A DNA stretch of 64,000 nt from Candidatus Kapaibacterium sp. (GTDB lineage: Bacteria > Patescibacteriota > Patescibacteriia > UBA9934). A program made the position numbers and the translations under genes. The notes under the pieces are model-generated. The model worked only from the letters and a program-made list of their open reading frames with translations. It made no database searches and had not been told where the DNA came from. Numbering within the stretch: the stretch's first letter is position 1; the number at the start of each line of letters is the position of its first letter. The stretch covers positions 426,676 through 490,675 of the forward strand of contig JBILHA010000001.1 of the NCBI GenBank assembly GCA_044350705.1, written 5' to 3'. Below, one piece after another: positions 1 to 64,000 of this stretch.

Positions 1-1020
1 GTGCAATAATTCTGGCTTATGGAAAAGAAGGTACTTATAAAATTCTCTCCATATGAGTTCAGAAACGTAGTGTACTTCTCCCTGAAGATTCTCTGGCACG
101 GAAAACCAATTCACTCCGAGAAGGTGCCCTTCAGACTTTTCTAAAATTTTTGCGCACATCCAGCGTGCGGAAAGAAGCCCCCATGCAAGCGCAAGCGACA
201 TTCGCGAGGTTCCGTCTTCTTCAGCATCGATGGCAAGCGAATCTCGGGTATCGGCGTATGCGTGTAACCCAGCGCGTAAGAAATGCGTAAAACGATGTTG
301 CGCCTCTGCTTCGCTTGCGTACCAACCTTCCATGCTTGGTGCCGCACCTGCAAGCTCTTCAAGGTGCAAGATGTGTTTCTTTTCTCCCTGCACCTCACAT
401 GTTCGCTCCTGTGAAAAAACATGCATGATGTCTTGCTCTCGTGCTTGTACCTGCTTTACAAACAGCGCGAGTATTGCCGTTGGGACATATTTTGCATGCT
501 CAAGTGGCGCACGTGGAAGTACGGGTGCCGTAAGGAATGATTTCCACACCGCTTTTTTAAATGGCGTAAATACCGAATAGATCGTTCCACTCCCAGAACG
601 TGTTTCTTTTGCAACGGTGAGCTGGTCGGGATACACCACGATTTCCACGTGCGCTTGTTTGAGCTTTTCTACCTGAGAATAAAAATCAGGATAGACGTCT
701 TCGTTTACATGCACGCGCAGAGCATAGCCTTCTGCGAATGCTTTTTTTGCAAATGTCTGGAGCGTTTTTGCACCCTTTCCTTGCGCAATAACAAAATGCG
801 TAAAGTGCTCCGCAAATTTAGGGAGTGCGCGCGCAAGAAACTGCCGTTGCGGATAACCAAACTGCATGCTCGGCTCTGCGCGCGTCATGTAGTCTTCGAG
901 AATAAATATCGGGAGAAAGAATCCGTCGCCGTGCGTTGATCCCGCGATTGCGGCCGTAAGTGCCGGATTATCGGTGAGACGAAAATCTCTCCGCGACCAG
1001 TAAAGGTGGATGGTTTTCAT
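1..1020 (-). CDS. phr: Deoxyribodipyrimidine photolyase (class I CPD photolyase family); start codon at 1020, C-terminus runs off the window start
   Basis: Manual minus-strand translation from ATG at 1018-1020 gives MKTIHLYWSRRDFRLTDNPAL...SELIWREFYKYLLFHKPELL with no stops down to position 1. This is the characteristic photolyase N-terminal alpha/beta domain motif and the WREFY FAD-domain motif. The ORF track does not list it because it is edge-truncated. Confidence 0.78.
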   Translation of the reverse strand, partial: MKTIHLYWSRRDFRLTDNPALTAAIAGSTHGDGFFLPIFILEDYMTRAEPSMQFGYPQRQFLARALPKFAEHFTHFVIAQGKGAKTLQTFAKKAFAEGYALRVHVNEDVYPDFYSQVEKLKQAHVEIVVYPDQLTVAKETRSGSGTIYSVFTPFKKAVWKSFLTAPVLPRAPLEHAKYVPTAILALFVKQVQAREQDIMHVFSQERTCEVQGEKKHILHLEELAGAAPSMEGWYASEAEAQHRFTHFLRAGLHAYADTRDSLAIDAEEDGTSRMSLALAWGLLSARWMCAKILEKSEGHLLGVNWFSVPENLQGEVHYVSELIWREFYKYLLFHKPELLH

Positions 1021-1055
1021 GGCAAAAGCATAGCAAGATTTGTTATGCTCTGCGA

Positions 1056-2471
1056 GTGTCTTCTCTTGGTCTCATTTTTCCCCATCAGCTTTTTGAAAAA
1101 AGCGCCCTCCCGTCGCAATGCGACCATATTTTTCTCATTGAAGACTTTCTCTTTTTTCGCCAATTTCCTTTTCACAAGCAAAAAATTGCTTTTCATCGGG
1201 CAAGCATGCGCGCCTATGCACGCGCACTTGAAGCACAAGGCATCAAGGTGACGTATCTTGAAAGTCACGACCTGCGCACGCGCGGCGCTTGGGCGTCTTT
1301 TCTCAAAAAACACAAACCTCACACCCTTGTTTGCTACGACGTCGTTGATACGTGGCTTGCGCAAGATATTCGCCGTGCGGCAAAGCATCTTGGTGCCGAG
1401 CTCACGTTTTTGCCCACTCCCCAATTTCTCAATTCCCCTGAGGAAAATGCCGCGCTTCTCCCCCTCAAGAAAAAACCGTTCATGAAAACGTTTTACGAGG
1501 CGCAGCGCAAGCGTCTTGGCGTTCTCATGCATGCCAACGGCACTCCTGTGGGAGGAAAGTTTTCTTTCGATACTGAAAATCGAAAACGCCTTCCCAAAAA
1601 TCATCGCATTCCCCCTCCGCTTTCGCTTCCGTCGTCGCCTGACGTTGCAGAGGCTATTGCATATACCAACGCCCACTTTGCACAACACTACGGAGAGCTC
1701 GACACCTTTTCTTACGCCACCGATCACCACGGAGCACGCAAGGTGCTTCATCATTTTCTTACCCATCACTTGGCGGACTTTGGCGCGTATGAAGATGCCA
1801 TTTCTTCAACACAGACCGTGCTTCATCACAGCACGCTCTCGCCCTACCTCAACTCAGGCCTTCTTACGCCTCACGAGGTTCTTCGGGCAACCCTTGATCA
1901 TGCAGAAACTCACACCATTCCTCTCAATAGCCTTGAAGGATTTCTTCGTCAGCTCATCGGATGGAGAGAATTTATTCGCGCCATGTATACCCCCCACGGC
2001 AACCGCATGCGTACAAGCAATGCCCTCCACGCTACCAAACACCTTCCTTCTGGTTTTTGGGATGCTACTACGGGAAATATCGTGCTTGATACGAGCATTG
2101 CCCGCGTTCTGCAACATGCATACTGCCATCACATCGAACGCCTCATGGTGCTCGGGAACTATCTCCTCCTCAACGAAACACACCCCGATGAAGTGTACGC
2201 ATGGTTCATGGCCATGTTTATCGATGCGTACGACTGGGTGATGGTTCCCAATGTATACGGCATGAGTCAGTTTGCTGATGGAGGTATTTTTGCCACGAAG
2301 CCGTATATCGCTGCGGCAAATTATATTTTACGCATGAGTGACTATCGTCGTGATGGCGTATGGGATAAGGCGTTCGATGATGCCTTTTGGGTGTTTCTCA
2401 AAAAGCATCGCACGCTTCTTGAGAAGAATCCGCGCTTCCGCATGCTTCTCACTCAGCTTCACAAGCATTAA
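1056..2471 (+). CDS. Cryptochrome/photolyase-family protein of the photolyase-related (PF04244-like N-terminus + FAD-binding-7) type
   Basis: 471 aa. N-terminus MSSLGLIFPHQLFE matches the MxxLxLILGDQL start of DPRP/COG3046 proteins. C-terminal GWREFIRAMY and MSQFADGGIFATKPYIAAANYILRMSDY are photolyase FAD-binding-domain signatures. Divergent from the phr gene with a 35-bp spacer. Confidence 0.75.
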   Translation: MSSLGLIFPHQLFEKSALPSQCDHIFLIEDFLFFRQFPFHKQKIAFHRASMRAYARALEAQGIKVTYLESHDLRTRGAWASFLKKHKPHTLVCYDVVDTWLAQDIRRAAKHLGAELTFLPTPQFLNSPEENAALLPLKKKPFMKTFYEAQRKRLGVLMHANGTPVGGKFSFDTENRKRLPKNHRIPPPLSLPSSPDVAEAIAYTNAHFAQHYGELDTFSYATDHHGARKVLHHFLTHHLADFGAYEDAISSTQTVLHHSTLSPYLNSGLLTPHEVLRATLDHAETHTIPLNSLEGFLRQLIGWREFIRAMYTPHGNRMRTSNALHATKHLPSGFWDATTGNIVLDTSIARVLQHAYCHHIERLMVLGNYLLLNETHPDEVYAWFMAMFIDAYDWVMVPNVYGMSQFADGGIFATKPYIAAANYILRMSDYRRDGVWDKAFDDAFWVFLKKHRTLLEKNPRFRMLLTQLHKH

Positions 2472-2473
2472 CG

Positions 2474-3196
2474 TCAAAGCCCCTCGCTTCCTTCATCCCA
2501 CGTTACCCTGCCGTCTCCTGTTATTTCAATTGGTTCCCCGCCGTAGCGAGGCTCCGCTCTGGTGACTACTTCATAGAATGCCTTTATACGTGCGGGGATT
2601 TCTCGGGTGATAAATTGGGTTTCTTTGACATACGACTCAAGCGAGGCAGAAACCCCTTGAACAGAAATCCCCTGTGCATCTGCAACATACAATGCACGAG
2701 GAAGATGGAAATCTTGCGTGACGATCATTGCTTCGGTCACGCCAAATACTTCTGCCGCCCGTACCATGGTGTCGTAGGTATCAAACCCCGCGTGATCAAG
2801 GAAAAGATCTTCCGGAGCAACTCCTCGCGCAAGCAACCATTCGCGCATGGCGTTTACTTCATCGTACTGCACCTGTCCGTTATCTCCGGAACAGAGAATC
2901 TTTTCCGTACGTCCATCTTGATAAATCGCCAGGGCAACCATAAGGCGATCCCGCAGAACATCGGACGGCGTTCCATCATGCTTCAATCCTGCGCCCGGAA
3001 CGATCACCACCGGCGCTGCTGCACTTTGCGCATCAACAATGAATTCCTTTCCCTTTACATACACGTACAATGACGCTCCAATCAACATGATGCCTCCAAG
3101 AATGCCAACGATTCCTGCGTATATTCCTATTTTTTTACCATGATTCAAGATATTCTTCGTGAGTGACTTCTTTTCTTTCTCCATACTTTTTTGCAT
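2474..3196 (-). CDS. SanA/YdcF (DUF218) family membrane-anchored protein
   Basis: 240 aa with an N-terminal TM helix (IGIYAGIVGILGGIMLIGASLYVYV), then the DUF218-like core VVIVPGAGL...ILCSGDNG...DTYDT. Confidence 0.6.
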   Translation of the reverse strand: MQKSMEKEKKSLTKNILNHGKKIGIYAGIVGILGGIMLIGASLYVYVKGKEFIVDAQSAAAPVVIVPGAGLKHDGTPSDVLRDRLMVALAIYQDGRTEKILCSGDNGQVQYDEVNAMREWLLARGVAPEDLFLDHAGFDTYDTMVRAAEVFGVTEAMIVTQDFHLPRALYVADAQGISVQGVSASLESYVKETQFITREIPARIKAFYEVVTRAEPRYGGEPIEITGDGRVTWDEGSEGL

Positions 3197-3202
3197 TTTA
3201 TC

Positions 3203-3236
3203 AAAAATCTCCGACCATGGTCGGAGATTTTTTTAT
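3203..3236. terminator. Bidirectional rho-independent terminator (perfect hairpin aaatctccgacc-atgg-tcggagattt flanked by A-run and T-run)
   Basis: Read directly from the sequence. Lies between the end of the ABC permease gene and the start of the sanA-like gene. Confidence 0.6.
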
Positions 3237-4465
3237 TCGTAACGCAATGCTTCGATCGGGTCGAGTTTTGCCGCACGTTTTGCAGGATACCATCCGAATG
3301 CAAGACCCACGATCGTTGAAACGAGTACCGAAGCGACAATGGCTTCCGGGGGAATAATGAGCCCCCAGCCATCGACCGCGCGCGTGAGAATTGCGGCAAC
3401 GAGCACCGACGCGAGCACGCCAAGCAACATACCGAGCACTCCCCCTGCCAGCGTAAGCACCACCGCTTCGAGCAAGAATTGACGAAGCACTTCTTGTGAA
3501 GTTGCGCCGATTGCTTTTCGCAAACCAATTTCTTTTGTGCGCTCAGTTACCGACACCAGCATGATGTTCATAATTCCGATTCCTCCTACAACGAGCGAAA
3601 TGGCCGCAATTGAAGCGAGAAGAATGGTGAGTGTCGAACCTACAATGCCAATGGTTTGCGCGGCGTCTTCTTGGCTTGAAACTGCGAAATCGTCTTTTGC
3701 TAAATCACCTTCTGGATTATCGAGATTATGCGTATCTCGCAAAATCCAACGTGCTTCATCTTTTGCAACTTCGAGGTCGCCCGTTGCACGCGCGGCAATG
3801 TAGGAGAGGTAATCCGTACCAACCACGTTTCTGAGTGCCGTCGTCACCGGAATGTACACCTGTTTATCGAGGTTGGTGAAGAATCGACTGCCCTGTTCGT
3901 CGAGTACGCCGATTACTTTGTATGTTCCATTTTTAATGGATACTTTTTCTCCCAGCGGATCTCCATCGCCAAATAAATCGTCTGCAGCTTCAGAACCGAG
4001 CACGACGTTCATCGCGTAACTATCAACGTCTTGCTCGTCGATGAATCGTCCTTGCGCTATGGTCGCAGGAAATACCTCAAGCTGAAATTGATCAACTCCT
4101 GCAACGTTGGTGAAGAAACTGCTCTCTCCACTTCCTACCGTAGTATTGGTAATCGTTTGTGCGGAAACGAATGAAAAAGGTCCGCGACGACGCATTGCTT
4201 CAACGTCATCGAGCGTAATGGTTTGTTCGACGAATGGACTCGGCGGTCCACCCTCGGTATCTCCTGCACCAGATTCAACGAAAATTTGATCCGATCCTAA
4301 ATCGGCAACTTGGCTTAAAATAAGCTGTTGCGCGCCTTGACCGATGGAAAGCATGAGAATCACTGCGGCGATACCAATAACGATACCGAGTACCGTAAGC
4401 ACTGCACGAGATTTATTTCGTGCGAGTGATTGAAATGCTGACTGTACGAGATCGTTGGTTTGCAT
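3233..4465 (-). CDS. ABC transporter permease, MacB/FtsX family
   Basis: 410 aa. N-terminal TM (AVLTVLGIVIGIAAVILMLSI), a large periplasmic domain, and a C-terminal FtsX-like 3-TM bundle. Abuts the ATPase gene. Confidence 0.85.
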   Translation of the reverse strand: MQTNDLVQSAFQSLARNKSRAVLTVLGIVIGIAAVILMLSIGQGAQQLILSQVADLGSDQIFVESGAGDTEGGPPSPFVEQTITLDDVEAMRRRGPFSFVSAQTITNTTVGSGESSFFTNVAGVDQFQLEVFPATIAQGRFIDEQDVDSYAMNVVLGSEAADDLFGDGDPLGEKVSIKNGTYKVIGVLDEQGSRFFTNLDKQVYIPVTTALRNVVGTDYLSYIAARATGDLEVAKDEARWILRDTHNLDNPEGDLAKDDFAVSSQEDAAQTIGIVGSTLTILLASIAAISLVVGGIGIMNIMLVSVTERTKEIGLRKAIGATSQEVLRQFLLEAVVLTLAGGVLGMLLGVLASVLVAAILTRAVDGWGLIIPPEAIVASVLVSTIVGLAFGWYPAKRAAKLDPIEALRYE

Positions 4466-4467
4466 AG

Positions 4468-5193
4468 CTACGCTCCAATTCTGCCGTCTTTCATTCTAAT
4501 GGTCTTTTTGGCGTATGCCGCGATGTCTGGCTCGTGCGTCACCATAACGATCGTTTTCCCTTGCTTGTTTAACTCCGTCAACAATTCCATGACCTGCTCC
4601 GATGAGACGGAGTCGAGGTTTCCGGTTGGTTCGTCGGCGAAGATAACGTCAGGTTCATTCACGAGTGCGCGGGCGATTGCCACGCGTTGACGTTGACCAC
4701 CGGAAAGCTGGTTCGGCAAATGGTCCATACGCTCCCCAAGACCAACTGATCGCAACGCTTTCTCTGCACGAGGACGGCGGTCTTTTTGCGAAACATGTGC
4801 GTACATCATGGGGAGGATGACGTTATCGATCACGCGCGCTTTGGGAAGCAAGTGGAACGCTTGAAACACGAAACCCACTTCGTTTCGACGCATGAGCGCG
4901 AGTTCGTCTTCACCTAACTGCGCAACTTCTTTTCCTTTAAACTCGTAACTTCCTCCCGAAACTCGATCAAGAAAACCAAGAATGTGCATGAGTGTTGATT
5001 TTCCGCTTCCTGAAGGTCCCATGAGTGCAACAAAATCCCCTGGATACACATCGAGATCAACGCCACGAAGGACGTGCGTTGTAATATCGCCATTCACGTA
5101 GTCTTTCGTGATGCCGCGTAATTTCATGATTGGCGTGTGAGACATAAGCGTGTTTGCAGGCACCGGGTCAACCCTTAAATAAGGTCTCACCAT
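4468..5193 (-). CDS. ABC transporter ATP-binding protein (MacB/LolD-type)
   Basis: Walker A GPSGSGKST, signature LSGGQRQRVAIARAL, Walker B IFADEPTGNLD. Confidence 0.92.
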   Translation of the reverse strand: MVRPYLRVDPVPANTLMSHTPIMKLRGITKDYVNGDITTHVLRGVDLDVYPGDFVALMGPSGSGKSTLMHILGFLDRVSGGSYEFKGKEVAQLGEDELALMRRNEVGFVFQAFHLLPKARVIDNVILPMMYAHVSQKDRRPRAEKALRSVGLGERMDHLPNQLSGGQRQRVAIARALVNEPDVIFADEPTGNLDSVSSEQVMELLTELNKQGKTIVMVTHEPDIAAYAKKTIRMKDGRIGA

Positions 5194-5211
5194 GAGCCAG
5201 CTGTTTCTTCG

Positions 5212-7053
5212 CTATTCTTCCTTTATCGAGAGAATGACCGTTTCCCCCTCTTCGACACCACTGCGTATTTCAAGATAGCCATCATCAGCACGCATGCCTA
5301 CGGTCACCGTTCGCTTCTCAAATTCTCCCGCTTTTTCCAAAGGAATGCGTACATACTTTACGCCATCCGCTTCAAGTACGGCGCGCTGAGAAACATAGAG
5401 CGCACTCTGCGCTTCGCCGGTTACGATCGTTACGTCGGCAGACATCCCGGAACGGATTTCCTCTGCAATGTCCGTATCGGTGAGCACGACGGTTGCTTCA
5501 TAGAACACCACACCTTCAATGTTTTTTTCTGCAGGATTGATTGCGGCTACCGTCGCATGGAAAACGCGATCGTCGCCAAACGCATCGAAAGTCACGGTCG
5601 CCTTGTCGCCGGTTGCAACCTTCGCAATATCAGATTCGGAAATATCAACCGGGATCTTGAATTGTCCGGCGTCTGCCTGAATCGTCGCTACCACAACACC
5701 AGCGCCTGCCTGTTCGCCGACATCAAGGGCAAGATCGGTAAGAATACCGTTAATCGGCGAGGTAATGAGTGATTTTGCATAACGCGCTTGCGCTGCCGCA
5801 AGATCGGCGCGCAAAGAGGCGAGATCTACCGCGCGCGGCGTTGCCTGCACTTGCGCAAGTTGCGCCTTTGCTACTGCAAGATCAGCTTGTCGCGCAGCAA
5901 TACCTGCTTGCGCAATAGTAACTGCGGACTGCGCTGCGGCAATATCATTCTCTTCCGCAATCTGCGCGGCTGCAAAACTTTGCGTTGCCGCCTGAGCAGC
6001 GTTTTGCGCAGCAAGTTCTGCAGTTTCCGCAGTTACCTGTGCCAATGCATACGCCTGCTCACCATTTGCAACGCTCGCTTCATCCGTTTGTACGGCGTCA
6101 CGTGCGGCTTCAATGGTTGCTTTGTACGCATTGATATCGGCCAATGAACAAGAAACCGTGTCGGAAACGGTCATGTCCAGTACGCGCGCAACGTGAAAGA
6201 GCGTGGTACTCGTTCGTGCGAGCGCATCTTCTACCAGTAATTGTGCGGCCTCAATTTCCGCATTTGTAGAAAGCGAGGTGAGCGCGTACACCGCATCTTC
6301 AGCAACATCGCGCGCATTCGCGGCGTTATCGAATGCAAAATTCGCCGCAGATACGGTGGTAGGATCTTGGCGTCCAAGCACTGGCTCGCAGTCATTGTTT
6401 TGCAGTGCATTCTCTCGTCCAAGCACCTGATCGGCATCGGCAAGTCCGCCACGTACCGTAACCAATGCGCCTTCCAAGCTGATAATATAGTCTTCCCGTG
6501 CCTGTGCTACTTTGAGGCTATTTTCGGTTTGCGCGCGCGAAAGATCGTCTTGCGCTTTATCAGCCGCAAGTGAGGCGCTCGTTACCGATGCCGCGGCTCG
6601 CGCGGTTACGCGCATCACGTCCGCTTCTTTTATAGCCAAATCTGCCTCGGCGGATGCAAGAGCCGCTTCAGCAACCGCGACTTGGGATTCGCTCACGGCA
6701 ATCTCTTCATCGGTCGCTCCCGCAAGTCGCTGTTCAAGAAGCGCTTGCGCACGTGCAACATCGGCACCAAGTTCCCCCGCCGAAAGCGAGGCAATCACCG
6801 TTCCCGCGGCCACACGATCACCTACCGCAAAAGGCAGGGATCCAATCACCCCGGATGTGGAAAACGAAAGGTCGATATCCTGCAAGGATTCTACCTCTCC
6901 CGTGACATCGACCGTTTGGATCAGGTCTCCCCTGCGAACCGCCTCGGTCGTTACGGTGACGTTTTCATCTCCTCGAGAAAAGAGCGCAATACCTCCGATC
7001 AGGAGCGCAACCGCCCCAATTCCTCCAAGAATCCAAGATGTTTTCTTCAGCAT
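5212..7053 (-). CDS. Efflux transporter periplasmic adaptor subunit (HlyD/MacA family) with a long Ala-rich coiled coil
   Basis: 613 aa. N-terminal TM, extended coiled-coil region (AQ/AL repeats), C-terminal beta-barrel/MP domain. Heads the adaptor-ATPase-permease operon. Confidence 0.75.
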   Translation of the reverse strand: MLKKTSWILGGIGAVALLIGGIALFSRGDENVTVTTEAVRRGDLIQTVDVTGEVESLQDIDLSFSTSGVIGSLPFAVGDRVAAGTVIASLSAGELGADVARAQALLEQRLAGATDEEIAVSESQVAVAEAALASAEADLAIKEADVMRVTARAAASVTSASLAADKAQDDLSRAQTENSLKVAQAREDYIISLEGALVTVRGGLADADQVLGRENALQNNDCEPVLGRQDPTTVSAANFAFDNAANARDVAEDAVYALTSLSTNAEIEAAQLLVEDALARTSTTLFHVARVLDMTVSDTVSCSLADINAYKATIEAARDAVQTDEASVANGEQAYALAQVTAETAELAAQNAAQAATQSFAAAQIAEENDIAAAQSAVTIAQAGIAARQADLAVAKAQLAQVQATPRAVDLASLRADLAAAQARYAKSLITSPINGILTDLALDVGEQAGAGVVVATIQADAGQFKIPVDISESDIAKVATGDKATVTFDAFGDDRVFHATVAAINPAEKNIEGVVFYEATVVLTDTDIAEEIRSGMSADVTIVTGEAQSALYVSQRAVLEADGVKYVRIPLEKAGEFEKRTVTVGMRADDGYLEIRSGVEEGETVILSIKEE

Positions 7054-7092
7054 AAGGGAAAGAGTCTAGCAGAAAAGACGAAAAAAGGGAAA

Positions 7093-7842
7093 TTATTGTA
7101 TCTCCGCGCTATATTCATCTTTATCGCTCATATTCCATGAGGGAAGCGTCGCCCCTGAAATACCTCTGATTTTTTGTATCCCTCCTATTTTTTCTTCCAT
7201 ATACCACACCTCGCGCGTTCCTCCCCCATAGCGCACGGCGAGTGCATGCTCCCGAGGGGAGAAGCGGATTTCGTCCGGGCGCACGTCAAGGCCCGAGGCC
7301 CATGCCCGTCCTTCATCGGTGTGCATAAGCATGAATTCACCTTCCGCCATATAAGCAACCCACATCCCGCCTTCGCTTAAGCTGAGTATCGTTCGCTCTT
7401 CCGTGCCACCCCCTAAAATATGGGTGAGCGTTTTTGTGCAGTAATCCAACCGGTAAAGCGAGAGCGCGGGAAATGCTTCTTGCTGCTCAACGTTTGCAAC
7501 CGCAGTTACATAGGCCTCGCCGCTGTCGGTACTTGGCACATATCGGAGCTGGACCTTGGCGACCGTCAGCAAGGTCTCTCCCCCGTCACCTATGGTTACC
7601 GCTGACATGACACTCCCCGTATCGGTCCGCTCTTCCGTTATACGCACCCCTGAAATATCACTACACACTTCCTGTTCAGCACGGCGTTCATCCTGCGCGG
7701 ACTGCCAAAAAAAATTGAGCGACGTACTTGCAATGTGCGTGACGACGATCGCCCCGACAATGCCGCCTAGCACAAATCCTGCAAGTATTCCTGGGAAAAA
7801 ATGCGTCACCACTGACGGCCCATGATGCCTTCCTCCATGCAT
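7093..7842 (-). CDS. Hypothetical membrane-anchored protein
   Basis: 249 aa ORF with an N-terminal TM helix (FFPGILAGFVLGGIVGAIVV). No recognisable domain. Confidence 0.4.
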   Translation of the reverse strand: MHGGRHHGPSVVTHFFPGILAGFVLGGIVGAIVVTHIASTSLNFFWQSAQDERRAEQEVCSDISGVRITEERTDTGSVMSAVTIGDGGETLLTVAKVQLRYVPSTDSGEAYVTAVANVEQQEAFPALSLYRLDYCTKTLTHILGGGTEERTILSLSEGGMWVAYMAEGEFMLMHTDEGRAWASGLDVRPDEIRFSPREHALAVRYGGGTREVWYMEEKIGGIQKIRGISGATLPSWNMSDKDEYSAEIQ

Positions 7843-8421
7843 ATAGCAGAAGTATACCCTACCTCATTGGCCTTGCCCCTTTTTGTCCATGCACCTATGC
7901 TGCGGTGCGTATGCCCTTCGTTCCCGCTACCACGCTCGTTTTTCTCGTTCGAGAAAAAGAGGGGAAAAAAGGAAGTCTGCCTCGCGCTCAAAAAGCGCGG
8001 TTTTGGCGTAGGGAAATGGAATGGCGTGGGAGGAAAGGTGGAGTCAGGCGAATCCCCTGCTCAGGCAGCACTCCGAGAAACACAAGAAGAAATCGATGTT
8101 GTCGTTCATCTTCCTTGTAAAATCGCCGAACTCACCTTCACCTTCTCTCATCAACCTGCCTGGGATCAAGTGGTCCATGTTTTTGTTTGCAAACAATGGA
8201 AAGGCGAACCGCAAGAAACTGAAGAGATGCGACCGCAATGGTTTTCTCTTGATACTCTCCCATGGGATGACATGTGGCCTGATGATCGTTTTTGGCTTCC
8301 CCTCGTTCTTGAAGGCAACCTTGTCCAAGGAAGTTTTGTCTTTGGGAAGGAGCATGAAATCCTCACGCAGGAGGTACGCACCGTGGATTATCTTTTCTCT
8401 CCCCACGCTTTCCGTCTTTAG
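7822..8421 (+). CDS. NUDIX hydrolase (MutT/MTH1-like); true start is probably an internal Met near 7897
   Basis: Nudix box GKWNGVGGKVESGESPAQAALRETQEEIDV (GX5EX7REUXEEXGU). Confidence 0.75.
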   Translation: MMPSSMHIAEVYPTSLALPLFVHAPMLRCVCPSFPLPRSFFSFEKKRGKKEVCLALKKRGFGVGKWNGVGGKVESGESPAQAALRETQEEIDVVVHLPCKIAELTFTFSHQPAWDQVVHVFVCKQWKGEPQETEEMRPQWFSLDTLPWDDMWPDDRFWLPLVLEGNLVQGSFVFGKEHEILTQEVRTVDYLFSPHAFRL

Positions 8422-8550
8422 CACCCTCTCTTCCAAGAGTTTATACATAAGGAAAAAACAAAAGCCTCCCCAGGAGCTCTTTTGCTTTTCGGGGTGACGC
8501 GTTACTTTTGTTCTCGTTGATTCGTTATACTTGGTGAAGCGCTTCACCCT

Positions 8551-9132
8551 ATGGACGAGATCATGGATTTAGCTACCCGTGCCCGACAGGGCGACCGCGT
8601 CAGCTTTGGATTGCTTTATGACCGGTATGTTCAGGATGTCTATCGTTTCCTTCTTTCGAAAACCCGGAATAAAGAAGAAGCGCAAGACCTCACGAGCACT
8701 ACCTTTATCAAGGCTCTCCAAAACATCACCTCTTTCTCGCCCAAGCGAAATGCCTCTTTTCGCGCCTGGCTCTTCACGATCGCCCATCGAAACTTTCTCG
8801 ATAGCACGCGCTCGGGAAAGCGTTATGAAATGCCGCTTGAGGCAACTGCCGAACCTCAGGCCCCACACTCCCCTGCCCACGATACAGAAAACGTTCTTCT
8901 CCACGAAACGCTCATGAAAGCGCTTCGAGAGCTCAGCGATGCACAACGAGAAACGATTATTCTGCGCGTGTGGCATGACTGCTCGTTTCAAGAGATCGGT
9001 GAGATTCTTGGAAAGAGCGAGGCATCGACCAAGATGCTCATGAAACGCGGGCTTGTTACGTTACAGACACTCATGCCAAAAGAATTTGCAGCGTTTGTGG
9101 TGCTATGGGAATGGTTGACGGTTCATGGCTAG
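8551..9132 (+). CDS. RNA polymerase sigma-70 factor, ECF subfamily
   Basis: 193 aa. Region 2 (YDRYVQDVYRFLLSKTRNKEEAQDLTSTTFIKA) and region 4 HTH (RETIILRVWHDCSFQEIGEILGKSEASTKMLMKRGL). Confidence 0.85.
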   Translation: MDEIMDLATRARQGDRVSFGLLYDRYVQDVYRFLLSKTRNKEEAQDLTSTTFIKALQNITSFSPKRNASFRAWLFTIAHRNFLDSTRSGKRYEMPLEATAEPQAPHSPAHDTENVLLHETLMKALRELSDAQRETIILRVWHDCSFQEIGEILGKSEASTKMLMKRGLVTLQTLMPKEFAAFVVLWEWLTVHG

Positions 9133-10595
9133 CGATCAACACTCCCCCCACTCCCTTTACTCCCCTCACTCCCCCTATGCCTCTCCTCGACGACCTGCTC
9201 AGGGAGTTTCCGGATCTTGCTCCCAAGAAAGACGAGCTTGCTCGTATTCTTTCCGCCATGGAGCGTTCTGGCCCTCCTCCTGCACTTGATAAAGCATTCG
9301 TTGACCAACTCCGTCGACAGCTGCTCACGATGCCCGAACCCGCCTCTCCCCTTCATTCATTCTTCTCTTCTATGCAACAGAAAACATTTGCACTTGCCGG
9401 TGCCGCAATCGCTATCGCCCTTCTCCTTCCCGCAGGATACGCCCTTTGGAAAATCAACGATGGCGGCAGTACGCTCGTCAGTAAAAATGCCGCGAAAATC
9501 ACCATGCTTGAATCTGGAGCATTCGGAAATCTTTCCGAAGCTACGTCATTTGGGAGTGCGGACGGTAAAGGCGGTAGTCCCATGATGGGATCTGCAGCAT
9601 CCTCTTCCGCACTGGTCGCTGAGGACAAGCGCATGGCAGAAGACGGCATGTTTATCGAACCGTTTCCGTACGAACCTACCATCTACACCTATACCTTTGA
9701 CGGGGACCTTGCATCGTACTTAGGAGATGCAACGGCTACCGTCTATGAACGCCAAGGATTTTCAGGATTCGACGGAACGGTGCTTGATGAAATCTCTTCT
9801 TTTTTCTCACCATTGAACCTGCGCTCTTTTCTGGGCGGTACGCTCACCTCCTTTGTCTTGAAGGCTGACAATCACTTCCTTTCTGTAGATACCACGGGAA
9901 ATATGTGGAGCATCTATAAAGACTGGATGTCGTACGGCATGATCGATAACTGGACTCCCCTTGCCGCATCTGACATTCCCGCCGATGATGCGATCATTTC
10001 TGCGGCACGGGACTTTGTGAACACGTGGGACATTCAACTCGATGGCTACGGCGATCCCCTCATTGCCGAGCCCGAGGTTTCCCTCGCACGTTCCGGTGAC
10101 ACGAGCGTCTATATTCCCGAGTCTGCGACCGTGGTCTTCCCCATGCTCATTGATGGACAGCAGGTTTACCCTTCCTGGAGCGCGGCGCCGACCGGCCTTC
10201 GTGTGAGTGTGAACCTCCGTGATCTTTCTGTAACCAATGCCTACGATGCACTCAATCAAAGCTACAACGCCTCTTCATATGCACTCACGCAGGATACCGC
10301 CCTCGTGAAGAAGCTCATTGCCGGCGGTGGGAGTGCGCCTATCACCTCGGTGGAAGGTATCGCATACGATGAGGTGACGGTTGCGCTCAACGCCCCTGAA
10401 CGCGTGCTCATGGAATACTCTCTCTACGAAAACGGCCAGTCACGCACGCTCTTTATTCCTGCCCTGCGCTTTACCATGCAAGATCCTGCTCAGATCCCAT
10501 GGACCAGCGGGGTTATTACCATCCCGCTCGTGAAAGATATCGCGGAAGCACAGGCAAGCGTGGATAACGGCGTGGTCATGCCGATGGTAAAATAG
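9105..10595 (+). CDS. Putative anti-sigma factor / membrane protein with a large extracytoplasmic domain
   Basis: 496 aa. Overlaps the ECF sigma gene by 28 nt. Cytoplasmic N-terminus, single TM (FALAGAAIAIALLLPAGYALW), large C-terminal domain. The N-terminus contains a TPPTPFTPLTPP repeat. Confidence 0.5.
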   Translation: MGMVDGSWLAINTPPTPFTPLTPPMPLLDDLLREFPDLAPKKDELARILSAMERSGPPPALDKAFVDQLRRQLLTMPEPASPLHSFFSSMQQKTFALAGAAIAIALLLPAGYALWKINDGGSTLVSKNAAKITMLESGAFGNLSEATSFGSADGKGGSPMMGSAASSSALVAEDKRMAEDGMFIEPFPYEPTIYTYTFDGDLASYLGDATATVYERQGFSGFDGTVLDEISSFFSPLNLRSFLGGTLTSFVLKADNHFLSVDTTGNMWSIYKDWMSYGMIDNWTPLAASDIPADDAIISAARDFVNTWDIQLDGYGDPLIAEPEVSLARSGDTSVYIPESATVVFPMLIDGQQVYPSWSAAPTGLRVSVNLRDLSVTNAYDALNQSYNASSYALTQDTALVKKLIAGGGSAPITSVEGIAYDEVTVALNAPERVLMEYSLYENGQSRTLFIPALRFTMQDPAQIPWTSGVITIPLVKDIAEAQASVDNGVVMPMVK

Positions 10596-10694
10596 TGGGT
10601 TGCGCGAAGAAGTTGTGATGCGTTAGTATTTTGGTACGTTTAGTTTCTGGCACTCAACCAACTAAACCATCTAATCCATCTAAACCCAACCTCT

Positions 10695-11225
10695 ATGATT
10701 ACTCACGTTCCTCAGGTTACCTTCAAAACACGCGTTCGTGATGAAAGCATTGGCGGCGAGAATCCTTTCCGCTGGCAAGATGTCACCACGGATGAAGTTT
10801 TCAAGGGAAAGAAAGTTGTCGTCTTCGCGCTCCCTGGCGCATTCACTCCTACCTGTTCTTCTACCCATCTTCCTGGCTACGAAGCTGCATACGACGAATT
10901 CAAGGCGCTCGGAATTGATGAGGTGTACTGCCTCTCGGTCAACGATGCGTTCGTCATGTACCAGTGGGGCCAAAAGCTTGGCGCAAAGAAAGTAAGGCTC
11001 CTTCCTGATGGAAATGCCGAATTTACTCGTGGCATGGAAATGCTCGTAAAGAAAAACAATCTCGGTTTCGGTGAGCGCTCATGGCGCTACAGCATGTTCG
11101 TTGAAGATGGAGAAATCAAGAAGCTTTTCAGCGAGCCAGGCTTCTCTGACGACTGTCCTACCGACCCGTTTGAAGTCAGCGATGCAGGAACCATGCTCGC
11201 ATACCTCAAGGGTTCACAGGCGTAA
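10695..11225 (+). CDS. Peroxiredoxin (Prx5-like, AhpC/TSA family)
   Basis: [19 protein letters not shown] peroxidatic-Cys motif. 176 aa. Confidence 0.9.
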
Positions 11226-11237
11226 AAACATCAAAAA

Positions 11238-11268
11238 ACAACCGCATACACTGCGGTTGTTTTTTTAT
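11238..11268 (+). terminator. Rho-independent terminator (aaccgca-tacac-tgcggtt + T-run)
   Basis: Perfect 7-bp stem followed by TTTTTTTATTT immediately after the peroxiredoxin stop. Confidence 0.65.
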
Positions 11269-11308
11269 TTGTTTCAGTTATCATTTTGGCGCCACTCAAC
11301 CACGGGAG

Positions 11309-11722
11309 GTGGAGATGAGACTGCTCGAATCTCACATCGGGCACGCCCTCAGCGACATCATCGGCGAAGGATCGTCAGATGATGAGCAGCTGTTTGCTCG
11401 GCAACGGGCAACCCCTCATTCGCCCACCATCGTGTGGGCGGCAGAAGTGTGCGGAAAGCGCCTCTTTCTCGCCAAGGAAGGGGTTCGGCTCCGTCTCATC
11501 GTCGTCATCAACTTCCTCAACCGGCCTGAGTACGAAGGCGTGCAGGCGGTCGCCGATGCGCTCCTCAAGGAGGGCATCATGGAGACCAGCGCCGCCATCG
11601 CGCACGCTTCCCTGCCGCCAGAGGTCCGGGAGCAGATCCGCATCATGCGGGTTGCGCAGTCGACGGATCTGGCCCTCACCCCAGGGATGAGGGAGGGGCA
11701 TCAGCTCCGTTTCAACTGGTAG
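11309..11722 (+). CDS. Hypothetical protein encoded in a GC-rich islet
   Basis: 137 aa. Strong RBS GGGAGGTGGAG 5 nt upstream of the ATG. Third codon positions are visibly GC-enriched relative to neighbours. Terminators on both flanks. Confidence 0.4.
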   Translation: MEMRLLESHIGHALSDIIGEGSSDDEQLFARQRATPHSPTIVWAAEVCGKRLFLAKEGVRLRLIVVINFLNRPEYEGVQAVADALLKEGIMETSAAIAHASLPPEVREQIRIMRVAQSTDLALTPGMREGHQLRFNW

Positions 11723-11750
11723 GCAGCATCCCGTTCGTCTTACTTCAAAG

Positions 11751-11786
11751 GGCGCCAGGACCACTCGGGTCCAGGCGCCCTTCGCG
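11751..11786. terminator. GC-rich hairpin (gggcgccaggacc-actcgg-gtccaggcgccc), probably a bidirectional terminator
   Basis: Near-perfect 13-bp inverted repeat between convergent genes (the 11309 ORF and murJ). Confidence 0.45.
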
Positions 11787-11801
11787 CATTTTAGAGGAAT
11801 A

Positions 11802-13424
11802 TTATGCACTTGTACTACTGTCGATCGCAGGAACTTCTTTTGGCGTTGCGGCACGAAGCATCTTTGCGCGGACGCTTGTAATCATCGCCATGCACTCTTC
11901 GTTTTTCATGAGCACCGACATTCCGACGTACACCAGTCCACCCACGGCACTCGCACCGAGCACTTGAATCAGCACGCCCGTAAACGTGGTGAGCGGAAAC
12001 ATGCTTGCCAACATATATTTTGCCGTCTGTACCCCTACCGCCATTCCCATGGCTGCTGCGCTCGTTTTCATGAGCGATTTTACGAGTGCTCGTCCCCCTA
12101 GATGTCCCGCCTGTACCCGCAAAAGCGCCCACAAGAGCGCACACTGGAGGATTGCAGAGATACTAAACGCTCCCACAAGGCCAATGAGTCCTGCCTGCGG
12201 CGTGAGGATAAGTGCAAGCACGACATTACACGCTGCGCCAAGCAGGGCTGCAAGCACCGGGGCTGCGGTCTTTTCCATGGCAAAAAATCCCCGCACAAGC
12301 ACGTAAATAAGTCCTTGCGCACAGAAACTGAGCGCAAATACCGCTAGTGCATCTGCGGTGAGAACGGTTGCCTCCCACGAGAAATTTTGCGCCCCGAGTA
12401 CCAAGCGGACAATTTGCGCGCGGAGGAGCAGGAATACCACGGTTGCGGGAATCATGAGGAACATCAGCTGACGAACCGTGCCGCTAAACACTTCTTTAAA
12501 GCTCCGTGTCGCTTCTCCGGGCGTACGTACCGCATCACACAACGCGGGAAATGCTGCGATCGCATAGGAAACGGCGATAATCCCGATAGGAAAATAGTTG
12601 AGGTTGTAAGCAAACTGGAGCATGGTGACCGATCCCTCAGTAAGCGTTGAAGCGAGCGTGGTCATGAACAGAAAATTGAGTTGTGCGACCGCAAGGCTGA
12701 GCGTGCGCGGCCCCATGTGGAGAAACGTGTTGCGAACATCGCTCTCGAGCGTGACGACAGGACGAGGTGCATAGCCAAGGGCATAGACCCCTACCGATTG
12801 CAGCATGGCATGCATTGCGGCACCGAGGACCGTTCCCCAGGCAATTCCCCACGGCCCCATGATCGGCACCAAAAAAATGGCTCCTAAAATAATGCCAACG
12901 TTATAAACAATAGGCGCAAGTGAGTAGATGAAAAACCTTCGCGTTGCTTGGAGCACCGATCCAAATACCATGCTCACCGCAAAAAAGCATTGCGAGACGA
13001 GAATGACCCGGAGCATGTCCGCGGTAAGTATTTGTTTCCCTTCAGAAAATCCCCAACCAACCACCGACGCAATCCATGGCGCAAAGATCGCACAGAACAC
13101 TGAAACAACAAAAAAAGCTCCTCCCGCGAACGTCAGCATGGCATTCGTGTACCGCCACGCCTTTTCTTGGCTCTTCTCCCAATACTTCAGGAAAATCGGA
13201 ATGAAGCTTGCGGAAAGCGTCCCCATGATCAAGAGCTGAAACAGAATATCGGGAACGCGAAATGCCGCGTAATACGCATCAAGGGTATCCCCTACTCCTA
13301 CCGCCTGTACCAATACTCTGTCTCGAACTAATCCGAGAAAACGGGAGACAACCGAAAAAAAGCCTACCAGCACCGCGGCACTGGCAACGGAAGTTGTCGT
13401 AGCGGTGATGAGGCGTTTCATCAT
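11802..13424 (-). CDS. murJ: Lipid II flippase MurJ (MviN)
   Basis: MKRLITATTTSVASAAVLVGFFSVVSRFLGLVRDRVLVQAVGVG...LDAYYAAFRVPDILFQLL is a canonical MurJ N-terminus, followed by a ~14-TM body. The likely start is ATGATG at ~13419-13424, overlapping the upstream stop by 4 nt. Confidence 0.9.
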   Translation of the reverse strand: MMKRLITATTTSVASAAVLVGFFSVVSRFLGLVRDRVLVQAVGVGDTLDAYYAAFRVPDILFQLLIMGTLSASFIPIFLKYWEKSQEKAWRYTNAMLTFAGGAFFVVSVFCAIFAPWIASVVGWGFSEGKQILTADMLRVILVSQCFFAVSMVFGSVLQATRRFFIYSLAPIVYNVGIILGAIFLVPIMGPWGIAWGTVLGAAMHAMLQSVGVYALGYAPRPVVTLESDVRNTFLHMGPRTLSLAVAQLNFLFMTTLASTLTEGSVTMLQFAYNLNYFPIGIIAVSYAIAAFPALCDAVRTPGEATRSFKEVFSGTVRQLMFLMIPATVVFLLLRAQIVRLVLGAQNFSWEATVLTADALAVFALSFCAQGLIYVLVRGFFAMEKTAAPVLAALLGAACNVVLALILTPQAGLIGLVGAFSISAILQCALLWALLRVQAGHLGGRALVKSLMKTSAAAMGMAVGVQTAKYMLASMFPLTTFTGVLIQVLGASAVGGLVYVGMSVLMKNEECMAMITSVRAKMLRAATPKEVPAIDSSTSA

Positions 13425-14566
13425 ACTTCTTCTCGCTCTTCTTCTTTTGACTCCTTTAATCGTACCAGAAACCAAATCAGTCCCAATAAAATGAAGAAGA
13501 GCGCCGCAAGGGTTGCCTGGATCCAAGGATTATGGAGATGGAAAAACGAGATATCAAATACCTGTGCATCGCTGACCATCGTTCCCGCTTCATCAATGAC
13601 CGCAAGCGTTACGGTGTATTGCCCCGCATCAGGAAATGCATGGACGAGCGTGGACTGTACCGAAGTTGCTCCATCACCAAAATCCCATGCGTACGTTACC
13701 TCCCCCTGTCCCACACTTGGCAGTGCGGTAAATTCATACGTTCTCCAGTCTATCCTGCGATAGGAGAACTGTGCATACGGCGAGATACTGAGTGTCCCAA
13801 ATCCAAAGATGCCCGGGCTTCCCTGCGGAGGCGCGGGGAGCTGCGTATCAGTAACGACGGTTTCCTCTCGCGCAACCGGCTGCTCGTCGTTCACTGGCTC
13901 AGGAGTTTGCTGCACTGCTGCCGGTTCTGGCTCGATCGCTTGCGCAGGCTGAGTCACTTCTTCTTTCACTTCTTCTTGTGCGATGGGTCGCGTGGTTCGT
14001 GTATCGTCATCAGGATAGGCATCTCGGTCATTTGTTACCCCATCTCCATCACGGTCATCATCACAGACATCCCCTCTCCCATCGTTATCACGATCTTGCT
14101 GGTCAGCATTCTGCGTTTCGGGACAATTATCTTCCTCATCGATGACCCCGTCTTGATCGCTGTCGCTGACACTCGTGAACAATCCCGTAATCGCTTCATC
14201 ATTTGCGGCATTGGTATCTTCAGGCGTTTGTCCTTGAATGACCGCGCGAATATTGAACGTTCCCTTGGGAACCATGTAATCAACGTAAACATCATCGCTT
14301 CCTCCTCCCGCGAGCACCGATACCGTCTGCGATCCACCGATTAATACCGCTCCCTGATAAAAGACCACTTTTGCGGCAATATCCGTTTCGCTATAGTTTT
14401 TCACCGTTGCGTAGAGACGCACGGTCTCACCCGCATACAGCACCTCTTCCGAGAAACGGATGTTCCCCGCGGAAATACTCAAATCAGCCGTTGCGGCAAA
14501 GAGCATGCGCGGCATGCACATGACTCCTGCTCCCACGACGATAGCGAATTTCTTTCCAAACTTCAT
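13421..14566 (-). CDS. Secreted or membrane-anchored protein with CARDB-like, thrombospondin type-3 (DxDxDGxxD calcium-binding) and PKD domains
   Basis: Signal peptide. DNCPETQNADQQDRDNDGRGDVCDDDRDGDGVTNDRD is a TSP3 repeat. VTYAWDFGDGATS...YTVTLAVIDEAG is a PKD motif. C-terminal TM helix plus a charged tail. Confidence 0.7.
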   Translation of the reverse strand: MKFGKKFAIVVGAGVMCMPRMLFAATADLSISAGNIRFSEEVLYAGETVRLYATVKNYSETDIAAKVVFYQGAVLIGGSQTVSVLAGGGSDDVYVDYMVPKGTFNIRAVIQGQTPEDTNAANDEAITGLFTSVSDSDQDGVIDEEDNCPETQNADQQDRDNDGRGDVCDDDRDGDGVTNDRDAYPDDDTRTTRPIAQEEVKEEVTQPAQAIEPEPAAVQQTPEPVNDEQPVAREETVVTDTQLPAPPQGSPGIFGFGTLSISPYAQFSYRRIDWRTYEFTALPSVGQGEVTYAWDFGDGATSVQSTLVHAFPDAGQYTVTLAVIDEAGTMVSDAQVFDISFFHLHNPWIQATLAALFFILLGLIWFLVRLKESKEEEREEV

Positions 14567-15162
14567 ACAAATACTGAGGACGTTTTTTCAAGTGAAGCGT
14601 ATGTGGGTCCCGCGATCCAATGTTCTCGGGCGATATCTGCATGGATGTGCAGACGCAGCGTGTACGAAGGGTGCACACGCACCACCACTCCTTCAAGCAT
14701 CCGAGGGACATCAAGATGGAGCTCTACACTCACTTCTTGTCCATGGGACAAGCGTAACACACTCGCTTCATCGGGGGAGCAGTGCAGATGGGGACGAGGA
14801 ATGATCACTGCGGCTTTTCGTTGCAGTTTGCCGTTGAGGCCTATCAGGGTGCATTCTCCAGCTTCGGCCAATTCTCCTGATCGGGCAACCGGCGCTTCAA
14901 TCCCGAGGTATTTCGCTTCCGTAGGCGTGAGCTCTACTTGCGTTTCTTTCCGCTCAGGACCCACATACCGGACGACAACCGCACGCTTTAAGAGCTTTCC
15001 TCGTACTTCTACGCTCATATCGCTCGCGTGCTGTCCTTGCTGGGAAAGGCGGTGCGCAACCGTACTTGTCTGGTCACCAAAAAGCACCGCATAGTCTGCG
15101 GTACTTAAATGGATGTGCGAGGGAATAACTTCAATCGGAATGGCGTGCACATGTTCTATCAA
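14563..15162 (-). CDS. pduL: Phosphate propanoyl/acetyl-transferase PduL family (phosphotransacylase)
   Basis: Two PduL half-domains with IPIEVIPSHIHLSTADYAVLFG and IIPRPHLHCSPDEASVLRLSHGQEVSVEL. These align with Salmonella PduL IPLGVSNRHIHLS... and QRHIHMSPLDALILRVSHGDMVSV. Confidence 0.8.
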   Translation of the reverse strand: MIEHVHAIPIEVIPSHIHLSTADYAVLFGDQTSTVAHRLSQQGQHASDMSVEVRGKLLKRAVVVRYVGPERKETQVELTPTEAKYLGIEAPVARSGELAEAGECTLIGLNGKLQRKAAVIIPRPHLHCSPDEASVLRLSHGQEVSVELHLDVPRMLEGVVVRVHPSYTLRLHIHADIAREHWIAGPTYASLEKTSSVFV

Positions 15163-15168
15163 ACGAGA

Positions 15169-18100
15169 TTATCCTCCCAATTCGCTGCGTTTCATCATGT
15201 CGTTTTGTGGCTCTGTCACATCGCCTGCATCATCAATCACTTCTCCTTGGCCGAGATTCATGAAGATGCTTTCAACGATATCGAGCACGTATTCTCCCCA
15301 TGACGCTCCATAGATCACGCGCGCAACGGATTCTGACGCAATCCACCGGAGACGCACGATGCCGTCTCGATTCTCCAAGGCATATACTTCAGGCTGGGTT
15401 TGCAATTTCACGAGTACCGTTCCTGCCTTTGGCGGTACCAACGTTCCTTCTGGGTATGCGGCGAGCAAGCCATCAGCTACGACTTGTACATCGTCAAATG
15501 ACGAAAGATACGTGAAGAAAATTTGCTCATTGAGGAACGGGCGCTTCGTACCAAGCGTATCAAGATAGAACACCCCTCGTTCGGACTGTTCGCGCACAAT
15601 CATGCCCGGCTCCAGCTCGGCTCGTGTCGTGATCACGTCATCGCTCTTCTTTTCTACCATTTCTTCTATCGCCTGTTCCTGATCACCTTCTTCGTCTTGC
15701 TGCTCATCCTCTCCTTCACCTTCCTCTGCGCCATCTTGCACTTCCTGTTCGTCATTTTCCGTTGCAATACTCAGCGCTTCGGAAAGATCGCTCGCGAGAA
15801 CGCTGGCCAGGTCGGTCGCTTCCGCCTTAATGATGACCGCGTCTGCCTGTTCTTCAGGCGCACTCCAGCGATATTCACCGTCGTTTGGCGTATTTTGCGC
15901 AATCGTTTTCCAGAAGGTTCCCGCGTCTATGCTGTAAGAAAGCGTCACAAAACCTGGCGTTGTCGTGCTGCCTTGCGTGGTCCAGGTAATCGGAATGATT
16001 TCTCCCGCGGTGAATGATCCTCCCAGAGGCGCGGTAATGCTCATGGCATAGACTTGCGGCGTTTGCGTTCCCCCTCCGCTGTCATCACCTCCCGTTATTA
16101 CCGTTCCCGCTACAGCCGTTGCTTCATCGTGGAGCACATCAGCCGCCGTGGTCGTTTGAATGGCGTAAGTTCCGGTGGTTCCCCGCGTGGTGGGATTGGT
16201 GATCCCTGAAACCGTACACACCTGTGCTCCCGGTACCTCAGATGATCCGCCGCTTCGCGTCAGGGTGACGGTTTGTCCGCTCACACTGGTTGCAAATGCA
16301 CCATCCATGGTGGAACACGTGCCGCTTGTTGCTCCGGATACCGTGAATCCGGAAGGGAATGTTACTTTGATTTTTCCATTGTTCGCGATGCTGTTTTGCG
16401 TGGTAAACGCGATCGTGACGAGCGTGCTTACCCGGGGACGCACCAGTGACGGCGTTACCGCAGGAGAGGTCAGCGTTGCCGCAACAAGGGTATCGGCGCT
16501 CACGGCAAGTTCGCTGTCGATCATGCTGTCTGCGCTGGTAAACGTTGCCAAGGAATACGTTCCTGTCGTTCCCGCAGTGGAAGGATTTTTAATGCCGCTC
16601 ACCGTACAGGTTTCCGCGCTTCCTCCCGCCTGCAACGACCCGTCGTTTTGACGTGTAATCGTTACCCGTTGTCCGGAGATACTCGTCACAAACGTACCGT
16701 CCATCGATGAACAGGTTCCGCCCGTTGCACCCGTGATGTCGAATCCTGCAGGAAATTCTATGGCGATTTTTCCGTTTGCAGGAATGGCGTTTTGTGTGGT
16801 GAATGATGCGGTCACCGCGCCCGTTGCTCCTGCCGCAAGCGATGCTGGCTGCACGTTGGTACTTGCGAGTGCACCCGTTGCACTCGTGATGGTATCTGCC
16901 GATACCGCACTATCATTATCGATCGTCTGACTTGCTCCCGTGAGCGTTGTGATTGTGTATGTTCCGGTCGATCCTGCACTTCCCGGGTTGGTGATGCTGT
17001 TGATGGTACACGTTTGCGGACCCGGCGCCTCAGGACTTCCTGCGCCATTTCTTGTAATGGTAACCTCTTGTCCGCTCACCGACGTGGTAAACCCTCCATC
17101 CATGGATGAACAGGTTGCGCCGGATGCTCCGGAAACGTTAAATCCTGCTGGAAATGTTACGCGGACGCGGCCGTTATTAGGCAAGCTGTTGATGGTGGTA
17201 AACGTTACCGTCACGGTTCCGTTTGCGCTTGCGACAAGCGACGTAGGTTCAACGTTCGTGCTCGTGAGCGTTGACGCGACAATCGTGTCTGCGGTAACCC
17301 CTGTATCGGTGTCGATGACACTATCGGTACTCGTCAGCGTTGCCAACGAATAGGTGCCGGTCGAGCTAGCGGTAGTTGGATTTTGAATGCCGCTCACCGT
17401 ACAGGTTTCCGCGCTTCCTCCCGCCTGCAACGACCCGTCGTTTTGACGTGTAATCGTTACCCGTTGTCCGGAGATACTCGTGACAAACGTACCGTCCATC
17501 GATGAACAGGTTCCGCCTGTTGCACCGGTAACCACGAAGCCGGAAGGAAATTGTACGGCGATTTTTCCGTTTGCGGGAATGTTATTCGTTGTGGTAAACG
17601 ACAAGGTGACCACGCTTGTTGCTCCCGTATTCAATGAGGCCGGCTGCACGTTGGTGCTCGTGAGTGTTGGCGTTGCGGCGGTGATCGTATCAGCCGATAC
17701 CGTCGCGGTATCAATGAGCTGTCCCGAGCTATTTGTTGATTGTAAGGAATATGTTCCGGTCGATCCCGCGCTTCCTGGGTTGGTAATACCGTTCATGGTA
17801 CACGTTTGCGCGCCTGCCGGTTCACTTGTTCCGGCACTATTTCTTGCAATAGTAACTTCCTGTCCGGTCACCGATGTGGTAAATCCTCCATCCATGGATG
17901 AACAGGTACCGCCCGATGCGCCGGAAACGTTAAATCCTCCTGGGAATGTCACGCGGATACGGCCGTTGTTTGGAATAGCGTTCACCGTGGTAAACGTTAC
18001 GGTCACCGTATTGGTCGTTCCTGCGACGAGCGATGCCGGCTCGACGTTGGTACTCGTCATGAGTGCCGCAACAATACTGTCTGCGGCTACCGAGGGATCG

Positions 18101-18564
18101 ATGTCGATCTGGACATCAGCGGCGTTCGTCGTTTCAATGGTGTACGTTCCGGCCGAACCTGCAACCGCCGGGTTTTGAATGCCGTTGATCGTACACGTTT
18201 CGCTTCCGCTACTTTGCGAGGTTCCATCGTTTTGACGGGTGAGCGTCACCGTTTGGCCGGAAACGCTCGTCACAAACGTCCCATCCATGGTTGCGCACGT
18301 TCCGCCCGATGCGCCGGAAACGTTAAATCCGGAAGGATAGGTGACCTTAATCTTTCCATCAGCAGGAATCGCGCCCACCGTAGTAAAAGAAATGGTGTTC
18401 TGACTCGTTCTTCCTGTTTCCATGTTCATAGGCTGGACGTTGGTTGACGTCAGCCCCGCGCCCTTCACGACTGCAGCAATGCTGAGTGAGCCTGCAAGAA
18501 TGAAGGCGCTCAGGACGAGCAGAGATTTTCCGTATTTTTTCGGGGTGTGGAGTGTGCGTTTCAT
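15169..18564 (-). CDS. Large tandem-repeat cell-surface protein (about 8 repeats of ~100 aa) with an acidic C-terminal domain
   Basis: Signal peptide MKRTLHTPKKYGKSLLVLSAFILAGSLSIAAVV (the ORF track extends to 18672 but the likely start is 18564). Repeat unit: LTSTNV(E/Q)PASL..TVTFTT.N.IP.NG(K/R)I.V.FP.GF.V.GA.GGTC..MDG.F.TS.SGQ.VTI.R. Confidence 0.75.
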   Translation of the reverse strand: MKRTLHTPKKYGKSLLVLSAFILAGSLSIAAVVKGAGLTSTNVQPMNMETGRTSQNTISFTTVGAIPADGKIKVTYPSGFNVSGASGGTCATMDGTFVTSVSGQTVTLTRQNDGTSQSSGSETCTINGIQNPAVAGSAGTYTIETTNAADVQIDIDPSVAADSIVAALMTSTNVEPASLVAGTTNTVTVTFTTVNAIPNNGRIRVTFPGGFNVSGASGGTCSSMDGGFTTSVTGQEVTIARNSAGTSEPAGAQTCTMNGITNPGSAGSTGTYSLQSTNSSGQLIDTATVSADTITAATPTLTSTNVQPASLNTGATSVVTLSFTTTNNIPANGKIAVQFPSGFVVTGATGGTCSSMDGTFVTSISGQRVTITRQNDGSLQAGGSAETCTVSGIQNPTTASSTGTYSLATLTSTDSVIDTDTGVTADTIVASTLTSTNVEPTSLVASANGTVTVTFTTINSLPNNGRVRVTFPAGFNVSGASGATCSSMDGGFTTSVSGQEVTITRNGAGSPEAPGPQTCTINSITNPGSAGSTGTYTITTLTGASQTIDNDSAVSADTITSATGALASTNVQPASLAAGATGAVTASFTTQNAIPANGKIAIEFPAGFDITGATGGTCSSMDGTFVTSISGQRVTITRQNDGSLQAGGSAETCTVSGIKNPSTAGTTGTYSLATFTSADSMIDSELAVSADTLVAATLTSPAVTPSLVRPRVSTLVTIAFTTQNSIANNGKIKVTFPSGFTVSGATSGTCSTMDGAFATSVSGQTVTLTRSGGSSEVPGAQVCTVSGITNPTTRGTTGTYAIQTTTAADVLHDEATAVAGTVITGGDDSGGGTQTPQVYAMSITAPLGGSFTAGEIIPITWTTQGSTTTPGFVTLSYSIDAGTFWKTIAQNTPNDGEYRWSAPEEQADAVIIKAEATDLASVLASDLSEALSIATENDEQEVQDGAEEGEGEDEQQDEEGDQEQAIEEMVEKKSDDVITTRAELEPGMIVREQSERGVFYLDTLGTKRPFLNEQIFFTYLSSFDDVQVVADGLLAAYPEGTLVPPKAGTVLVKLQTQPEVYALENRDGIVRLRWIASESVARVIYGASWGEYVLDIVESIFMNLGQGEVIDDAGDVTEPQNDMMKRSELGG
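15900..18400. repeat. Intragenic tandem repeats of ~300 bp, including a ~150-bp near-identical pair at about 16590-16740 and 17385-17535
   Basis: Direct reading shows ...accgtacaggtttccgcgcttcctcccgcctgcaacgacccgtcgttttgacgtgtaatcgttacccgttgtccggagatactcgt... at both loci. Confidence 0.7.
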
Positions 18565-18641
18565 AAAGTTTTTTCTACCGGAAAAGCATACCATTTTTAT
18601 TGCCTCGCTTTTTTCTCCACTGTGAACAGTCCTCCCCTCTT

Positions 18642-19160
18642 TCATTGCCATACCCTGAGCTCTCTTCGGCATTCGCGGTACTCCGGGATGGTTTGCGCCA
18701 CGAGCGCCCAGAACCTTGGTGAGTGATTGAATTCCTTAAGATGGCAGAGCTCGTGAACGATGAGGTATTCGGCAAGGTGCGGGGGGAGAAACAGAATGCG
18801 GTAGTTGAAATTGAGATTGCCACGCTTTGAGCAACTGCCCCAGCGGGTTTGTTGATTGCGAACCGAGATCTTTCCGTAGGAGAATCCGTAGTGCTGATTT
18901 AGCTCGGCTACTCGTTGCGTCGTGAAATGAAGTGAGGAGTGTTTGACGTCTTGGTAAGACGGATATGAACGGACGGGACGGATATGTGGAAGCTTCGCTC
19001 TCGCCTTCTCAATCCATTCCTTTTTCTCCTCCACAAACTTTTCTGCCCATTTCATAGGTACACGAAAAGGGACGGTCACCATGCAGGTGCCGTCGCCTTT
19101 GATGCGAATGCGCAGATACTTTGCATTTCGCTTTTTCGTGAATACGATCCCTTCCTCCAT
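18642..19160 (-). CDS. YgjP-like (DUF45) M48-family zinc metallohydrolase
   Basis: HELCHL zinc-binding motif in IVHELCHLKEFNHSPRFWALV. 172 aa, typical of the family. Confidence 0.75.
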   Translation of the reverse strand: MEEGIVFTKKRNAKYLRIRIKGDGTCMVTVPFRVPMKWAEKFVEEKKEWIEKARAKLPHIRPVRSYPSYQDVKHSSLHFTTQRVAELNQHYGFSYGKISVRNQQTRWGSCSKRGNLNFNYRILFLPPHLAEYLIVHELCHLKEFNHSPRFWALVAQTIPEYRECRRELRVWQ

Positions 19161-19166
19161 GTCCTT

Positions 19167-19679
19167 TTAAGCTCTTGCCTGGTCATTGAGAATCACCAAA
19201 TCTACCCAGTCTTTCATAAGGGCGAGATTTCTTTCTCCCGTTTCTCTTTTGGTAATCCAAAGAATCCCGTCAGGTTCCGGCATTCCCCATGTGCGCGCCT
19301 TTTCCTCTCTATACACCCTTTCGATTTCCCGATCTCCGGGAAACATGGGGTATTGCACGAGCATCACCCACTTCTCCCACGCTTCTTTCTCTGCAAACTC
19401 GGAGGGAATCTCTTCGTATCCTTTTATTTCTCCGCCCTGTATCGCTACATCTTTTTTCCGCAGTTCCTTCATTATTTGATCCGCGAAATATGACTTCCCT
19501 GCATTCGGCAAACCATACACTATGAACGTTACCAGGTTCTTTTCTCTCAGCTTTTCTTCAGTATTTTTTGCTACCCGGCTCACGCCCTCTCCAAAATCTA
19601 CGATATTTGCATCACGCTCTCGTTTTTCTCTTCGCTCTCCCACTGATTCCATACGCTTCATTTTCAAAAAATATCTCAA
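19167..19679 (-). CDS. Small P-loop NTPase/kinase-like protein
   Basis: Walker A GLPNAGKSYF. 170 aa. No further family assignment possible by eye. Confidence 0.5.
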   Translation of the reverse strand: MRYFLKMKRMESVGERREKRERDANIVDFGEGVSRVAKNTEEKLREKNLVTFIVYGLPNAGKSYFADQIMKELRKKDVAIQGGEIKGYEEIPSEFAEKEAWEKWVMLVQYPMFPGDREIERVYREEKARTWGMPEPDGILWITKRETGERNLALMKDWVDLVILNDQARA

Positions 19680-19688
19680 GCTCCATCA

Positions 19689-20528
19689 TCATACAATTTC
19701 CCCCTTCTTCTTTCCAAACAAAAATGCTTCATCGCCAACTTTTTTTCTTGGACGAACGAAGAGCACTACACCATCATCTTCCACACCAACCTCCTCTCCC
19801 CCATCTTTTCCTATACATTGGCCGCGCGTAACCTCTTCAAAGTCAGCGAAGATTTTTTCTGGGTTGAAGGTATTTGTTTTTGTGTGATAGAGCGATTCCA
19901 TGTGTATCCATTCTTTGGGAGATTGCACGGGGGCATTTCCTGAAATATGGCCGCGCACTATGAGGAATGCATTCATCGCTTCTTTTGCACGCGCTACGCT
20001 TTCCGGATCGTTGATGTACCCTGCTTCAAAGCAAATTCCCACGCCGCCCTGCATGTTGATGTACCCGTCAGAACCACCCGGTTCGAGCGCATCAAATCCG
20101 CTCACCATGCGCTTTGCGGGGAACGTTGCCGCATATGCAAATGCGTGTGGCTCGCATATACAGAATGGTTCGCTTTCGGGGGAGTTGCTTGCGTGAATGT
20201 CGAGGAGTGCATCGACGCCTTCAAGGTCGGAAAGGATTTCTCGGGAGCGCGCGTACTCGTATGTACGCTTCACCTCATCGGAAACCGCATCTTCGGAACA
20301 GAACAAGCGATTGAGATTATATTCGACAAAGCGAACCCCTTCTTCGACCGCCTTTGGATTTCCCACAATAATACGCACCTCGCCTTTTTCGATAGTCTGC
20401 AAGTTCATTTCTTCTATTGCGCGTATACCGGCAAGCTCGTTTCCGTGTACCCCCACGAGAATTGCACTGACGTTTCCTAATTGTGTTCCTTTGAGAATTT
20501 TTGTGGGGGGAGTTTGATTCATAGACAA
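19689..20528 (-). CDS. Succinylglutamate desuccinylase/aspartoacylase (AstE/AspA) family zinc hydrolase
   Basis: VGVHGNELAG zinc-ligand motif. 279 aa. Confidence 0.75.
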   Translation of the reverse strand: MSMNQTPPTKILKGTQLGNVSAILVGVHGNELAGIRAIEEMNLQTIEKGEVRIIVGNPKAVEEGVRFVEYNLNRLFCSEDAVSDEVKRTYEYARSREILSDLEGVDALLDIHASNSPESEPFCICEPHAFAYAATFPAKRMVSGFDALEPGGSDGYINMQGGVGICFEAGYINDPESVARAKEAMNAFLIVRGHISGNAPVQSPKEWIHMESLYHTKTNTFNPEKIFADFEEVTRGQCIGKDGGEEVGVEDDGVVLFVRPRKKVGDEAFLFGKKKGEIV

Positions 20529-20714
20529 CGCCCCATTTTTTCAGATTTTCTCTCAATTGTAAAACCTCAATTTGTTTACCTTTACTTCTGTTCAAGATCT
20601 TTCAGTACCACCCCTTCTCCGGTCTTCCACTCCGTCCAGCCATTTGCGGAACGTGCGAGGACAATTGCGGCGGCGGCACTCGGAGAGGAGAAGAGGTGGT
20701 CTTGGGTGAAGATG

Positions 20715-21341
20715 CTAGGTCTCGATGAAATTTATCTCATCTTCGTATATGACGATCTTCTCAATTCCATCATTCCCAATTTTAACAATCTCATTTTTTA
20801 ATATTTTTCCATTCAAAAGATATCTACACCGTGCATTATTAACTTCATTTATTTCTTCGTGAGGATTTGATACTAAAAATATCCCTCTTGTAAGCTTTTT
20901 TGAGGCCTCCAGAAGCTTCCCAACTTCATCTTCTAAAAGATTTGTATTTTTATGAAAAACAATAATTAAACCATATGCATTTGTTTGTACTTTTTTCTTG
21001 TTTAAAATTTCTTTCAAAAATTCACTGAAAGTATTTTTATCTTTTTCATGAAATTCTTTAACGTCAAAAACAATACCTCTCATTCCATTAGAATCTCCGC
21101 ACGCAAAGATTACATCCCCTCTTTCTTCCTCAGGAAAGAAGAGTAAATGAGAGCATCCCTCAATGTCGTCAAAAAGTCTGCAGGCAAATAAGGAAAAATA
21201 TGCCTCTCTTATTTTTAAATATTTATGATTATTTAAAAAAATATCTTTATGCTTCTCTTTTGAATAAATCTCATGAAATATATTAAAAACACTGGATTGC
21301 GGAATGAGCCTTTTAACAGGAATGTCTCTATCTTGATTCAT
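20715..21341 (-). CDS. Hypothetical protein (208 aa) translationally coupled to the nuclease-helicase gene in the AT-rich island
   Basis: Its start overlaps the stop of the upstream helicase ORF by 14 nt. Very AT-rich codon usage. No recognisable motif. Confidence 0.5.
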
Positions 21342-23202
21342 GATTCATTGTTTTGATTTTTATTCTTTTTCTCACATACTCCTTTACGTTTTCATCCACA
21401 AAATACACATAACACCCCTTCATTCCACGTGACATGAGGACTTTGTAAATATTTCTCACAAGCTGGTTCATACGCTCGGGATTGTTTTTTAATCCCTTCT
21501 TTCCATTCGCATCTTTGTACTCATTCCATTTTGTAAAATACTCCATTTTTTCAGCATCAAACTGGAGGTCTTTCCCCACAATAACTCCCACATAATCGAA
21601 CTCAAGACCTTGCGATGTATGCACACATCCTGCTTGGTCAATACCGTCTCCATCAATTGCCCACGTCGTACCGATGCGACGAGAATTCCACGGCATACTG
21701 AAATCGTACTCTGGAATAACAATATCGTGATGATTTGCATCGGGATTTCCCGCATTTGCGGCCGTCCATTTCCATGCATATCCTGCAAGAACACGCGCAC
21801 TTTTACCTGCCGTTTGCTTCTTTTTTATCTCTGCAACTAATTCTTTCGGATCATCAAAGATGCGGAAATCAAATTTTTCCCTATCCCATCCGTCGTAGTT
21901 TGCAGTCTCGCGAATATGAAGTGTGTTATCAAGCCAATTCAAATATCCTTGAGCACCAGCGCAACGAAATTGCGCCTGTAACTCCACTTCAAATACTTCA
22001 GCACCCTCTTGTTTTACTACTCGCTTTATCTCCTCCACCGATCCCACATCATCCGGACGAATTACCTGATTATCATCAACGAAAAATATACTCACCTTTG
22101 CCGCGCGAACTATATCTTCCACCTGATTTTCTCCCTGATACATATAGGCTCCTGCTTTCTTCAAGCGATGAGCTTCATCTACGATCACTACATCAAATGC
22201 ATTCGCTTCTGTATCCACAAAACTTCCTGAACCTCTAAAAAGTGACTGGATGCGGTTCTTTGCATGCTCTTGTGCAAGTTTGTGCATGAGAACTGTTCTA
22301 AATGAAGCATTCGGCGCTACAAAAACTGCATTTTTTTCTTCTTTTAATAATCCCCCGAGAAGATTTACCGAAACGACCGATTTTCCCGTTCCCGGTCCGC
22401 CCTTAATAAGTACTACGGACTTTGATACATGCTTTAGCGCAACATGCTTTGCGGTCTCATATGCAATCTTTTGCTCATCCAAAAGCACAAACTCTTGATT
22501 TCCTTCAAGCATTCCTGAAACATGGTCAATAAGTTTTTTACTTGGACGAATACGACCATATTCAACTTCGTATAGAATATCGTCTCCGTTTCCCTTTCCT
22601 ACATACTTTTTCAAAAACTTCTCCAACTTCTCCTGATCATCCTTAAGATAGAGCGGTGCAAGATCTGTATGCTCTTTATATATCTCTGCTTCTAATGGTT
22701 CCGGATTTTGTCTTATGTAATTGTGAAGATAGGCGCACGCATGTGCATTAAGTTGCTTTGTTTCAATATTTTCATTGTAGTCTTCGAGATACATCTGATA
22801 TGAGCTCGCCTGATATGAAGGGTGTGTTGTTTCGCGTACAGCACCTCCGAGAAATGTTTTTACCAAACCATCCTTTTCGGTCGCCTCAGCTTTATCCCAT
22901 TGTTTAAGCTCAACAATGACGAAGTGTCTATTTCCTTCGTCATCATGTCCTGCTATAAAAAAATCGATGCGATTTGAAGTCGCAGGAATGACGTATTCAA
23001 TTAAAATGCCACATGTAGGATTAAGATCTGCACGCCGGACAATACGCTCCATATACTGCAAAGAGTTTGTCATTGCACGTTTTTCCGAAGGTGAAACCCT
23101 TCGCCCCAATCCATCTTCGAATGCCTTTTCTACAACATCGGCAATAATATTTCTATCAACGTATTCACGAAATTCTTCAAGCGTACTGCGATATAAAAAC
23201 AT
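21328..23202 (-). CDS. PD-(D/E)xK nuclease domain fused to a DUF2075-type SF1 helicase/ATPase (Nhi/Schlafen-like architecture)
   Basis: N-terminus GILIEYVIP...RIDFFIAGHDDEGNRHFVIVELKQW gives an E...D...ExK motif set. Walker A GGPGTGKS, Walker B VVIVDEAHRL, SF1 motif VI-like CVHTSQGLEFDYVGVIVG, and DUF2075-like AGYAWKW. Confidence 0.8.
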   Translation of the reverse strand: MFLYRSTLEEFREYVDRNIIADVVEKAFEDGLGRRVSPSEKRAMTNSLQYMERIVRRADLNPTCGILIEYVIPATSNRIDFFIAGHDDEGNRHFVIVELKQWDKAEATEKDGLVKTFLGGAVRETTHPSYQASSYQMYLEDYNENIETKQLNAHACAYLHNYIRQNPEPLEAEIYKEHTDLAPLYLKDDQEKLEKFLKKYVGKGNGDDILYEVEYGRIRPSKKLIDHVSGMLEGNQEFVLLDEQKIAYETAKHVALKHVSKSVVLIKGGPGTGKSVVSVNLLGGLLKEEKNAVFVAPNASFRTVLMHKLAQEHAKNRIQSLFRGSGSFVDTEANAFDVVIVDEAHRLKKAGAYMYQGENQVEDIVRAAKVSIFFVDDNQVIRPDDVGSVEEIKRVVKQEGAEVFEVELQAQFRCAGAQGYLNWLDNTLHIRETANYDGWDREKFDFRIFDDPKELVAEIKKKQTAGKSARVLAGYAWKWTAANAGNPDANHHDIVIPEYDFSMPWNSRRIGTTWAIDGDGIDQAGCVHTSQGLEFDYVGVIVGKDLQFDAEKMEYFTKWNEYKDANGKKGLKNNPERMNQLVRNIYKVLMSRGMKGCYVYFVDENVKEYVRKRIKIKTMNHESR

Positions 23203-23205
23203 ATT

Positions 23206-23571
23206 CTAAAGATCAGTATATTTCGTATGCACTCCTTTCGCTTTTTCTACAGGGTATTTCTCTTCATTCTTCCGCATCTTTTCTTCTAGTGCCGTAAAGA
23301 CATCAATATCAAAATCATGCGCCATAAGTAAAATCCAATAAAGCGTATCTGCGAGTTCCTCCCCCACCGCCTTCTTTTTATCCTCACGTTCAAGATACAT
23401 TTTCATTTCTTCTGCATTCTTCCACTGAAAATGTTCCATGACTTCAGTAGCTTCAAGTACTAAAGAGACCGCGAGGTCTTTTGGGTTATGAAATTGTTTC
23501 CAGTCGCGAGCATTGCGGAAGGCGATAATGCGCTGAGTCAAAGAATTAATATCCATCATATCTAGCTGCAA
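23206..23571 (-). CDS. MazG-like nucleoside-triphosphate pyrophosphohydrolase (all-alpha NTP-PPase)
   Basis: 121 aa. EELADTLYWILLMAHDFDIDV and LVLEATEVMEHFQW are typical MazG-domain helices. Its stop is 3 nt from the helicase start. Confidence 0.75.
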   Translation of the reverse strand: MQLDMMDINSLTQRIIAFRNARDWKQFHNPKDLAVSLVLEATEVMEHFQWKNAEEMKMYLEREDKKKAVGEELADTLYWILLMAHDFDIDVFTALEEKMRKNEEKYPVEKAKGVHTKYTDL

Positions 23572-23821
23572 TGGCGATACTTGTATTTTTTATAGCTTCC
23601 ATTGCAGTATTTTTTTTACCTATCTTTCAAAAAAACTTATAAGTTTTTCTCATTTATTTTGAGAATACCTTTCAGTCATATACTCGTCAATCGAGGTGGG
23701 CAATTAAAAATACCCTCGATTCGTACCATCAATATTTTTCAAAAAGGCTGTGAGACCCTTCCTTACGTCAGGGTCTTTCTTTACATCAGAGTCTTTTTTC
23801 TGCACATGATTGGAGCATACA

Positions 23822-23856
23822 AAAAACTCCAGGATTATTCCCGGAGTTTTTTTTAA
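23822..23856. terminator. Bidirectional rho-independent terminator (ctccagg-attatt-cccggag with A-run and T-run)
   Basis: Lies downstream of the HEPN-like gene on the minus strand. Separates it from the mazG-helicase operon promoter region. Confidence 0.55.
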
Positions 23857-23918
23857 CTCGTCTTTATTTTTAACTTTCTATATTTCTCTACTAACCTTCT
23901 TTGATCTTCGGCAGATTT

Positions 23919-24380
23919 TTATTTTGAAATCCCTGCATCAATCGCTATCTTTTTTCTTAAATTATTTAATACAATTCTCAATTCTTTCATTTTTTCCAAC
24001 GTAAGAATCATACTAAATTCAACCTCAAGATCTCTATTCTTCTGTGTTTTAAATTTTACCAACTGCATCATGCCATCTCCATCTATTTCTGCCATAATTC
24101 CATGTGCAAATGCATGTCTTAATTGCTTAAACTCCTCTGGAATTTTTATTTTTGGAAATTTGTCATTGAATTCTTCTATTATTTCTTCGAGCCGAATGAT
24201 AGAAAAGGCTTTTGGATAAACTTTATATACTTTTCCTTTCGCATAAGGGGGCTTGGGAAATTTCGATTCTTCCCCATCTTTTTTCGCAATTGCACACCTC
24301 ATAATGAATTCTATCGCGGCGATATCCCTTACTACCTCCCCCAGGCATTCAAAAAATTCTGAGATATCTTTTTTTTGCAT
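23919..24380 (-). CDS. Hypothetical protein with a HEPN-like Rx4H motif (LRHAFAHG)
   Basis: 153 aa. AT-rich. Immediately downstream of cysS. R-x4-H within a predicted helical region. Confidence 0.45.
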   Translation of the reverse strand: MQKKDISEFFECLGEVVRDIAAIEFIMRCAIAKKDGEESKFPKPPYAKGKVYKVYPKAFSIIRLEEIIEEFNDKFPKIKIPEEFKQLRHAFAHGIMAEIDGDGMMQLVKFKTQKNRDLEVEFSMILTLEKMKELRIVLNNLRKKIAIDAGISK

Positions 24381-24389
24381 ATATCTCCC

Positions 24390-25856
24390 TCAGGATGACA
24401 TGCGACTCTCCCTCACTCTCTGCCCCTTGGCAGTGTCTTCGACGGCGTAGCCTAATTCTGCCAACTGATCGCGGAGTTCGTCGGACTTTTGCCACTCTTT
24501 GGCGGCGCGGGCTTTTGCGCGGTCGTCGAGGAGCTTTTGCGCTTCATCGGTGATTTTTATAGGGCGAGCAACGACGTCTTCGAGGGCAAGACCGAGCACT
24601 TCATCCATTTTAAGCACGGTTGCGGATTTCACACCCGGAGCAAGGGTATCGTTATGCACGACTCCCCAAAAAATCGCGAGGGCACCCGGGGTGTCGAGGT
24701 CGTCGCGTATACGATCCATGAATGCGGTCATGCTTATTTCGTCGGCGTGCAGGTCGCCCGGCTTTGCCCAGTCACGGACTTCGTCGATGAGGTTGTTGAT
24801 CGCGTTTTGTGCGGCTTGCGCGGCATCGAAGGTGAAATTGAGATGCGTGCGGTAGTGTGCTCCCAAAAGGAAGAGGCGGAATGCGCGTGCGCTAATTCCC
24901 TTTTCGGCAAGTTCGTCGAGCGCGTACGTATTGCCAAGCGACTTACTCATTTTTCCGCCATCGACAAGCAAGAATTCGTTATGCATCCAAACGTTCGCTT
25001 CAAGGCATCCGCGTGCGGCATCGGTTTGTGCGAGTTCGTTTTCGTGGTGTACCGCAATGTGGTCAATGCCTCCCGTATGAATATCAAATGGAACGCCAAG
25101 GTACTTTTCCCCCATCGCAGAACATTCAATATGCCATCCGGGGAAGCCCTTGCCCCAAGGTGATTCCCATTCCATGTGACGCTTTGGCTGAGGCGATCCT
25201 GACGAAAGGAAGGATCCTTCGGTCGACTTTTTATCTCCCTCAGGATGACAAGGCTCGCTAAATTTCCAGAGTGCGAAATCTGCAGGGTTCTTTTTCTCTT
25301 CGTTTACGCCGATGCGTGCGCCTTCTTCTTTTTCAGACAGTGGCTGACGAGAAAGTTGCCCGTAGGAAGGAAGCTTGGACGTATCAAAATAGACGCCATC
25401 AGAAATGACGTATGCGAACCCGTTCTTCTCGATATCTTGAATCATGGTGATTTGCTCGGCGATGTGGTCGGTTGCGCGCGGCATGACATGCGGAAGCTGG
25501 ATGTTGAGCTTACCCAAGTCTTGCACGAAGAGATCGGTGTACTTTTTGGCGATATCCCACGCGGTCTCTCCGGTTTTCTTTGCGGCGACTTCCATTTTGT
25601 CATCGCCCTCCGATGCATCGTCAGTAAGGTGGCCGACGTCGGTGATGTTCATGACGTGGGTTACTTTGTATCCCTCAACTTCAAACATGCGGCGCAGGGT
25701 GTCGGCAAAAACGTAACTTCGGAGGTTACCAATGGAGGCGCGACCGTACACCGTAGGGCCACACACGTACATGCCGACCGTGTTAGGTTTTGCGGGAGTA
25801 AATGGACCCTGGGAGCGCGTAAGCGTGTTGTAGAGGGAAATCATAGCTTCCCGCAT
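24390..25856 (-). CDS. cysS: Cysteine--tRNA ligase
   Basis: HIGH-type motif (CGPTVYGRASIGN) and KMSKS (KMSKSLGN). 488 aa. Confidence 0.95.
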   Translation of the reverse strand: MREAMISLYNTLTRSQGPFTPAKPNTVGMYVCGPTVYGRASIGNLRSYVFADTLRRMFEVEGYKVTHVMNITDVGHLTDDASEGDDKMEVAAKKTGETAWDIAKKYTDLFVQDLGKLNIQLPHVMPRATDHIAEQITMIQDIEKNGFAYVISDGVYFDTSKLPSYGQLSRQPLSEKEEGARIGVNEEKKNPADFALWKFSEPCHPEGDKKSTEGSFLSSGSPQPKRHMEWESPWGKGFPGWHIECSAMGEKYLGVPFDIHTGGIDHIAVHHENELAQTDAARGCLEANVWMHNEFLLVDGGKMSKSLGNTYALDELAEKGISARAFRLFLLGAHYRTHLNFTFDAAQAAQNAINNLIDEVRDWAKPGDLHADEISMTAFMDRIRDDLDTPGALAIFWGVVHNDTLAPGVKSATVLKMDEVLGLALEDVVARPIKITDEAQKLLDDRAKARAAKEWQKSDELRDQLAELGYAVEDTAKGQRVRESRMSS

Positions 25857-25977
25857 CGTATCGGAAATTTATTCCGAGGAGAAGTGGGTTATTCGTTATC
25901 GCCCCGTTGGTTTGATGGGGTTGATTTTTGGGGTCTTTTTGCATACGCTCAATGCGCACCCTTGCCTGGAGGTAGCC

Positions 25978-26280
25978 ATGGGTAAGTTTATTTCTCGATT
26001 CTTCAACTTTTTCGCAATTTTCTTCTGGGTGCCCGTGGGCATCCAGCTAATCGTGATCAAGATTTTTTTTGAGGTAGCTTCTCGCTACCTCCCCCTCCTC
26101 CTCGCCGTGACGCTCGGTCTCGGCGCGGCCCACTCCCTTCGCGGGGAGGGCGCCCTTGATGTGGAGGCCGCCCTGCTGGTCTCCCTCACCATCACCGCCG
26201 CCCTCGCGACGGCGTGGCGGCTTATCAAGTATGGGGTCAGCCGGCTCCACACCCTCTGGCGGGAGCGCGAGGAACTGTAA
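25978..26280 (+). CDS. Small hypothetical membrane protein (about 100 aa) in a GC-rich segment
   Basis: RBS GGAGGT 5 nt upstream of ATG 25978 (the ORF track starts at 25912). Two or three hydrophobic helices. Confidence 0.4.
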   Translation: MGKFISRFFNFFAIFFWVPVGIQLIVIKIFFEVASRYLPLLLAVTLGLGAAHSLRGEGALDVEAALLVSLTITAALATAWRLIKYGVSRLHTLWREREEL

Positions 26281-26950
26281 TGAATCCGCGCCTCGTCACC
26301 CCCCCCGTCTCATCGGCGGAGTTTTTTCTTGATATATTTTTCTTTTTTGTGCATTCTTTTTTGCACACCCCACGCTGGAGCGCACGATGCACGTGTACTA
26401 CCTCGCCCCCATCCTGATCACCTCCCTCTGGATCGCGGGCGTTACTGTGACGCTCGTTGCTCAGGAGCTTGCCTCCCGAGCCCTTTGGCTCTTGGGGGAT
26501 GATTTTCTCCTGGAGTGGTAAGCACCCCCCCCTCTCGTCTTCTCCCACCGTACTCTGCGGTGGGAGTTTGTTTTTTCTTTATATCCCTTTCATCTACGTA
26601 TAAATTGTGCGCAAAAACACCCTCTTACTATCGCCCATAGTCAAATATGGTACACTCCTTTTCAATCGGCACATCTCGCTCCGCCGATTAAGGATGTCCA
26701 GATGCGACGACTTGTACTCTTGTCCGTCGGCGTCGGCCTTGTCGTCTTCGTCGTCTTCGCGATGATACTAACGGCGACGCTGGGCGGCGAGTGGTGGGCG
26801 CTCTCGGCCCTCGCCGGCGGAGCCTGCGCCCTCACCTTTTTCGCCTTCGCGAGAGACTAGACGACTAGAGGAGCCCGACGATCCTCGTCCCTCCTCCCTT
26901 CCCCTCGCATGAACCGTTCGATGCGTGGGGTTTTCTTTTTTTGCTCCAAA

Positions 26951-26990
26951 AAACAAAACATCCTCCGTGCGTTCGTTGGAGGATGTTTTG
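26951..26990. terminator. Rho-independent terminator (acatcctcc-gtgcgttcgt-tggaggatgt + TTTTGT)
   Basis: Read directly. Lies downstream of the small GC-rich ORF cluster. Confidence 0.5.
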
Positions 26991-27200
26991 TGTAAATTAT
27001 GCAACGAGGATTCGACAGAATCGCTCGGTAGGAAGAGTATACATCATTCTCACGCGCTCACCTGCAGGAGATCCCCAAGGTCCTCGAGAAGCATCAGCAC
27101 CGTCTCGTCATGCCGACCGGTCCCATGCGCTCAGGAAAGACCTCCATGCGGTTGAGAACACATCACGCATGGTGCGGGGCTTTTCGTTTTTATTTTCACC

Positions 27201-28268
27201 TCACGCAATACGATGATCCAGTTCTTTCAGTAACTCAGCTTCCTTCTTTCCGAGCTTTGTCGGGGTTTGCACTTTGATCATCACGATATGATCACCGCGA
27301 CCACCGCGTGCCGCAGGAACGCCTTTTCCTTTCAGGCGCAACTGATCGCCGCTTTGCGTGCCTTGCGGAATGGTGAGCTCCACTTTTCCATCAACGACAT
27401 CTACCGTTACTTTATCTCCCAGTGCCGCTTGCGTGAAGCCGATGATTTTTTCTGAATAAATCGCCGTACCCTCTCGACGGAAACGCGGATCAGGGGTGAC
27501 GCGCAATTGCACGTATAGATCTCCTGCATCTCCCCCTTGCACCGCCTCTCCCTCTCCGCGTACCCGGAGCTGTACGCCATCATCTACACCGGGAGGAATA
27601 TCAACGGTAATTGTTTTTCTTGCGTGCGCGGTTCCCGCCCCCTGACACGCAGTGCAGGTTTTTTCCGGCTTTTCTCCTCGGCCATCACAATCTGTACACG
27701 CCGTGCGCATTTGCATGGCGCCGAGAATCGTTTGATGCACCTGTACCGTTGTTCCTTTTCCTTTACAGGTCGCGCATGTTTTCATGGCGCTTCCAGGCTC
27801 CGCACCTACGCCGCCACAGCGTTCGCAATGCGCGGTTTTTGCAAGAGGAATTTCTTTGGTTATTCCAAACACGGCTTCTTTAAATGAAAGCGTGAGAGAT
27901 ACCACAAGGTCTTCACCGTGACGCGCGCGACGACCTCGACCTCCCCCTCCTCCAAACATGCTGCCAAAAATATCTCCAAATTCTTCAAACATGGAAGGAT
28001 CAAATCCTCCCGGGAATCCCTGCGCTCCTCCGAAGCCGCCAAATCCCCCGAAGCCCTGCGGACCTTCCGCACTTCCGAATTGATCGTAGCGCTTCCGCTT
28101 TTCAGCATCACCAAGCACCTGATATGCCTCGTTTACCTCTTTAAACTTGTCGGCATTTCCCCCTTTGTCGGGATGATGTTCGTGTGCAAGTTTACGAAAA
28201 GCGCGCTTCACATCATCTTGCGAAGCAGATTTATCGACACCTAATATTTTGTAATAGTCTTTGGACAT
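27201..28268 (-). CDS. dnaJ: Chaperone DnaJ
   Basis: J-domain YYKILGV...HPD, G/F-rich linker, four CxxCxGxG zinc-finger repeats. Confidence 0.95.
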   Translation of the reverse strand: MSKDYYKILGVDKSASQDDVKRAFRKLAHEHHPDKGGNADKFKEVNEAYQVLGDAEKRKRYDQFGSAEGPQGFGGFGGFGGAQGFPGGFDPSMFEEFGDIFGSMFGGGGGRGRRARHGEDLVVSLTLSFKEAVFGITKEIPLAKTAHCERCGGVGAEPGSAMKTCATCKGKGTTVQVHQTILGAMQMRTACTDCDGRGEKPEKTCTACQGAGTAHARKTITVDIPPGVDDGVQLRVRGEGEAVQGGDAGDLYVQLRVTPDPRFRREGTAIYSEKIIGFTQAALGDKVTVDVVDGKVELTIPQGTQSGDQLRLKGKGVPAARGGRGDHIVMIKVQTPTKLGKKEAELLKELDHRIA

Positions 28269-28287
28269 AGGGTGTGGGAACGCAGGG

Positions 28288-28347
28288 GTTGGGGAGTGAG
28301 GGGAGTGAGGGGAGTGAGGGGAGTGAGGGGAGTGAGGGGAGTGGGGG
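28288..28347. repeat. Microsatellite (GGGGAGTGA)x5 plus one variant unit, immediately upstream of dnaJ
   Basis: Read directly: ggggagtga ggggagtga ggggagtga ggggagtga ggggagtga ggggagtgg. Confidence 0.9.
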
Positions 28348-28367
28348 AAGCCTGCATGTCATGCTCA

Positions 28368-29024
28368 TTACACTCCCATTCTTTCAACATCAGTTGCGGT
28401 AATCTCGGTAAAGTCATCGATGAGCCCTTCTACACCAGGAAGTTCGCGCAGAAAGAGCCGGTCTCGTACGCCCACTACCTGCATGCCGGCAGCTAAGGCG
28501 CTCTCCACTCCTGCGGGAGCATCTTCGAAGGCGAGGCACTTTGCAGGATCTACTCCCATACGGTCCGCGATCGCAAGAAAAACATCAGGAGCAGGCTTTG
28601 GATTTTTCACCTCTTCTCCCGATACACATCCTTCGAAGTATTGCAGGAGGCCCGTCATCTTGAGCGCCTTCTCGCGATACTCTTTTCCGCTCGCGGTCGC
28701 GACTCCGAGACGATAGCCGCGATCGACGAGCGCTGAAAGAAATGATTGCACTCCCACTTTTGTCACGAGCGCTCCTCTCTCGAACAATCTCCGCTTCGCC
28801 TCGGCGCGGATCATATTGAGCTCTTCGAGCGTCATGCGCACGCCCACCTGCTCTTCTAAGATCTGCAAATTTACCTCTTTTGACCTTCCCATCATGAGCG
28901 CATGGTGCTCTCCTGTATATTCTTTTCCGTACTTTGCGCAGGCTTCAAGGTATGTCGTAAACCAGACCCGTTCGGAATCAAGCAGCGTTCCGTCTAAATC
29001 AAAGATCATCGCCTGGTACGACAT
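28368..29024 (-). CDS. HAD-IA family hydrolase (beta-phosphoglucomutase-like)
   Basis: MIFDLDGTLLDSE motif I and later HAD motifs. 218 aa. Confidence 0.85.
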   Translation of the reverse strand: MSYQAMIFDLDGTLLDSERVWFTTYLEACAKYGKEYTGEHHALMMGRSKEVNLQILEEQVGVRMTLEELNMIRAEAKRRLFERGALVTKVGVQSFLSALVDRGYRLGVATASGKEYREKALKMTGLLQYFEGCVSGEEVKNPKPAPDVFLAIADRMGVDPAKCLAFEDAPAGVESALAAGMQVVGVRDRLFLRELPGVEGLIDDFTEITATDVERMGV

Positions 29025-29028
29025 ACGC

Positions 29029-29235
29029 TTATTGTTTCTTTACCTGCACATCGATGACGTCACCTTTTTTGTAGGTCTCTCCCGTGATTACATTCCCAGG
29101 AGCGCCCTTCACTGATGCGCTCTTCTTTGGACGCGTAAACAATCGCCACAAGAAACGAAGCATGGGCACGACCACGACAGCAACAAACGTCCAGTTCTTT
29201 TTTGCGAGTTTTGCAATGTTTCCAAAGAAGGCCAT
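29029..29235 (-). CDS. Small hypothetical membrane protein (68 aa)
   Basis: One hydrophobic helix. Abuts the HAD gene (4-nt gap). Confidence 0.35.
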   Translation of the reverse strand: MAFFGNIAKLAKKNWTFVAVVVVPMLRFLWRLFTRPKKSASVKGAPGNVITGETYKKGDVIDVQVKKQ

Positions 29236-29319
29236 ACGCGCTTGTCAACAAGTTAATTTCAGAGCAAGGTCACCCACTCACTATAATAGATTGTCATTTT
29301 CACGGAAATCACCCTGCCT

Positions 29320-29721
29320 TTATTTCTCTTCCGCCATCCACTGCACCAAGCGTACCGGCTCCCCTCCCTCCATACGCGACCAAAACGTATAGGTTCCTGC
29401 TGCGGATACGGGAATTGCAAAGCGGAGCACGACTTGCGTTGCAGGGCCTTTTACTTTCCCCTTCATGAGGCGTCCTTTTTCGAGGACCACGTTATTTGCG
29501 TCCGTGATGTAGATTTCTAACTCTCCTTCTGCGGGAACATCAGAGAACTTTGCGGCGAGGAATCCTCGTACACCCATAGGTGTGCCTTTCTGGAAGGTGG
29601 TTTTATCAAACACGTGCATGAAGCTATGAAGACCGTTGGTAGACATGGTTGCAAATTCACACAGAAGCGCGTAATCGAGGTGCATAGAGGATGTGAGGGG
29701 GGGATTAGGGGTGTGAAGCAA
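29320..29721 (-). CDS. Hypothetical protein downstream of dnaK
   Basis: 133 aa ORF with no recognisable motif. The start may be the internal Met at about 29685. Confidence 0.45.
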   Translation of the reverse strand: MLHTPNPPLTSSMHLDYALLCEFATMSTNGLHSFMHVFDKTTFQKGTPMGVRGFLAAKFSDVPAEGELEIYITDANNVVLEKGRLMKGKVKGPATQVVLRFAIPVSAAGTYTFWSRMEGGEPVRLVQWMAEEK

Positions 29722-29754
29722 GAAGTTGAACGTGAATTGGAAGGAGACCGCGTA

Positions 29755-31671
29755 TTACGCTCCAGATGCATCCTTGAAGTCAGCATCCTTTGGACCTTGC
29801 CCTGCATCTTCTGCCTTTGCGTCAGCTGCACCTGCGTCTGCAGAAGCGCCAGCCGCTGCGTCTGCTTGAGGATTCTGTTGATACATCTTTGATCCAATGG
29901 CCTGCGCTGCTTTGTTCAGCTCTTCCGCGGCGTTCTTGATTGCGTCGAGGTCTTCCTTGTCTTTCACTTCCTTGAGTGCCGTCATCTTCGCTTCAAGATC
30001 TTTCTTTTCGTCATCGCTTACTTTGTCTTTGTAATCAACGAGCATCTTTTCAACGGTGTAGATGGTTGCATCTGCAATGTTGCGTGCTTCAATAAGTTCC
30101 TGCTTCTTCTTGTCTTCGGTTGCGTGGTCTTCTGCGTCTTTCTTCATCTTTTCAATTTCTTCCTTTGAAAGACCTGAAGATGACGTAATCGTGATGTCTT
30201 GCGACTTACCGGATGCTTTATCGGTTGCTTTTACTTTGAGAATACCGTTTGCGTCGATGTCGAACGTTACTTCGATCTGAGGAACGCCGCGAGGTGCAGG
30301 AGGGATGCCTTGAAGATCGAATTGTCCAAGGAGCTTGTTGTCACTGAACATCGGACGCTCACCCTGTGCCACGCGAATGGTTACTGCGGGCTGATTATCA
30401 GAAGCCGTGGAGAAAATTTGCGACTTTGATGTCGGGATCGTGGTATTGCGCTCAATGAGCTTTGTAAACACGCTTCCCATCGTTTCGATACCCAGCGAAA
30501 GCGGTGCAACGTCCAAGAGCAGCACGTCCTTTACGTCTCCCTGAAGCACACCTGCCTGTACTGCCGCACCAATTGCTACTACTTCATCAGGGTTTACCGA
30601 TACGTTTGGTTTCTTACCGAAAAAGTCTTCCACCTTCTTCAATACAAGTGGCATGCGGGTCATACCACCCACCATAACAATCTCACCAATATCTCCCGCG
30701 CTCATTTTTGCATCGGCGAGTGCCTTCTTTACTGGTTCGAGGGTCTTTTCAACAAGAGGCGAAACGAGCTCTTCGAGCTTTGCACGAGAAATCGTGAGCG
30801 TGAGGTGCTTTGGACCTTCTGCTCCAGACGTAATGAATGGTTGATTTACTTCTGTTTGCTGAGCGGTAGAGAGCTCAATCTTTGCGCGCTCTGCGGCATC
30901 TTTAATACGCTGCATGGCAAGCGGATCTCCGGAAAGATCAACGCCTTCCTGTTTCTTAAACTCATCCAAGATGTAGCGCATGATCGTAAGATCAAAGTCA
31001 TCACCACCGAGGTGGGTATCACCGTTAGTTGCGAGTACTTCTACGGTTCCTTCGCTTACATCGAGTACCGAAACGTCGAACGTTCCTCCGCCCAAATCGT
31101 AGACGACGATCTTTTGTCCGACTTTCTTATCAAAGCCATATGCAAGCGCTGCGGCGGTTGGCTCGTTGATAATACGGAGCACTTTAAGCCCCGCGATTTC
31201 ACCTGCGTCTTTCGTAGCCTGACGCTGTGCATCGTCAAAGTATGCAGGAACCGTAATGACGGCTTCGGTTACTTTTTCACCAAGCTTTTCTTCTGCGTCT
31301 GCCTTGAGCTTCTGCAGTACCATCGCAGAGATTTCTTGTGGCGTATATTCTTGGTCGCCAAGCTTCACCGCAACACCCTCACCGCGCTTCAAAATTTCAA
31401 ACGGCATGAGCTTGATATCGCGCTGTACTTCCTCATCGGTAAAGCGACGCCCAATCAAACGCTTGATGGAATACAAGGTATTCTTTGGATTTGTTACTGC
31501 TTGGCGCTTTGCAGGTACACCCACGACGCGCTCACCTGCCTTGGTGACACCCACCATGGAAGGCGTGGTGCGCATGCCTTCCTTATTTTCCAATACTTTT
31601 GGCTGACCACCTTCCATCACGGCCATGCAAGAGTTTGTTGTACCAAGGTCGATTCCGAGAATTTTAGACAT
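29755..31671 (-). CDS. dnaK: Chaperone DnaK (Hsp70)
   Basis: [16 protein letters not shown], and overall Hsp70 length of 638 aa. Confidence 0.97.
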
Positions 31672-31677
31672 ATGATG

Positions 31678-32010
31678 TTATGAACTTGATTGAGTGAAAG
31701 ATTCTTCTTTTTTAGGTGCCCACAAGAGCATAATTTTTATGACACACGCAAGGTCGAGCGAGAGTGCGATGGCGATCACTGCCCAACGCGCATCTTCGAA
31801 TGCGGTCATGCTCATCATTTCTTTTTCAAACGTTCCTATGAGCGTTTCCACCGTGAGGACCGGTGGGAAGCATTTTGCCGCGGGTGGGCACGTGTAGTCT
31901 TCCGGATAACTTGGTGTTGCCGTGAACGCAAGTACCGCAACAACTGCACATACCGTGCTTGCAAGCGCAAGCATGACCGTCTTCCTCTGCCTCTCTTCTT
32001 CTTGCGCCAT
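31678..32010 (-). CDS. Small hypothetical membrane protein between grpE and dnaK
   Basis: 110 aa with two hydrophobic helices. Confidence 0.4.
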   Translation of the reverse strand: MAQEEERQRKTVMLALASTVCAVVAVLAFTATPSYPEDYTCPPAAKCFPPVLTVETLIGTFEKEMMSMTAFEDARWAVIAIALSLDLACVIKIMLLWAPKKEESFTQSSS

Positions 32011-32012
32011 AG

Positions 32013-32528
32013 TTATTCACTTACGACGACTTTGCTTGGTCGAAGGACTACATCGCCGAGCCTCCACCCCTTGATGAGTTCTTCGAGCACCGTTCCCTCG
32101 GCGACCCCCTCCTCATGGCGAGCAGAAGCGGCTTCGTGGAGTTTTGCATCGAACGGCTTTCCTACGGCTTCGATCGGTTCGACGCCCATGTTTTTGAGCG
32201 CCTCCGTGAATTGCCGATCGATATGCGTAATGCCACTTGCCCATGCGGTGAATTTTTTCTGGAATTCCTCTCCGCATGTCGTGACGTCGGGAATATGCTT
32301 TGTCACGTATCCGAAGTTGTCGACGACCGCGAGAAGATGTTCCGCAAGATTTGCACGTACACGCCGACGATCTTCATCACGTTGTTCCGCGAGGCGCTTC
32401 TGCATGTTTTCGTAATCAGCGCGTGCGCGTTGCCAGCCAAGAAGATATTCGTCGCGTTCTTTTTTTATTTGTTCGAGGGCGTCTTCCATGGAAAGGCCGG
32501 GAGTGGGGTTTTGCTGTTCGTCGGACAT
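32013..32528 (-). CDS. grpE: Nucleotide exchange factor GrpE
   Basis: 171 aa. Coiled-coil N-terminus plus GrpE C-terminal beta domain (GTVLEELIKGWRLGDVVLRPSKV). Confidence 0.9.
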   Translation of the reverse strand: MSDEQQNPTPGLSMEDALEQIKKERDEYLLGWQRARADYENMQKRLAEQRDEDRRRVRANLAEHLLAVVDNFGYVTKHIPDVTTCGEEFQKKFTAWASGITHIDRQFTEALKNMGVEPIEAVGKPFDAKLHEAASARHEEGVAEGTVLEELIKGWRLGDVVLRPSKVVVSE

Positions 32529-32534
32529 AGCATG

Positions 32535-33254
32535 TTATGTCAATAATTTTTTATCTCCCTCAATAATCTTTTTTGCCTGGGAAAGGATCGCCATATTTTT
32601 TGGGTAGTCCATGCGCATCGGCCCGATAATGGACATCACACCTTGCGTTCCGTCGGGCAATCGATGACGCACTACCACCGAGGCAAGATCAGGGCCGAGC
32701 GGATTTTCCATACCGAGCACCACCTTTACATCGTCGCCCGCTACTCTGAGCATTTTTTGGAGCGCTCCGTCGAAGCGTTCAAAGGCTTTTGCCAGCCCTT
32801 CAATCGCTTCATCGGTGCGAAAGTCCGGCTTACGCAGCAAGTTTCCTACGCCTACGGTTGCGCTCCAGGGGCGTGACGTTGCCACCATCACTGCTTCACC
32901 TGATGCTTGGGCAACATCTTTTGCGAGCGCATGAAGACGCTCTTCCATCGTCGGCGCGCGCGTAATGCGCTGGATGGTAATGGTGACGTTCATGACCGTC
33001 CGCTTTTGTGCTTCTTTGGAAAGGTTTGCGATGTAATAGCGATATGCTTTCTCTGTAGGAATACGTCCGGCCGAGGTATGCGGCTGCACGATAAATGCCT
33101 GCGCCTCAAGCTCTGCCATGTAATTCCGCACCGTCGCCGAAGAAACCGTGAGACCGAAGGTGTCGCACAGTTCTTTCGAGCTCACCGGTTGGGCCGTTTG
33201 TACGTACCGCTCCACGATGAGCTTGAGCAATTGCGCTAAGCGAGGTTCGAGCAT
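32535..33254 (-). CDS. hrcA: Heat-inducible transcription repressor HrcA (short form)
   Basis: N-terminal winged-helix domain (LLKLIVERYVQTAQPVSSKEL...TVSSATVRNYMAELE). A CIRCE operator lies immediately upstream. Confidence 0.85.
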   Translation of the reverse strand: MLEPRLAQLLKLIVERYVQTAQPVSSKELCDTFGLTVSSATVRNYMAELEAQAFIVQPHTSAGRIPTEKAYRYYIANLSKEAQKRTVMNVTITIQRITRAPTMEERLHALAKDVAQASGEAVMVATSRPWSATVGVGNLLRKPDFRTDEAIEGLAKAFERFDGALQKMLRVAGDDVKVVLGMENPLGPDLASVVVRHRLPDGTQGVMSIIGPMRMDYPKNMAILSQAKKIIEGDKKLLT

Positions 33255-33337
33255 AGTGAAGAAATACCCGTGTCATTCCGACGATAGGAGGAATCTCCCA
33301 CTGGGAATGACGGTGCTATCCCTGGCATAAAAAGAAA

Positions 33338-33364
33338 TTAGCACTCATTATTATAGAGTGCTAA
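33338..33364. promoter_or_regulatory. CIRCE operator (TTAGCACTC-N9-GAGTGCTAA)
   Basis: Perfect consensus ttagcactc attattata gagtgctaa about 85 bp upstream of the hrcA start. Confidence 0.9.
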
Positions 33365-33394
33365 TCACACCTGTCAAGACGGTTTTACGCACGT

Positions 33395-34024
33395 CTAGAC
33401 AGCTCTCTTACTCGCCTTTTTTAGATCATATTGGCGCTCTGCGCGCTCCTGCGCACGCCGTGCCTCCGCTTCAGATCCGGTTCTGCGATACGCTTCACTA
33501 AAGGCGCGTACACCTTCCATACGCCGTTCGCCCTCGCTCCAACGTGCCTCTTGCTCACTCTTTCCACGTTCATCAAGCTCCTCTTGAGCGCGCTGTTTTG
33601 CTTCCGTGAGTTTTTTCATCCGATCAACGCTCGATACTCTCCCTTCCTGACGAGGCATGCGAGATGCTCCCTGTATGACCCGCACTTCTCCCGCATGATT
33701 CTTCTGCATACGCTCCATCTGAATCATCTGTTCATTCGACCATCCCGCATTTCGCAACACCGCCTCACCTTCTTCAGTGATATTTCCCTGTTCGTCAAAA
33801 ATATCGCCTCGCTCGGCAAGCTCTTGTCGGCGTGCTTCCCACGGATCTTGCACCTCTTCTTCTCGTCCCGCCTCTCTCCGCTCCTCCGCTCGCGCTTGCG
33901 CTTCACGTGCTTCACGTTCAGCACGTACCCGAGGGTTCTCTCGTGCAACGCCCATTTGCGGCTGCGTTTCTTGTGATCGACCGCGATGAACCGGTCCCCA
34001 TTTCGGCATTCCATCCATGACCAT
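33395..34024 (-). CDS. Hypothetical highly charged (E/R-rich) low-complexity protein
   Basis: 209 aa ORF with ER/EA repeats. No motif. Confidence 0.4.
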   Translation of the reverse strand: MVMDGMPKWGPVHRGRSQETQPQMGVARENPRVRAEREAREAQARAEERREAGREEEVQDPWEARRQELAERGDIFDEQGNITEEGEAVLRNAGWSNEQMIQMERMQKNHAGEVRVIQGASRMPRQEGRVSSVDRMKKLTEAKQRAQEELDERGKSEQEARWSEGERRMEGVRAFSEAYRRTGSEAEARRAQERAERQYDLKKASKRAV

Positions 34025-34034
34025 ATTATGCTTC

Positions 34035-35729
34035 TCAAGTTTGATATTTTTTTGCCATCTCCTGCCAACCGCGCTTGGTGAGTTTCGCCTTCTTCAAGAG
34101 TCCTGCGAAATGCGCACCGCCAAGAATCGAAGGGATGATGACGAAACTTGCTCCTAAAGCATAACATCGTGCGGCGTCATCGGAATGCTTTGCGGTGACC
34201 ACGACGAGCGCTTTAGATTTTCGTGCCCGCACATAATCGAGAATATCCGCATTCACCGCCATGTCCGGAATGGTGGAGATGATCATTTTTGCTTCATCTA
34301 CCCGCGCAAGTTTGAGTACCTCTTCACTTCCTGCATCGCCATAGAGCACCGGAATATCTCGATGCTTGAGATCTTCTACGATACTTGGATTAAAGTCGAT
34401 TACTTTGTAACGCGAGGTTACTTCCTCAACCATCGGGAAAATTTCTCGCCCCATGCGATCGAAGCCGAGCAGAATGATCTGCGCCGCATGTTCGCTCATC
34501 GGCTCTTCATCGTGATGGCCGTGACGCAAAAAAGCAATATGACGCGCGAGGAATTCAAAGATGCGTTCGTTGTAGGTAATGAGGTATGAGGAAATGGCAA
34601 TCGTGAACAGTCCCACGATCGTCGCCAGAGGCAACGCTGTTTCTGCCACCAAGCCTGCCGCGATTCCTCCCGCAATGAGGATAAATGAGAATTCACTGAT
34701 CTGCGCGACCGTCGTTCCAGACAAGAATCCGGTTCTTGGGTGGTACCCCATGAGCTTCATGATCAGCATGACAATCAGCGGATTTCCCACAAGCACAAAT
34801 GCCGAGAAGATGATGCCGGGCACGATGAGTGATCCGAGCGAATCAAAGCCCAGGTGCGTGCCTAATACAATAAAGAAAATGACGAGGAAGAAATCGCGAA
34901 CAAAACGGATCTTTGATTCGATCTCGTGTTGAAATCCCGAACCTGCAAGCGCAATGCCTGCCATGAGCGCACCGATTTCAACACCGAACCCCAAGAGCTG
35001 CAATCCACCCGCTACCGCAAAACACCACGAAATGGCTATCAGGAAAAGGAGCTCTTGGTTTTTCGCCGCAAAGGTGAACAGTCGGGGAACCGCAAACTTC
35101 GCAAAGAACCACAATACAGCCACTGCGGCAATTGCCTTCGTTAGAGAAGTCGTGATCATCGCAGAGATCGTACCTCCATCCGCATATGCTGAGAGAATGA
35201 GCAGCAGCACCATGGCCATGAGGTCTTGTACGATAAGCGCGCCTACCGCAATGCGTCCGTACAAACGATCAATATCTTCCTTATCGGTGAGCATCTTCAC
35301 GATAATAATCGTTGAAGAAAACGCGAAGCCTACGGCAATAAACGCGCTCGTCCATCCATCAAATCCAAGTAATCGTCCCATGCCCCACCCTATTGCCGAA
35401 GTCATGAGCATCTGCGCAACACCAGCAGCAACCGCAACAAATCCGACATCTTTAATGTTCTTCCAATTGAGATTCAGTCCCACGATAAACAACAGAAAGG
35501 CGACTCCCACGCGCGAAAGCGTTTCAAAAACTTCTGCAGATTGTGCGAATCCGAGCGCCGCAGGCCCCACAATGATGCCGGTGAGAATGTATGCAATGAC
35601 GAGCGGCTGCCGAAATACGTAAGCAATCAGCGAGAGCGCGCCGGCCGTCATCATGACTGCCGCGATTTCAAGAAAGAGTTCTGAGAACATAGCTATGCAG
35701 AAGTATAGCAAGCACTCAGAAATCAGCAT
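34035..35729 (-). CDS. Monovalent cation:proton antiporter-2 (Kef-type) with a C-terminal RCK/TrkA-N domain
   Basis: About 12 TM helices (GIIVGPAALGF...), then a Rossmann-type domain ILLGFDRMGREI. Confidence 0.85.
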   Translation of the reverse strand: MLISECLLYFCIAMFSELFLEIAAVMMTAGALSLIAYVFRQPLVIAYILTGIIVGPAALGFAQSAEVFETLSRVGVAFLLFIVGLNLNWKNIKDVGFVAVAAGVAQMLMTSAIGWGMGRLLGFDGWTSAFIAVGFAFSSTIIIVKMLTDKEDIDRLYGRIAVGALIVQDLMAMVLLLILSAYADGGTISAMITTSLTKAIAAVAVLWFFAKFAVPRLFTFAAKNQELLFLIAISWCFAVAGGLQLLGFGVEIGALMAGIALAGSGFQHEIESKIRFVRDFFLVIFFIVLGTHLGFDSLGSLIVPGIIFSAFVLVGNPLIVMLIMKLMGYHPRTGFLSGTTVAQISEFSFILIAGGIAAGLVAETALPLATIVGLFTIAISSYLITYNERIFEFLARHIAFLRHGHHDEEPMSEHAAQIILLGFDRMGREIFPMVEEVTSRYKVIDFNPSIVEDLKHRDIPVLYGDAGSEEVLKLARVDEAKMIISTIPDMAVNADILDYVRARKSKALVVVTAKHSDDAARCYALGASFVIIPSILGGAHFAGLLKKAKLTKRGWQEMAKKYQT

Positions 35730-36228
35730 TTTTATTTGATTTCTTTTCTTTTTTTTGCTATCATCTATTCCCCATGTTTCCCGGAGATCACATGGCCTTT
35801 CTGGCGAGAATGCTCGTAGTTGAGGGCATCATCTTCAACGGCCTTGCGGGTGAGGCCGCATGCTTCCTTGGACTCGTTCTCTTGGGACTCGTTCTCTTGT
35901 TTACCGCTTCCGCTTCTTGCCATGGGAGCCTTCATGTCGCACAACCTGCAGAGCATCATCGAAGTCCTTCAGGAGTTTGGATACCAACTCCGACGGCGCC
36001 CAGATTCTGCGCTCACCCCGCCGCTCATAATCGTCGTGAGGCAGTTCGGCGGTCGCGAGGAACAAGTGAACCGAGGTAGCGCTATACTGCTCACCAGCCA
36101 AAATGAAGCCAAGTCGGAAGTCTGTTTCGTTACCGAACAAGGCATCCGACTCAGGGGCCTCGAGCGTCGCTATGCAGAAATAGCGAGAAGCGCCTCAGGA
36201 ACCCCCTGAGGATCGCTCGTGCGCCTGA

Positions 36229-36262
36229 CCCGCCTAATCTCTAGGCGGGATTCTTTTTTTAT
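36229..36262 (+). terminator. Rho-independent terminator (cccgcctaatctctaggcggga + TTCTTTTTTT)
   Basis: Read directly. It terminates an unresolved plus-strand transcript in 35760-36230. Confidence 0.5.
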
Positions 36263-36266
36263 ACCG

Positions 36267-36869
36267 TTACGCCGACATTGCCGCTGACAGCGGGTGCCAA
36301 CGGCGGATGTCGTGTGTTGGGCGAATCATGCCCTTATGATGCGCGGCGGCAAGCACTGCACGAATACATGCGTAATCTTCCGGGAAATGATGCGTGCCCG
36401 CAAACCACGTTTCTGGCGCCTGCGCATAGGCGCTCATAATTTCCTGCGGATGCATCCATGCAAATGTTTCTACTTCACCTGGCTGCGGCGTAAATGCATC
36501 TAGCGGCGCATCGTGGTGTACCACAACATCCATAACCCACAACCGTGCACGCGTGAGCTTACTTGTTCTCCATGGTAAAAATGCGTGCTCTGCCAACGCA
36601 ACACCTGCTTCTTCTTCCAATTCTTTCTGTGCGTTACTCAAAAAATACTCTCCCGCGCCCACATGACCCCCCAAATGCGTGGACCATCCTCCCGGCAAAC
36701 GCTCCTTCTGCAACGAACGCTGATGACACAGTATCTGACCTGCGCTATTTACCACGTAGACATTTGTTGACTGGCACCATGCACCCTGCGCAATCGCTTC
36801 ATGACGAGGCAAGCTGTACCCGAGTGGAGTTCCTGTTTGTTCGCACACAATTTCTAACTGTTCCGACAT
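36267..36869 (-). CDS. NUDIX hydrolase
   Basis: Nudix box GGHVGAGEYFLSNAQKELEEEAGV. 200 aa. Confidence 0.8.
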   Translation of the reverse strand: MSEQLEIVCEQTGTPLGYSLPRHEAIAQGAWCQSTNVYVVNSAGQILCHQRSLQKERLPGGWSTHLGGHVGAGEYFLSNAQKELEEEAGVALAEHAFLPWRTSKLTRARLWVMDVVVHHDAPLDAFTPQPGEVETFAWMHPQEIMSAYAQAPETWFAGTHHFPEDYACIRAVLAAAHHKGMIRPTHDIRRWHPLSAAMSA

Positions 36870-36876
36870 AGAAAAA

Positions 36877-39800
36877 ATGAAAAATAAAACATCGTATAAA
36901 AACGACGTTTTTTTTCATCAGATATCTTCTCCACACTTGCACCAACGTCCGGCGCAAGGCCGGACAAGAAGTGTGACGTTATATCCGACGAATATGTTCG
37001 TCTTTTTATACAGAAGAAAGTATACCCAATCTCTCTTTTTTTCAAAAAAATGCCCTTTTTTTCATGCTACACTTTCTCTACGCTTTATTATCTTTTCTGT
37101 GCAAAAACAAACCTTTTTATCAGCGTTCTTTCTTGGTTTCTTCTCCGCCTTGTGCACGCTCCTCTTCCCTGCCACTACGCTTGCTGCTCCCGACTACCTT
37201 ACCGATGGCTCGGAACTTCTTTTCCCCTATTCATTCCTCGAACCTGAAACTTCCTGGAGAATAGATACAAGTACCACGGGTAGTGCAACGATTACGAGCA
37301 TCTCTCCCGACTTTGTTGGCCCAAGTGATACCGGCGTTTTAAGTACCGAGGGCTGGACAGAAGGTATTTCCGAAAGTATTGATGATGGCTTTTTCCCCGT
37401 TCCTCTTCCTGAGAGTATCTTTTTTAATGGATCTTCTACCGACACCGTATGGTTCGGCTCGAATAGTTATATTTTTTTTGATGGAGGGTCTACTGAATAC
37501 GAGAGCCTTACGTTTGATAATCCTGCTCGCGCTGGTATTTCTCTTTGCGCAAACGATCATTCCTATCAGCGACTGCTCTATCGTACGGAGGTGGGAACTA
37601 ACAATGTTCGCGTTCGCTATGAAGGTACCGCAAGTACCATTGGCGATATTGGCCTTCCTGACATTGTTTATGAAGCAGTGTTTTATGAAGGCGAATCCTA
37701 TTTCGACCTTCATGTTGGACATCATGCAGGCTGTAATGGGAGCGTCCTCGATCCCGAGATTCGCGGACGAACAAGTGAGGACTACATCCTCACCGCTTCA
37801 ACGGGTACATGGTCTTACAGCGATGCTCCTCTTGATTTTTCCTATCAATGGCTTCGCTATAACAATGACACGAGTACATGGGATGAAATTTCTGGAGCTA
37901 CAAGCCAGCAATACCTTCTTACACCTGATGATGCCGGAGTAGCCATTACCGTTGAAGTTGTCTCTTTCGATCCTGAGTCTGGGCCCTCTGGAAGAACTGC
38001 TGAACCAACTGCTCCCATTACCGAAGTACACCTCATTTCTACCTGTGAAGAACTTCAGGCATCTGACGATGGTCTTCATGGGCTCCCAAGCGACGTGTAT
38101 CGACTCGCCAATAGCATTGACTGTACCGGAGTTGAAATGGACCCTTTGTGGCCCTCTGGATTTTCTGGAGTTTTTGATGGAGACGAGTACACTATTTCTG
38201 GTATCTCTCTTTCCGGCGGAGATAATACCGCGCTTTTCTCCAACTCCGACGGCGCTGAATTTTTTGACCTGACACTTTCTGGCTCGGTAGCCAGTACCGG
38301 CCACTATACCGGTGCGTTAGTTGGGGAGGCGTACAATACTTCGTTTTCAAATATTACGAGTACCGTAGAAATTTATGCGGGCGCAAACCATGTTGGCGGT
38401 ATTGCCGGCTTTGCACATTACGATACTGATGGAACCTATACACTTACTAATCTCTCCGTAGAAGCAGACATCTATCTTCCACTCCATGGATCGTCGATCG
38501 GTGGTATTTTTGGCTATCTTGGTGAAGGCATTGATGGAACCGAGATTTCTGTCACGCTCGATAACGCGCAGTTTGTCGGATCAATATCTGGCGACAATGA
38601 AGGCGGGTATCAGCTCACCGAAGTTGGTGGACTCATTGGTTATGTACAAATCTATAAAGATAACGACGGCGATCATCATTTCACGATTCAAAACAGTTCA
38701 ACTTCTGGTTCTGGCATTTCTGCTTACTTTTCTGCCGGTGGTCTTGTGGGTCGGCTGGTGAGCGAAAACTACACCTCGTCATTTACTCGTGAACGTTCAC
38801 CTTCAACGATTTCCATTCTCTCCTCTTCATCGAGCATGCCTATTCAGGTTAGTTCGAGTCGTGGCGGTGGACTCATAGGTTATGTGCACATGTACAACGA
38901 GGGCGTTTCTGATCAAGCCATTTCTTTTGATGATACAAGTGCAACTGGAAATGTAACCGGGGGAATTTTCGCTGGAGGACTCCTTGGAACCATTGATATC
39001 AACATCCAAAATAGTGGAGCTTCAAATACACTTGATATCACAAACTCATTTGCTACAGGCGCGGTTACGGGATCGGGATTCATTGGAGGATTTCTCGGAG
39101 GATCGTACGATGAGCACAATGACATCTTCGTTGCAGGCACTGAACGCAGCGTTACATTCACCAATACGTATGCAACCGGTGACGTTGTAGGATCTCTCGA
39201 CAGTGACGATGTCTACTTCGTGGGCGGCTTTGCCGGATCCCTCTACTGCACTTCAAGCGATATCCGTGAAGGGCAAAAGGTTTGCGAAATACATGAGTCG
39301 TATGCCTCCGGTGACGTTACGGGAAACCTTCTTGGAGGAAGCTGGAATGTTGGTGGATTTTTTGGAGCGCTTTCTGACTCTATCACTCTTCGTGATTCCT
39401 ATGCACAAGGCGATATTTCAGGATATCAGCACGTGGGAGGATTTGCTGGCGTTGTACAGGAAGCTTACGACGGTATGTCTATCGAGCGTGTATATAGCTC
39501 GGGAATGGTCGCGTCGTCTGAGTTAAATTCTTATGCACTCGGCGGACTCTTTGGATATACCGACAATACCTTTATCACTCTCCGCAATGCATTTACTACC
39601 TCACCCGTAGTCGACGCCCTTACCGGCGCAACACAACTTGGTATGTGCGTGGGAAGCATGGGCACGGAAATATTTATCGAAAATACTGAATACGTTGCAG
39701 GAAGCTACTCGGGATCGGGAGGGGGAGATTTGGACGGATGTACCTCCGTTGATGATGCGTCGTACTTTTATCAAAGCGATTATTCCTTCTTGAGTTCCTG

Positions 39801-42800
39801 GGATTTTTCTATAGTTTGGCGTGAAAATCCAGATCAACTCCCTACTTTGCGCGCAAGTTCAGAAGAAATGGGAGATATCACTCCTCCAACCCTCTCACTC
39901 ATTCGTCCCTTGAGCGATACCATTGTCGTTGACTGGGATCCGTCGGTAGATTGGGGCGATTCTGCGGCGTGCTCATACTCGTATGACGATGAAGTCTATA
40001 CGCTCATCGACTGTTCTCTTGAAGGCTCTAACATTCCTTCCCCGGAAACCTCCGGTGACTACACGCTCTACATTCTCGGTGCTGATGACGCAGACAACGA
40101 GGCATACGAGGAAGTGACCTTTACGTTCGCCGATCTTGAACGCCCGCATCTTCTTGGCGCAACAGGAACGGGTTTTGCCTATACCTCTTCAGAAATTGCT
40201 TTTGACTGGCAAGATTTTACCGATGCTGCAACGTCTGTAGGCTTTGAAACAGATGATGATGACCGGATGTCGGAAGCGATTCGCCTCCCCTTTCCGTTTA
40301 CCTTCTACGGGAACGTGTACGAATCGCTGTACGCTTCTACGAATGGATTCGTCACCTTTACCGGCGATCAAAGCGCTACCTACGATCCACCTGCACAGCC
40401 AGATTTTGGCATAGAAAATGAAACACATAACGTTATCGCGCTCAACTGGACAGACTTGTACTTTGGACAAGACAGTCAACTTGCGTACGAAGTCTTTGGT
40501 ACCGCGCCCAATCGCGTGTTCGTTCTTGAATATCGCGACTTTGAAGAATGCTGCGATCAGGATATCAACCGCGTCACCATGCAACTTCATTTGCACGAAT
40601 CTACACATGTTATAGAAATGTACATTGATGAATCCGATGTCTCACCTGACCACCTTATGGTGCAAGGCGTTATCGATAGCCAAGGCACACAGGCGGTTCT
40701 CACTCCCGAGCGTAACTCGGTACTCTCCACAGCTCTTACACATGATGCTGTTCGCTTTACTCCAATTGCTGTCCCTAATTACGTTCGCTCTGGCGATGTT
40801 CTTCTTGGGCGATGGGATCCGAGTGATTTTCCTCGAGAAATTTATTCGGTTCAGTTCGTTGTTTCCGAATTTTATGGTGAAGAAATGATTACTGCGGCAG
40901 GGTTTAACGACGAAACTGGTTACTATGAAGCTGAACTGAGTGAAGACCTTCTCGCGCAAGATCAAGATGATGCACTCTTTTTTATACGAGTTACTGATAT
41001 TTCCGATACCGTCTCTGAAATTTGGAGTGAAACCTATAATATCGATACGTACATTCCCGATGACTTTTCTGTTTCGGACATTGAGGTTCTTGGTGGCACT
41101 GTCAATGAAGAAGAATGGAATGCAACAAATACGAGCATTGAGATTACCGTAACCATTCCTGAAGATAACAGTCTTATTGGCGGCAATCTCTATATCTTCT
41201 CTGATAACGACGAAGATGATCGCTGGATTGCGGTTGAAGATCTTTCCGCTGAAGATCTTGGTACCGATAAAGTAGTTACTCTCACCGCGGAAGATCTTTA
41301 TGACATTCCCCTTCTTGCGGAATGGGAATATTTTGAGCTCTATGCAGTACTTCAAGACAATGCGGGAAATTATCTTGAAAGCGATGACGAACGCTTCCGA
41401 GTGTACATGACGGAAGATGACATCTTCCCCACTCTTTCTCTCATTGGAGGAGATGATGTGTATATAACCCTTGGAGAGACTTACGAAGAACTCGGCGTGT
41501 ACGCAGAAGACGCTGTGGATGGTAATATTTCTCATGATGTACTTATTACAGGCTCGGCAGATACCTCTCGCGTTGCAAATTATCCCCTCAGTTATTTCGT
41601 TGAGAATTCACGTGGAATAATTTCCGAAATTGTCACTCGAGATATCATCGTTCTTCCTGAAGATTCTTCCGATTTCTTTATTGGATATAACGATGAAACG
41701 CGTATTCATGTTTCTCAAACCTCAACTTCTTCCGTGCAATTTACCGATCTTTGGAACGAAGGCGATCCTTCGTTTATCACCCCTGGTATTACGATGATCA
41801 CTGCACAGTCAGCTATCGGTGTACTTGAAATTGTCATGCCAAGCGACATGACGGTTACCCCAAGTGGTGATTTCGATGGCTCCATGATGCTTCCCCGTGC
41901 ACTTACCGAAGAAGATCTCGCCCTTCCTTCGGGCGCACCGCTTCATGCCGCATTTGAAATTGGACTCTCGGAAAGCTCTCTCGTCTTTGATCGAGGTATT
42001 CGCATCCTCTTCCCCGGACAGGGCAATCGCCTTGCGGGAACGCAACATCTTGGAGTCTTTACCCCTATTTCCACTGTTTGCGATGCTGATACCCAAGACT
42101 TTGCAGACACTCTTCCTGAAGAGGGTGATTGCGCCATAACCGTTGGTGAGGACTTGGTTGTTTGGACAAAACATTTCAGTGCTTTTTCGGCATACGGCGA
42201 GGGAGAAAGCGATGACACTCCCGCGCCACGCTCAAGTAATGCTCGTCGATATTCGTGGCGTCAATCTCCTCAAAAGCCTACGGGCGGATGCCAAGATCCT
42301 CGTGCTGAAAATTTCGATCCCACCGCACGTCATGGAGGAAAGAAGCTCTGCACCTACGCATCCCCCAGTCCCGCGCCTATTATCCTACCCCCAACATCCA
42401 ATGCCTCACTCCCCTCACTCCCCTCACTCCCTACACCCACCACCCCCTGCCCCTACACCCGAACCCTTGTTCTCGGCATGGAAGGTGAGGACGTTCGTGC
42501 ACTGCAAGTGTTCCTCAATGCTCACGGGTTCCCTGTCGCGGCAATCGGTGCCGGATCACCTGGTTTAGAAACATTGTATTTTGGTCCCGCAACGCGTGCC
42601 GCACTTATTCGCTACCAAGCAAGTAACGGCATTGCTCTTTCGCAAGGCGCTGGCACGTTCGGCCCTCGCACGACCGCACTCGTTTGCGCGGGAACGACGA
42701 CATCTCCGACTCCCGCTTCTCCTTCGCCGGTATCATCATCATTCTTTACGCGCGATTTAACGCTTGGCTCTATGGGAGAAGATGTTGCCATTCTCCAGCG

Positions 42801-42984
42801 CACGCTCATTGCGAACGACTACGTTATTCCTGCAGGTGCTACCGCGTATTTCGGCCCACAAACCGCGCAGGCACTTGCTCAATTCCAGGAAGATCATGGC
42901 GTTTCGCCATCACTTGGCTTCTTCGGTGCACTGACTCGAGCATTTTTTGTCAATTCAATCCTTATTCATGCACTCATCCCTTAG
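36877..42984 (+). CDS. Giant secreted cell-surface protein with GLUG-motif repeats and two C-terminal peptidoglycan-binding (PG_binding_1-like) domains
   Basis: 2035 aa. Signal peptide LSAFFLGFFSALCTLLFPATTLA-AP (the in-frame GTG at 37099 is a plausible alternative start). At least 10 VGG(L/I/F)xG(Y/F) GLUG-like repeats. C-terminal LVLGMEGEDVRALQVFLNAHGF...YFGPATRAALIRYQ and LTLGSMGEDVAILQRTLIANDY...YFGPQTAQALAQFQ. Confidence 0.8.
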   Translation: MKNKTSYKNDVFFHQISSPHLHQRPAQGRTRSVTLYPTNMFVFLYRRKYTQSLFFSKKCPFFHATLSLRFIIFSVQKQTFLSAFFLGFFSALCTLLFPATTLAAPDYLTDGSELLFPYSFLEPETSWRIDTSTTGSATITSISPDFVGPSDTGVLSTEGWTEGISESIDDGFFPVPLPESIFFNGSSTDTVWFGSNSYIFFDGGSTEYESLTFDNPARAGISLCANDHSYQRLLYRTEVGTNNVRVRYEGTASTIGDIGLPDIVYEAVFYEGESYFDLHVGHHAGCNGSVLDPEIRGRTSEDYILTASTGTWSYSDAPLDFSYQWLRYNNDTSTWDEISGATSQQYLLTPDDAGVAITVEVVSFDPESGPSGRTAEPTAPITEVHLISTCEELQASDDGLHGLPSDVYRLANSIDCTGVEMDPLWPSGFSGVFDGDEYTISGISLSGGDNTALFSNSDGAEFFDLTLSGSVASTGHYTGALVGEAYNTSFSNITSTVEIYAGANHVGGIAGFAHYDTDGTYTLTNLSVEADIYLPLHGSSIGGIFGYLGEGIDGTEISVTLDNAQFVGSISGDNEGGYQLTEVGGLIGYVQIYKDNDGDHHFTIQNSSTSGSGISAYFSAGGLVGRLVSENYTSSFTRERSPSTISILSSSSSMPIQVSSSRGGGLIGYVHMYNEGVSDQAISFDDTSATGNVTGGIFAGGLLGTIDINIQNSGASNTLDITNSFATGAVTGSGFIGGFLGGSYDEHNDIFVAGTERSVTFTNTYATGDVVGSLDSDDVYFVGGFAGSLYCTSSDIREGQKVCEIHESYASGDVTGNLLGGSWNVGGFFGALSDSITLRDSYAQGDISGYQHVGGFAGVVQEAYDGMSIERVYSSGMVASSELNSYALGGLFGYTDNTFITLRNAFTTSPVVDALTGATQLGMCVGSMGTEIFIENTEYVAGSYSGSGGGDLDGCTSVDDASYFYQSDYSFLSSWDFSIVWRENPDQLPTLRASSEEMGDITPPTLSLIRPLSDTIVVDWDPSVDWGDSAACSYSYDDEVYTLIDCSLEGSNIPSPETSGDYTLYILGADDADNEAYEEVTFTFADLERPHLLGATGTGFAYTSSEIAFDWQDFTDAATSVGFETDDDDRMSEAIRLPFPFTFYGNVYESLYASTNGFVTFTGDQSATYDPPAQPDFGIENETHNVIALNWTDLYFGQDSQLAYEVFGTAPNRVFVLEYRDFEECCDQDINRVTMQLHLHESTHVIEMYIDESDVSPDHLMVQGVIDSQGTQAVLTPERNSVLSTALTHDAVRFTPIAVPNYVRSGDVLLGRWDPSDFPREIYSVQFVVSEFYGEEMITAAGFNDETGYYEAELSEDLLAQDQDDALFFIRVTDISDTVSEIWSETYNIDTYIPDDFSVSDIEVLGGTVNEEEWNATNTSIEITVTIPEDNSLIGGNLYIFSDNDEDDRWIAVEDLSAEDLGTDKVVTLTAEDLYDIPLLAEWEYFELYAVLQDNAGNYLESDDERFRVYMTEDDIFPTLSLIGGDDVYITLGETYEELGVYAEDAVDGNISHDVLITGSADTSRVANYPLSYFVENSRGIISEIVTRDIIVLPEDSSDFFIGYNDETRIHVSQTSTSSVQFTDLWNEGDPSFITPGITMITAQSAIGVLEIVMPSDMTVTPSGDFDGSMMLPRALTEEDLALPSGAPLHAAFEIGLSESSLVFDRGIRILFPGQGNRLAGTQHLGVFTPISTVCDADTQDFADTLPEEGDCAITVGEDLVVWTKHFSAFSAYGEGESDDTPAPRSSNARRYSWRQSPQKPTGGCQDPRAENFDPTARHGGKKLCTYASPSPAPIILPPTSNASLPSLPSLPTPTTPCPYTRTLVLGMEGEDVRALQVFLNAHGFPVAAIGAGSPGLETLYFGPATRAALIRYQASNGIALSQGAGTFGPRTTALVCAGTTTSPTPASPSPVSSSFFTRDLTLGSMGEDVAILQRTLIANDYVIPAGATAYFGPQTAQALAQFQEDHGVSPSLGFFGALTRAFFVNSILIHALIP

Positions 42985-43024
42985 CATTCCCCTCACCTCG
43001 TCATCCGCATCTACGAAATATCCG

Positions 43025-43058
43025 CCCTGATAGGCGGATATTTTTTTCATGAGGTACA
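43025..43058 (+). terminator. Rho-independent terminator (atatccgcc-ctgat-aggcggatat + TTTTTTT)
   Basis: Perfect 9-bp stem about 40 nt after the giant gene stop. Confidence 0.6.
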
Positions 43059-43200
43059 GGTCCTTCACATCAAAACAAACTTCATGAAACATCGTCTTCA
43101 ATCTATATCACACTCTTTCACCTTCTTCTTGTCACGAAAACGCTCGGACAAGGTAGTCCCCACGTGGGACACCTCATCCGAGCGTACGGCTGGTTGCACT

Positions 43201-43653
43201 TCAGCTTTTTTTGTCAACTCGGTCGCTGAGCGCAAACCATGCCAGAGCGACGTCCAGATTGTATTCAATGAGCACGAGGCGCTTGCCTCGGTACTCACGC
43301 TCTTCCCCTTGCTTCGACACGCCTCGCAACGCTGCGGGAAGCGGTGGCACTCCCCACTGCTTTTCTGCCCCGGCATCGAGCGCGTATCCAATACAAGGAA
43401 CACCTAGCCGCCTGTCCGCGCCCGCAGTACATGGGAACTCGGCGGATCCTGCCCGCAGCACCGAGAGTCGCACCCTTTCCTCTCCTCGCGGAGGGGTCCG
43501 AGAGAAAAGCTCAGGAAATCGCCCGGCGATGTCTTGCCCTAGGTCACTCCCAAGATCAATCAACATCAGCTCATACAGTAATGCTCGCTCCCCCTCTCCT
43601 CTACAATCCCCCAATGCATCTGCAAAAGCTTGCCAACGTATAGATCGATACAC
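43201..43653 (-). CDS. Hypothetical protein in a GC-rich putative integrated element
   Basis: 150 aa ORF. Overlapping antisense ORFs exist, so the strand choice is uncertain. Confidence 0.3.
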   Translation of the reverse strand: MYRSIRWQAFADALGDCRGEGERALLYELMLIDLGSDLGQDIAGRFPELFSRTPPRGEERVRLSVLRAGSAEFPCTAGADRRLGVPCIGYALDAGAEKQWGVPPLPAALRGVSKQGEEREYRGKRLVLIEYNLDVALAWFALSDRVDKKS

Positions 43654-44221
43654 GGCACCTCTCCTTTATCGCTTTTCAGCGACTATGGAGTATAGCTGAT
43701 CCGCGCGAAAAACAACAACCGCAAAAAGCACTTTTTTTGAATTTGTCGGAATATTTCCAGATCCATGGTTTGAGACGCCTTTTTGTACACAATAAAAAAG
43801 GCCCATCACATGGATGGGTCTTTTTTGGTGACCCCGAAGCGAGCCAGCATGAACTACGTCGCCAAGTTAGAGGAGCTCGTGCCGTTTATCATGGCATGGA
43901 ATGGGGACGTTTCTCGGTTTTTACAGCGTCCCCGCGCATTGCAGCGTGTTGCGGTGACGTACTGAACGGGCGTAGAATGGAGACAGTAACCCTCAACAAA
44001 ACAGTATGACCCTCGACGGCGAAAGCAACATCAGCGACGTAGTACAGAACTTGCCCCAAGCAGCGCAACGCCCCGCAGATGCACCCGCAGGCACCGTGGT
44101 GACGGCGAACGGCCAGCGCGTGACCTTGGGGGAGGAAGGGCATCACAACGCCGCTATCTCCTCCCCTCAACAGGGCATGAACCTCACGGAGAAGTAGAAC
44201 AGAGCCAAAGAAAGCCAAGAT

Positions 44222-44632
44222 ATGACCAACCCTGCAATAAAAGAGCAGTTCGTAGAGCTTCGTGCCCAAGGCATGAGCTTTGCGGCTATTGCGGAGCGTC
44301 TTGGCGTTGCAAAGTCCACCCTCATCGCATGGAGCAAGGAGGCGGAGAATGACATCGGCAACCTGCGACAAATCTACGCGGAGGCACTACGAGAGAAATA
44401 CCGCATTGGAGCAGAGCGGCGGGTAGAGCTCTTTGCCAAGCAGCTCGATGCGGTGGAGGGAGAACTTACGAAACGCGACATGGCAACCATCCCGACAGAA
44501 CGCCTCTTTGACATGCTCTTGAAACTCGGACGCGAGATTGGCATCAACCCGCCCATGACCTTCAAGCAGAAAAAAATCGGTGCTGACTTCGATTTTGCCG
44601 ACCTCGCACCGACGGCAGAATGGCAGGCGTAG
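44222..44632 (+). CDS. Helix-turn-helix DNA-binding protein (phage small-terminase/excisionase-like N-terminus)
   Basis: HTH QGMSFAAIAERLGVAKSTLIAWSK. 136 aa. Confidence 0.5.
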   Translation: MTNPAIKEQFVELRAQGMSFAAIAERLGVAKSTLIAWSKEAENDIGNLRQIYAEALREKYRIGAERRVELFAKQLDAVEGELTKRDMATIPTERLFDMLLKLGREIGINPPMTFKQKKIGADFDFADLAPTAEWQA

Positions 44633-44796
44633 GTTGTTAGGTTATCTCCCACTTTCTGACCGTTCCGCTACCAAAAGACGACCGCCCGAAAGGTAGCCGT
44701 CTTTTGATTGTTTGAGCAAAAAGAAGACGCGCCCACGAGCCGAGGGCACCCGTGGGTGGGCGTCTCCTTGCGGCTTGGGCGCGAGGGTGTGTGGCG

Positions 44797-45354
44797 TCAG
44801 TAGAGCTCGACGAGGCGGTCGTGGATGCGGCGCAAGGCGACTTCTCCACCGCAGCGTTCCGTGATGACCACGCCTCGCACCTCGCCGCGCTCGATGGCGT
44901 TCACGAGGGGCGGTCGATGGTTGCGGTCGAGGTTGCAGTCGCACGAGACGATGTACACCGCCATCTGCTTCCCGAGCTGCTTCGCGAACGCCAGCGGAAC
45001 GTCGAAGCTCGACACCCCGACGTAGACGAAGGCCAGCCCGTAGCCGTTCGCGTCCACCCCGTCCGCGATGCCCTTCATGATGCCCGCCGCTTCGCCCATC
45101 TGCTCCACCGTGATGGGGGACACCATCACCACGAGCAGCGGCGGCGGTTCGAAGTAGCCGCTCTGCACGTGGATGGTGAGGTTGTCCTTCGGAGAGTAGG
45201 CGCCCGCCTCGATGCCGCGGACACTGTTGTACGTAGCGAAGAGCACGTTGCGGGGCGCATCCTTGACGGCTTGCGCGAGACCTTCACGAAGAAAATCGTC
45301 GATGGAAACCAGCGGGTGCATGGGCACCTCCATTCGCACATCCGTGGTACTCAC
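44797..45354 (-). CDS. Hypothetical protein (185 aa) in the putative integrated element
   Basis: Protein-like composition, whereas the antisense 230-aa ORF is Arg/His-rich GC-artefact-like. Alternating beta-alpha pattern suggests a Rossmann-like fold. Confidence 0.4.
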   Translation of the reverse strand: MSTTDVRMEVPMHPLVSIDDFLREGLAQAVKDAPRNVLFATYNSVRGIEAGAYSPKDNLTIHVQSGYFEPPPLLVVMVSPITVEQMGEAAGIMKGIADGVDANGYGLAFVYVGVSSFDVPLAFAKQLGKQMAVYIVSCDCNLDRNHRPPLVNAIERGEVRGVVITERCGGEVALRRIHDRLVELY

Positions 45355-45449
45355 GGAAGGGTCGATTTACGACGCATCAGAATACCACAAAATGGCCGCT
45401 TCGTCAATCGCAAGGCAGTTGTTTTCGTGATAAACTGGCCGTAATCTGT

Positions 45450-47123
45450 ATGCCCTCCGAAACCCTCCCCAGCCCATCCGAACGCGTGGCAGAGCTTGTA
45501 ACGCGTCTACAGGCACGATTTGGGAGGAAGGACGGGGAAAGTGACGGCGAGGAGGCAAAAGCCATTCGGTACGTCATATACGTCCGTAAAAGCACCGACA
45601 CGGCGGAAAAGCAGGAGCGGAGCATTGCCGACCAGACGGCAGAGTGTAAACAGCTTGCCGATCGCCTCGGCTTGCGGTGGGTGGACGTCATCCACGAGGA
45701 ACAGTCGGCCATGGTGTCCGACGGTCGCCCACTTTTCTGCGCCATGCTCAACGAGCTCAAACACGGCGACAGCTACGAGGGCATCATCGCGTGGGCACCT
45801 GACCGCCTTGCCCGCAACATGAAGGAAGGCGGCGAGATAATCGACATGCTCGACCACGGGGACATTCAAGACATCAAGTTCGCCAACAACTTCGTCTACA
45901 ACAACGACCCTTCGGGCAAAATGCTTCTTGGCATTGCGTTCATCATGGCGAAGCAGTACAGCGACCAACACTCGCAAAACGTCACCCGCGCCATTCGCCA
46001 CAAGACGGCAGAAGGCAAATGGGCAGGCAGTCACCTCAAACATGGCTACTGGAAAGATAAACTGCACTACCTGCGCCCCGACGGGGAGAACCACGAGCTC
46101 ATCAAGGACGTGTTTCGGATGCGCATTAAGGGCAAATCGCTCAAAGAGATAGCCGACCACCTCGTAGAACGCGGCTATCCTGTCCCAACTGTCCATACCA
46201 AGCACCGTGCATTGAAAATCGACGACAAGTTCGTGTCGGGCATTTTGCATGATGCCTTTTATGTCGGTGCCATGAAGTTCGGCGACCAGTACGAAAATCT
46301 CTTTGACAAGTATGACTTCGTGCCCGCTGTGTCCATGGACGACTACGAGAAGCTGTACGGGCAGGACGGCGGCAAGACGGGCATCAACCTCGCCAAAGTG
46401 TTTACACCGCGCGAGGAAACGCAGGCCGCCCTCATGCAGCAGTTCGCCATCTGCGGCCATTGTGGACACTTCCTGTCCACGGGTATTACCAAAAACCTCT
46501 ACTATCTGCGTTGCGACTACAAAAAGCAGGGTTGCCCGATGGGTGGCAAGTCAATCCGTGCAAAAGACATCCTCGCTCCACTCCTCGACTTTCTCAAACA
46601 CCACCCACTCCTCACCGAGAAGGGATACGAGCGCTACACGGCAGAAATGGCGAAAGTGTTGGCCGAGAAGGAAAAGGAGTGCGACAACACGCTCCGCTCA
46701 CTCATGGCGCAGAAGCGGCAGGCGGAAATGCGGGTCGAAGACATGAAGGAACTCATCCGCAGGGACAAGGGCGATAAGGTGCTTGAACGCGAATACAAAG
46801 CCGACCTCAAAATGCATATCGCAAAGGGGCAAGAACTCGGCAAAAAGATAGCCAAACTCAAAGCGCAGAAAGAGAACGCGAAAGACGCTATTGCCACCTA
46901 CGCAGAGTTTCATGAACTCTTCCAAAACATCGCTGAACTCATACCAAAAATGGACAACATGGCCGAGTTGGATTTCATCATCAAAAAACTCTTCATGAAC
47001 GTCACCGTCACCAACCAAAAAGTGACTAACATAACACAAAACTCCCCTTTCAGGGAGCTCTGTGGGACGCCGAACTCGGCGATGGTGACTCCACGGAGAA
47101 TCGAACTCCGATTTAAGGCTTGA
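45450..47123 (+). CDS. Large serine recombinase (resolvase/integrase family)
   Basis: N-terminal catalytic domain YVIYVRKSTDTAEKQERSIADQ...WAPDRLARN, recombinase domain, zinc-ribbon (CGHCGH...C...C), coiled-coil C-terminus. The last ~14 codons of the ORF overlap tRNA-Glu on the opposite strand, so the true stop may be earlier. Confidence 0.85.
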   Translation: MPSETLPSPSERVAELVTRLQARFGRKDGESDGEEAKAIRYVIYVRKSTDTAEKQERSIADQTAECKQLADRLGLRWVDVIHEEQSAMVSDGRPLFCAMLNELKHGDSYEGIIAWAPDRLARNMKEGGEIIDMLDHGDIQDIKFANNFVYNNDPSGKMLLGIAFIMAKQYSDQHSQNVTRAIRHKTAEGKWAGSHLKHGYWKDKLHYLRPDGENHELIKDVFRMRIKGKSLKEIADHLVERGYPVPTVHTKHRALKIDDKFVSGILHDAFYVGAMKFGDQYENLFDKYDFVPAVSMDDYEKLYGQDGGKTGINLAKVFTPREETQAALMQQFAICGHCGHFLSTGITKNLYYLRCDYKKQGCPMGGKSIRAKDILAPLLDFLKHHPLLTEKGYERYTAEMAKVLAEKEKECDNTLRSLMAQKRQAEMRVEDMKELIRRDKGDKVLEREYKADLKMHIAKGQELGKKIAKLKAQKENAKDAIATYAEFHELFQNIAELIPKMDNMAELDFIIKKLFMNVTVTNQKVTNITQNSPFRELCGTPNSAMVTPRRIELRFKA

Positions 47124-47156
47124 GAAGCCTCTGTCCTAACCGTTAGACGATGGAGC
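47082..47156 (-). tRNA. tRNA-Glu (anticodon CUC)
   Basis: Manually folded cloverleaf: acceptor GGCTCCA/TGGAGTC (one G-U pair), D-arm TCGTCTAACGGTTAGGAC, anticodon arm GAGGC-TTCTCAA-GCCTT, T-arm CGGAG-TTCGATT-CTCCG, encoded CCA. Confidence 0.65.
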
Positions 47157-47420
47157 CTGAAATATATTGAGCCGTTCGCGTTTGATGCGATTCTTTATTG
47201 CCTTACGGATTATTCCCGATCTTTTTATCTGACGCTCACGTTTCGCTGCTTCGCTTTTTGTTGCAAACTCTTCTTTATGTATTACCCCATAAGGAGCATA
47301 CGGTGCAGATGAAATGACTTTTCCCGAGTTATGTATCGCGAGTCTCTCTTCAAGATTTGCGGTATGGCCAATGTACCATCGCCCATTCTTCTGACTTTCG
47401 AGAATGTACACGATATACAT
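47136..47420 (-). CDS. GIY-YIG nuclease family protein (small UPF0213/COG2827-like)
   Basis: MYIVYILESQKNGRWYIGHTANLEERLAIHNSG is a GIY-YIG motif. 94 aa. Its 3' end overlaps the 5' end of tRNA-Glu. Confidence 0.7.
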   Translation of the reverse strand: MYIVYILESQKNGRWYIGHTANLEERLAIHNSGKVISSAPYAPYGVIHKEEFATKSEAAKRERQIKRSGIIRKAIKNRIKRERLNIFQAPSSNG

Positions 47421-47512
47421 ATCGAGATTTGTCCCCGGCTACTTCGGCACGCATGTCTTTGCCGAAGGCCGGGTCCGGCCGTCCGGTTTTTATCTTTCCG
47501 GACGTAGCCGGA

Positions 47513-47534
47513 CTAACCGTTAGACGATGGAGCC
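47513..47534. repeat. 22-nt direct repeat copy of the tRNA-Glu 5' end (ctaaccgttagacgatggagcc), identical to 47135-47156
   Basis: Read directly. The two copies flank the GIY-YIG gene. Confidence 0.7.
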
Positions 47535-47645
47535 CGAATGGCATCTGACGTGCGCCAAGATACCATCTCTTCTTTGTTTTCGCAAGCCATAATCCTCCAC
47601 AGGATTCTCTCGACCAAATACGCTTATCTGCTATAACAGAAGCCT

Positions 47646-49475
47646 ATGTGTGGAATTATTGGGTTCGTCGGAAATGAAGACTGCGTCTCCTATCTTTTGG
47701 ACGGCCTCTCCATTCTCGAAAATCGTGGTTATGATTCCGCGGGCGTTGCAACGCTCGGAGCAAATGGCACCATGACCGTTTCAAAGTTCGCTAGTAAGAG
47801 CGCGAGCTCTGCCGATGCAATTGCGCGCCTGCGAAAAGAAGCCGCACGCCATGTTGGCCATGGCCTCGGCATCGGTCATACGCGTTGGGCAACCCACGGC
47901 GGAAAAACTGATGCAAATGCGCATCCGCATATGGATCAGAAAAAGCGGGTAAGCGTGGTGCATAACGGCGTGATCGAAAACTACGCTCCGCTGAAAAAGC
48001 AACTCATGGATAAGGGCGTATCGTTTTTGTCTGAAACCGATACCGAGGTGATCGCGCAGCTCATCGGCGTTGCACTTGATGAGGGAAGAGACCTCCAGGA
48101 TGCGGTGAAGCATGCACTTCAGCAACTCGAAGGCACGTGGGGGCTCGCCGTTCTCTCTCCGCTCCTTCCTGACGCCATCATCGTTGCAAAAAATGGAAGT
48201 CCGATCTGCATTGGACTTGGAGAACATAAAGCATTTGTCGCATCAGAACCTGCCGCATTTGGCATGGTCACGCGTGATTTCATTAGTCTTGAAAATGGCG
48301 AAATGGCCATTGTCCGTGCGGACCGCTCAGGCCTTGATCTTTCTCGCGTAGAAAAAGCGCCCGAAGATACTATCGCCACCTCCCCTGCTCCTCATCCGCA
48401 CTGGACGATTAAAGAAATTCTCGAACAACCTGAGGCCGTACATCGCACGCTCAACTATGGCGCTCGTCTTGAAGGTGAAAGCAAAGTGAAACTCGGCGGC
48501 CTTGAGCAGCGCCAGGAGGAACTCTGTACCATCAAGCATCTCGTTATTGCCGCGTGCGGCACGAGTTACCATGCGGGGCTCTATGGGGCCATGGCGATGC
48601 GCGCCATGAAAGCATTTACCACCGTCCAGGTCGTTGATGCCTCGGAAATCACCTCGCATCATTTTCCCAAAGAGGGCGCAGGGCTTCTCGTATTGTCGCA
48701 ATCCGGTGAAACGAAGGATACCCATCGTGCCGCTGTCCTCGCACAAAGCATGGGCATTCCCGTCTTTTCCGTGATCAACGCGGTCGGTTCACTCATCGCG
48801 CGTACCACAAAATGCGGCGTGTATCTCAATGCCGGTCGTGAACATGCAGTTGCTTCTACCAAAGCATTTGTCACGCAAGTGACTGCCCTTGAGATGATTG
48901 CGGTTTGGTTCGCGCAACACCGCAACGAAGAACTTTCTCGCCGTATTTCGGTTATTGAAGATCTCCGTCGTCTTTCCATGAACATACAAAAGACGCTGCA
49001 AACCCGAAGTGCATGCGAGGAGATCGCTCGGAATCTTCAAGGCGCTGATCATGCATTTATCCTCGGAAAAGGCCCGGGAGAGAGTATCGCTCGCGAAGGT
49101 GCGCTGAAAATCAAAGAGATTACCTATCTCCATGCCGAAGGCTATCCCGGTGGCGCGCTTAAACATGGACCCTTTGCGCTCATTACTGAAGGCACCCCCG
49201 TTATTCTCATTATTCTTGACGACGCGCATGCGCATCTTATGCGTACCGCTGCCGAAGAAGTTCGCGCACGAGGGGCCCATACCGTCGTGATTACCAACAA
49301 TATGAAACTCGCCGAAGGCGTTGCGGATGATGTCGTATGTATTCCTCGCGACGGTTCCCTCACCGCGCTTCTTGCGACCATTCCGCTTCAAATGATTGCG
49401 TACGAGCTTGCGGTGATCAAAGGCCTTCATCCGGATAAACCCCGTAATCTTGCAAAAGCAGTTACCGTTGATTAG
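47646..49475 (+). CDS. glmS: Glutamine--fructose-6-phosphate aminotransferase
   Basis: N-terminal MCGIIGFVG (Ntn Cys), two SIS domains, length 609 aa. Confidence 0.95.
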   Translation: MCGIIGFVGNEDCVSYLLDGLSILENRGYDSAGVATLGANGTMTVSKFASKSASSADAIARLRKEAARHVGHGLGIGHTRWATHGGKTDANAHPHMDQKKRVSVVHNGVIENYAPLKKQLMDKGVSFLSETDTEVIAQLIGVALDEGRDLQDAVKHALQQLEGTWGLAVLSPLLPDAIIVAKNGSPICIGLGEHKAFVASEPAAFGMVTRDFISLENGEMAIVRADRSGLDLSRVEKAPEDTIATSPAPHPHWTIKEILEQPEAVHRTLNYGARLEGESKVKLGGLEQRQEELCTIKHLVIAACGTSYHAGLYGAMAMRAMKAFTTVQVVDASEITSHHFPKEGAGLLVLSQSGETKDTHRAAVLAQSMGIPVFSVINAVGSLIARTTKCGVYLNAGREHAVASTKAFVTQVTALEMIAVWFAQHRNEELSRRISVIEDLRRLSMNIQKTLQTRSACEEIARNLQGADHAFILGKGPGESIAREGALKIKEITYLHAEGYPGGALKHGPFALITEGTPVILIILDDAHAHLMRTAAEEVRARGAHTVVITNNMKLAEGVADDVVCIPRDGSLTALLATIPLQMIAYELAVIKGLHPDKPRNLAKAVTVD

Positions 49476-49556
49476 CCCTCTTCTCACTTAAGCACAACTC
49501 ATTTTTTTTCTTGTGGTAAAGTATATTTACTCCCCAATTTATTCTTCTTTTTTCTT

Positions 49557-49880
49557 ATGTTGAGTAAAAAAGATCTTCTCCTTATTGGGGAAATGCTTGA
49601 TGAGAAGCTCGAGCAAAAACTCGAGCAAAAGCTTGAAGAGAAGCTTGAGCAAAAGCTTGAGCAAAAATTTACAGAAAAGCTTAAGGATTTTCCTACAAGA
49701 AAAGAGATGTTCGCCGCAATGGATCAACAACGTCGCGACATCATGCACGATACCCAATCTCTCCTCGCCTCTTCCCTTGCCGCATCCGAAAACCGCGTCA
49801 TCCACGAAATCTGCGGATTCATCGATGACGCTCTCCTTCCCCAAATAAACGATCTCCAAAGAAAAACCGCCTTAACATAA
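49557..49880 (+). CDS. Small hypothetical coiled-coil protein with (KLEQ)n repeats
   Basis: 107 aa, with KLEQKLEQKLEEKLEQKLEQ. It ends at a clean terminator. The antisense ORF is less protein-like. Confidence 0.45.
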   Translation: MLSKKDLLLIGEMLDEKLEQKLEQKLEEKLEQKLEQKFTEKLKDFPTRKEMFAAMDQQRRDIMHDTQSLLASSLAASENRVIHEICGFIDDALLPQINDLQRKTALT

Positions 49881-49890
49881 GGCGGTTTTT
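49861..49890. terminator. Bidirectional rho-independent terminator (aaaaccgcctt-aacat-aaggcggttttt)
   Basis: Perfect hairpin between the convergent coiled-coil ORF and murF. Confidence 0.65.
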
Positions 49891-51189
49891 CTATTTCTTT
49901 ATCCAATTCGTTTCTTGCCGCACAAGCATCTCACTTGCCTTCAGCGGTTCGGCCATAATGTCTTTTACCGCCTTTTCCATGCGCATACTTTGCGAACCCT
50001 TGATGAGTACGATATCTCCTCCTTGCACATGATGATCGAGGTAACGCCCTGCTTCTGTACTGTCTTTAAACCACTCAACACAATGACGGTCCATTCCTGC
50101 AGCAATCGCTTCATCCGCCGCAATGCGCATATTTGGTCCGACTGCTAAAAAGAGATCAGCAACTTCCGCTACGCGTCGTCCCATTTTACGGTGTTCTTGT
50201 TCGGTCATGGTTCCCAGCTCTGCCATATCTCCCAATACCGCAATATGACGGTCTTGTGTTTCTCCGGGGATAAATGCACTGAGCACATCAAGGGCCGCGA
50301 GCGTTGAGGCAGGAGCAGCATTGTAGGAATCATCGATGATGAGCGATCCGCGAATTCCTGAAATCGGATTGAGACGGCCCACGACGGGTTTTGTTTGTTT
50401 TTCTAGCGCGCGTACCGCAGTTTCAAGCGGAATATCGTAAAACCGTGCTACCGCACACGCTGCAAGCATCGAGGAAAGCACCGTTTCCGAGATACAGTTT
50501 ACCAGCGTGAGCGACACCTGCTCTCCCTGGGCAGTGATGGTTGCAGTGAGTCGTGAAAATTCTTCGCCTGGCATGAATTTTCCATCGCCATCTTTCTTGG
50601 TAAAGAATGCGACATCTTTTGCCATGATATCCGCTTCGTGGTGAATACCGTACGTCACCACGCGCGCACGGTAGCGATCCTTCATCGCACGCGTGTGCTC
50701 ATTGTCCATATTGAGCACCACAAGCCCTGTATCATCAACCTGATCACCCAGGGATGCTTTTTCTTCGATCAGCGCCTCATAGTTTGGATAATTTTCTACA
50801 TGCACAGGAGATACCGCGGTAATCACCGCCACCTCCGGTTTTGCAATCGTTCCTAAGTAGGCAATGTCTTTGGGCTTATCTGCACCGTATTCCAATACTA
50901 AATACTCGGGCATTTCTTCTTTCCCCATGTTTCGCACCAGCAGCTTTGCCCACTCCCATGCATTCCTTCCGGGGCTCGACTCTCCCAAAATCGCCAACGG
51001 AACACCGATCTCATTGTTATAATTTTTTGTTGCCGCTCTTACCCGGTATCGCGCAGAAAGCGCCTGAGCAATCGCGGTGCGCGTGGACGTTTTTCCTACG
51101 GAGCCGGTTACCGCAACGATGTGCGGGGCATGCGTTGCAATTTGCTTACGCGCTACCCGCGCTAAGAGGGTGTGGAAGAAAGAAGACAT
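49891..51189 (-). CDS. murF: UDP-N-acetylmuramoyl-tripeptide--D-alanyl-D-alanine ligase
   Basis: Mur ligase P-loop VTGSVGKTST and overall Mur ligase middle and C-terminal domains. 432 aa. Confidence 0.88.
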   Translation of the reverse strand: MSSFFHTLLARVARKQIATHAPHIVAVTGSVGKTSTRTAIAQALSARYRVRAATKNYNNEIGVPLAILGESSPGRNAWEWAKLLVRNMGKEEMPEYLVLEYGADKPKDIAYLGTIAKPEVAVITAVSPVHVENYPNYEALIEEKASLGDQVDDTGLVVLNMDNEHTRAMKDRYRARVVTYGIHHEADIMAKDVAFFTKKDGDGKFMPGEEFSRLTATITAQGEQVSLTLVNCISETVLSSMLAACAVARFYDIPLETAVRALEKQTKPVVGRLNPISGIRGSLIIDDSYNAAPASTLAALDVLSAFIPGETQDRHIAVLGDMAELGTMTEQEHRKMGRRVAEVADLFLAVGPNMRIAADEAIAAGMDRHCVEWFKDSTEAGRYLDHHVQGGDIVLIKGSQSMRMEKAVKDIMAEPLKASEMLVRQETNWIKK

Positions 51190-51195
51190 AGTTGG

Positions 51196-51930
51196 CTATA
51201 GGATACCATCTGCTCCCTCATCTTTCTGAGTATATCCGAAACCGTAGTGGAACTTATGGTGACGAATAGGTCCAAGGAAAAGGAGGTGTAATTCGGCGAG
51301 AATATACGTACACGCCATACGCATACGTCCGTCCCGCTCTTGTCGGCGCGTGGTTACCGCAATACGTACCGTATCCAAAAAACCAAATCTCCCCTGCTTT
51401 GCTGCTCGGCCAACATACTCATGATCTTCGCAAAACGTTACCGTCTCATCAAAACCCCCTATTTTTTCATGCAGTTTTTTTCGTACAAAAATACAAAACC
51501 CTGGTGCATGAGGACGTATACTCCCCCATAAACGCGCGTAAGCGTTGTAAAATGCATGCCCCGCCTTGTCATACCACGCGCCGTTTTCCAACCAAACATC
51601 TGCGGTTGCAACATCAAAATTTCTTTCTTCGCATTCCCGCATCGCACGTTCAAGAAAATCCCGCGTCGGTAAACGTACATCTGCATCAAGAAAAAGGATC
51701 ATCTCACTGGTTGCCGCACGAGCGCCAGCATTTCTCCCCGGACCAGGCAGTCCACCGTCTACAATGCGTGCTCCAAATGCAGTCGCGATTTCTCTTGTCT
51801 TATCGGTACTCTTTGCATCCGCCAAGATCATTTCATCTGCGGGACGAGTCTGTTCCTGTAAAGAAGTGAGCAGCGTTGAGAGCAGTGCTTCTTCATTTTT
51901 TGCGGGAATTACCACCGTGAGCGTCGGCAT
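51196..51930 (-). CDS. Glycosyltransferase family 2
   Basis: VVIPAKNEE...DAKSTDKT...LDADV (DxD) GT-A fold motifs. Confidence 0.8.
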   Translation of the reverse strand: MPTLTVVIPAKNEEALLSTLLTSLQEQTRPADEMILADAKSTDKTREIATAFGARIVDGGLPGPGRNAGARAATSEMILFLDADVRLPTRDFLERAMRECEERNFDVATADVWLENGAWYDKAGHAFYNAYARLWGSIRPHAPGFCIFVRKKLHEKIGGFDETVTFCEDHEYVGRAAKQGRFGFLDTVRIAVTTRRQERDGRMRMACTYILAELHLLFLGPIRHHKFHYGFGYTQKDEGADGIL

Positions 51931-51939
51931 AGGGCGTGT

Positions 51940-52752
51940 TTAAAATTTTTGCCACTCTTTCATTTTTTCTTTCATTTTCCTTATCACCTTTTCATCGTAA
52001 TCAAATCGATAATTAAATCGATCATGGTAAATGGGTCCCAAGAAGAGCAGGTGCATCTCTGCAAGGACGTATTTCATAGCAAGCCCCATTCTTCCCTCCT
52101 GATCAAAGCGACGGGTATTCAATCCTATTTTTACCGAATTGAGGAAACCGAATTTTCCCTCCTTTGCCGCACGCATAGAGTACTCTCGGTCTTCGCTGAG
52201 TTTTGCCTGTTCATCAAATCCGCCAATACGCTCATGCAATACTCTCCTTACGAGCATGCAACATCCGTGGCCGTGTGGCCAGACCTCTCCCCACATCCGT
52301 ACGTAGAAATTGGAAAAATCGTGACAAACTTTGTCATACATTTTTCCATCTGTGACGTAAAGATTTGCACTCGCAATATCCAGTTCACGCTCCTCAAACT
52401 CTTGCACGGCTTTTTTGATAAAATCCCTCTCTTGAAGCGTGACATCTGCATCCAGAAAAAGGATGAGTTCGCTTTTTGCGACTGCGGCTCCACGATTTCT
52501 CCCTACTCCCGGCATGCCGCCATCGACGACCCGAGCCCCAAAACGCCTCGCAATCTCGCGCGTCTTGTCGGTACTCTTTGCATCTGCCACAATAATCTCC
52601 TCCGACTGCAGCGTTTGCTTGCTGAGCGCAGTGAGGAGGAGCGGAAGCGTATGCTCTTCGTTCTTCGCAGGGATAACTACCGTAACCTTCGGCATATAAC
52701 CGTGATAATAGCAGATATGTTGGTCATCGCCCATAATATTCGAAGTTTGCAT
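51940..52752 (-). CDS. Glycosyltransferase family 2 (tandem paralog of 51196..51930)
   Basis: Same motif set (VVIPAKNEE...ADAKSTDKTREIARRFGARVVDGG...FLDADV). Long collinear similarity to its neighbour. Confidence 0.8.
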   Translation of the reverse strand: MQTSNIMGDDQHICYYHGYMPKVTVVIPAKNEEHTLPLLLTALSKQTLQSEEIIVADAKSTDKTREIARRFGARVVDGGMPGVGRNRGAAVAKSELILFLDADVTLQERDFIKKAVQEFEERELDIASANLYVTDGKMYDKVCHDFSNFYVRMWGEVWPHGHGCCMLVRRVLHERIGGFDEQAKLSEDREYSMRAAKEGKFGFLNSVKIGLNTRRFDQEGRMGLAMKYVLAEMHLLFLGPIYHDRFNYRFDYDEKVIRKMKEKMKEWQKF

Positions 52753-53163
52753 AACGTTGGCGCAATTTTTCGCAGTGCTGCCGCTTTTGGCGTAGAAAAG
52801 CTCTTTCTTACCGGCTACTCCCCCACCCCTCCTCGGAAAGAGATTGCCAAGGTCGCCCTGGGCGCTGAACGCCTCATCCCTTGGGAGCAGGGGGATATCC
52901 TTCCCGTTATTGAGCAGTGTAAAAAAGCAGGCTACACTGTGCTCGCCCTTGAACAGACGCCAGGGGCAAAGTTTCTCTCAGCAGTTTCGGGAGAAAAAAT
53001 TGCGCTCATCCTCGGAAATGAGGTCACCGGCATTGAACCTGAAGTTCTGGCCGTATGTGATGGCAGCGTGGTTATTCCGATGCACGCAAAACGATCGTTA
53101 AATGTGTCCGTCGCAGCGGGAGTCGCCATGTATGCATTGCGCATGCCGAAAATGGACCAATAG
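52727..53163 (+). CDS. SpoU/TrmH-family RNA 2'-O-methyltransferase (TrmL-like, about 145 aa)
   Basis: HNVGAIFRSAAAFGV and LILGNEVTGI SPOUT motifs. The longer track ORF (from 51949) is antisense to the GT2 gene in its N-terminal part, so the start is placed at ATG 52727. Confidence 0.75.
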
Positions 53164-53182
53164 ACGACGCCTGACATGTTAT

Positions 53183-53257
53183 GTTCCTATAGTTCAATGG
53201 ATAGAACGCTGGCCTCCGAAGCCGGAAATTGAAGTTCGAATCTTCATAGGAACACCA
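53183..53257 (+). tRNA. tRNA-Arg (anticodon CCG)
   Basis: Manually folded cloverleaf: acceptor GTTCCTA/TAGGAAC (perfect), D-arm GTTC-AATGGATA-GAAC, anticodon arm CTGGC-CTCCGAA-GCCGG, T-arm TGAAG-TTCGAAT-CTTCA, encoded CCA. Confidence 0.75.
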
Positions 53258-53277
53258 CTTTCAAACCCATCTTCACT

Positions 53278-54423
53278 ATGCTCAACTCACCTTGCCCCAA
53301 TCCTGATGTCTGCGGAAGCTGCGGATGGAGCCATATTCCGTACGAAAAACAGCTCAAACAAAAACTTTCTGATATTGAAGGCTCTTTTGCTTTGAAAGAA
53401 CTCCCCTATAAAGTTTCTGAAATTCTTCCCTCCCCAAAAATCGAACACTATCGCAATCGCATGGACTTTGTCATTGATTGGCAGGGCAATGTAGGACTTC
53501 GTGAAAAAGGAAAATGGTGGAAGGTGATTGATAACCATCCGTGTTTTTTAGCAGATGAAAAAATAGAAGCACTCTTTGCACGATGTCGAGACTGGGCAAA
53601 AACGTGCGGACTCTCTTTTTATGACCGTAAAGCCAATATCGGACTTTTACGCTATGCCGTGATTCGCTCAACGACCATTGGACAGACGATGGTTACGATC
53701 GTCACGAGCGCACCGTCGGATGAGACTGAGAAGAAAACGATTCTTGAGGCACTCCAAAAACTTGTAGATTCTTCCCCTACCACCCTCATCTGGGCAATCA
53801 ATCACACGGTGACCGATGTTTCTCATGGCGGAGAAAATATTGTTCTCCATGGTCCTGGATACATCGAAGAAGAAATCTCCGGCACGCGCTATCGCATTTC
53901 TCCCAATGCGTTCTTTCAAACAAATCCGCACGCCGCACCTCTTCTCCTCAAAACCGTCGCGGATTTCCTAGGAGACCTTACGGGCAAAACATTTCTTGAC
54001 CTGTACTGCGGAACGGGATTCTTTTCCCTCGCACTCGCAGGAAAAGCAAAGAGCACCATCGGCATTGAACTTGTTGAAGACGCTATCAAGGACGCGCAGG
54101 CAAATGCCGAACTCAATGGAATCTCCGATACCGTGGAATACATTGCCCAGCCTACCGAGCAGGTAAACTGGCTTTCCTATAACGCCGATGTCGTCCTTCT
54201 CGATCCACCTCGCGCAGGACTTCATCCTTCTACGCTTGAAGAGCTTACGCGAGAGAACCGACCCAAACACGTGGTCTACGTTTCCTGCAACTATAAAAAT
54301 CTTGCACGAGAGCTGGTGACGCTAAAAGATTTCTACGACGTCCTTGAAATCAAAGCTGTCGACATGTTCCCCCACACGCCACACGTTGAAGTGATTGCGA
54401 ATCTTGTAAAAAAGCAGCAATAA
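53278..54423 (+). CDS. 23S rRNA (uracil-C5)-methyltransferase RlmD/RumA family (TRAM-less)
   Basis: N-terminal Cys cluster CPNPDVCGSCGW, SAM motif LDLYCGTGFFSLAL, FFQTN and DPPRAGL motifs. Confidence 0.85.
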   Translation: MLNSPCPNPDVCGSCGWSHIPYEKQLKQKLSDIEGSFALKELPYKVSEILPSPKIEHYRNRMDFVIDWQGNVGLREKGKWWKVIDNHPCFLADEKIEALFARCRDWAKTCGLSFYDRKANIGLLRYAVIRSTTIGQTMVTIVTSAPSDETEKKTILEALQKLVDSSPTTLIWAINHTVTDVSHGGENIVLHGPGYIEEEISGTRYRISPNAFFQTNPHAAPLLLKTVADFLGDLTGKTFLDLYCGTGFFSLALAGKAKSTIGIELVEDAIKDAQANAELNGISDTVEYIAQPTEQVNWLSYNADVVLLDPPRAGLHPSTLEELTRENRPKHVVYVSCNYKNLARELVTLKDFYDVLEIKAVDMFPHTPHVEVIANLVKKQQ

Positions 54424-54455
54424 AAAATCCCCTCAGGACTGAGGGGATTTTTCTT
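54424..54455. terminator. Bidirectional rho-independent terminator (aaaaaatcccctcag-gac-tgaggggattttt)
   Basis: Perfect hairpin between convergent genes. Confidence 0.6.
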
Positions 54456-55260
54456 ATGCAGTTATTTTTCGCGTTGCGAGCATTTTTCTGTACATGAGCG
54501 CAGAAGCAATCATGTTAAACGCTCCGAGCGCGATACTCACCACAATCGCCCATACTGCCGCGACGATACCGATCAGACCCGTGATGAGCAATCCGTATTC
54601 CATCTGCATAACCACCGGAACGAAGGCTACCGCTAAAGGGATGATCACGAGCGCCATTCCTACGAGTGCGACGATGAGGCCGAACAGGAAAATATTCCAC
54701 CGGTTCCCTTTCGTCATTCTCCAGCTTTGCTTGAGTGCATCAATTGCTCCTGTGTTTTTCTCAACGATCGGATAGGTGTACATGGAAAATGCAACGCCGA
54801 GGATGATTCCCGGCACGATCAGCAGCACGAACCCTCCTAATATGGCGAGCACGTAAAGCATGGTCGCTCCGAGCAACATGAGCAGCATTCTTCCGTCAAA
54901 GAAAAAATATTGCTTAAAGGGCACGGTCTTATCTTCAGACGCATGCAATGCATACCGCGTAATAACGATCGCGAAATACATCTGGATCACCGTACTTACT
55001 ATTCCCAAAAGAACTACCGCAATTTCCGACCCTAGACTCTGCTCAAACGCATTCATGGAGTCGCGCAACTCGAATGCACCATTTATTTCAATGATGGTTC
55101 GCGCCACTTCAAATGGCGCGATTGCGAGGAGCCCTACAAGACCGATCAGAACATAGTTCGGCCAGTGCTTTTTTGTCAGCACAAGCGCACGATCCTTAAT
55201 TTCTTTTAAGGTAAATGAGGGTTGAAGCGGTTGCTGAGCCGCGGAAAGGGGTTCATTCAT
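54454..55260 (-). CDS. Hypothetical polytopic membrane protein
   Basis: 268 aa with about 6 TM helices. Confidence 0.55.
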   Translation of the reverse strand: MNEPLSAAQQPLQPSFTLKEIKDRALVLTKKHWPNYVLIGLVGLLAIAPFEVARTIIEINGAFELRDSMNAFEQSLGSEIAVVLLGIVSTVIQMYFAIVITRYALHASEDKTVPFKQYFFFDGRMLLMLLGATMLYVLAILGGFVLLIVPGIILGVAFSMYTYPIVEKNTGAIDALKQSWRMTKGNRWNIFLFGLIVALVGMALVIIPLAVAFVPVVMQMEYGLLITGLIGIVAAVWAIVVSIALGAFNMIASALMYRKMLATRKITA

Positions 55261-55334
55261 AGAAAAGTTTTATCTACCATGCGCGATTTTTGAGAAAGCT
55301 GTCAAGCGAGAGAACGAAATTCCCCCTTCCCTGA

Positions 55335-55565
55335 TTATCGAGCATCTCCCGCCACCGCAGCTTCACTTTCTCGCATTTTTGCTTCGAGATCCGCGATACG
55401 GCCACGCATCATGCTGTTTTCATTATTGAGCATGGTTATCACGAGCAGCGCTACACCGAGCGCAAGCATCGTAAGTACCCATTTTCTCCATGACTCTTGT
55501 GTCTCCTGCGCACGTACCGGTGCGCGTCCTCCGTTTTTTTTCATATACAAAAGTATAGCACGCAC
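55335..55565 (-). CDS. Small membrane coiled-coil protein (FtsB/FtsL-like septum protein candidate)
   Basis: 76 aa. One TM (WVLTMLALGVALLVITML), then a short coiled coil. Its start abuts the uppS stop. Confidence 0.35.
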   Translation of the reverse strand: MRAILLYMKKNGGRAPVRAQETQESWRKWVLTMLALGVALLVITMLNNENSMMRGRIADLEAKMRESEAAVAGDAR

Positions 55566-56437
55566 TAGACCCCAAACCTTCGTTGCCGTGATTGGTACGA
55601 ACGAAGCGCTCGCAGAAAATCGATCTTTCGAAACACGGGCCAGTGCACATCTACAAAATAGTACTCGCTGTACGCCGCTTGCCAGAGCAAAAATCCTGAA
55701 AGGCGCACTTCTCCTGACGTACGAATAATAAAATCGGGATCGGGAACGTCCGAAGAGTACAGGAAACGCGATACATCAGCTTCAGAGAATTGCTCGCGCG
55801 CTTCACGAAGCGCCGATCCCTTTTCCTCTTTCTCTCTTAAATACTTCTTTACGGCATCAACAATTTCCTCCCGTCCTCCATAGGCGAGCGCTACTTGCAA
55901 AAGCATTCCGGTACGATGAGCGGTGTTTTCTTCCAACTCTTTCCATGCCTCTTGTACTTCGCTACTTAAGAGATCTCTTCGTCCGATGACTTTAATACGA
56001 ATACCATGCTTTTCCATGTCACGATCTTTTGTCATCGCCTTTGCCTGGTCCACGAAGAGCTTCATGAGATCAGAAACTTCGTCTGTACTGCGTGAGAAAT
56101 TTTGCGTGCTAAATACCCAGATCGTCACAACAGGGATAGCGAGCGATCGACACCAACGGATGAGCGCTTTAACCGTTTCTGCGCCATGGCGGTGCCCTTC
56201 ACCGGGGTGAAGACCGAGTTCTTTTGCATACCGACGGTTTCCGTCGAGGATAACTCCAAGATGTTTTGGAAATACGCCATCTTTCCGTATTTCTCGTTCA
56301 ACCATCTGCTCGTACACCTCATAGAGGGGTCGCAATGCCCGTGAAACGATTTTCAACATATCAAAAAACATGCCATATTTGGCGAATATTTGCAACGAAT
56401 GGTTGCTTTTCTTCTCTTTTTTTGCTACTCTTTTCAT
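55565..56437 (-). CDS. uppS: Isoprenyl transferase (undecaprenyl diphosphate synthase)
   Basis: HLGVILDGNRRYA and later RTSGE...S.FLLWQ motifs. Confidence 0.9.
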   Translation of the reverse strand: MKRVAKKEKKSNHSLQIFAKYGMFFDMLKIVSRALRPLYEVYEQMVEREIRKDGVFPKHLGVILDGNRRYAKELGLHPGEGHRHGAETVKALIRWCRSLAIPVVTIWVFSTQNFSRSTDEVSDLMKLFVDQAKAMTKDRDMEKHGIRIKVIGRRDLLSSEVQEAWKELEENTAHRTGMLLQVALAYGGREEIVDAVKKYLREKEEKGSALREAREQFSEADVSRFLYSSDVPDPDFIIRTSGEVRLSGFLLWQAAYSEYYFVDVHWPVFRKIDFLRALRSYQSRQRRFGV

Positions 56438-56445
56438 GAAGAATC

Positions 56446-57345
56446 TTGGTGTTTCCGGCTATTGAGCCGGGAACGACTACCTCTCTTATGAAATCAGGTT
56501 TTGTGGCCATTATTGGCCGTTCAAACGTGGGAAAGTCCACGCTTCTCAATACCCTTGTGGGCACCAAGGTGGCTATTACCACCCCCAAGCCTCAAACTAC
56601 TCGCCGCCCTATTCAGGGTGTTATTACTCGCCCAGAGGGACAAATTGTCTTCGTAGACACGCCGGGTGTCATGCAAAAAGCCAAGGATGCGCTCACGAAA
56701 AAGCTGCTCGACTTTGCGAAAGACTCTCTCCGCGATATTGACGCGGTCATGTACGTGGTCGACCCTACGCGCTCCATTGGCGACGAGGAAAAACAAGCCT
56801 TTAAATTACTTGAACATGTTTCCGTTCCGAAAATTCTCGTCATTAATAAAATTGATGACCGGACTTCTCGCAACTATATCGATTATTATCGCGATCTTGC
56901 AAAAGAATTCAACGCATACGCGGAAGTTTCTGCATTGACCGGGAAAGACGTTGATACCCTCGTCCGCTGGCTTTTTGAGCAGATGCCTGAAACCGATGAA
57001 CTCCCTTATCCCGAATTCCAGTTTACGAACTTGAGCAATACCGACTGGATGTCCGAGCTCATTCGTGAAAAACTTTTCCTTCGCCTCGATAAAGAGGTTC
57101 CTTATTCTACGCACGTTGAAGTTGATGAAATTGCTGAGCGGGAAAATGGATCGGTGTACGTACATGGTATCGTGTATACCAATGCGGAACGCTATAAACC
57201 CATGATCATCGGGAAAGGCGCACGAGGCATTAAAGAGATCAGTCAGTCTGTACGCAATGAACTTGAAGGAGTTACCGGAAAGAAATATTACATTGAACTT
57301 GAAGTAGCGGTTGATCCGCGTTGGATGGGAAAATATGAAATCTAA
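56446..57345 (+). CDS. era: GTPase Era
   Basis: G1 GRSNVGKST, G3 DTPG, G4 NKID, C-terminal KH domain. Confidence 0.95.
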   Translation: MVFPAIEPGTTTSLMKSGFVAIIGRSNVGKSTLLNTLVGTKVAITTPKPQTTRRPIQGVITRPEGQIVFVDTPGVMQKAKDALTKKLLDFAKDSLRDIDAVMYVVDPTRSIGDEEKQAFKLLEHVSVPKILVINKIDDRTSRNYIDYYRDLAKEFNAYAEVSALTGKDVDTLVRWLFEQMPETDELPYPEFQFTNLSNTDWMSELIREKLFLRLDKEVPYSTHVEVDEIAERENGSVYVHGIVYTNAERYKPMIIGKGARGIKEISQSVRNELEGVTGKKYYIELEVAVDPRWMGKYEI

Positions 57346-57553
57346 GTCTTTCGAAGATGTACTTCGAGAACACCTCCTCAAAAAGCCCGAGACTGAGGAA
57401 ACAAGCACTCCCCAGCAGAATAATGTAAATATCGTCGATGCACTTCAGCCTCTCGCAGCAGCAGGTGCGGAAAATGACGCTGCGCGATCGGTTTTCCAAG
57501 GAGAAGGGGAAGAAGATGATGATACGAACAATGCTGCTCGTGCGGCAAAATAA
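57335..57553 (+). CDS. Small acidic hypothetical protein, start overlapping the era stop
   Basis: About 72 aa (MKSKSFEDVLREHLL...). It ends at a terminator. Confidence 0.35.
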   Translation: MKSKSFEDVLREHLLKKPETEETSTPQQNNVNIVDALQPLAAAGAENDAARSVFQGEGEEDDDTNNAARAAK

Positions 57554-57580
57554 AACACCCAAGTGGGTGTTTTATTTTGT
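57553..57580. terminator. Bidirectional rho-independent terminator (aaaacacccaag-tgggtgtttt)
   Basis: Read directly. Confidence 0.55.
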
Positions 57581-58456
57581 TTGTATATTCGTTACCTTAT
57601 AGCCCTTCACTTTGCTTCCTGGATGAAGAGACTCTATTGCATTCATGAGCCACGAGGTGGGCTTTGGAATAACGGAAAGAATGAGGGGATTCTCTGGATT
57701 TGCGAGGATTTCAAATCGTGCGAAGGTGTTTTCCGCAACAATCGTTGGGACTTTTATCTTTTCATCGTTATACAGCAGCGTAAACGATCCCCACTCCGGC
57801 TCTGCGGTGATCGCAATATACTCGTTATAACCATCGGTCAGTGTAGGGACAATTTCATTTCCTTGAATTTTTTCAGCAAACGCCGCCGCACTTTGATAGT
57901 ACGAAAGCAATCCTTCGAGCACGCTATCTGCTCCCCCGAAAATGACGATCGCTTGTCGCGTATTTGCTAATTGCTCGTACTGTGATTTCGATAGCCATAG
58001 AAGACTATTTTCTTGTCCGCTGAAGTCTTGATCGCCTTCGCTCCAAAATGACGGCAAGGCAACGCGCCTTCCCTCTTCAAGGCCATCTGCACGAAGCGTT
58101 CCCGATCGCACGACCTCTTCGTATACCGGCTCGGGCATTTCAGCCTTTGAACCCACGGGAGTATTCATCGCAGCCGCGCGCGCTTCTTGCGATGCTTGCG
58201 TCTCCTGTCGCTCAGTTCTTGTCCAGGCGATCTCTACCGCTCCTGTATCCTTACTCGTAATACGAACCTGCGTCGTCGGCTCATCAGTAAAGGGATTGTC
58301 AAAGCCCGCAACAGTCTCTCGTAAGATCAATTGAGCGTCTTGCCCAACCAGAACGTCGGTTGCGGCTTTTTCTGTTGCCGCAAGAGGATTCGTACAACCA
58401 ACGCCCAAAAATAGACACATGCTCGCAAAGAAAACGGGGAGAGAACGCATATGCAA
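57572..58456 (-). CDS. Hypothetical lipoprotein
   Basis: Lipobox LFLGVGC after a signal peptide. 294 aa. Confidence 0.55.
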   Translation of the reverse strand: MHMRSLPVFFASMCLFLGVGCTNPLAATEKAATDVLVGQDAQLILRETVAGFDNPFTDEPTTQVRITSKDTGAVEIAWTRTERQETQASQEARAAAMNTPVGSKAEMPEPVYEEVVRSGTLRADGLEEGRRVALPSFWSEGDQDFSGQENSLLWLSKSQYEQLANTRQAIVIFGGADSVLEGLLSYYQSAAAFAEKIQGNEIVPTLTDGYNEYIAITAEPEWGSFTLLYNDEKIKVPTIVAENTFARFEILANPENPLILSVIPKPTSWLMNAIESLHPGSKVKGYKVTNIQTK

Positions 58457-58473
58457 GCATCATAGCAAACCGC

Positions 58474-58679
58474 CTATTTCTGATAGATGAATATGTCCTC
58501 AATTGCACAGTGAAAGAGTTTCGCAATGCGATATGCCAATAAGAGGCTCGGGGAACAATTGCATTGCTCAAGTGTCGCAATTGTTCTTCGCGAAATTCCG
58601 AGCTTTTGCGCAAGTTCTTCCTGCGTCATTTTTTGCAGTACGCGATATGCGCGTAATTGAGAAGTGAGGGTGCCCATAG
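58474..58679 (-). CDS. XRE-family helix-turn-helix transcriptional regulator
   Basis: MGTLTSQLRAYRVLQKMTQEELAQKLGISRRTIATLEQ is a Cro/C1-type HTH. The track ORF extends upstream, but Met at about 58679 is the likely start. Confidence 0.7.
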
Positions 58680-59067
58680 TGTTATAAAAGTAACCGTGTG
58701 AGGTCTGTTTAAGGAAGTGAGAGAATAGGGGGGGCTTCGTTGAGATTATCATGGAAAATAAAGCCGTATCGTCGAGAGCTCCCGATCAGGGCTCAGGGAG
58801 TCACCTTCTTTATTTTTGTGTAAAGAATGAAGTATCAAAATGAGAACTTTACTTCACATTCATTTAAAAAACCCAACAGATACTTAAATTGATCTTTTCT
58901 TATAGCGAAAGCGGTGGATCTCAGAAGGTCATTTTTATTGGAAAATATTCACATATGTGAAATAAACTTCACATTTCAAAACAGAGTGAAACAATGAAAA
59001 AATAACCCCCATTCTTACCTCCAGAAAGCAGTCAATCCCGCTCTCCTTTACTTCTTTCGCAGAATAT

Positions 59068-59331
59068 CTACATCCCTTCCCCCTTCATCCAGCGTCGCAA
59101 ACGATCTTCATCGCACGATCCACAAATATAGGTTCCGTTTTCATCATTGTAAAAAAAGGGGACTCCTCCGCAGAGACCGCGATCAATGAGCTGCAACTGC
59201 ATGGCATTTGCTTCGTTATTCCACACTTCCATCTTCTTTACTTCGACTCCCAATTCTTTTTCGAGTTTCTCTATCATCGGCATCATTTCAATGCAGTGTG
59301 GGCACGTTTCTCCGTAAAATTCCATGAGCAT
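59068..59331 (-). CDS. Glutaredoxin/thioredoxin-like small redox protein
   Basis: CPHC active-site motif. 87 aa. Confidence 0.7.
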   Translation of the reverse strand: MLMEFYGETCPHCIEMMPMIEKLEKELGVEVKKMEVWNNEANAMQLQLIDRGLCGGVPFFYNDENGTYICGSCDEDRLRRWMKGEGM

Positions 59332-59340
59332 ACAAAGATG

Positions 59341-60267
59341 TTAAGAGGTTTGGTCAGCTTCTTTTATTTTAATACACTTTTTCTCATCCACTGAAATAAA
59401 TGCATCTTTTTGTAATCCCTTGACGAGACGATCGACGCGTTCCTCATCAAAGAGATCGATTTCTCTTCCCACTTCATGACGACGCAGCGTTCCATACTTG
59501 TGTAATGCTCGCAATATGCGGCCGCGATACATCCGATCTGATCCTTCAAATTTCTTCTGCTTCACCTTCACGATATCATCTCCTCCGCAGGGATATGAGG
59601 CACAGATCGTTTGGAGGGGGCAGGTCTCGCACTGCGGTCGCCTCGCGGTGCATTTACTCGCACCCAAGTCCATGAGTGCATGATTCCAAGAGGCAACATC
59701 TTCAGGCACTACTTCTTTTGCGAGTACTGCAATTGCTTTTGCATCTTTTCCATGAAATTTAAATACCCGACGAAGTACCCGATCGATATTCGTATCTACC
59801 GGCGCTGATCCCTTCTTTCTGAATGCAAACGCCGCAACTGCCGCAGCGGTGTACGGACCAATCCCTGGAAGTTCGCGCATCTTTTCTTCTTCGTCGGGGA
59901 AGGCACCCCGCTCCTCTACGGTTGTCGCGAGCTTCTGGAGCATGAGTGCACGGCGGTTATAACCGAGTCCGCTCCATGCGCGCAGCACATCAGCGGTTTT
60001 TGCGCGTGCAAGGGCCTGCCACGTAGGAAACAGCTGCAACCACATTTCCCACTTTGGACGCACCCGATCTACCTGTGTTTGCTGAAGCATCACTTCAGAA
60101 AGCACGATCGCATACGGATCACGAGTTTTTCTCCATGGCAAATCCCGCTTTGCTTTTTCATACCAGGCAAGGAGCATTTCACGCATGGCTGTGATACGCT
60201 CTTGGTGCGTCATACGCGCTCTACTGTATGCAACCCTCCCCCAACCCCGCAATGCGGTTATCCGCAC
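59341..60267 (-). CDS. HhH-GPD base-excision DNA glycosylase, MutY/Nth family
   Basis: LSEVMLQQTQV, helix-hairpin-helix LPGIGPYTAAAV, catalytic D in VDTNIDRV, and a 4Fe-4S Cys cluster C-x6-C-x2-C-x5-C. Confidence 0.8.
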   Translation of the reverse strand: MRITALRGWGRVAYSRARMTHQERITAMREMLLAWYEKAKRDLPWRKTRDPYAIVLSEVMLQQTQVDRVRPKWEMWLQLFPTWQALARAKTADVLRAWSGLGYNRRALMLQKLATTVEERGAFPDEEEKMRELPGIGPYTAAAVAAFAFRKKGSAPVDTNIDRVLRRVFKFHGKDAKAIAVLAKEVVPEDVASWNHALMDLGASKCTARRPQCETCPLQTICASYPCGGDDIVKVKQKKFEGSDRMYRGRILRALHKYGTLRRHEVGREIDLFDEERVDRLVKGLQKDAFISVDEKKCIKIKEADQTS

Positions 60268-60857
60268 CAGCCCTCGTCGTCTTTTTCATCCTTTTCCTCA
60301 CCCTCTTTCTTCTTATCGGCAATCGACTAGACTGGAAGATCGCGGGCGGTGCAGGTGCGGGATCCCATGCCGACGCCATTCTCGTGCGTACCACGGATCC
60401 CGCCTCCCCTCTCTCTCTGCAACGAGGAGAAGTGATTACCACCGATGCACGCACTTTTTCTTCCTATCAGGTACATAACCGCTGCACGGTAGATCTTGCA
60501 GAAAATTCCTCCCTTCTTTTTCAGGATGGTCGGACAACCTCTCACGTCTTTGGTTTTCTCACGGGACGCATCGTTGCTCACGGTGATTGCACCTTTGTCA
60601 TCCGAGAAATGGAGATCAGTACTTCTGGGACTGCGACGCTTGTGCATTATTCCTGGCTCGACAAAGTGATCGTGAAAGCCCTCGAGGGGAGTACTGTAGT
60701 GAGCCAGGGCACTGACGTGACGACCGCGCTTACCCCCGAAAGTCCCGCCTATCGTTTCTCTACACTCCCTTCAGATCTCACTCATGAGGCAACCGATTTC
60801 TCCCTTGAGCAGAATAATTTGGTATCATCTTTTTATACATGGAGCTTATCTCAATAA
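60228..60857 (+). CDS. Hypothetical membrane-anchored protein
   Basis: 209 aa. N-terminal TM (ALVVFFILFLTLFLLIG). No motif. Confidence 0.45.
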   Translation: MQPSPNPAMRLSAPALVVFFILFLTLFLLIGNRLDWKIAGGAGAGSHADAILVRTTDPASPLSLQRGEVITTDARTFSSYQVHNRCTVDLAENSSLLFQDGRTTSHVFGFLTGRIVAHGDCTFVIREMEISTSGTATLVHYSWLDKVIVKALEGSTVVSQGTDVTTALTPESPAYRFSTLPSDLTHEATDFSLEQNNLVSSFYTWSLSQ

Positions 60858-60860
60858 CGT

Positions 60861-61472
60861 ATGGAAGGCGGCAAACACCCAGAAAAAAGAAAAGAATTTC
60901 TCACTCATCCTGCACAGCGGACCAAGGAAAGTCTGCTTGCGGCAATACAAAAAGCTCGCGAAGCGTACGAAATCGGCAAGACGCTTCATCAAGATCCTGA
61001 GGTTCGCACGGGGAGTGAGGCGGCATTCCGCAGCGCACTCAACATCGCGATTTCATGCGTTGATGTCGTCCCTGGCGCAGGAGAAGTAGCTTCATGGGGC
61101 GCTGATCTTCTCAAGATCATAGAAGAGATACAGTATCGTCAAAAAAAGCGCGAGGTCGAGAAAGCAGGAGGTGATGTTTCTCAAATACAACGAAAAAAAT
61201 ACAATCTCACTCCTGATGTACATTTGCTCCTTGCAACAAGCACTGAAGCGCTTGAAGCGCTTTCTTTCTTCACCTTTCCCACCCATGCCTTTGAAACCCT
61301 TAACCAACTTTGGTACGACATTCCCCGCATGATCAAGGGCGCACGGAGAGCACGCGCGCTCTTAGAGGAAGTGCGACAAAAACACGCTCGTGCCCGGGAA
61401 GCCGCCGAGCGTTTTGCCGCTCGTCAGCATTTCGAAGAGTACATGTGGGGAAATGGCGATAAAAAAGAATAA
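60861..61472 (+). CDS. Hypothetical protein
   Basis: 203 aa ORF. Helical, no motif. Confidence 0.45.
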   Translation: MEGGKHPEKRKEFLTHPAQRTKESLLAAIQKAREAYEIGKTLHQDPEVRTGSEAAFRSALNIAISCVDVVPGAGEVASWGADLLKIIEEIQYRQKKREVEKAGGDVSQIQRKKYNLTPDVHLLLATSTEALEALSFFTFPTHAFETLNQLWYDIPRMIKGARRARALLEEVRQKHARAREAAERFAARQHFEEYMWGNGDKKE

Positions 61473-61704
61473 TCGTATGACCGACAAAGAAGCATTACAG
61501 GAGCTTATTTACGTAGCGCCTGTTTCCGAAGAGGATAAGGCGCGCATGCTCGCTTATATTCCGAAAATGACCGATGAGGAAGTACAAGACTTGGGCAGCA
61601 TTCTCGCCGTACAAGAAATGATGCTTGATCAGAAAATTGCGCACGCCATTGAAAAGATTGATACCTTCCTAGATCAGCAGGAAGCAAGGGAAAAAGAGCG
61701 GTAA
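61453..61704 (+). CDS. Small hypothetical protein (about 83 aa)
   Basis: Internal start MAIKKNN... of the track ORF 61390..61704. Overlaps the previous gene. It ends at a terminator. Confidence 0.35.
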   Translation: MAIKKNNRMTDKEALQELIYVAPVSEEDKARMLAYIPKMTDEEVQDLGSILAVQEMMLDQKIAHAIEKIDTFLDQQEAREKER

Positions 61705-61720
61705 TTCCGCTCTTTTTTTA
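61695..61720. terminator. Bidirectional rho-independent terminator (agagcgg-taat-tccgctct + TTTTTTT)
   Basis: Read directly. Confidence 0.55.
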
Positions 61721-63058
61721 CAGTTCGTAGACCTGATGCATGCGAGGAATCAGCACTTCTGCATGCGTACTTGCTTGGAGGTACGATGCAAAACTCATCT
61801 TCGCCTCATCCTCTCCGTGCACGAGAAAGATTTTTTCCACACTTCCCTCTTCTGGGTGCAGCCACCGCGCGAGCTTCCCTCGATCCCCATGCGCCGAAAA
61901 TGATCCGATCATTTCTACCTCTGCACGTACCTCGGTTTCCTGGCCGAATATTTTTACGGTTGGTGCTTTATTGAGGATCTTTCTCCCGAGGGTTCCCGGA
62001 GCTTGGAATCCAATGACGAGCAACCCCGCACGCGCGTCACCGAGATAGCGCTTGAGGTGATGGAGAATCCTTCCTCCGGTCATCATGCCATTCCCCGCAA
62101 TAATAATTTTTGGCCCATGATCGTCATTGATCTTTTTACTTTCGTCCGCAGAAAGTGTTTCGCGGAGCGAAGGGAAAGAAAAGAAGTCAGTCTGCATGAG
62201 GGGGTGATCCACGCGCAAATGATGCGCAAAGTGGCGATAGATCGATGTCGCACGGATCGCGAGCGGACTATCAAGATAAATCGGTACATGCGGCAGTCTT
62301 CCCTGCGTAATAAGCAGGTCTAGCTCATAGAGTAGCTCTTGGGTGCGCTCCACCGAGAATGCGGGAATAAGGAGCGTTCCTCTTCTCCCAAGCACCTTCT
62401 TTGCAAAAGAAAGGAGTCTTTCTCCGCGCTCTGCGGTCGGTTCGTGATCCCGATCTCCGTACGTCGCCTCACATACGACATAGTTTGCGCGGTGCAAGGG
62501 CTCGGTATCCGGAAGAATGGGCACATCATCGTTTCCAATGTCCCCCGAGAATACAAAACGTTTTCCTTCGACATCAATTGAAATGTACGCAGAACCAAGA
62601 ATGTGTCCGGCATCATGGAACATGATTGAAATACCTGGCGCAGGTTCAAACGCTGTATGGTAATTCACGCCATGCACCTGACTCAGCATGGCGTCTTTAT
62701 CTTCTTTGCTATAGGGAACTTCATCGCCGCAGCGCTCAGCATTCTCTCGCATGATATTGAGCGAATCTTCAAGCACAATATCCGCAAGCGCCTTAGTGGG
62801 AGGCGTCATAAAAATAGGTCCGGTATACCCTTGAGCGATAAGCTCAGGCAAACGTCCCGTATGATCGAAGTGCGCATGCGTGACTACCACTGCAACGATC
62901 TTTTTGACATCAAATGAAAAAGGGTCGAGCGTGCGCAATATGCACAATCGCTCGCCCTGCTTCATACCACAATCAATAAGCACGTTCCCTGCTGCCGTTT
63001 CAAGCAAGAAACACGATCCCGTCACCTCCTCTGTGGCACCGTGAAACGACAGCTTCAT
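61718..63058 (-). CDS. MBL-fold beta-CASP family ribonuclease (CPSF/Ysh1/RNase J-like)
   Basis: HAHFDHTG metallo-beta-lactamase motif, beta-CASP region, C-terminal HGE motif. Start at MKLSFHG with RBS AGGAAGG (the track ORF extends to 63145). Confidence 0.8.
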   Translation of the reverse strand: MKLSFHGATEEVTGSCFLLETAAGNVLIDCGMKQGERLCILRTLDPFSFDVKKIVAVVVTHAHFDHTGRLPELIAQGYTGPIFMTPPTKALADIVLEDSLNIMRENAERCGDEVPYSKEDKDAMLSQVHGVNYHTAFEPAPGISIMFHDAGHILGSAYISIDVEGKRFVFSGDIGNDDVPILPDTEPLHRANYVVCEATYGDRDHEPTAERGERLLSFAKKVLGRRGTLLIPAFSVERTQELLYELDLLITQGRLPHVPIYLDSPLAIRATSIYRHFAHHLRVDHPLMQTDFFSFPSLRETLSADESKKINDDHGPKIIIAGNGMMTGGRILHHLKRYLGDARAGLLVIGFQAPGTLGRKILNKAPTVKIFGQETEVRAEVEMIGSFSAHGDRGKLARWLHPEEGSVEKIFLVHGEDEAKMSFASYLQASTHAEVLIPRMHQVYEL

Positions 63059-63062
63059 AGAT

Positions 63063-63287
63063 TTAGCCTTCCTGACAACGTCGCTCGAACTCGGTATATC
63101 GAGCGCGTAGATGAGTAATATGACCTTCAATATTCTGGTCCTCATTTAATTCTCCCATACGAAGCATGTCGTCAATAACTTCTTCCACAAGAGCGTGATA
63201 CTGCTCTTCACCAGCAATACCCTGCATCATGCCTTCTTCAACAATACGTTCGAAAATTTCTTCTTCAGAAAATGTAAGATTATCCAT
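63063..63287 (-). CDS. Small acidic hypothetical protein upstream of the beta-CASP RNase
   Basis: 74 aa. Its stop is 5 nt from the RNase start. Confidence 0.35.
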   Translation of the reverse strand: MDNLTFSEEEIFERIVEEGMMQGIAGEEQYHALVEEVIDDMLRMGELNEDQNIEGHITHLRARYTEFERRCQEG

Positions 63288-63425
63288 ATAAGGTGATTAC
63301 AGGGAAAGTATACCGAGGATACGCATGAGCGCAAAGTGAAGAGCGGGGAAAAAGAGGGGTTTTTCGTATTTGTAAAATTTTCTTAAAAACGCTAAAATGG
63401 CGCATTCCTTGGTTTATCCGCATTT

Positions 63426-64000
63426 ATGCTCAACTGGTCCTCCCTCCCCAAGCCCATTGTCTGCCTTTCTCCTATGGCCGACATGACCGACTCCGCTTTT
63501 TGCCAAGTCGTGCGCGAAGTTACCGAAGAAAAAGGTCAGAAAAATGACCACCTTATTGTTTTTCGAGAAATGGTCTCCGCTGAAGCGGTGGTTCGCGGTA
63601 ATGAAAAGACGCTCGACATGACTGATATTCATCCGGCAGAGCGCCCCCTCGTGCAGCAGATTTTCGGGAGCGATCCTGCAACCATGGCCGCTGCCGCACA
63701 AAAAATAGAGGCGGAACATCATCCTGAAGGATTTGATATCAACATGGGTTGTCCCGTGTATAAAATTGTGCACAACTTTAACGGGTGCGCGCTCATGAAA
63801 GACCCTGCCGTTGCCGCACAGATCGTGAAGGAAATGAAAAAGGTGATCACCGTTCCGCTTTCCGTAAAAATTCGCTTAGGCTGGTCTGACCCGACAGACT
63901 GCCTTACCTTCGTTGAAGTGCTCGAAGATGCGGGGGCGGACCTGATCACCATCCACGGCCGCACAAAGGCGCAAGGCTACTCGGGCGTTGCTGATTGGCG
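63426..64000 (+). CDS. dus: tRNA-dihydrouridine synthase (3'-truncated by the window end)
   Basis: DINMGCP, VKIRLGW and ITIHGRT Dus motifs in a manually translated frame from ATG 63426. Confidence 0.8.
   Translation, partial: MLNWSSLPKPIVCLSPMADMTDSAFCQVVREVTEEKGQKNDHLIVFREMVSAEAVVRGNEKTLDMTDIHPAERPLVQQIFGSDPATMAAAAQKIEAEHHPEGFDINMGCPVYKIVHNFNGCALMKDPAVAAQIVKEMKKVITVPLSVKIRLGWSDPTDCLTFVEVLEDAGADLITIHGRTKAQGYSGVADW

Follow-up and report, generated by a model that had tools for sequence, protein, structure and literature searches.

Four open reading frames on the minus strand separate cysS from an AstE/AspA-family gene in the 64-kb stretch of DNA analyzed here (the window; Table 1). They encode a HEPN-like protein, a MazG-like pyrophosphohydrolase, a nuclease-helicase, and a 208-residue protein of a rare family, and all four are present as the initial annotation had described them, intact and with their conserved catalytic residues kept. 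Together they make up the lowest-GC part of the whole window, with GC dipping to 0.30 to 0.45 at ~20.7 to 24.4 kb between flanks of 0.50 to 0.57. The sharp drop previously claimed for positions 20600 to 24390 is borne out, in that this region has a GC of 0.379 against a mean of 0.509 (sd 0.025, minimum 0.458) for windows of the same length elsewhere (z = -5.3). Third codon positions deviate likewise, GC3 being 0.25 in the 208-aa gene, 0.35 in the 624-aa gene, 0.41 in the MazG-like gene, and 0.30 in the HEPN-like gene, compared to 0.52 ± 0.07 in 36 reference ORFs.

Table 1. Annotated features from cysS through the downstream context genes
Feature	Position	Strand	Remarks
cysS (cysteinyl-tRNA synthetase)	24390..25856	-	Pfam tRNA-synt_1e 2.7e-92 and CysS_C; conserved flank
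HEPN-like 153-aa gene	23919..24380	-	begins 9 nt past the cysS stop
Bidirectional intrinsic terminator	23818..23855	both strands fold	closes the cysS/HEPN-like transcript
Exchanged cassette: intergenic control region and three-gene operon	20713..23915	-	bounded by homology breakpoints relative to L166
Non-coding leader/promoter region of the operon	23560..23817	-	palindrome and inverted repeat; presumed promoter
MazG-like all-alpha NTP pyrophosphohydrolase, DCTPP1/RS21-C6-like	23206..23559	-	117 aa from ATG
624-aa nuclease-helicase	21328..23202	-	PD-(D/E)xK ~1-250; DUF2075/Schlafen-group-3 SF1 helicase ~260-603
208-aa protein, rare family, PD-(D/E)xK-like motif	20715..21341	-	14-nt overlap with the helicase gene
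AstE/AspA-family gene	19689..20528	-	Pfam AstE_AspA_cat 4.4e-15
P-loop 170-aa gene	19167..19679	-	context gene
YgjP-like metallopeptidase	18642..19160	-	Pfam YgjP-like 4.6e-46; context gene

The CysS protein is 37 to 91% identical to that of 80 Patescibacteria and other loci, and the window and four relatives have five differing contents downstream of the gene. In the closest relative, L166, whose CysS C-terminal half is 91% identical, cysS is followed by DUF3800, a HEPN-like gene, a type II methyltransferase (2e-98), a type IIG restriction-modification enzyme (3e-53), PDC-S14 (7e-80), and then AstE. Shedu SduA (2e-15) occupies the site in L003 (79%) and a NYN gene in L004 (76%), while L002 (83%) has a NYN gene, a decayed MazG-like remnant, and YgjP. 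The window's set of genes is not found at this position in any of the four, a comparison that had been proposed beforehand as capable of overturning the idea of a horizontally acquired defense islet. That idea is supported by the composition, by the swapped cargo, and by the breakpoints in the alignment to L166, in which nucleotide homology ends at 23916 and restarts at 20712, exactly where the HEPN-like and 208-aa genes have their stop codons; between these points L166 has 7.1 kb of other defense genes. A genomic island or defense hotspot is expected to deviate in composition and, within conserved flanks, to vary in presence from one close relative to the next, and both features are found here. 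The different cargo and the breakpoints identify the site as a hotspot and delimit the exchanged cassette, which measures 3203 bp at a GC of 0.379.

The island had been viewed as one insertion between the AstE/AspA gene and cysS. Horizontal exchange stands, but the region is a mosaic in which only 20713 to 23915 is the exchanged unit. The HEPN-like gene occupies the same position in L166 at 79% identity and appears to be an older resident of the hotspot lying outside that unit. On the other side, AstE shares 75% amino acid identity with L166 and is missing here from L002, so that it does not flank the site throughout the wider lineage. The remnant in L002 directly precedes YgjP and is ~75% identical by eye over the parts retained; the helicase gene is gone, as are the metal-binding helix of MazG and the second acidic motif. 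The presence of this remnant at the same locus might indicate that the pair is old in the lineage and not recently acquired. The junctions lie at gene ends: one gap measures 9 nt, and two genes overlap by 14 nt. A search for flanking direct repeats, also suggested by the initial annotation, found none around the cassette in the window, although in L166 (and only there) the inserted DUF3800 gene is enclosed by a duplication of ~70 nt from the 3′ end of cysS. No integrase domain is present in the flanking ORFs, and no tRNA lies closer than those at 47 kb and 53 kb.

The locus can be read as two layers, the first of which consists of the HEPN-like gene abutting cysS and ending at a strong terminator. 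On the minus strand this terminator folds with a dG of -24 kcal/mol (z = -6.7) ahead of a U run; a fold is likewise seen on the plus strand (z = -4.1), and the 17-nt arms of the terminator are 88% complementary. The terminator had been placed at 23822 to 23856, within a few nucleotides of where we find it. The HEPN-like protein is a predicted RNase. It has R88-x4-H93, an instance of the R-x4-6-H motif that is invariant in 17 homologues. Pfam returned no match for the window's own 153-aa protein and weak ones for the homologues: HEPN_RiboL-PSP in 9 of 17 (best 3.8e-5), and pEK499_p136 and Las1 in 6 of 17 each. A HEPN-MNT toxin-antitoxin pair was considered and rejected, as the neighbors are cysS and the terminator with no MNT-like ORF, and the contexts of the L166 and L167 homologues likewise lack one.

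The second layer is the 3.2-kb cassette, in which a leader bearing palindromic sites precedes a single operon. Two inverted repeats had been proposed in AT-rich promoter regions. The pair CTGCAATGG/CCATTGCAG (23566-23574/23599-23607), with 9-bp arms just upstream of the MazG-like start, withstands scrutiny, the fold of the surrounding region (23555-23615) beating 200 of 200 shuffles (z = -3.7); the pair AATCGAGG/CCTCGATT (23689-23696/23714-23721) behaves like chance (z = -1.6), with 12 of 200 shuffles folding as well. The leader also contains an 18-nt perfect palindrome that had been missed, AAAAACTTATAAGTTTTT, at 23631-23648. Hexamer counts lend the promoter claim no support, promoter-like hexamers not being enriched (11 observed versus 12.8 expected), and no Rfam family matched the leader, whose promoter role is presumed. 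The MazG-like, nuclease-helicase, and 208-aa genes are one operon in which the 208-aa gene comes last.

The MazG-like ORF spans 23206 to 23571, opening with TTG at 23571, and the probable start is the ATG at 23559. Its product matches Pfam MazG-like PF12643 (1.2e-17, 64.4 bits against a cut-off of 27), PHROG 3301 pyrophosphatase (6.7e-19), and the solved structures PDB 4qgp (2.3e-18) and DCTPP1 6sqw (2.1e-17). The acidic metal-binding motifs E40-A-T-E43 and E72-L-A-D75 (121-aa ORF numbering, from the translation) are kept and align with EVAELLE and EEIAD of 4qgp. No PADLOC model matches this protein. The 624-aa protein has an N-terminal PD-(D/E)xK nuclease domain with catalytic residues and a DUF2075 match (PF09848, 3e-96) over residues 261 to 603, in which the SF1 helicase Walker A (GGPGTGKS) and Walker B (DEAH) motifs are invariant. 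The family is large, with >8000 database matches at E ≤ 1e-10. The 208-aa protein is a putative PD-(D/E)xK nuclease, as E46, D76, D93, K95, and E96 do not vary among 20 sequences and conform to the E...D...(D/E)xK motif. Among the DUF2075 neighborhoods examined, its gene was found solely at this locus, and none of the others paired it with DUF2075.

The initial annotation listed the nuclease-helicase and MazG-like genes, both of which are real, as separate items and left their conserved pairing unlinked. Among 88 homologous loci, of which 8 were not assessable and 10 lacked a MazG-like gene, the two genes occur together in 70 of the 80 that could be assessed. The MazG-like gene is within 1.3 kb of the DUF2075 gene in 69 of the 88, at 150 bp or less in 54 of these, and one further locus has it at a distance of 3.3 kb; it is the only recurrent neighbor. 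On the same strand it is upstream in 57 loci and downstream in 6, and another 7 have it downstream on the opposite strand. The hosts include Bacillota, Halobacteria, and Patescibacteria, and the first two genes of the operon are a conserved two-gene module of Bacteria and Archaea. The nearly constant pairing of a Nhi-type sister family with a DCTPP1-like enzyme, seen in three arrangements and in Bacteria as well as Archaea, favors a functional two-gene unit. The annotated pair adjoins restriction-modification (RM) genes on Priestia and Halalkalicoccus plasmids. Relatives turn up in 99 plasmid records but in just 4 phage records (of 50,697) and ~2 viral contigs (of 2.9 million), suggesting a host rather than a phage family. 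Recurrence of YgjP beside the pair is confined to the closest Patescibacteria loci, with the gene located downstream in L082, L085, and L087 alone. The associations with LexA, a Y-family polymerase, and S24 seen at some loci fit a role in DNA damage as well as one in defense. The pairing is in neither PADLOC-DB v2.0.0 nor the literature searched.

We consider it likely that 20.7 to 24.4 kb is a horizontally exchanged defense hotspot after cysS in an Uhrbacteria-like Patescibacterium, carrying a MazG-like/DUF2075 module. The islet is of an ordinary kind, its cargo probably being a two-gene variant of Nhi-like immunity. The defense function, the substrates, and any cooperation among the three cassette proteins are inferred. 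The nuclease-helicase would act on phage DNA in the manner of Nhi, and the pyrophosphohydrolase would turn dCTP, modified dCTP, or another (d)NTP into the monophosphate. This conversion could starve phage replication or keep protective modified bases out, exposing phage DNA to the nuclease. The C-terminal LexA/UmuD-type S24 domain of some relatives suggests that activity may be gated by DNA damage or RecA filaments. More tentatively, the pair might constitute a distinct and widespread two-component immunity system of Bacteria and Archaea in which hydrolyzing a (d)NTP, canonical or phage-modified, is mechanistically coupled to helicase-driven breakdown of incoming DNA, with gating in some lineages by RecA-stimulated self-cleavage of the C-terminal S24 domain; we regard this broader proposal as possible rather than probable.

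The same genes could instead form a vertically inherited housekeeping or SOS-type module for repair and nucleotide sanitation, with MazG cleaning damaged dNTPs, the nuclease-helicase processing damaged DNA, and only the composition looking foreign. Relatives of DCTPP1 are described as house-cleaning enzymes, and such a module would fit the strong conservation of the family (57 to 80% full-length identity in many Patescibacteria), the MazG remnant at the same cysS...YgjP locus in L002, LexA with a Y-family polymerase beside the pair in L082 and LexA in L169, and the S24 fusion at the C terminus of ~10 of the 120 best homologues. We think this unlikely because the pair is absent at this locus from L166, L003, and L004, in which recognized defense systems are found, and is plasmid-borne beside RM genes in Bacillota, Archaea, and Bacteroidota; moreover, GC3 is far under that of the genome, and in several loci on higher-GC contigs the GC of the pair falls below that of the remaining contig.

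It is quite doubtful that the cassette is a selfish, toxin-antitoxin-like addiction element offering no phage protection, in which the MazG-like protein neutralizes a nuclease-helicase toxin and the HEPN-like protein is a second, orphan toxin. HEPN domains are frequent toxins of toxin-antitoxin (TA) systems, the two genes are tightly coupled in variable order, loss of the helicase gene in L002 is accompanied by decay of the MazG partner, and HigB and other TA genes lie near the pair in L187. A purely binding antitoxin, however, would have no need of the catalytic ExxE...ExxD that is kept, and the HEPN-like gene has no adjacent MNT-type antitoxin. This explanation also overlaps with the defense reading, since many abortive-infection defenses are TA-like. 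The AT-rich block does have its own terminator and leader, and one "Microcystis phage" record holds the pair, as might be expected of a prophage or integrative-element remnant, or of an assembly or binning chimera, having no present function. Such an origin is very improbable given four intact ORFs with conserved catalytic residues, junctions that coincide with gene ends, the lack of integrase, structural, or tRNA genes near the cassette, and the near absence of the family from viral collections. In addition, the identical gene arrangement occurs in the independent assembly L001, with the protein recorded on contigs of 0.2 to 1 Mb.

Read as a defense hotspot, the locus resembles described defense islands in its conserved flanks (cysS, AstE), varied cargo, low GC, and breakpoints at gene ends, and mobile islands carrying defense systems have been mapped in like manner in E. 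coli. It differs in belonging to an ultra-small Patescibacteria genome and in having no integrase or att repeats in the window. Patescibacteria have tiny genomes and few characterized defenses, and the cysS 3′ end provides a clean hotspot with five cargos across five related genomes and base-precise boundaries.

The closest known systems to the 624-aa protein include Nhi of Staphylococcus epidermidis (SERP2475) and Nhi-like proteins, with which it shares an architecture of an N-terminal PD-(D/E)xK nuclease and, after it, an SF1 helicase that overlaps DUF2075/PF09848. Nhi depends on its nuclease as well as its helicase activity and restricts the buildup of phage DNA; the Nhi-like protein has no sequence identity with it (Millman et al. 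2022). The PADLOC Nhi model covers only residues 238 to 413 (55 bits, 1.4e-15) and leaves the nuclease domain unmatched, and the best PADLOC matches are PDC-S41 (9.6e-17, in three stretches) and AbiO (1.1e-15), which appear to be DUF2075-type ATPases like the 624-aa protein. All three matches are partial and, at 55 to 58 bits, far below what a member of such length would give, and the protein therefore does not belong to any of these models. Unlike Nhi, it lacks the Glyas_Bleomycin-R C-terminal domain and resides in a Patescibacterium. The published descriptions of Nhi and Nhi-like are of one-gene systems, whereas the conserved MazG-like partner argues that the 624-aa family does not stand alone.

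Depletion of dNTPs is an established anti-phage strategy. The enzymes that carry it out, dCTP deaminase and dGTPase, stand alone, in contrast to the MazG-like protein, which is always accompanied by a nuclease-helicase and is absent from PADLOC. Whereas dCTP deaminase is listed among defense systems, a defense role for MazG domains has so far been predicted only. If the pairing works as proposed, it would link nucleotide-pool manipulation and nucleic-acid degradation in one system and give Schlafen-type helicases and MazG domains a prokaryotic setting in which they could be tested. Mouse and human DCTPP1 align with almost the entire MazG-like protein (E 2e-17), acidic motifs included, and the eukaryotic Schlafen group III proteins SLFN11/13 are likewise among the closest known systems. 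On the broader proposal of a two-component immunity system, the module would be a prokaryotic pairing of activities that animals house in DCTPP1 and Schlafen group III proteins.

A compositionally foreign cassette has been exchanged downstream of cysS, at a defense hotspot, and its first two genes, which encode a MazG-like pyrophosphohydrolase and a 624-aa nuclease-helicase of the DUF2075 family, are conserved as a pair. The initial annotation had taken the stretch at 20600-24390 for an AT-rich accessory island, and the sharp drop in base composition on which it relied is real: GC in 400-bp windows is 0.30-0.45 at ~20.7-24.4 kb versus 0.50-0.57 in the flanks, and the same region is the minimum of the whole window in 1-kb steps. 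The mean for 20600-24390 is 0.379, against 0.509 ± 0.025 (minimum 0.458) for all other windows of equal length (z = -5.3), and GC3 of the four island genes is 0.25-0.41, against 0.52 ± 0.07 in 36 reference ORFs. Apart from the island genes, a 2035-aa ORF has the lowest GC3 in the window (0.41). Every gene between 15 and 28 kb lies on the minus strand. GC is 0.43-0.48 at 19000-19800, where the neighborhood's strongest negative GC skew (to -0.49) also lies; the 170-aa P-loop gene of this region has no family assignment, is absent from the cysS relative L002, and may be another accessory gene. A 1167-aa ORF with ~100-aa repeated units, rich in T, S, and G and ending in an acidic tail, resembles a surface protein of this Patescibacterium.

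Features of the island and its surroundings in the window, and of homologous loci on other contigs
Feature	Position	Strand	Remark
cysS	24390-25856	minus	
153-aa ORF (HEPN-like)	23919-24380	minus	
347-bp spacer	23572-23918		
MazG-like ORF	23206-23571	minus	probable ATG at 23559; Pfam
624-aa ORF (DUF2075)	21328-23202	minus	Pfam
208-aa ORF	20715-21341	minus	14-nt overlap with 624-aa ORF
AstE/AspA-like gene	19689-20528	minus	
170-aa P-loop ORF	19167-19679	minus	
YgjP-like gene	18642-19160	minus	
1167-aa ORF	15169-18672	minus	
2035-aa ORF	36877-42981	plus	
Bidirectional terminator hairpin	23818-23855		
18-nt perfect palindrome	23631-23648		
19-nt direct repeat	24382-24400 and 25232-25250		minus strand TGTCATCCTGAGGGAGATA
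S24-fused DUF2075 gene, contig L088	4581-6917		
S24-fused DUF2075 gene, contig L187	5001-7277		
S24-fused DUF2075 homologues			P0044, P0053, P0060, P0063, P0065, P0081, P0088, P0095, P0102, P0111

The host belongs to the Patescibacteria, near Candidatus Uhrbacteria by CysS placement, and its relatives do not carry the same genes at the same position but differ in what follows cysS. In the closest relative found, a Logan contig (L166) that is 91% identical in the C-terminal half of CysS, 75% in AstE, and 79% in the 153-aa protein, cysS is followed by a DUF3800 gene, a ~70-nt relic of the cysS 3′-end, and the 153-aa gene, then on the opposite strand by a type II methyltransferase (PADLOC, 2e-98) and a 1338-aa type IIG restriction-methyltransferase (3e-53), and beyond these by two unknown genes, PDC-S14 (7e-80), and AstE. 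Nucleotide homology between the window and this contig breaks off at 23916, where the 153-aa gene has its stop, and restarts at 20712, three bases beyond the stop of the 208-aa gene, so the exchanged unit is 20713-23915. A Shedu SduA gene lies directly 3′ of cysS in L003 (79% identical) and an NYN gene in L004 (76% identical); in L002 (83% identical), which has neither the helicase gene nor AstE at the cysS locus, cysS is followed by an NYN gene, a MazG-like remnant, and YgjP. The different cargo in these four relatives identifies the site as a defense-gene hotspot, and the island is a mosaic. Differing cargo together with foreign composition supports the proposal of a horizontally acquired defense islet, which as such is ordinary. 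The remnant in L002 (3939-4199), directly preceding YgjP, encodes 86 aa and has an internal deletion of 35 aa that took the EELAD metal-binding helix; the MazG-like partner appears to have decayed there once the nuclease-helicase was lost. The DUF3800 gene of L166 is flanked by ~70-nt copies of the cysS 3′-end (about 575-647 and 1585-1655), a duplication that insertion or recombination has left at the site, where no integrase was found.

The cassette itself has neither flanking direct repeats nor att sites, and no integrase or tRNA was found around it in the window. The sole nontrivial repeat is an exact 19-nt direct repeat (~0.008 expected by chance in 64 kb), one copy of which spans the final cysS codons, the stop, and the HEPN-like gene's ribosome-binding site, and the second of which lies within cysS where a lineage-specific insertion of ~20 aa begins; cysS ends differ between the window and its relatives. 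Among the control sequences first proposed, the terminator was confirmed as a strong hairpin (minus-strand dG -24 kcal/mol, z = -6.7). Only one of two inverted repeats, that at 23566-23607, beats every shuffle in folding, and a sigma-70 promoter scan shows no enrichment. The palindrome had been overlooked, and within the island neither Rfam nor tRNA searches gave a match.

A MazG-like gene stood just upstream in the first DUF2075 contexts examined. Among 88 scored loci (80 metagenomic loci and four annotated records were fetched for scoring), some of them near-duplicates so that counts are not fully independent, this gene lies within 1.3 kb of the DUF2075 gene in 69, including 54 within 150 bp, and 3.3 kb away in one; it is missing from 10 with adequate flanks, and 8 contigs were too short to judge. 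Of the 70 loci that have such a gene, 57 have it upstream on the same strand; in the others it lies downstream, on the same strand as the DUF2075 gene in 6 and on the opposite strand in 7. The adjacency thus survives rearrangement, which argues for a functional linkage. When all neighboring ORFs were clustered, the MazG-like gene was the sole recurrent partner and no third gene recurred beside the pair; YgjP was rejected as a general component, since none but the three closest Patescibacteria loci have it near the pair. The two genes are separated by a Fic-domain gene in L083 (4951-5985) and L084, and by an unclassified 264-aa ORF family (cluster c11) in the near-identical loci L118-L120 and L148. 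In two Patescibacteria loci (L082, 9257-10067; L187, 759-1976) the pair has HTH_3 and Peptidase_M78 (ImmA/IrrE-like) genes nearby, in the former together with LexA and a Y-family polymerase; such neighbors may reflect DNA-damage-responsive regulation. On a Priestia aryabhattai plasmid (WP_223546822/WP_223546820) the two genes carry the annotations "nucleotide pyrophosphohydrolase" and "DUF2075 domain-containing protein," and type I RM genes and a restriction endonuclease lie next to them; the annotation is the same on an archaeal Halalkalicoccus plasmid. DUF2075 proteins are found on 99 plasmid records and are rare in phages (4 of 50,697 records); among 2.9 million viral contigs there were no close relatives and about two distant ones.

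The DUF2075 family has more than 8000 matches at E <= 1e-10, many of them 57-80% identical in Patescibacteria. In the 624-aa protein the SLFN-g3_helicase domain (formerly DUF2075) covers residues 261-603 (Pfam, 3e-96), and an alignment of 175 homologues is at least 95% conserved at E69, D80, and E98-L-K100-Q-W, as well as at Walker A GGPGTGKS (268-275), DEAH (342-345), and later helicase motifs. Neither the protein nor its N-terminal profile gave a significant match to PDB sequences. Of the 120 best homologues, about 10 have a Peptidase_S24 domain (LexA/UmuD-type) at the C terminus, with the MazG-like gene still upstream, an indication that the C-terminal or downstream position is a slot in which accessory parts vary; it also suggests RecA-dependent, DNA-damage gating in some lineages. 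The MazG-like protein, which PADLOC does not match, retains the ExxE...ExxD motifs, and its homologues include dCTP pyrophosphatase 1/RS21-C6 (E 2e-17) and an archaeal pyrophosphatase, 4qgp (2e-18).

For the 153-aa protein, the name HEPN-like is reasonable but not proven: R-x4-H is invariant in its 17 homologues, several of which, though not the window protein, have weak HEPN-family matches, and no MNT partner is present. The profile of the 208-aa family, in which the window protein has 22 homologues, found nothing significant among PDB sequences. Profile-profile comparison with the DUF2075 N-terminal domain showed no relationship (probability 0.5%), and a PADLOC assignment to pAgo was rejected, as only 1 of 20 family members matches it.

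The arrangement is identical in an independent assembly (L001) and is therefore not an assembly artifact; the nuclease, helicase, and pyrophosphohydrolase motifs are intact, and we regard a nonfunctional remnant or chimera as highly improbable. That the pair serves DNA repair or nucleotide sanitation is unlikely, and a TA-like addiction module is rather less likely still. As a defense system, the helicase-nuclease would degrade invading DNA, by analogy with the Staphylococcus nuclease-helicase immunity protein Nhi, and the pyrophosphohydrolase would remove a canonical or modified (d)NTP that the phage needs, as in nucleotide-depletion defenses; its role may instead be that of a regulator or neutralizer.

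The pair is not described in the literature searched, where MazG is one of the domains that a 2026 paper names as predicted but unvalidated in defense. The 624-aa protein has the architecture of Nhi and "Nhi-like," for both of which phage blocking has been demonstrated by experiment. Its matches to the PADLOC models Nhi, AbiO, and PDC-S41 are partial (55-58 bits), making it an architectural relative outside these families. Probably the most fitting description of the cassette's main content is Nhi-like nuclease-helicase immunity in a new two-gene form.

What the first reader, a model, noticed from the sequence alone, without database searches (positions are those of the whole stretch)
21328..23571. 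Candidate undescribed defense module: MazG-like NTP pyrophosphohydrolase translationally coupled to a PD-(D/E)xK nuclease-DUF2075 SF1 helicase
Two minus-strand genes are separated by only 3 nt (23206/23202). The first is a 121-aa MazG-type all-alpha NTP pyrophosphatase. The second is a 624-aa fusion of an N-terminal restriction-endonuclease-like PD-(D/E)xK domain (E...D...ExK in EYVIP / RIDFF / VIVELKQW) with a DUF2075/SF1B helicase core (GGPGTGKS, VVIVDEAHRL, VHTSQGLEFDYVGVIVG). This nuclease-helicase architecture is that of Nhi/Schlafen-like antiviral proteins. I do not know of a fixed MazG partner in a described system. A host-encoded nucleotide pyrophosphatase coupled to a nuclease-helicase suggests nucleotide-pool sensing or depletion acting with nucleic-acid degradation. 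The genes sit in a strongly AT-rich accessory island with their own promoter region (23572-23820).
Basis: partly seen in the sequence, partly recalled or inferred. Interest (0 to 1): 0.85.

Follow-up and report, generated by a model that had tools for sequence, protein, structure and literature searches.

The report
MazG pyrophosphatase plus nuclease-helicase pair
A small nucleotide-cleaning enzyme and a large DNA-cutting, DNA-unwinding enzyme form a two-gene cassette that moves between very different microbes and sits among anti-virus genes. It was listed as a defence candidate in 2022, and the one construct tested gave no protection, so its function is still open.

Summary
A MazG-like (DCTPP1-type) pyrophosphatase gene (23206-23559, minus strand) ends 3 nt before a 624-aa gene (21328-23202). 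That gene fuses a RecB-type PD-(D/E)xK nuclease to an SF1B DUF2075/SLFN-g3 helicase, and all catalytic motifs are invariant. The pairing recurs. In 78 evaluable loci from many bacterial phyla and archaea, MazG lies directly next to the helicase gene in 48 and within 5 kb in 54. The two proteins co-vary (Mantel r=0.51, 0 of 2000 permutations). Neighbours are heterogeneous defence genes. Here the pair sits in a 37% GC island in a 50% GC window.

"Undescribed" is only partly right. Millman et al. 2022 (Table S2) list this pair as the candidate system "Pyrophosphatase". SG192 (45% and 43% identical to these proteins) showed no defence against the paper's 26-phage panel, and cloning of SG193 failed. 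The large protein is only a distant relative (21% identity) of the validated Nhi-like protein.

My best reading is a mobile, Nhi-like nuclease-helicase defence effector with a dNTP-pool-sanitising partner, possibly aimed at phages with modified cytosine. The mechanism is inferred, not shown. I class it as a new variant of a known kind, of moderate interest.

The parts
23206..23559 (-). MazG-like (DCTPP1-type) all-alpha dNTP pyrophosphohydrolase, 117 aa. The ORF can be extended to a TTG at 23571, giving 121 aa.
   Evidence: PF12643 E=1.2e-17. PDB 4qgp E=2e-18 and mouse/human DCTPP1 E=2e-17. Acidic motifs E36/E39/E42 and E68/D71 are 93-100% conserved in 55 helicase-linked homologues. Homologues are 115-117 aa and the gene call is 117 aa.
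22498..23202 (-). N-terminal domain (residues 1-235) of the 624-aa protein: RecB-type PD-(D/E)xK nuclease with E69, D80, E98-x-K100 and Q131-x3-Y135.
21328..22497 (-). C-terminal SF1B helicase core (DUF2075 / SLFN-g3_helicase), residues 236-624 plus the stop codon.
   Evidence: PF09848 E=3e-96. Walker A, DEAH and later motifs are invariant. Foldseek top hits are SLFN11, RecD, Dna2, IGHMBP2, RecD2, Dda and Upf1.
23203..23205 (-). 3-nt spacer (AAT) between the MazG stop codon TAG and the helicase ATG; consistent with translational coupling.
   Evidence: Sequence read. In homologous loci the gap ranges from -28 to +99 nt, and nine loci have a 4-nt overlap.
23560..23820 (-). Intergenic leader upstream of MazG; presumed promoter region, including a TTGACG-17-TATTCT match at 23690-23662.
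   Evidence: Consensus matches in the region are not above chance, so this is presumed only.
23821..23852 (-). Strong A/U-flanked hairpin: an intrinsic-terminator-like element ending the upstream gene and isolating the MazG-helicase transcription unit.
   Evidence: Free energy -19 kcal/mol, z=-6.7, 0 of 200 shuffles as stable.
20715..21341 (-). 208-aa orphan ORF overlapping the helicase gene's 3' end by 14 nt. It is island cargo, not a conserved part of the module.
   Evidence: No Pfam match. Only itself found among 5.8 billion proteins. Absent from 80 homologous loci. 29.8% GC.
23919..24380 (-). 153-aa minimal HEPN-like protein (invariant R88-x4-H93). It is a neighbouring island gene, separately terminated.
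   Evidence: Family of 44 representatives. R88 and H93 are the only invariant residues. Members give weak hits to several HEPN Pfam families.

Best explanation
The locus carries a horizontally mobile two-gene module of the nuclease-helicase defence class. Shown: a DCTPP1-type MazG pyrophosphatase gene is co-inherited with, and probably translationally coupled to, a gene for a RecB-type PD-(D/E)xK nuclease fused to an SF1B (DUF2075/Schlafen-type) helicase. Both proteins have intact active sites. The pair lies in variable defence-island contexts. Inferred: the large protein is the effector. Like Dna2, AddAB, RecBCD and Nhi, it would load on DNA ends or replication intermediates of an invader and unwind and degrade them using ATP. 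Inferred, and the most speculative step: the MazG partner hydrolyses non-canonical dCTP derivatives such as 5-methyl- or 5-hydroxymethyl-dCTP. This would deny modified precursors to phages that replace cytosine. It would also stop modified nucleotides released by the nuclease from being salvaged into host DNA, which would otherwise make host DNA a target. In a subset of homologues a C-terminal LexA/UmuD-type S24 domain suggests activation by RecA-ssDNA.
For: Pairing: MazG is directly adjacent in 48 of 78 evaluable loci and within 5 kb on the same strand in 54 of 78. These span Patescibacteria, Proteobacteria, Bacillota, Bacteroidota, Chloroflexota, Spirochaetes and three archaeal groups. It is also adjacent in all 6 additional loci examined. 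Co-variation between the two proteins: Mantel r=0.51, 0 of 2000 permutations. Active sites are intact. Fold evidence: SF1B helicase and restriction-endonuclease fold. Mobility: 37% GC island in a 50% GC window; 109 plasmid records; 55-60% identity between phyla. Defence context: immediate neighbours include HamB, PD-Lambda-1, type IV methyl-directed restriction enzymes, MkoC, GajB, type I restriction enzymes and several PDC candidates. HEPN_AbiU2 or DUF4145 genes are inserted between the two genes in some loci. The Priestia plasmid locus carries MutT, MrcB_N-HNH, a type I R-M system and an ABC-three-component protein. Millman et al. drew their candidates from gene clusters enriched in defence islands (defence score >=0.4), and this pair is one of those candidates. 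Modified-cytosine theme: MazG is closest to DCTPP1, which acts in 5-methyl-dCTP metabolism (PMC4491611). Recurrent partners are a PLD-SF2 helicase-DUF3427 protein (10 loci) and a NUDIX_4 hydrolase (7 loci). DUF3427 fusion proteins restrict T4gt and were noted next to DUF2075 genes (PMC6765204). Mrr_cat, MrcB_N-HNH or C5-methylase genes are adjacent in L082, L084 and L003. The distantly related Nhi-like protein is escaped by loss of a phage DNA methylase.
Against: The only direct test reported found no defence. SG192 from Bacillus firmus, with its native promoter, is marked x for 'observed defense'; the paper's panel was 26 phages in E. coli and B. subtilis. 24 of 78 loci have no MazG within 5 kb, so the partner is not obligatory. 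The substrate specificity of this MazG is unknown; similarity to DCTPP1 does not prove a preference for modified dCTP. The large protein contains no recognisable modified-base reader domain. The family is unusually conserved for a defence gene (about 60% identity across phyla). No interaction between the two proteins has been shown. The defence-context evidence is qualitative: I ran no matched control set of neighbourhoods.
Confidence: 0.45

Rival explanations
1. Nucleotide-depletion defence. MazG is the main effector and hydrolyses canonical dNTPs (for example dCTP) during infection to starve phage replication, as dCTP deaminase and dGTPase defences do. The nuclease-helicase acts as a sensor or second effector. 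This is.
For: MazG is a dNTP pyrophosphatase homologue with intact metal-binding residues. Nucleotide-depleting defence enzymes are known (mentioned). The pair is co-inherited.
Against: The 117-aa protein has no regulatory or sensor domain, so unregulated depletion of canonical dNTPs would be toxic. Its closest characterised relatives are house-cleaning enzymes. One third of helicase homologues lack it. SG192 gave no defence.
Confidence: 0.15
2. Toxin-antitoxin-like or abortive-infection arrangement. The nuclease-helicase is toxic, and the upstream, translationally coupled MazG restrains it, either directly or by destroying an activating nucleotide.
For: The gene order is small gene first with a 3-nt gap or 4-nt overlap. 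Cloning of SG193 failed. HEPN and Abi genes are embedded in or next to the pair.
Against: 24 of 78 helicase genes stand without MazG. In 6 loci the order is reversed. MazG keeps a complete catalytic site, which a mere protein antitoxin would not need. A failed cloning has many possible causes.
Confidence: 0.1
3. DNA-damage or repair function rather than immunity. A Dna2/AddAB-like end-processing enzyme and a pool sanitiser together keep non-canonical nucleotides out of DNA, under SOS control.
For: The architecture is Dna2/RecB-like. A C-terminal LexA/UmuD-type S24 domain is present in 11 of 78 homologues, all of which have MazG (Fisher p=0.015). In L082, lexA and a Y-family polymerase gene lie nearby. 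Sequence conservation is very high. No defence was seen for SG192.
Against: Distribution is patchy and plasmid-borne. The composition here is foreign. Neighbours are heterogeneous and defence-rich rather than a conserved repair operon. Apart from a small clade-specific synteny, the pair has no fixed genomic position.
Confidence: 0.15
4. The adjacency is a chance or local peculiarity with no functional link.
For: None beyond the fact that some homologues lack MazG.
Against: There are 48 directly adjacent pairs in 78 loci across domains of life. Strand and order are conserved, the genes overlap, and the proteins co-vary.
Confidence: 0.01

Closest known systems
Millman et al. 2022 candidate system 'Pyrophosphatase' (constructs SG192 Bacillus firmus LK28 and SG193 B. 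thuringiensis Lr3/2; Table S2 of bioRxiv 10.1101/2022.05.11.491447)
   Same: The same two genes in the same order: a pyrophosphatase followed by a DUF2075 protein. The SG192 DUF2075 protein is 45% identical over residues 1-397 (E=1e-118), and its pyrophosphatase is 43% identical (E=2e-27).
   Different: That was a candidate, not a verified system. 'Observed defense' is marked x for SG192 and 'Cloning failed' for SG193. It has no name, no mechanism and no discussion in the text. The window's copy appears to come from a Patescibacteria-like genome and is far more AT-rich than its surroundings.
Nhi-like (Millman 2022, SG141, Bacillus cereus FSL H8-0482), a validated single-gene defence
   Same: An N-terminal PD-(D/E)xK nuclease (EY...RxD...IExK, QxxxY) followed by a DUF2075 SF1 helicase. 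The alignment is collinear through the nuclease motifs and Walker A and B.
   Different: Only 21% identity (E=2e-7). The validated construct contains only the one gene in Table S2. Phages escape it by losing a DNA methylase; nothing comparable is known for this family.
Nhi (S. epidermidis SERP2475; Bari et al.) and lactococcal AbiO
   Same: Nuclease-helicase architecture with a DUF2075-type SF1B helicase. The PADLOC Nhi and AbiO models hit the helicase core at E about 1e-15.
   Different: The match covers only residues 236-414, not the whole protein. Nhi acts alone, and phages escape it through mutations in core replication proteins. Nhi has no MazG partner.
DCTPP1 / RS21-C6 (mammalian dCTP pyrophosphatase 1) and archaeal 4qgp pyrophosphatase
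   Same: An all-alpha MazG-like fold family. E=2e-17 to 2e-18, with conserved ExxExxE and ExxD motifs and the RDW..FH.P and FQW motifs.
   Different: DCTPP1 is a stand-alone housekeeping enzyme in eukaryotes. Here the gene is fixed next to a nuclease-helicase on mobile DNA. Substrate preference has not been measured.
Dna2, AddAB/RecBCD (RecB-family nuclease plus SF1 helicase) and the human SLFN11 helicase domain
   Same: A RecB-type nuclease motif set combined with an SF1B helicase. Foldseek top hits are SLFN11, RecD, Dna2 and RecD2.
   Different: Sequence identity is only 12-15% and TM-scores are about 0.3. Schlafen's N-terminal RNase domain is replaced here by a PD-(D/E)xK nuclease. No Chi-recognition or Fe-S elements were identified.
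DUF3427 fusion proteins (McaZI group; Lutz et al. 2019, PMC6765204)
   Same: They occur in defence islands and restrict T4gt, and the authors reported DUF2075 NTPase genes next to some of them. Here a PLD-SF2 helicase-DUF3427 protein with a NUDIX_4 partner recurs beside the MazG-helicase pair.
   Different: These are different proteins: a co-occurring neighbour module, not a homologue of either gene in the finding.

Membership tests
Pfam PF09848 (DUF2075 / SLFN-g3_helicase) | Profile match above the gathering score over the helicase core | tested here: met
   323.2 bits against a cut-off of 24; residues 261-603 match profile positions 1-354 of 354.
SF1B helicase | Walker A, Walker B (DExx), motif VI arginine and an SF1B-like fold | tested here: met
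   GGPGTGKS, VDEAH and R592 are invariant. Foldseek hits are RecD, RecD2, Dda, Dna2, Upf1, IGHMBP2 and SLFN11 at probability 1.0. Unwinding polarity cannot be tested here.
RecB-type PD-(D/E)xK nuclease | E/D ... D ... ExK catalytic triad plus the QxxxY motif on a restriction-endonuclease fold | tested here: met
Pfam PF12643 MazG-like / DCTPP1 family | Profile match plus the metal-binding ExxE...ExxD acidic residues | tested here: met
   64.4 bits against a cut-off of 27. DCTPP1 E=2e-17. E36, E39, E42, E68 and D71 are 93-100% conserved.
DCTPP1 family | Preference for dCTP and 5-modified dCTP | not testable with these tools
   This needs enzyme assays. Only homology is available.
Millman 2022 candidate 'Pyrophosphatase' (SG192) | Pyrophosphatase gene directly upstream of an orthologous DUF2075 nuclease-helicase gene | tested here: met
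   45% identity (E=1e-118) and 43% identity (E=2e-27), with the same gene order.
Nhi (S. epidermidis) / AbiO as modelled in PADLOC | Full-length match to the Nhi or AbiO HMM | tested here: not met
   Only residues 236-414 match, against model positions about 175-329 of about 470, at E about 1e-15. The nuclease domain and the second helicase lobe are not covered.
Nhi-like (Millman SG141) | Close sequence relationship to the validated protein | tested here: not met
   21% identity, E=2e-7, over the first 346 residues. The architecture is shared but the family differs. Only the first 399 residues of SG141 were available.
Anti-phage defence system (functional class) | Experimentally observed protection against phage | not testable with these tools
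   The only published test of an orthologous pair reported no defence (SG192 = x); cloning of SG193 failed.
Anti-phage defence system (functional class) | Enrichment next to known defence genes and on mobile DNA | tested here: inconclusive
   Many strong PADLOC hits occur among 137 immediate neighbours (HamB 6e-220, mREase_IV 9e-167, PD-Lambda-1 2e-170 and others). There is plasmid carriage, and Millman et al. drew their candidates from defence-island-enriched clusters. I ran no matched background control.
Type II toxin-antitoxin pair | Toxicity of the large gene that is neutralised by the small upstream gene | not tested
   Only the gene order and the failed cloning of SG193 hint at this.

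The most novel reading that the evidence does not exclude
MazG-DUF2075 here, and the NUDIX-DUF3427 helicase pair that often sits beside it, may represent a general design not yet described. In this design a dNTP-pool-sanitising pyrophosphatase is coupled to a nuclease-helicase. The cell would destroy DNA of phages with modified bases, withhold their modified precursors, and prevent salvaged modified nucleotides from entering and marking its own genome. This would be a prokaryotic counterpart of DCTPP1's role in animals. In some lineages the system would be switched on through a RecA-cleavable S24 domain.
Probability: 0.2. Interest if true: 0.75.

Novelty: new variant of a known kind. Interest (0 to 1): 0.5.

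Why it matters
Nuclease-helicase proteins with a Schlafen-type helicase (Nhi, Nhi-like, AbiO) are established antiviral effectors. This family is widespread and strongly conserved, with at least 7,995 clusters matching at E<=1e-10 (the search scored only 8,000 candidates). It differs in having a fixed nucleotide-pyrophosphatase partner that is homologous to human DCTPP1.

If the pair is a defence system, it would link nucleotide-pool hygiene to DNA degradation. It could also explain how cells avoid poisoning their own genome with modified nucleotides released from degraded phage DNA. That would also suggest an ancestral immune context for DCTPP1 and for Schlafen-type helicases.

The pair occurs in genome-reduced Patescibacteria, in archaea and on plasmids, so it is a candidate for a compact, portable immune module. 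The single negative test in 2022 makes it a clear open question. It needs the right challenge, such as phages with modified bases, plasmids, or native hosts.

Tried and rejected
- **Named defence system.** PADLOC and NCBIfam gave no full-length match, only partial helicase-core hits to PDC-S41, AbiO and Nhi.
- **Literature.** No paper holds both 'DUF2075' and 'MazG'. 'MazG' with 'defense island' led to DefensePredictor, whose MazG system (MazG plus a MazG-C kinase) is a different thing. The bacterial Schlafen papers concern the Slfn RNase domain, not this helicase family. 'COG3410' gave nothing relevant.
- **Solved structures by sequence.** The large protein matches only generic P-loop proteins.
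- **Third gene.** The 208-aa ORF has no Pfam match and no homologue, so I dropped it from the module. Neither flanking ORF occurs in the 80 related loci.
- **Phage origin.** Only 4 of 50,697 phage records carry the large gene, so I rejected the idea that it is a typical phage gene.
- **S24 fusion position.** I first assumed the Peptidase_S24 fusion was N-terminal. The sequences show it is C-terminal.
- **Promoter scan.** Not informative: fewer matches than in shuffled sequence.
- **Not attempted.** I did not identify the source organism (cluster look-up gave no name). I did not model a complex of the two proteins, because no tool offers it.
Full report
**1.

On the minus strand there is a 624-aa ORF (21328-23202) and, upstream, a small ORF ending at 23206. 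The junction reads TAG-AAT-ATG, a 3-nt spacer. The small ORF can start at a TTG (23571, 121 aa). Homologues are 115-117 aa and an independent gene call gives 117 aa, so the ATG at 23559 is the likely start.

Pfam assigns the small protein to MazG-like (PF12643, E=1.2e-17). It assigns residues 261-603 of the large protein to SLFN-g3_helicase, formerly DUF2075 (PF09848, E=3e-96).

In an alignment of 25 homologues the following are invariant:
- the nuclease residues E69, D80 and E98-x-K100;
- a Q131-x3-Y135 motif, which I recognise from my own knowledge as the RecB-family signature;
- Walker A (GGPGTGKS), Walker B (VDEAH) and the later helicase motifs.

The small protein matches an archaeal pyrophosphatase (4qgp, E=2e-18) and mammalian dCTP pyrophosphatase 1 (E=2e-17). 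Its ExxExxE and ExxD acidic motifs are 93-100% conserved among 55 helicase-linked homologues.

The stretch 20715-24380 is 37.2% GC in a 50.1% GC window.

**2. The pairing is a conserved, mobile module**

A scan of one genome per species returned at least 591 loci encoding a relative of the large protein. I examined the best 80. They come from Saccharibacteria, Parcubacteria, Omnitrophica, Gamma-, Beta-, Zeta- and Alphaproteobacteria, Desulfovibrio, Bacillota, Bacteroidota, Chloroflexota, Spirochaetes, Mycoplasmatota and three archaeal lineages.

Of 78 loci where the upstream side is present:
- 42 have a MazG-like gene directly upstream on the same strand, with gaps of -28 to +99 nt and nine 4-nt overlaps;
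- 6 have it directly downstream;
- 6 have it upstream with one or more other genes between;
- 24 have none within 5 kb.

All six further loci I looked at also have it directly upstream. These are three close relatives, a Priestia plasmid, a Halalkalicoccus plasmid and a Microcystis phage record.

Pairwise identities of the two proteins co-vary: Mantel r=0.51, with 0 of 2000 permutations reaching it. Clustering of all neighbours shows that MazG is the only broadly shared neighbour.

The large gene occurs on 109 plasmid records but on only 4 of 50,697 phage records.

**3. Context**

Immediate neighbours are very heterogeneous and include strong matches to known defence proteins: HamB, PD-Lambda-1, type IV methyl-directed restriction enzymes, MkoC, GajB, type I restriction enzymes, PbeA and several PADLOC candidates. 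They also include Fic, DUF2726, HTH_3 and integrases.

In some Bacilli genomes a HEPN_AbiU2 or DUF4145 gene is inserted between MazG and the helicase gene.

The Priestia plasmid locus reads: ABC-three-component protein, MBL hydrolase, restriction endonuclease, MutT, MrcB_N-HNH, MazG, DUF2075, then a type I R-M system.

In this window the pair is flanked by two genes:
- Upstream is a 153-aa protein of a small family whose only invariant residues form an R-x4-H HEPN motif. It is separately terminated by a strong hairpin.
- Downstream is a 208-aa orphan ORF.

In three close relatives (70-80% identical helicase) the pair again lies 0.7-3 kb upstream of a YgjP-like gene, with different genes in between. 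This looks like a clade-specific variable hotspot.

I did not run a matched control for defence enrichment, so this evidence is qualitative.

**4. What is already known**

No paper in the library mentions both DUF2075 and MazG. However, Table S2 of Millman et al. 2022 lists a candidate system called 'Pyrophosphatase':
- SG192 (Bacillus firmus LK28): a 98-aa pyrophosphatase plus a 643-aa DUF2075 protein, with 'observed defense' marked x.
- SG193 (B. thuringiensis): the same two gene types in reverse order, marked 'Cloning failed'.

The SG192 proteins are 45% (E=1e-118) and 43% (E=2e-27) identical to those here. The SG193 helicase is more distant, at 23%.

The paper drew its candidates from clusters enriched in defence islands and tested them with 26 phages. 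The authors state that unverified candidates may still be defensive under other conditions.

The same paper validated a single-gene 'Nhi-like' protein with the same architecture. It aligns collinearly with this protein, but at only 21% identity. Phages escape Nhi-like by losing a DNA methylase.

PADLOC's Nhi and AbiO models cover only part of the helicase core. The module is therefore a previously flagged but unverified and uncharacterised relative of a known class.

**5. How it most likely works**

Shown: the pair is a co-inherited, probably translationally coupled, mobile pair of intact enzymes.

Inferred from the families: the large protein is a Dna2/RecB/Nhi-style ATP-driven nuclease-helicase that degrades DNA.

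For the MazG partner I favour sanitation of the nucleotide pool over bulk depletion, for three reasons:
- It is a minimal DCTPP1-type house-cleaning enzyme without a regulatory domain.
- Recurrent companions point to modified cytosine. A NUDIX_4 hydrolase paired with a PLD-SF2 helicase-DUF3427 protein forms four-gene operons with the pair, for example in L030, L048 and L067. DUF3427 fusion proteins restrict T4gt (hmC DNA) and were already noted next to DUF2075 genes.
- Mrr_cat, MrcB_N-HNH and C5-methylase genes are adjacent in other loci.

This is inference. The substrate is unmeasured, the large protein has no visible modified-base reader, a third of homologues lack MazG, and the only functional test was negative.

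The rivals are nucleotide depletion, a toxin-antitoxin-like arrangement, and an SOS-linked repair role. The repair idea draws on a C-terminal LexA/UmuD-type S24 domain with a conserved A/C-G site and a GxSM motif. It is found in 11 of 78 homologues, all with MazG (Fisher p=0.015).

**6. Verdict**

It is a new variant of a known kind, namely Nhi-like nuclease-helicases with a fixed DCTPP1-type partner. Interest is moderate. The module is widespread and conserved and offers a testable link between nucleotide hygiene and DNA-targeting immunity. Against that, a leading group has already listed it as a candidate and tested one construct without seeing defence.

Noticed in passing
window 23919-24380 (-): A 153-aa protein directly upstream of the pair belongs to a small family (44 representatives). 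Its only invariant residues are R88 and H93, within the consensus LRNAxAHG, a HEPN R-x4-H motif. Family members give weak hits to several HEPN Pfam families. It is probably a minimal HEPN RNase and part of the same AT-rich island (33% GC).
   Followed up: partly
window 20715-21341 (-): A 208-aa ORF overlaps the helicase stop by 14 nt. It is 29.8% GC, has no Pfam match and has no homologue other than itself in 5.8 billion proteins. It is either an orphan gene riding in the operon or a spurious ORF.
   Followed up: partly
L003, L005, L007, L033, L035, L041, L047, L051, L053, L061, L080; proteins P0044, P0063, P0065, P0111: About 14% of helicase homologues carry a C-terminal extension of roughly 140-200 aa of the LexA/UmuD Peptidase_S24 type. 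It has a conserved A/C-G cleavage-like site and a GxSM serine motif. All 11 such loci also have MazG. This suggests RecA-ssDNA-triggered self-cleavage as a switch.
   Followed up: partly
L030 1136-6962; L048 1502-6878; L067 892-6878; L021, L043, L031, L026: A recurrent four-gene arrangement combines two pairs: MazG with the DUF2075 nuclease-helicase, and a NUDIX_4 hydrolase with a PLDc_2-ResIII/Helicase_C-DUF3427 protein of about 930 aa. Each pair is a pyrophosphatase plus a nuclease-helicase, and the genes are often separated by only a few nucleotides.
   Followed up: partly
L034 4426-4992, L073 4353-4997, L067 4388-4996, L056 4137-4991: In some Bacilli metagenome-assembled genomes a variable gene is inserted between MazG and the helicase gene. 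It is HEPN_AbiU2, DUF4145 or an unknown 284-aa protein. The junction appears to tolerate, or attract, small Abi-type cargo.
   Followed up: partly
window 18642-19160 (-); L082 12821-13342; L083 4229-4762; L087 3859-4401: In the window and three related genomes the pair always lies 0.7-3 kb upstream of a YgjP-like (PF01863) metallopeptidase gene, with different genes in between. YgjP-like is absent from the 80 more distant loci. The helicase (70-80% identity) is more conserved than YgjP-like (54-58%).
   Followed up: partly
L082 3740-7591: In the closest long contig, a membrane-associated Mrr_cat restriction-type protein sits directly upstream of MazG. A lexA gene, a small gene and a Y-family polymerase (IMS) gene lie next to it. 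Downstream there is an HTH_3 / Peptidase_M78 (ImmA-like) pair.
   Followed up: no
L085 (Microcystis phage Mwe-JY31, PP438423.1) 5648-7863: A 22-kb record deposited as a phage genome carries the MazG-helicase pair (45% and 41% identity) next to a TPR protein. All its genes are annotated as hypothetical. It may be a defence-carrying element rather than a typical phage.
   Followed up: no
window 15169-18672 (-): A 1167-aa protein is built of many near-identical repeats of about 95 aa (for example '...TSTNVQPAS...FTT.N.IP.NGKI...FP.GF.V.GA.GGTCS.MDG.F.TS.SGQ.VT..R...'), followed by an acidic linker. It looks like a surface or S-layer-type repeat protein.
   Followed up: no
window 23821-23852 (-): A perfect 14-bp hairpin is flanked by an A-run and a U-run (-19 kcal/mol, z -6.7). 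It would work as a terminator in both directions. The simple terminator scan did not list it.
   Followed up: yes

Follow-up and report, generated by a model that had tools for sequence, protein, structure and literature searches.

The window, which is the whole stretch of 64,000 nucleotides analysed here, contains a low-GC island that extends from about 20700 to 24400 at 30-43% GC, with about 53% GC in the flank upstream, 44-49% immediately downstream, and 45-54% in the neighbouring host genes. The island is bordered by cysS (24390-25856) and by an AstE/AspA-like gene, and the gene order in this region is cysS, orf153, MazG, helicase, orf208, AstE-like, P-loop170, YgjP, and a surface protein. 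The features of the island are the following.

23919..24380 (-): orf153, an AT-rich (33% GC) orphan 9 nt behind cysS, on the edge of the low-GC island opposite to orf208
23818..23855 (-): terminator-like hairpin (inverted repeat I3) with 17-nt arms, a 4-nt loop, and a T-run
23206..23571 (-): MazG-like nucleotide pyrophosphohydrolase (PF12643, 1.2e-17; PHROG 3301 pyrophosphatase, 7e-19), the conserved partner of the helicase
21328..23202 (-): helicase gene of Nhi-like architecture, with a PD-(D/E)xK-type N-terminus (E69, D80, E98-x-K100) and a DUF2075/SLFN-g3 SF1 helicase
21328..21341 (-): overlap of the orf208 start with the helicase stop, 14 nt, exact, ATGAATCAAGATAG
20715..21341 (-): orf208, from an unnamed family of small proteins (~200-235 aa) whose fold and motif are of the PD-(D/E)xK type; its product is predicted to be an Mg2+-dependent endonuclease

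A sequence-only reading of this region had reported a 208-aa AT-rich ORF at 20715-21341 that shares the 14 nt at 21328-21341 with the DUF2075 gene, and these positions are exact. The upstream order that it gave, a mazG-like gene and then a nuclease-helicase, agrees with the Pfam matches of the two proteins (PF12643, 1.2e-17; PF09848, 3e-96). The N-terminal 235 residues of the helicase hold the conserved E69...D80...E98-x-K100 and are followed by Walker A (GGPGTGKS) and Walker B (VDEAH) motifs; in PADLOC the protein gives partial matches to PDC-S41 (1e-16) and AbiO/Nhi (1e-15). The hairpin at 23818-23855 parts cysS and orf153 from the MazG-helicase-orf208 transcription unit, no terminator-like site was found between the three genes of this unit, and the hairpin after orf208 (z -1.9) has no U-run.

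Inside the island GC is uneven (MazG-like gene 40.2%, helicase 40.9%, orf208 29.8%, orf153 33.1%), which points to a mosaic origin, with orf208 itself as an apparently recent AT-rich insertion. The orphan orf153 has no Pfam, NCBIfam, or PHROG family, no relative in any of the fetched loci, and a weak PADLOC match to PDC-M12B (E 0.0017); it lies outside the conserved module described below. A perfect direct repeat of 19 nt (TATCTCCCTCAGGATGACA), which chance would not be expected to produce in 6 kb, occurs at 24382-24400, across the junction of the cysS stop and orf153, and again 850 nt away at 25232-25250, inside cysS and in a different reading frame. It may be the scar of an island junction.

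The orf208 Gene and Its Family

In the ORF list orf208 comprises 208 codons from an ATG at 21341, and the stop codon of the helicase ends 14 nt further on, at 21328 (context ACAATGAATCATGAATCAAGATAG); the helicase frame, ending in ...ACA ATG AAT CAT GAA TCA AGA TAG, includes the ATG AAT CAA GAT AG of orf208. This ATG is the first start codon past an in-frame stop, and no other start keeps the conserved N-terminal motif. With a GC3 of 25.4%, stops are expected at ~8% of codons for this composition and the chance of 208 open codons is ~3e-8 (own arithmetic in both cases). orf208 is a real gene because full-length relatives exist, the best of them at E 7e-48 and 46% identity in an exhaustive HMMER search.

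The family is rare and has no name in the libraries searched. The exhaustive HMMER search retrieved 22 relatives among 1.84 billion representatives, a profile search 16 clusters, and a metagenome scan 29 loci with family members; a word-index protein search returned orf208 itself as its sole match, so that the relatives emerged only from the exhaustive search. For the conservation analysis 54 non-redundant members were assembled, with only 21-46% identity to the protein of the window. Pfam contains no match for orf208, nor for the 22 family members at E up to 1, and NCBIfam and PHROG have none for orf208. The family profile found nothing relevant among PDB sequences, where the sole match, a uridylate cyclase at E 0.48, was rejected as spurious. 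No member was found in 2.9 million viral contigs, in phage records, or in plasmids. None of the PADLOC v2 HEC or PDC models matches orf208, and PADLOC gives one weak match, over 66 residues, to the pAgo model PDLC02436 (E 4e-4). An identity as prokaryotic Argonaute (MID/PIWI) was rejected, since this match is seen in 1 of the 22 members, the window protein, and in 0 of the 21 others.

In the closest metagenomic relative (L094, 1849-2472; 50% identical) no start codon precedes the conserved N-terminal motif, and the frame continues into the upstream gene at its 3' end; this copy is either a 5'-truncated pseudogene or subject to unusual expression.

Predicted Fold and Active Site

AlphaFold on the single sequence gave an unusable model (pLDDT 43), and the model used here was therefore the one built from the family alignment, which is confident (pLDDT 81.3, pTM 0.84). 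Its core has the order alpha-beta-beta-beta-alpha-beta with a mixed sheet, as in PD-(D/E)xK nucleases. The elements are a helix at 39-61, strands at 66-68, 77-83, and 86-97, helices at 105-119, a strand at 123-129, a helix at 137-147, a strand at 154-158, and a C-terminal hairpin. The small alpha/beta fold with alternating strands and helices that had been suggested by eye is borne out by this model, in which the segments quoted at the time are strand 3 (GIVFDVKEF), strand 4 (GLIIVFHKN), and strand 5 (RGIFLVSNP).

Among the 54 non-redundant members, E46, D76, D93, K95, and E96 are invariant, and R45, Y48, F52, H65, and Y123 nearly so. The predicted catalytic residues are E46 in helix 1, D76 at the start of strand 2, and D93-x-K95 with E96 on strand 3, which together give the D...(D/E)-x-K arrangement on strands 2 and 3 with an acidic residue in helix 1. 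Their codons are placed as follows.

21204..21206 (-): E46, helix 1 (39-61), acidic residue before the core sheet; invariant in 54 of 54
21114..21116 (-): D76, start of strand 2 (77-83), the 'D' of PD; invariant in 53 of 53
21054..21065 (-): D93-V94-K95-E96, the '(D/E)xK' motif of strand 3 (FDVKE); D93, K95, and E96 invariant in 54 of 54

Judged from the modelled register of the hairpin formed by strands 86-97 and 77-83, D76 should be next to D93. The 16 residues between these two aspartates are a spacing similar to that of EcoRV and BamHI. The invariance of five charged residues in the PD-(D/E)xK pattern at 21-46% identity argues for catalysis, and on the model orf208 very probably has a nuclease fold with an active site. 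By fold and motif it would belong to the PD-(D/E)xK superfamily, although it matches the profile of no established family of that superfamily in Pfam, NCBIfam, PHROG, or the PDB sequences. Foldseek searches of the model against PDB and BFVD returned nothing below E 1e-3; the weak matches were HinP1I, FokI, SwaI, BamHI, Mrr-like, Cas4, UL24, MmcB, Vsr, and VRR-NUC. A duplication of the N-terminal nuclease domain of the neighbouring helicase was considered and rejected, as hhalign finds no relation (probability 0.7%).

With the known members of this superfamily, such as Type II and Type IV restriction endonucleases, CdiA-CT nuclease toxins, XisH, and Mrr-like domains, orf208 thus shares the predicted core fold, the acidic residue in helix 1, the aspartate of strand 2, the D-x-K of strand 3, a small size, and a setting in defence islands. 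It differs from them by the additional invariant E96 and near-invariant H65, by an N-terminal helical segment and a C-terminal beta-hairpin, by the lack of sequence or profile similarity to the named families, and by the absence of a cognate methylase in most loci.

The Conserved Unit and the Slot Behind the Helicase

The helicase belongs to a large family (7991 matches below 1e-30), many members of which come from candidate-phyla-radiation bacteria, and its closest relative is found in a Parcubacteria-group genome. The architecture of a nuclease fused to DUF2075 has been described for Nhi and Nhi-like proteins (Bari et al.; Millman et al., 2022; 10.1101/776245; 10.1101/2022.05.11.491447). In 83 loci, namely the window, 80 fetched relative loci (L002-L081), and the two closest metagenomic ones (L092 and L093), a MazG-like gene adjoins the helicase gene on the same strand in 62, lying upstream in 44 and downstream in 18. 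These MazG/helicase loci span Bacillota, Proteobacteria, Patescibacteria, Acidobacteriota, and one Methanosarcinales archaeon. The conserved unit comprises two genes, the MazG-like gene and the nuclease-DUF2075 helicase, because the MazG-like gene adjoins the helicase in 62 of 83 loci and an orf208 relative is present in 0 of the 82 others. There is no PADLOC model for the MazG-like protein, and a literature search returned no paper naming DUF2075 and MazG together; the pair looks like an undescribed variant of the Nhi-like systems.

Some close relatives of the helicase (P0045, P0054, P0061, P0064, P0066, P0082, P0089, P0096, P0103, and P0112), 57-61% identical and ~760-780 aa long, carry a Peptidase_S24 (LexA-like) domain, and the helicase frame has ~780-820 codons in L003, L023, L031, L043, L044, L049, L050, L052, L054, L056-L058, L060, L064, and L081.

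The association of orf208 with the helicase was examined in both directions. With the orf208 family HMM, the 82 other DUF2075 loci, among them orthologous cysS...ygjP loci with helicases 73-80% identical, yielded no member, and none of 39 other loci with an orf208 family gene has a DUF2075 gene. The orthologous loci have the following orders, with percent identities in parentheses.

L092: cysS (86%), two small ORFs, MazG (86%), helicase (80%), a 109-aa and an 85-aa ORF, YgjP (55%), and the same large surface protein
L093: MazG (86%), helicase (73%), an unrelated 274-aa ORF, and YgjP

The slot downstream of the helicase takes variable cargo. An all-against-all comparison of 20 genes from this position behind other DUF2075 helicases shows no two of them to be related; the slot holds a PDDEXK_1 protein in L030, an HNH protein in L007, and RNase_T+BRCT in L027, and in further loci an McrB-like protein, DUF6904, DUF2130, or genes with no Pfam family. 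Between orf208 and ygjP the window also carries the AstE/AspA-like gene at 19689-20528 (-) and a 170-aa P-loop protein of no clear family at 19167-19679 (-). Both are missing from L092 and L093, and the variable region hence extends past orf208.

These observations bear on the proposal of the sequence-only reading that orf208 is an obligate small partner of the helicase, acting as its sensor or effector. In its fullest form this would make orf208 the true third component of a MazG-like/nuclease-helicase/orf208 system, produced at a fixed ratio by translational coupling and joined to the helicase in a complex. The 14-nt overlap, the common strand, and the lack of a terminator-like site between the genes are in line with such a component, and the tightly linked nucleases of other families that sometimes occupy the slot in other DUF2075 loci (L030, L007, and L027) hint at an exchangeable accessory. 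Against it stand the absence of co-occurrence in either direction, the orthologous loci without orf208, and a base composition unlike that of the helicase. The helicase, moreover, owns a conserved nuclease domain, and most DUF2075 loci have no nuclease gene downstream. Nor is the overlap a sign of partnership, because a short gap to, or overlap with, the upstream gene is a habit of the orf208 family, whose members overlap or abut many unrelated genes; in about 16 of 27 distinct contexts the gene upstream on the same strand is unrelated and is either overlapped by the start of the family gene or no more than 25 nt from it. A third component is thus unlikely, and any functional dependence of orf208 on the helicase appears improbable from the gene neighbourhoods. 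What stands of the proposed three-gene unit is the common orientation and the overlap, which make co-transcription and translational coupling plausible, and what falls is its conservation (0 of 82 and 0 of 39); similarly, an effector role, as a nuclease, is likely, and the obligate three-gene partnership is refuted on the terms that the earlier reading had itself set, since the ORF lacks conservation beside DUF2075 homologs in both directions of the comparison.

The comparison with Nhi leads to the same result. The neighbouring helicase has the Nhi architecture (PD-(D/E)xK N-terminus and DUF2075 SF1 helicase) and orf208 lies in its transcription unit, but Nhi and Nhi-like systems appear to be single proteins and orf208 is unrelated to the nuclease domain of the helicase. 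orf208 does not belong to an Nhi-type system: the co-occurrence with DUF2075 that would define one was tested and is absent. Phages escape Nhi-like immunity by losing a phage DNA methylase (10.1101/2022.08.27.505566), which may be relevant here, as a lead and not as evidence.

Genomic Contexts of the Family

The loci in which relatives of orf208 occur are diverse and rich in defence genes.

L082-L086: flanked by a BcgI-like enzyme (HSDR_N_2 + N6_Mtase + Eco57I) and the S subunit of that enzyme; GmrSD is close by
L110: inside a Type I system, with hsdS on one side (8-nt overlap) and hsdR on the other
L112: 9 nt behind an EcoRI-type methylase
L108: behind an OLD-TOPRIM gene, beside an MmeI-like methylase
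L099: between an AAA_15 ATPase operon and a ResIII helicase
L109: behind a reverse transcriptase
L089, L095, L104: behind trypsin-like proteases
L120: ahead of GmrSD
L113, L116, L117: beside DUF4238 proteins

A few copies lie among housekeeping genes (L097 and L106). Relatives are embedded between known defence genes, as in hsdS-[gene]-hsdR (L110) and RM-[gene]-S (L082-L086). In the window, orf208 follows the final gene of a candidate module, and is hence adjacent and not embedded; the support for the family as an anti-phage candidate comes from its embedding in at least eight different defence contexts.

PrrC is embedded in EcoprrI, and the relatives of orf208 likewise sit inside RM operons. 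Genes nested in defence operons are usually self-contained defence systems, as exemplified by the 'guilt-by-embedding' HEC/PDC candidates (Payne et al., 2024; 10.1101/2024.01.29.577857) and by TgvAB in a Vibrio Type I RM system (PMC11411939). The orf208 family resembles these embedded candidates as a single-gene cassette that would be read from the host operon. Unlike embedded HEC/PDC systems, orf208 matches no PADLOC v2 HEC/PDC model and has no ATPase, HEPN, or GmrSD domain.

Signs of mobility are also present. A large serine recombinase is adjacent to the family gene in five loci (L087, L116, L117, L118, and L122). In L087 (5852-8871) a tRNA-Ser gene is directly followed by the family gene, then by an overlapping 297-aa gene of unknown function and the recombinase, an order that is laid out like a small integrative element carrying two cargo genes. 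Folding of the 120 nt downstream of the gene in 31 loci gave z values from -3.9 to +1.5 and no consistent structure that would mark a recombination site, and the family loci share no downstream motif or attC-like repeat other than the one in L100 and L101 with its degenerate copy in L104; an integron-type or structured gene cassette with a conserved downstream site is thus not seen. This motif, CCACGTGCCTCAAATC, lies downstream of the family gene at ~820-850 in L100 and ~1770-1800 in L101, and the degenerate copy, CCCCGTGCCTAAAT, at ~6650-6680 in L104. It may serve for attachment or regulation, or may reflect shared ancestry of the contigs.

The family could accordingly be read as a selfish mobile nuclease gene, homing-endonuclease-like or carried as cargo of integrative elements, that brings its host no benefit in defence. 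Such a gene would explain the patchy and rare distribution, the AT-richness relative to the flanks in several loci, the insertion between operon genes, the serine recombinase and tRNA gene neighbours, and the 5'-truncated copy of L094. The family, however, shows no association with introns or inteins, no conserved flanking repeat or attC-like downstream structure, and no presence in the viral contigs, phage records, and plasmids searched, and its strong bias towards defence operons is better accommodated by guilt-by-embedding. We regard a purely selfish gene as unlikely too.

The restriction-modification contexts raise the question of a conventional Type II restriction endonuclease, of which orf208 would be a solitary or decaying copy with its methyltransferase elsewhere or lost. 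The motif and size are typical of such enzymes, the L112 copy follows an EcoRI-type methylase, and those of L082-L086, L108, and L110 lie in RM operons. These loci are nevertheless only a minority with a methylase; most contexts, including the low-GC island, have no methyltransferase, none being found among the six genes of the window between 19167 and 24380 that could form a Type II pair with orf208. Moreover, the RM operons concerned already encode nuclease domains of their own (HSDR_N_2, HsdR), and orf208 retains all its catalytic residues, which in an unprotected conventional enzyme would presumably be lethal. Since most loci lack a methyltransferase, a conventional restriction enzyme blocked by methylation is quite unlikely. 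A non-catalytic protein with a regulatory, immunity, or scaffold function and a retained nuclease-like fold, or a domain related to Argonaute, is very improbable, given that the pAgo match is not a property of the family and that the five charged residues, which follow the PD-(D/E)xK pattern exactly, do not vary even at such low identity to the window protein.

Proposed Mode of Action

The reading we favour, at a probability of roughly 0.58, is that orf208 encodes a small, probably dimeric, metal-dependent PD-(D/E)xK endonuclease that is a mobile add-on and independent of the helicase system. The family would consist of mobile, mostly promoterless single-gene cassettes, which insert at the 3' end of, or between, the genes of unrelated defence operons or ride beside serine recombinases, and which are expressed by read-through from the host operon. 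In the window, orf208 would have been inserted recently behind an older module of the MazG-like gene and the nuclease-DUF2075 helicase between cysS and ygjP, and would be transcribed together with this module, the 14-nt overlap probably coupling its translation to that of the helicase gene. It is taken to act as an independent nucleic-acid-cleaving defence gene and not as a helicase subunit, because embedded genes are usually self-contained defence systems. As most loci, including the window, are without a methyltransferase, cleavage may be limited by modified or structured DNA targets or by regulation, and not by methylation of the host. By analogy with embedded systems a role in defence is somewhat favoured. 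Nothing points to an unusual mechanism.

A more far-reaching and doubtful version is that the family is a promoterless 'plug-in' nuclease recruited by whatever defence machine it lands behind, which would be the DUF2075 helicase here and HsdR, the ResIII helicase, OLD, and AAA_15 ATPases elsewhere. The nuclease might then be an exchangeable cutting module that the motor feeds, or a guard of the PrrC kind, triggered when a phage inhibitor blocks the host system. If this were true, it would represent a portable effector shared by otherwise unrelated immune systems.

Significance

The model of the locus is corrected to a two-gene module, a MazG-like gene and a nuclease-DUF2075 helicase that recur across many bacterial phyla and in one archaeon, and this conserved pairing may deserve a follow-up of its own. 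For annotation pipelines, the case illustrates that an overlap of start and stop codons alone does not define a system. The orf208 family is so far confined to uncultured bacteria, with one homolog annotated as Minisyncoccia. On sequence and model, orf208 would represent a new small PD-(D/E)xK nuclease family and a new defence candidate of the embedded type, which adds another unnamed nuclease family, one of many, to the candidate anti-phage repertoire.
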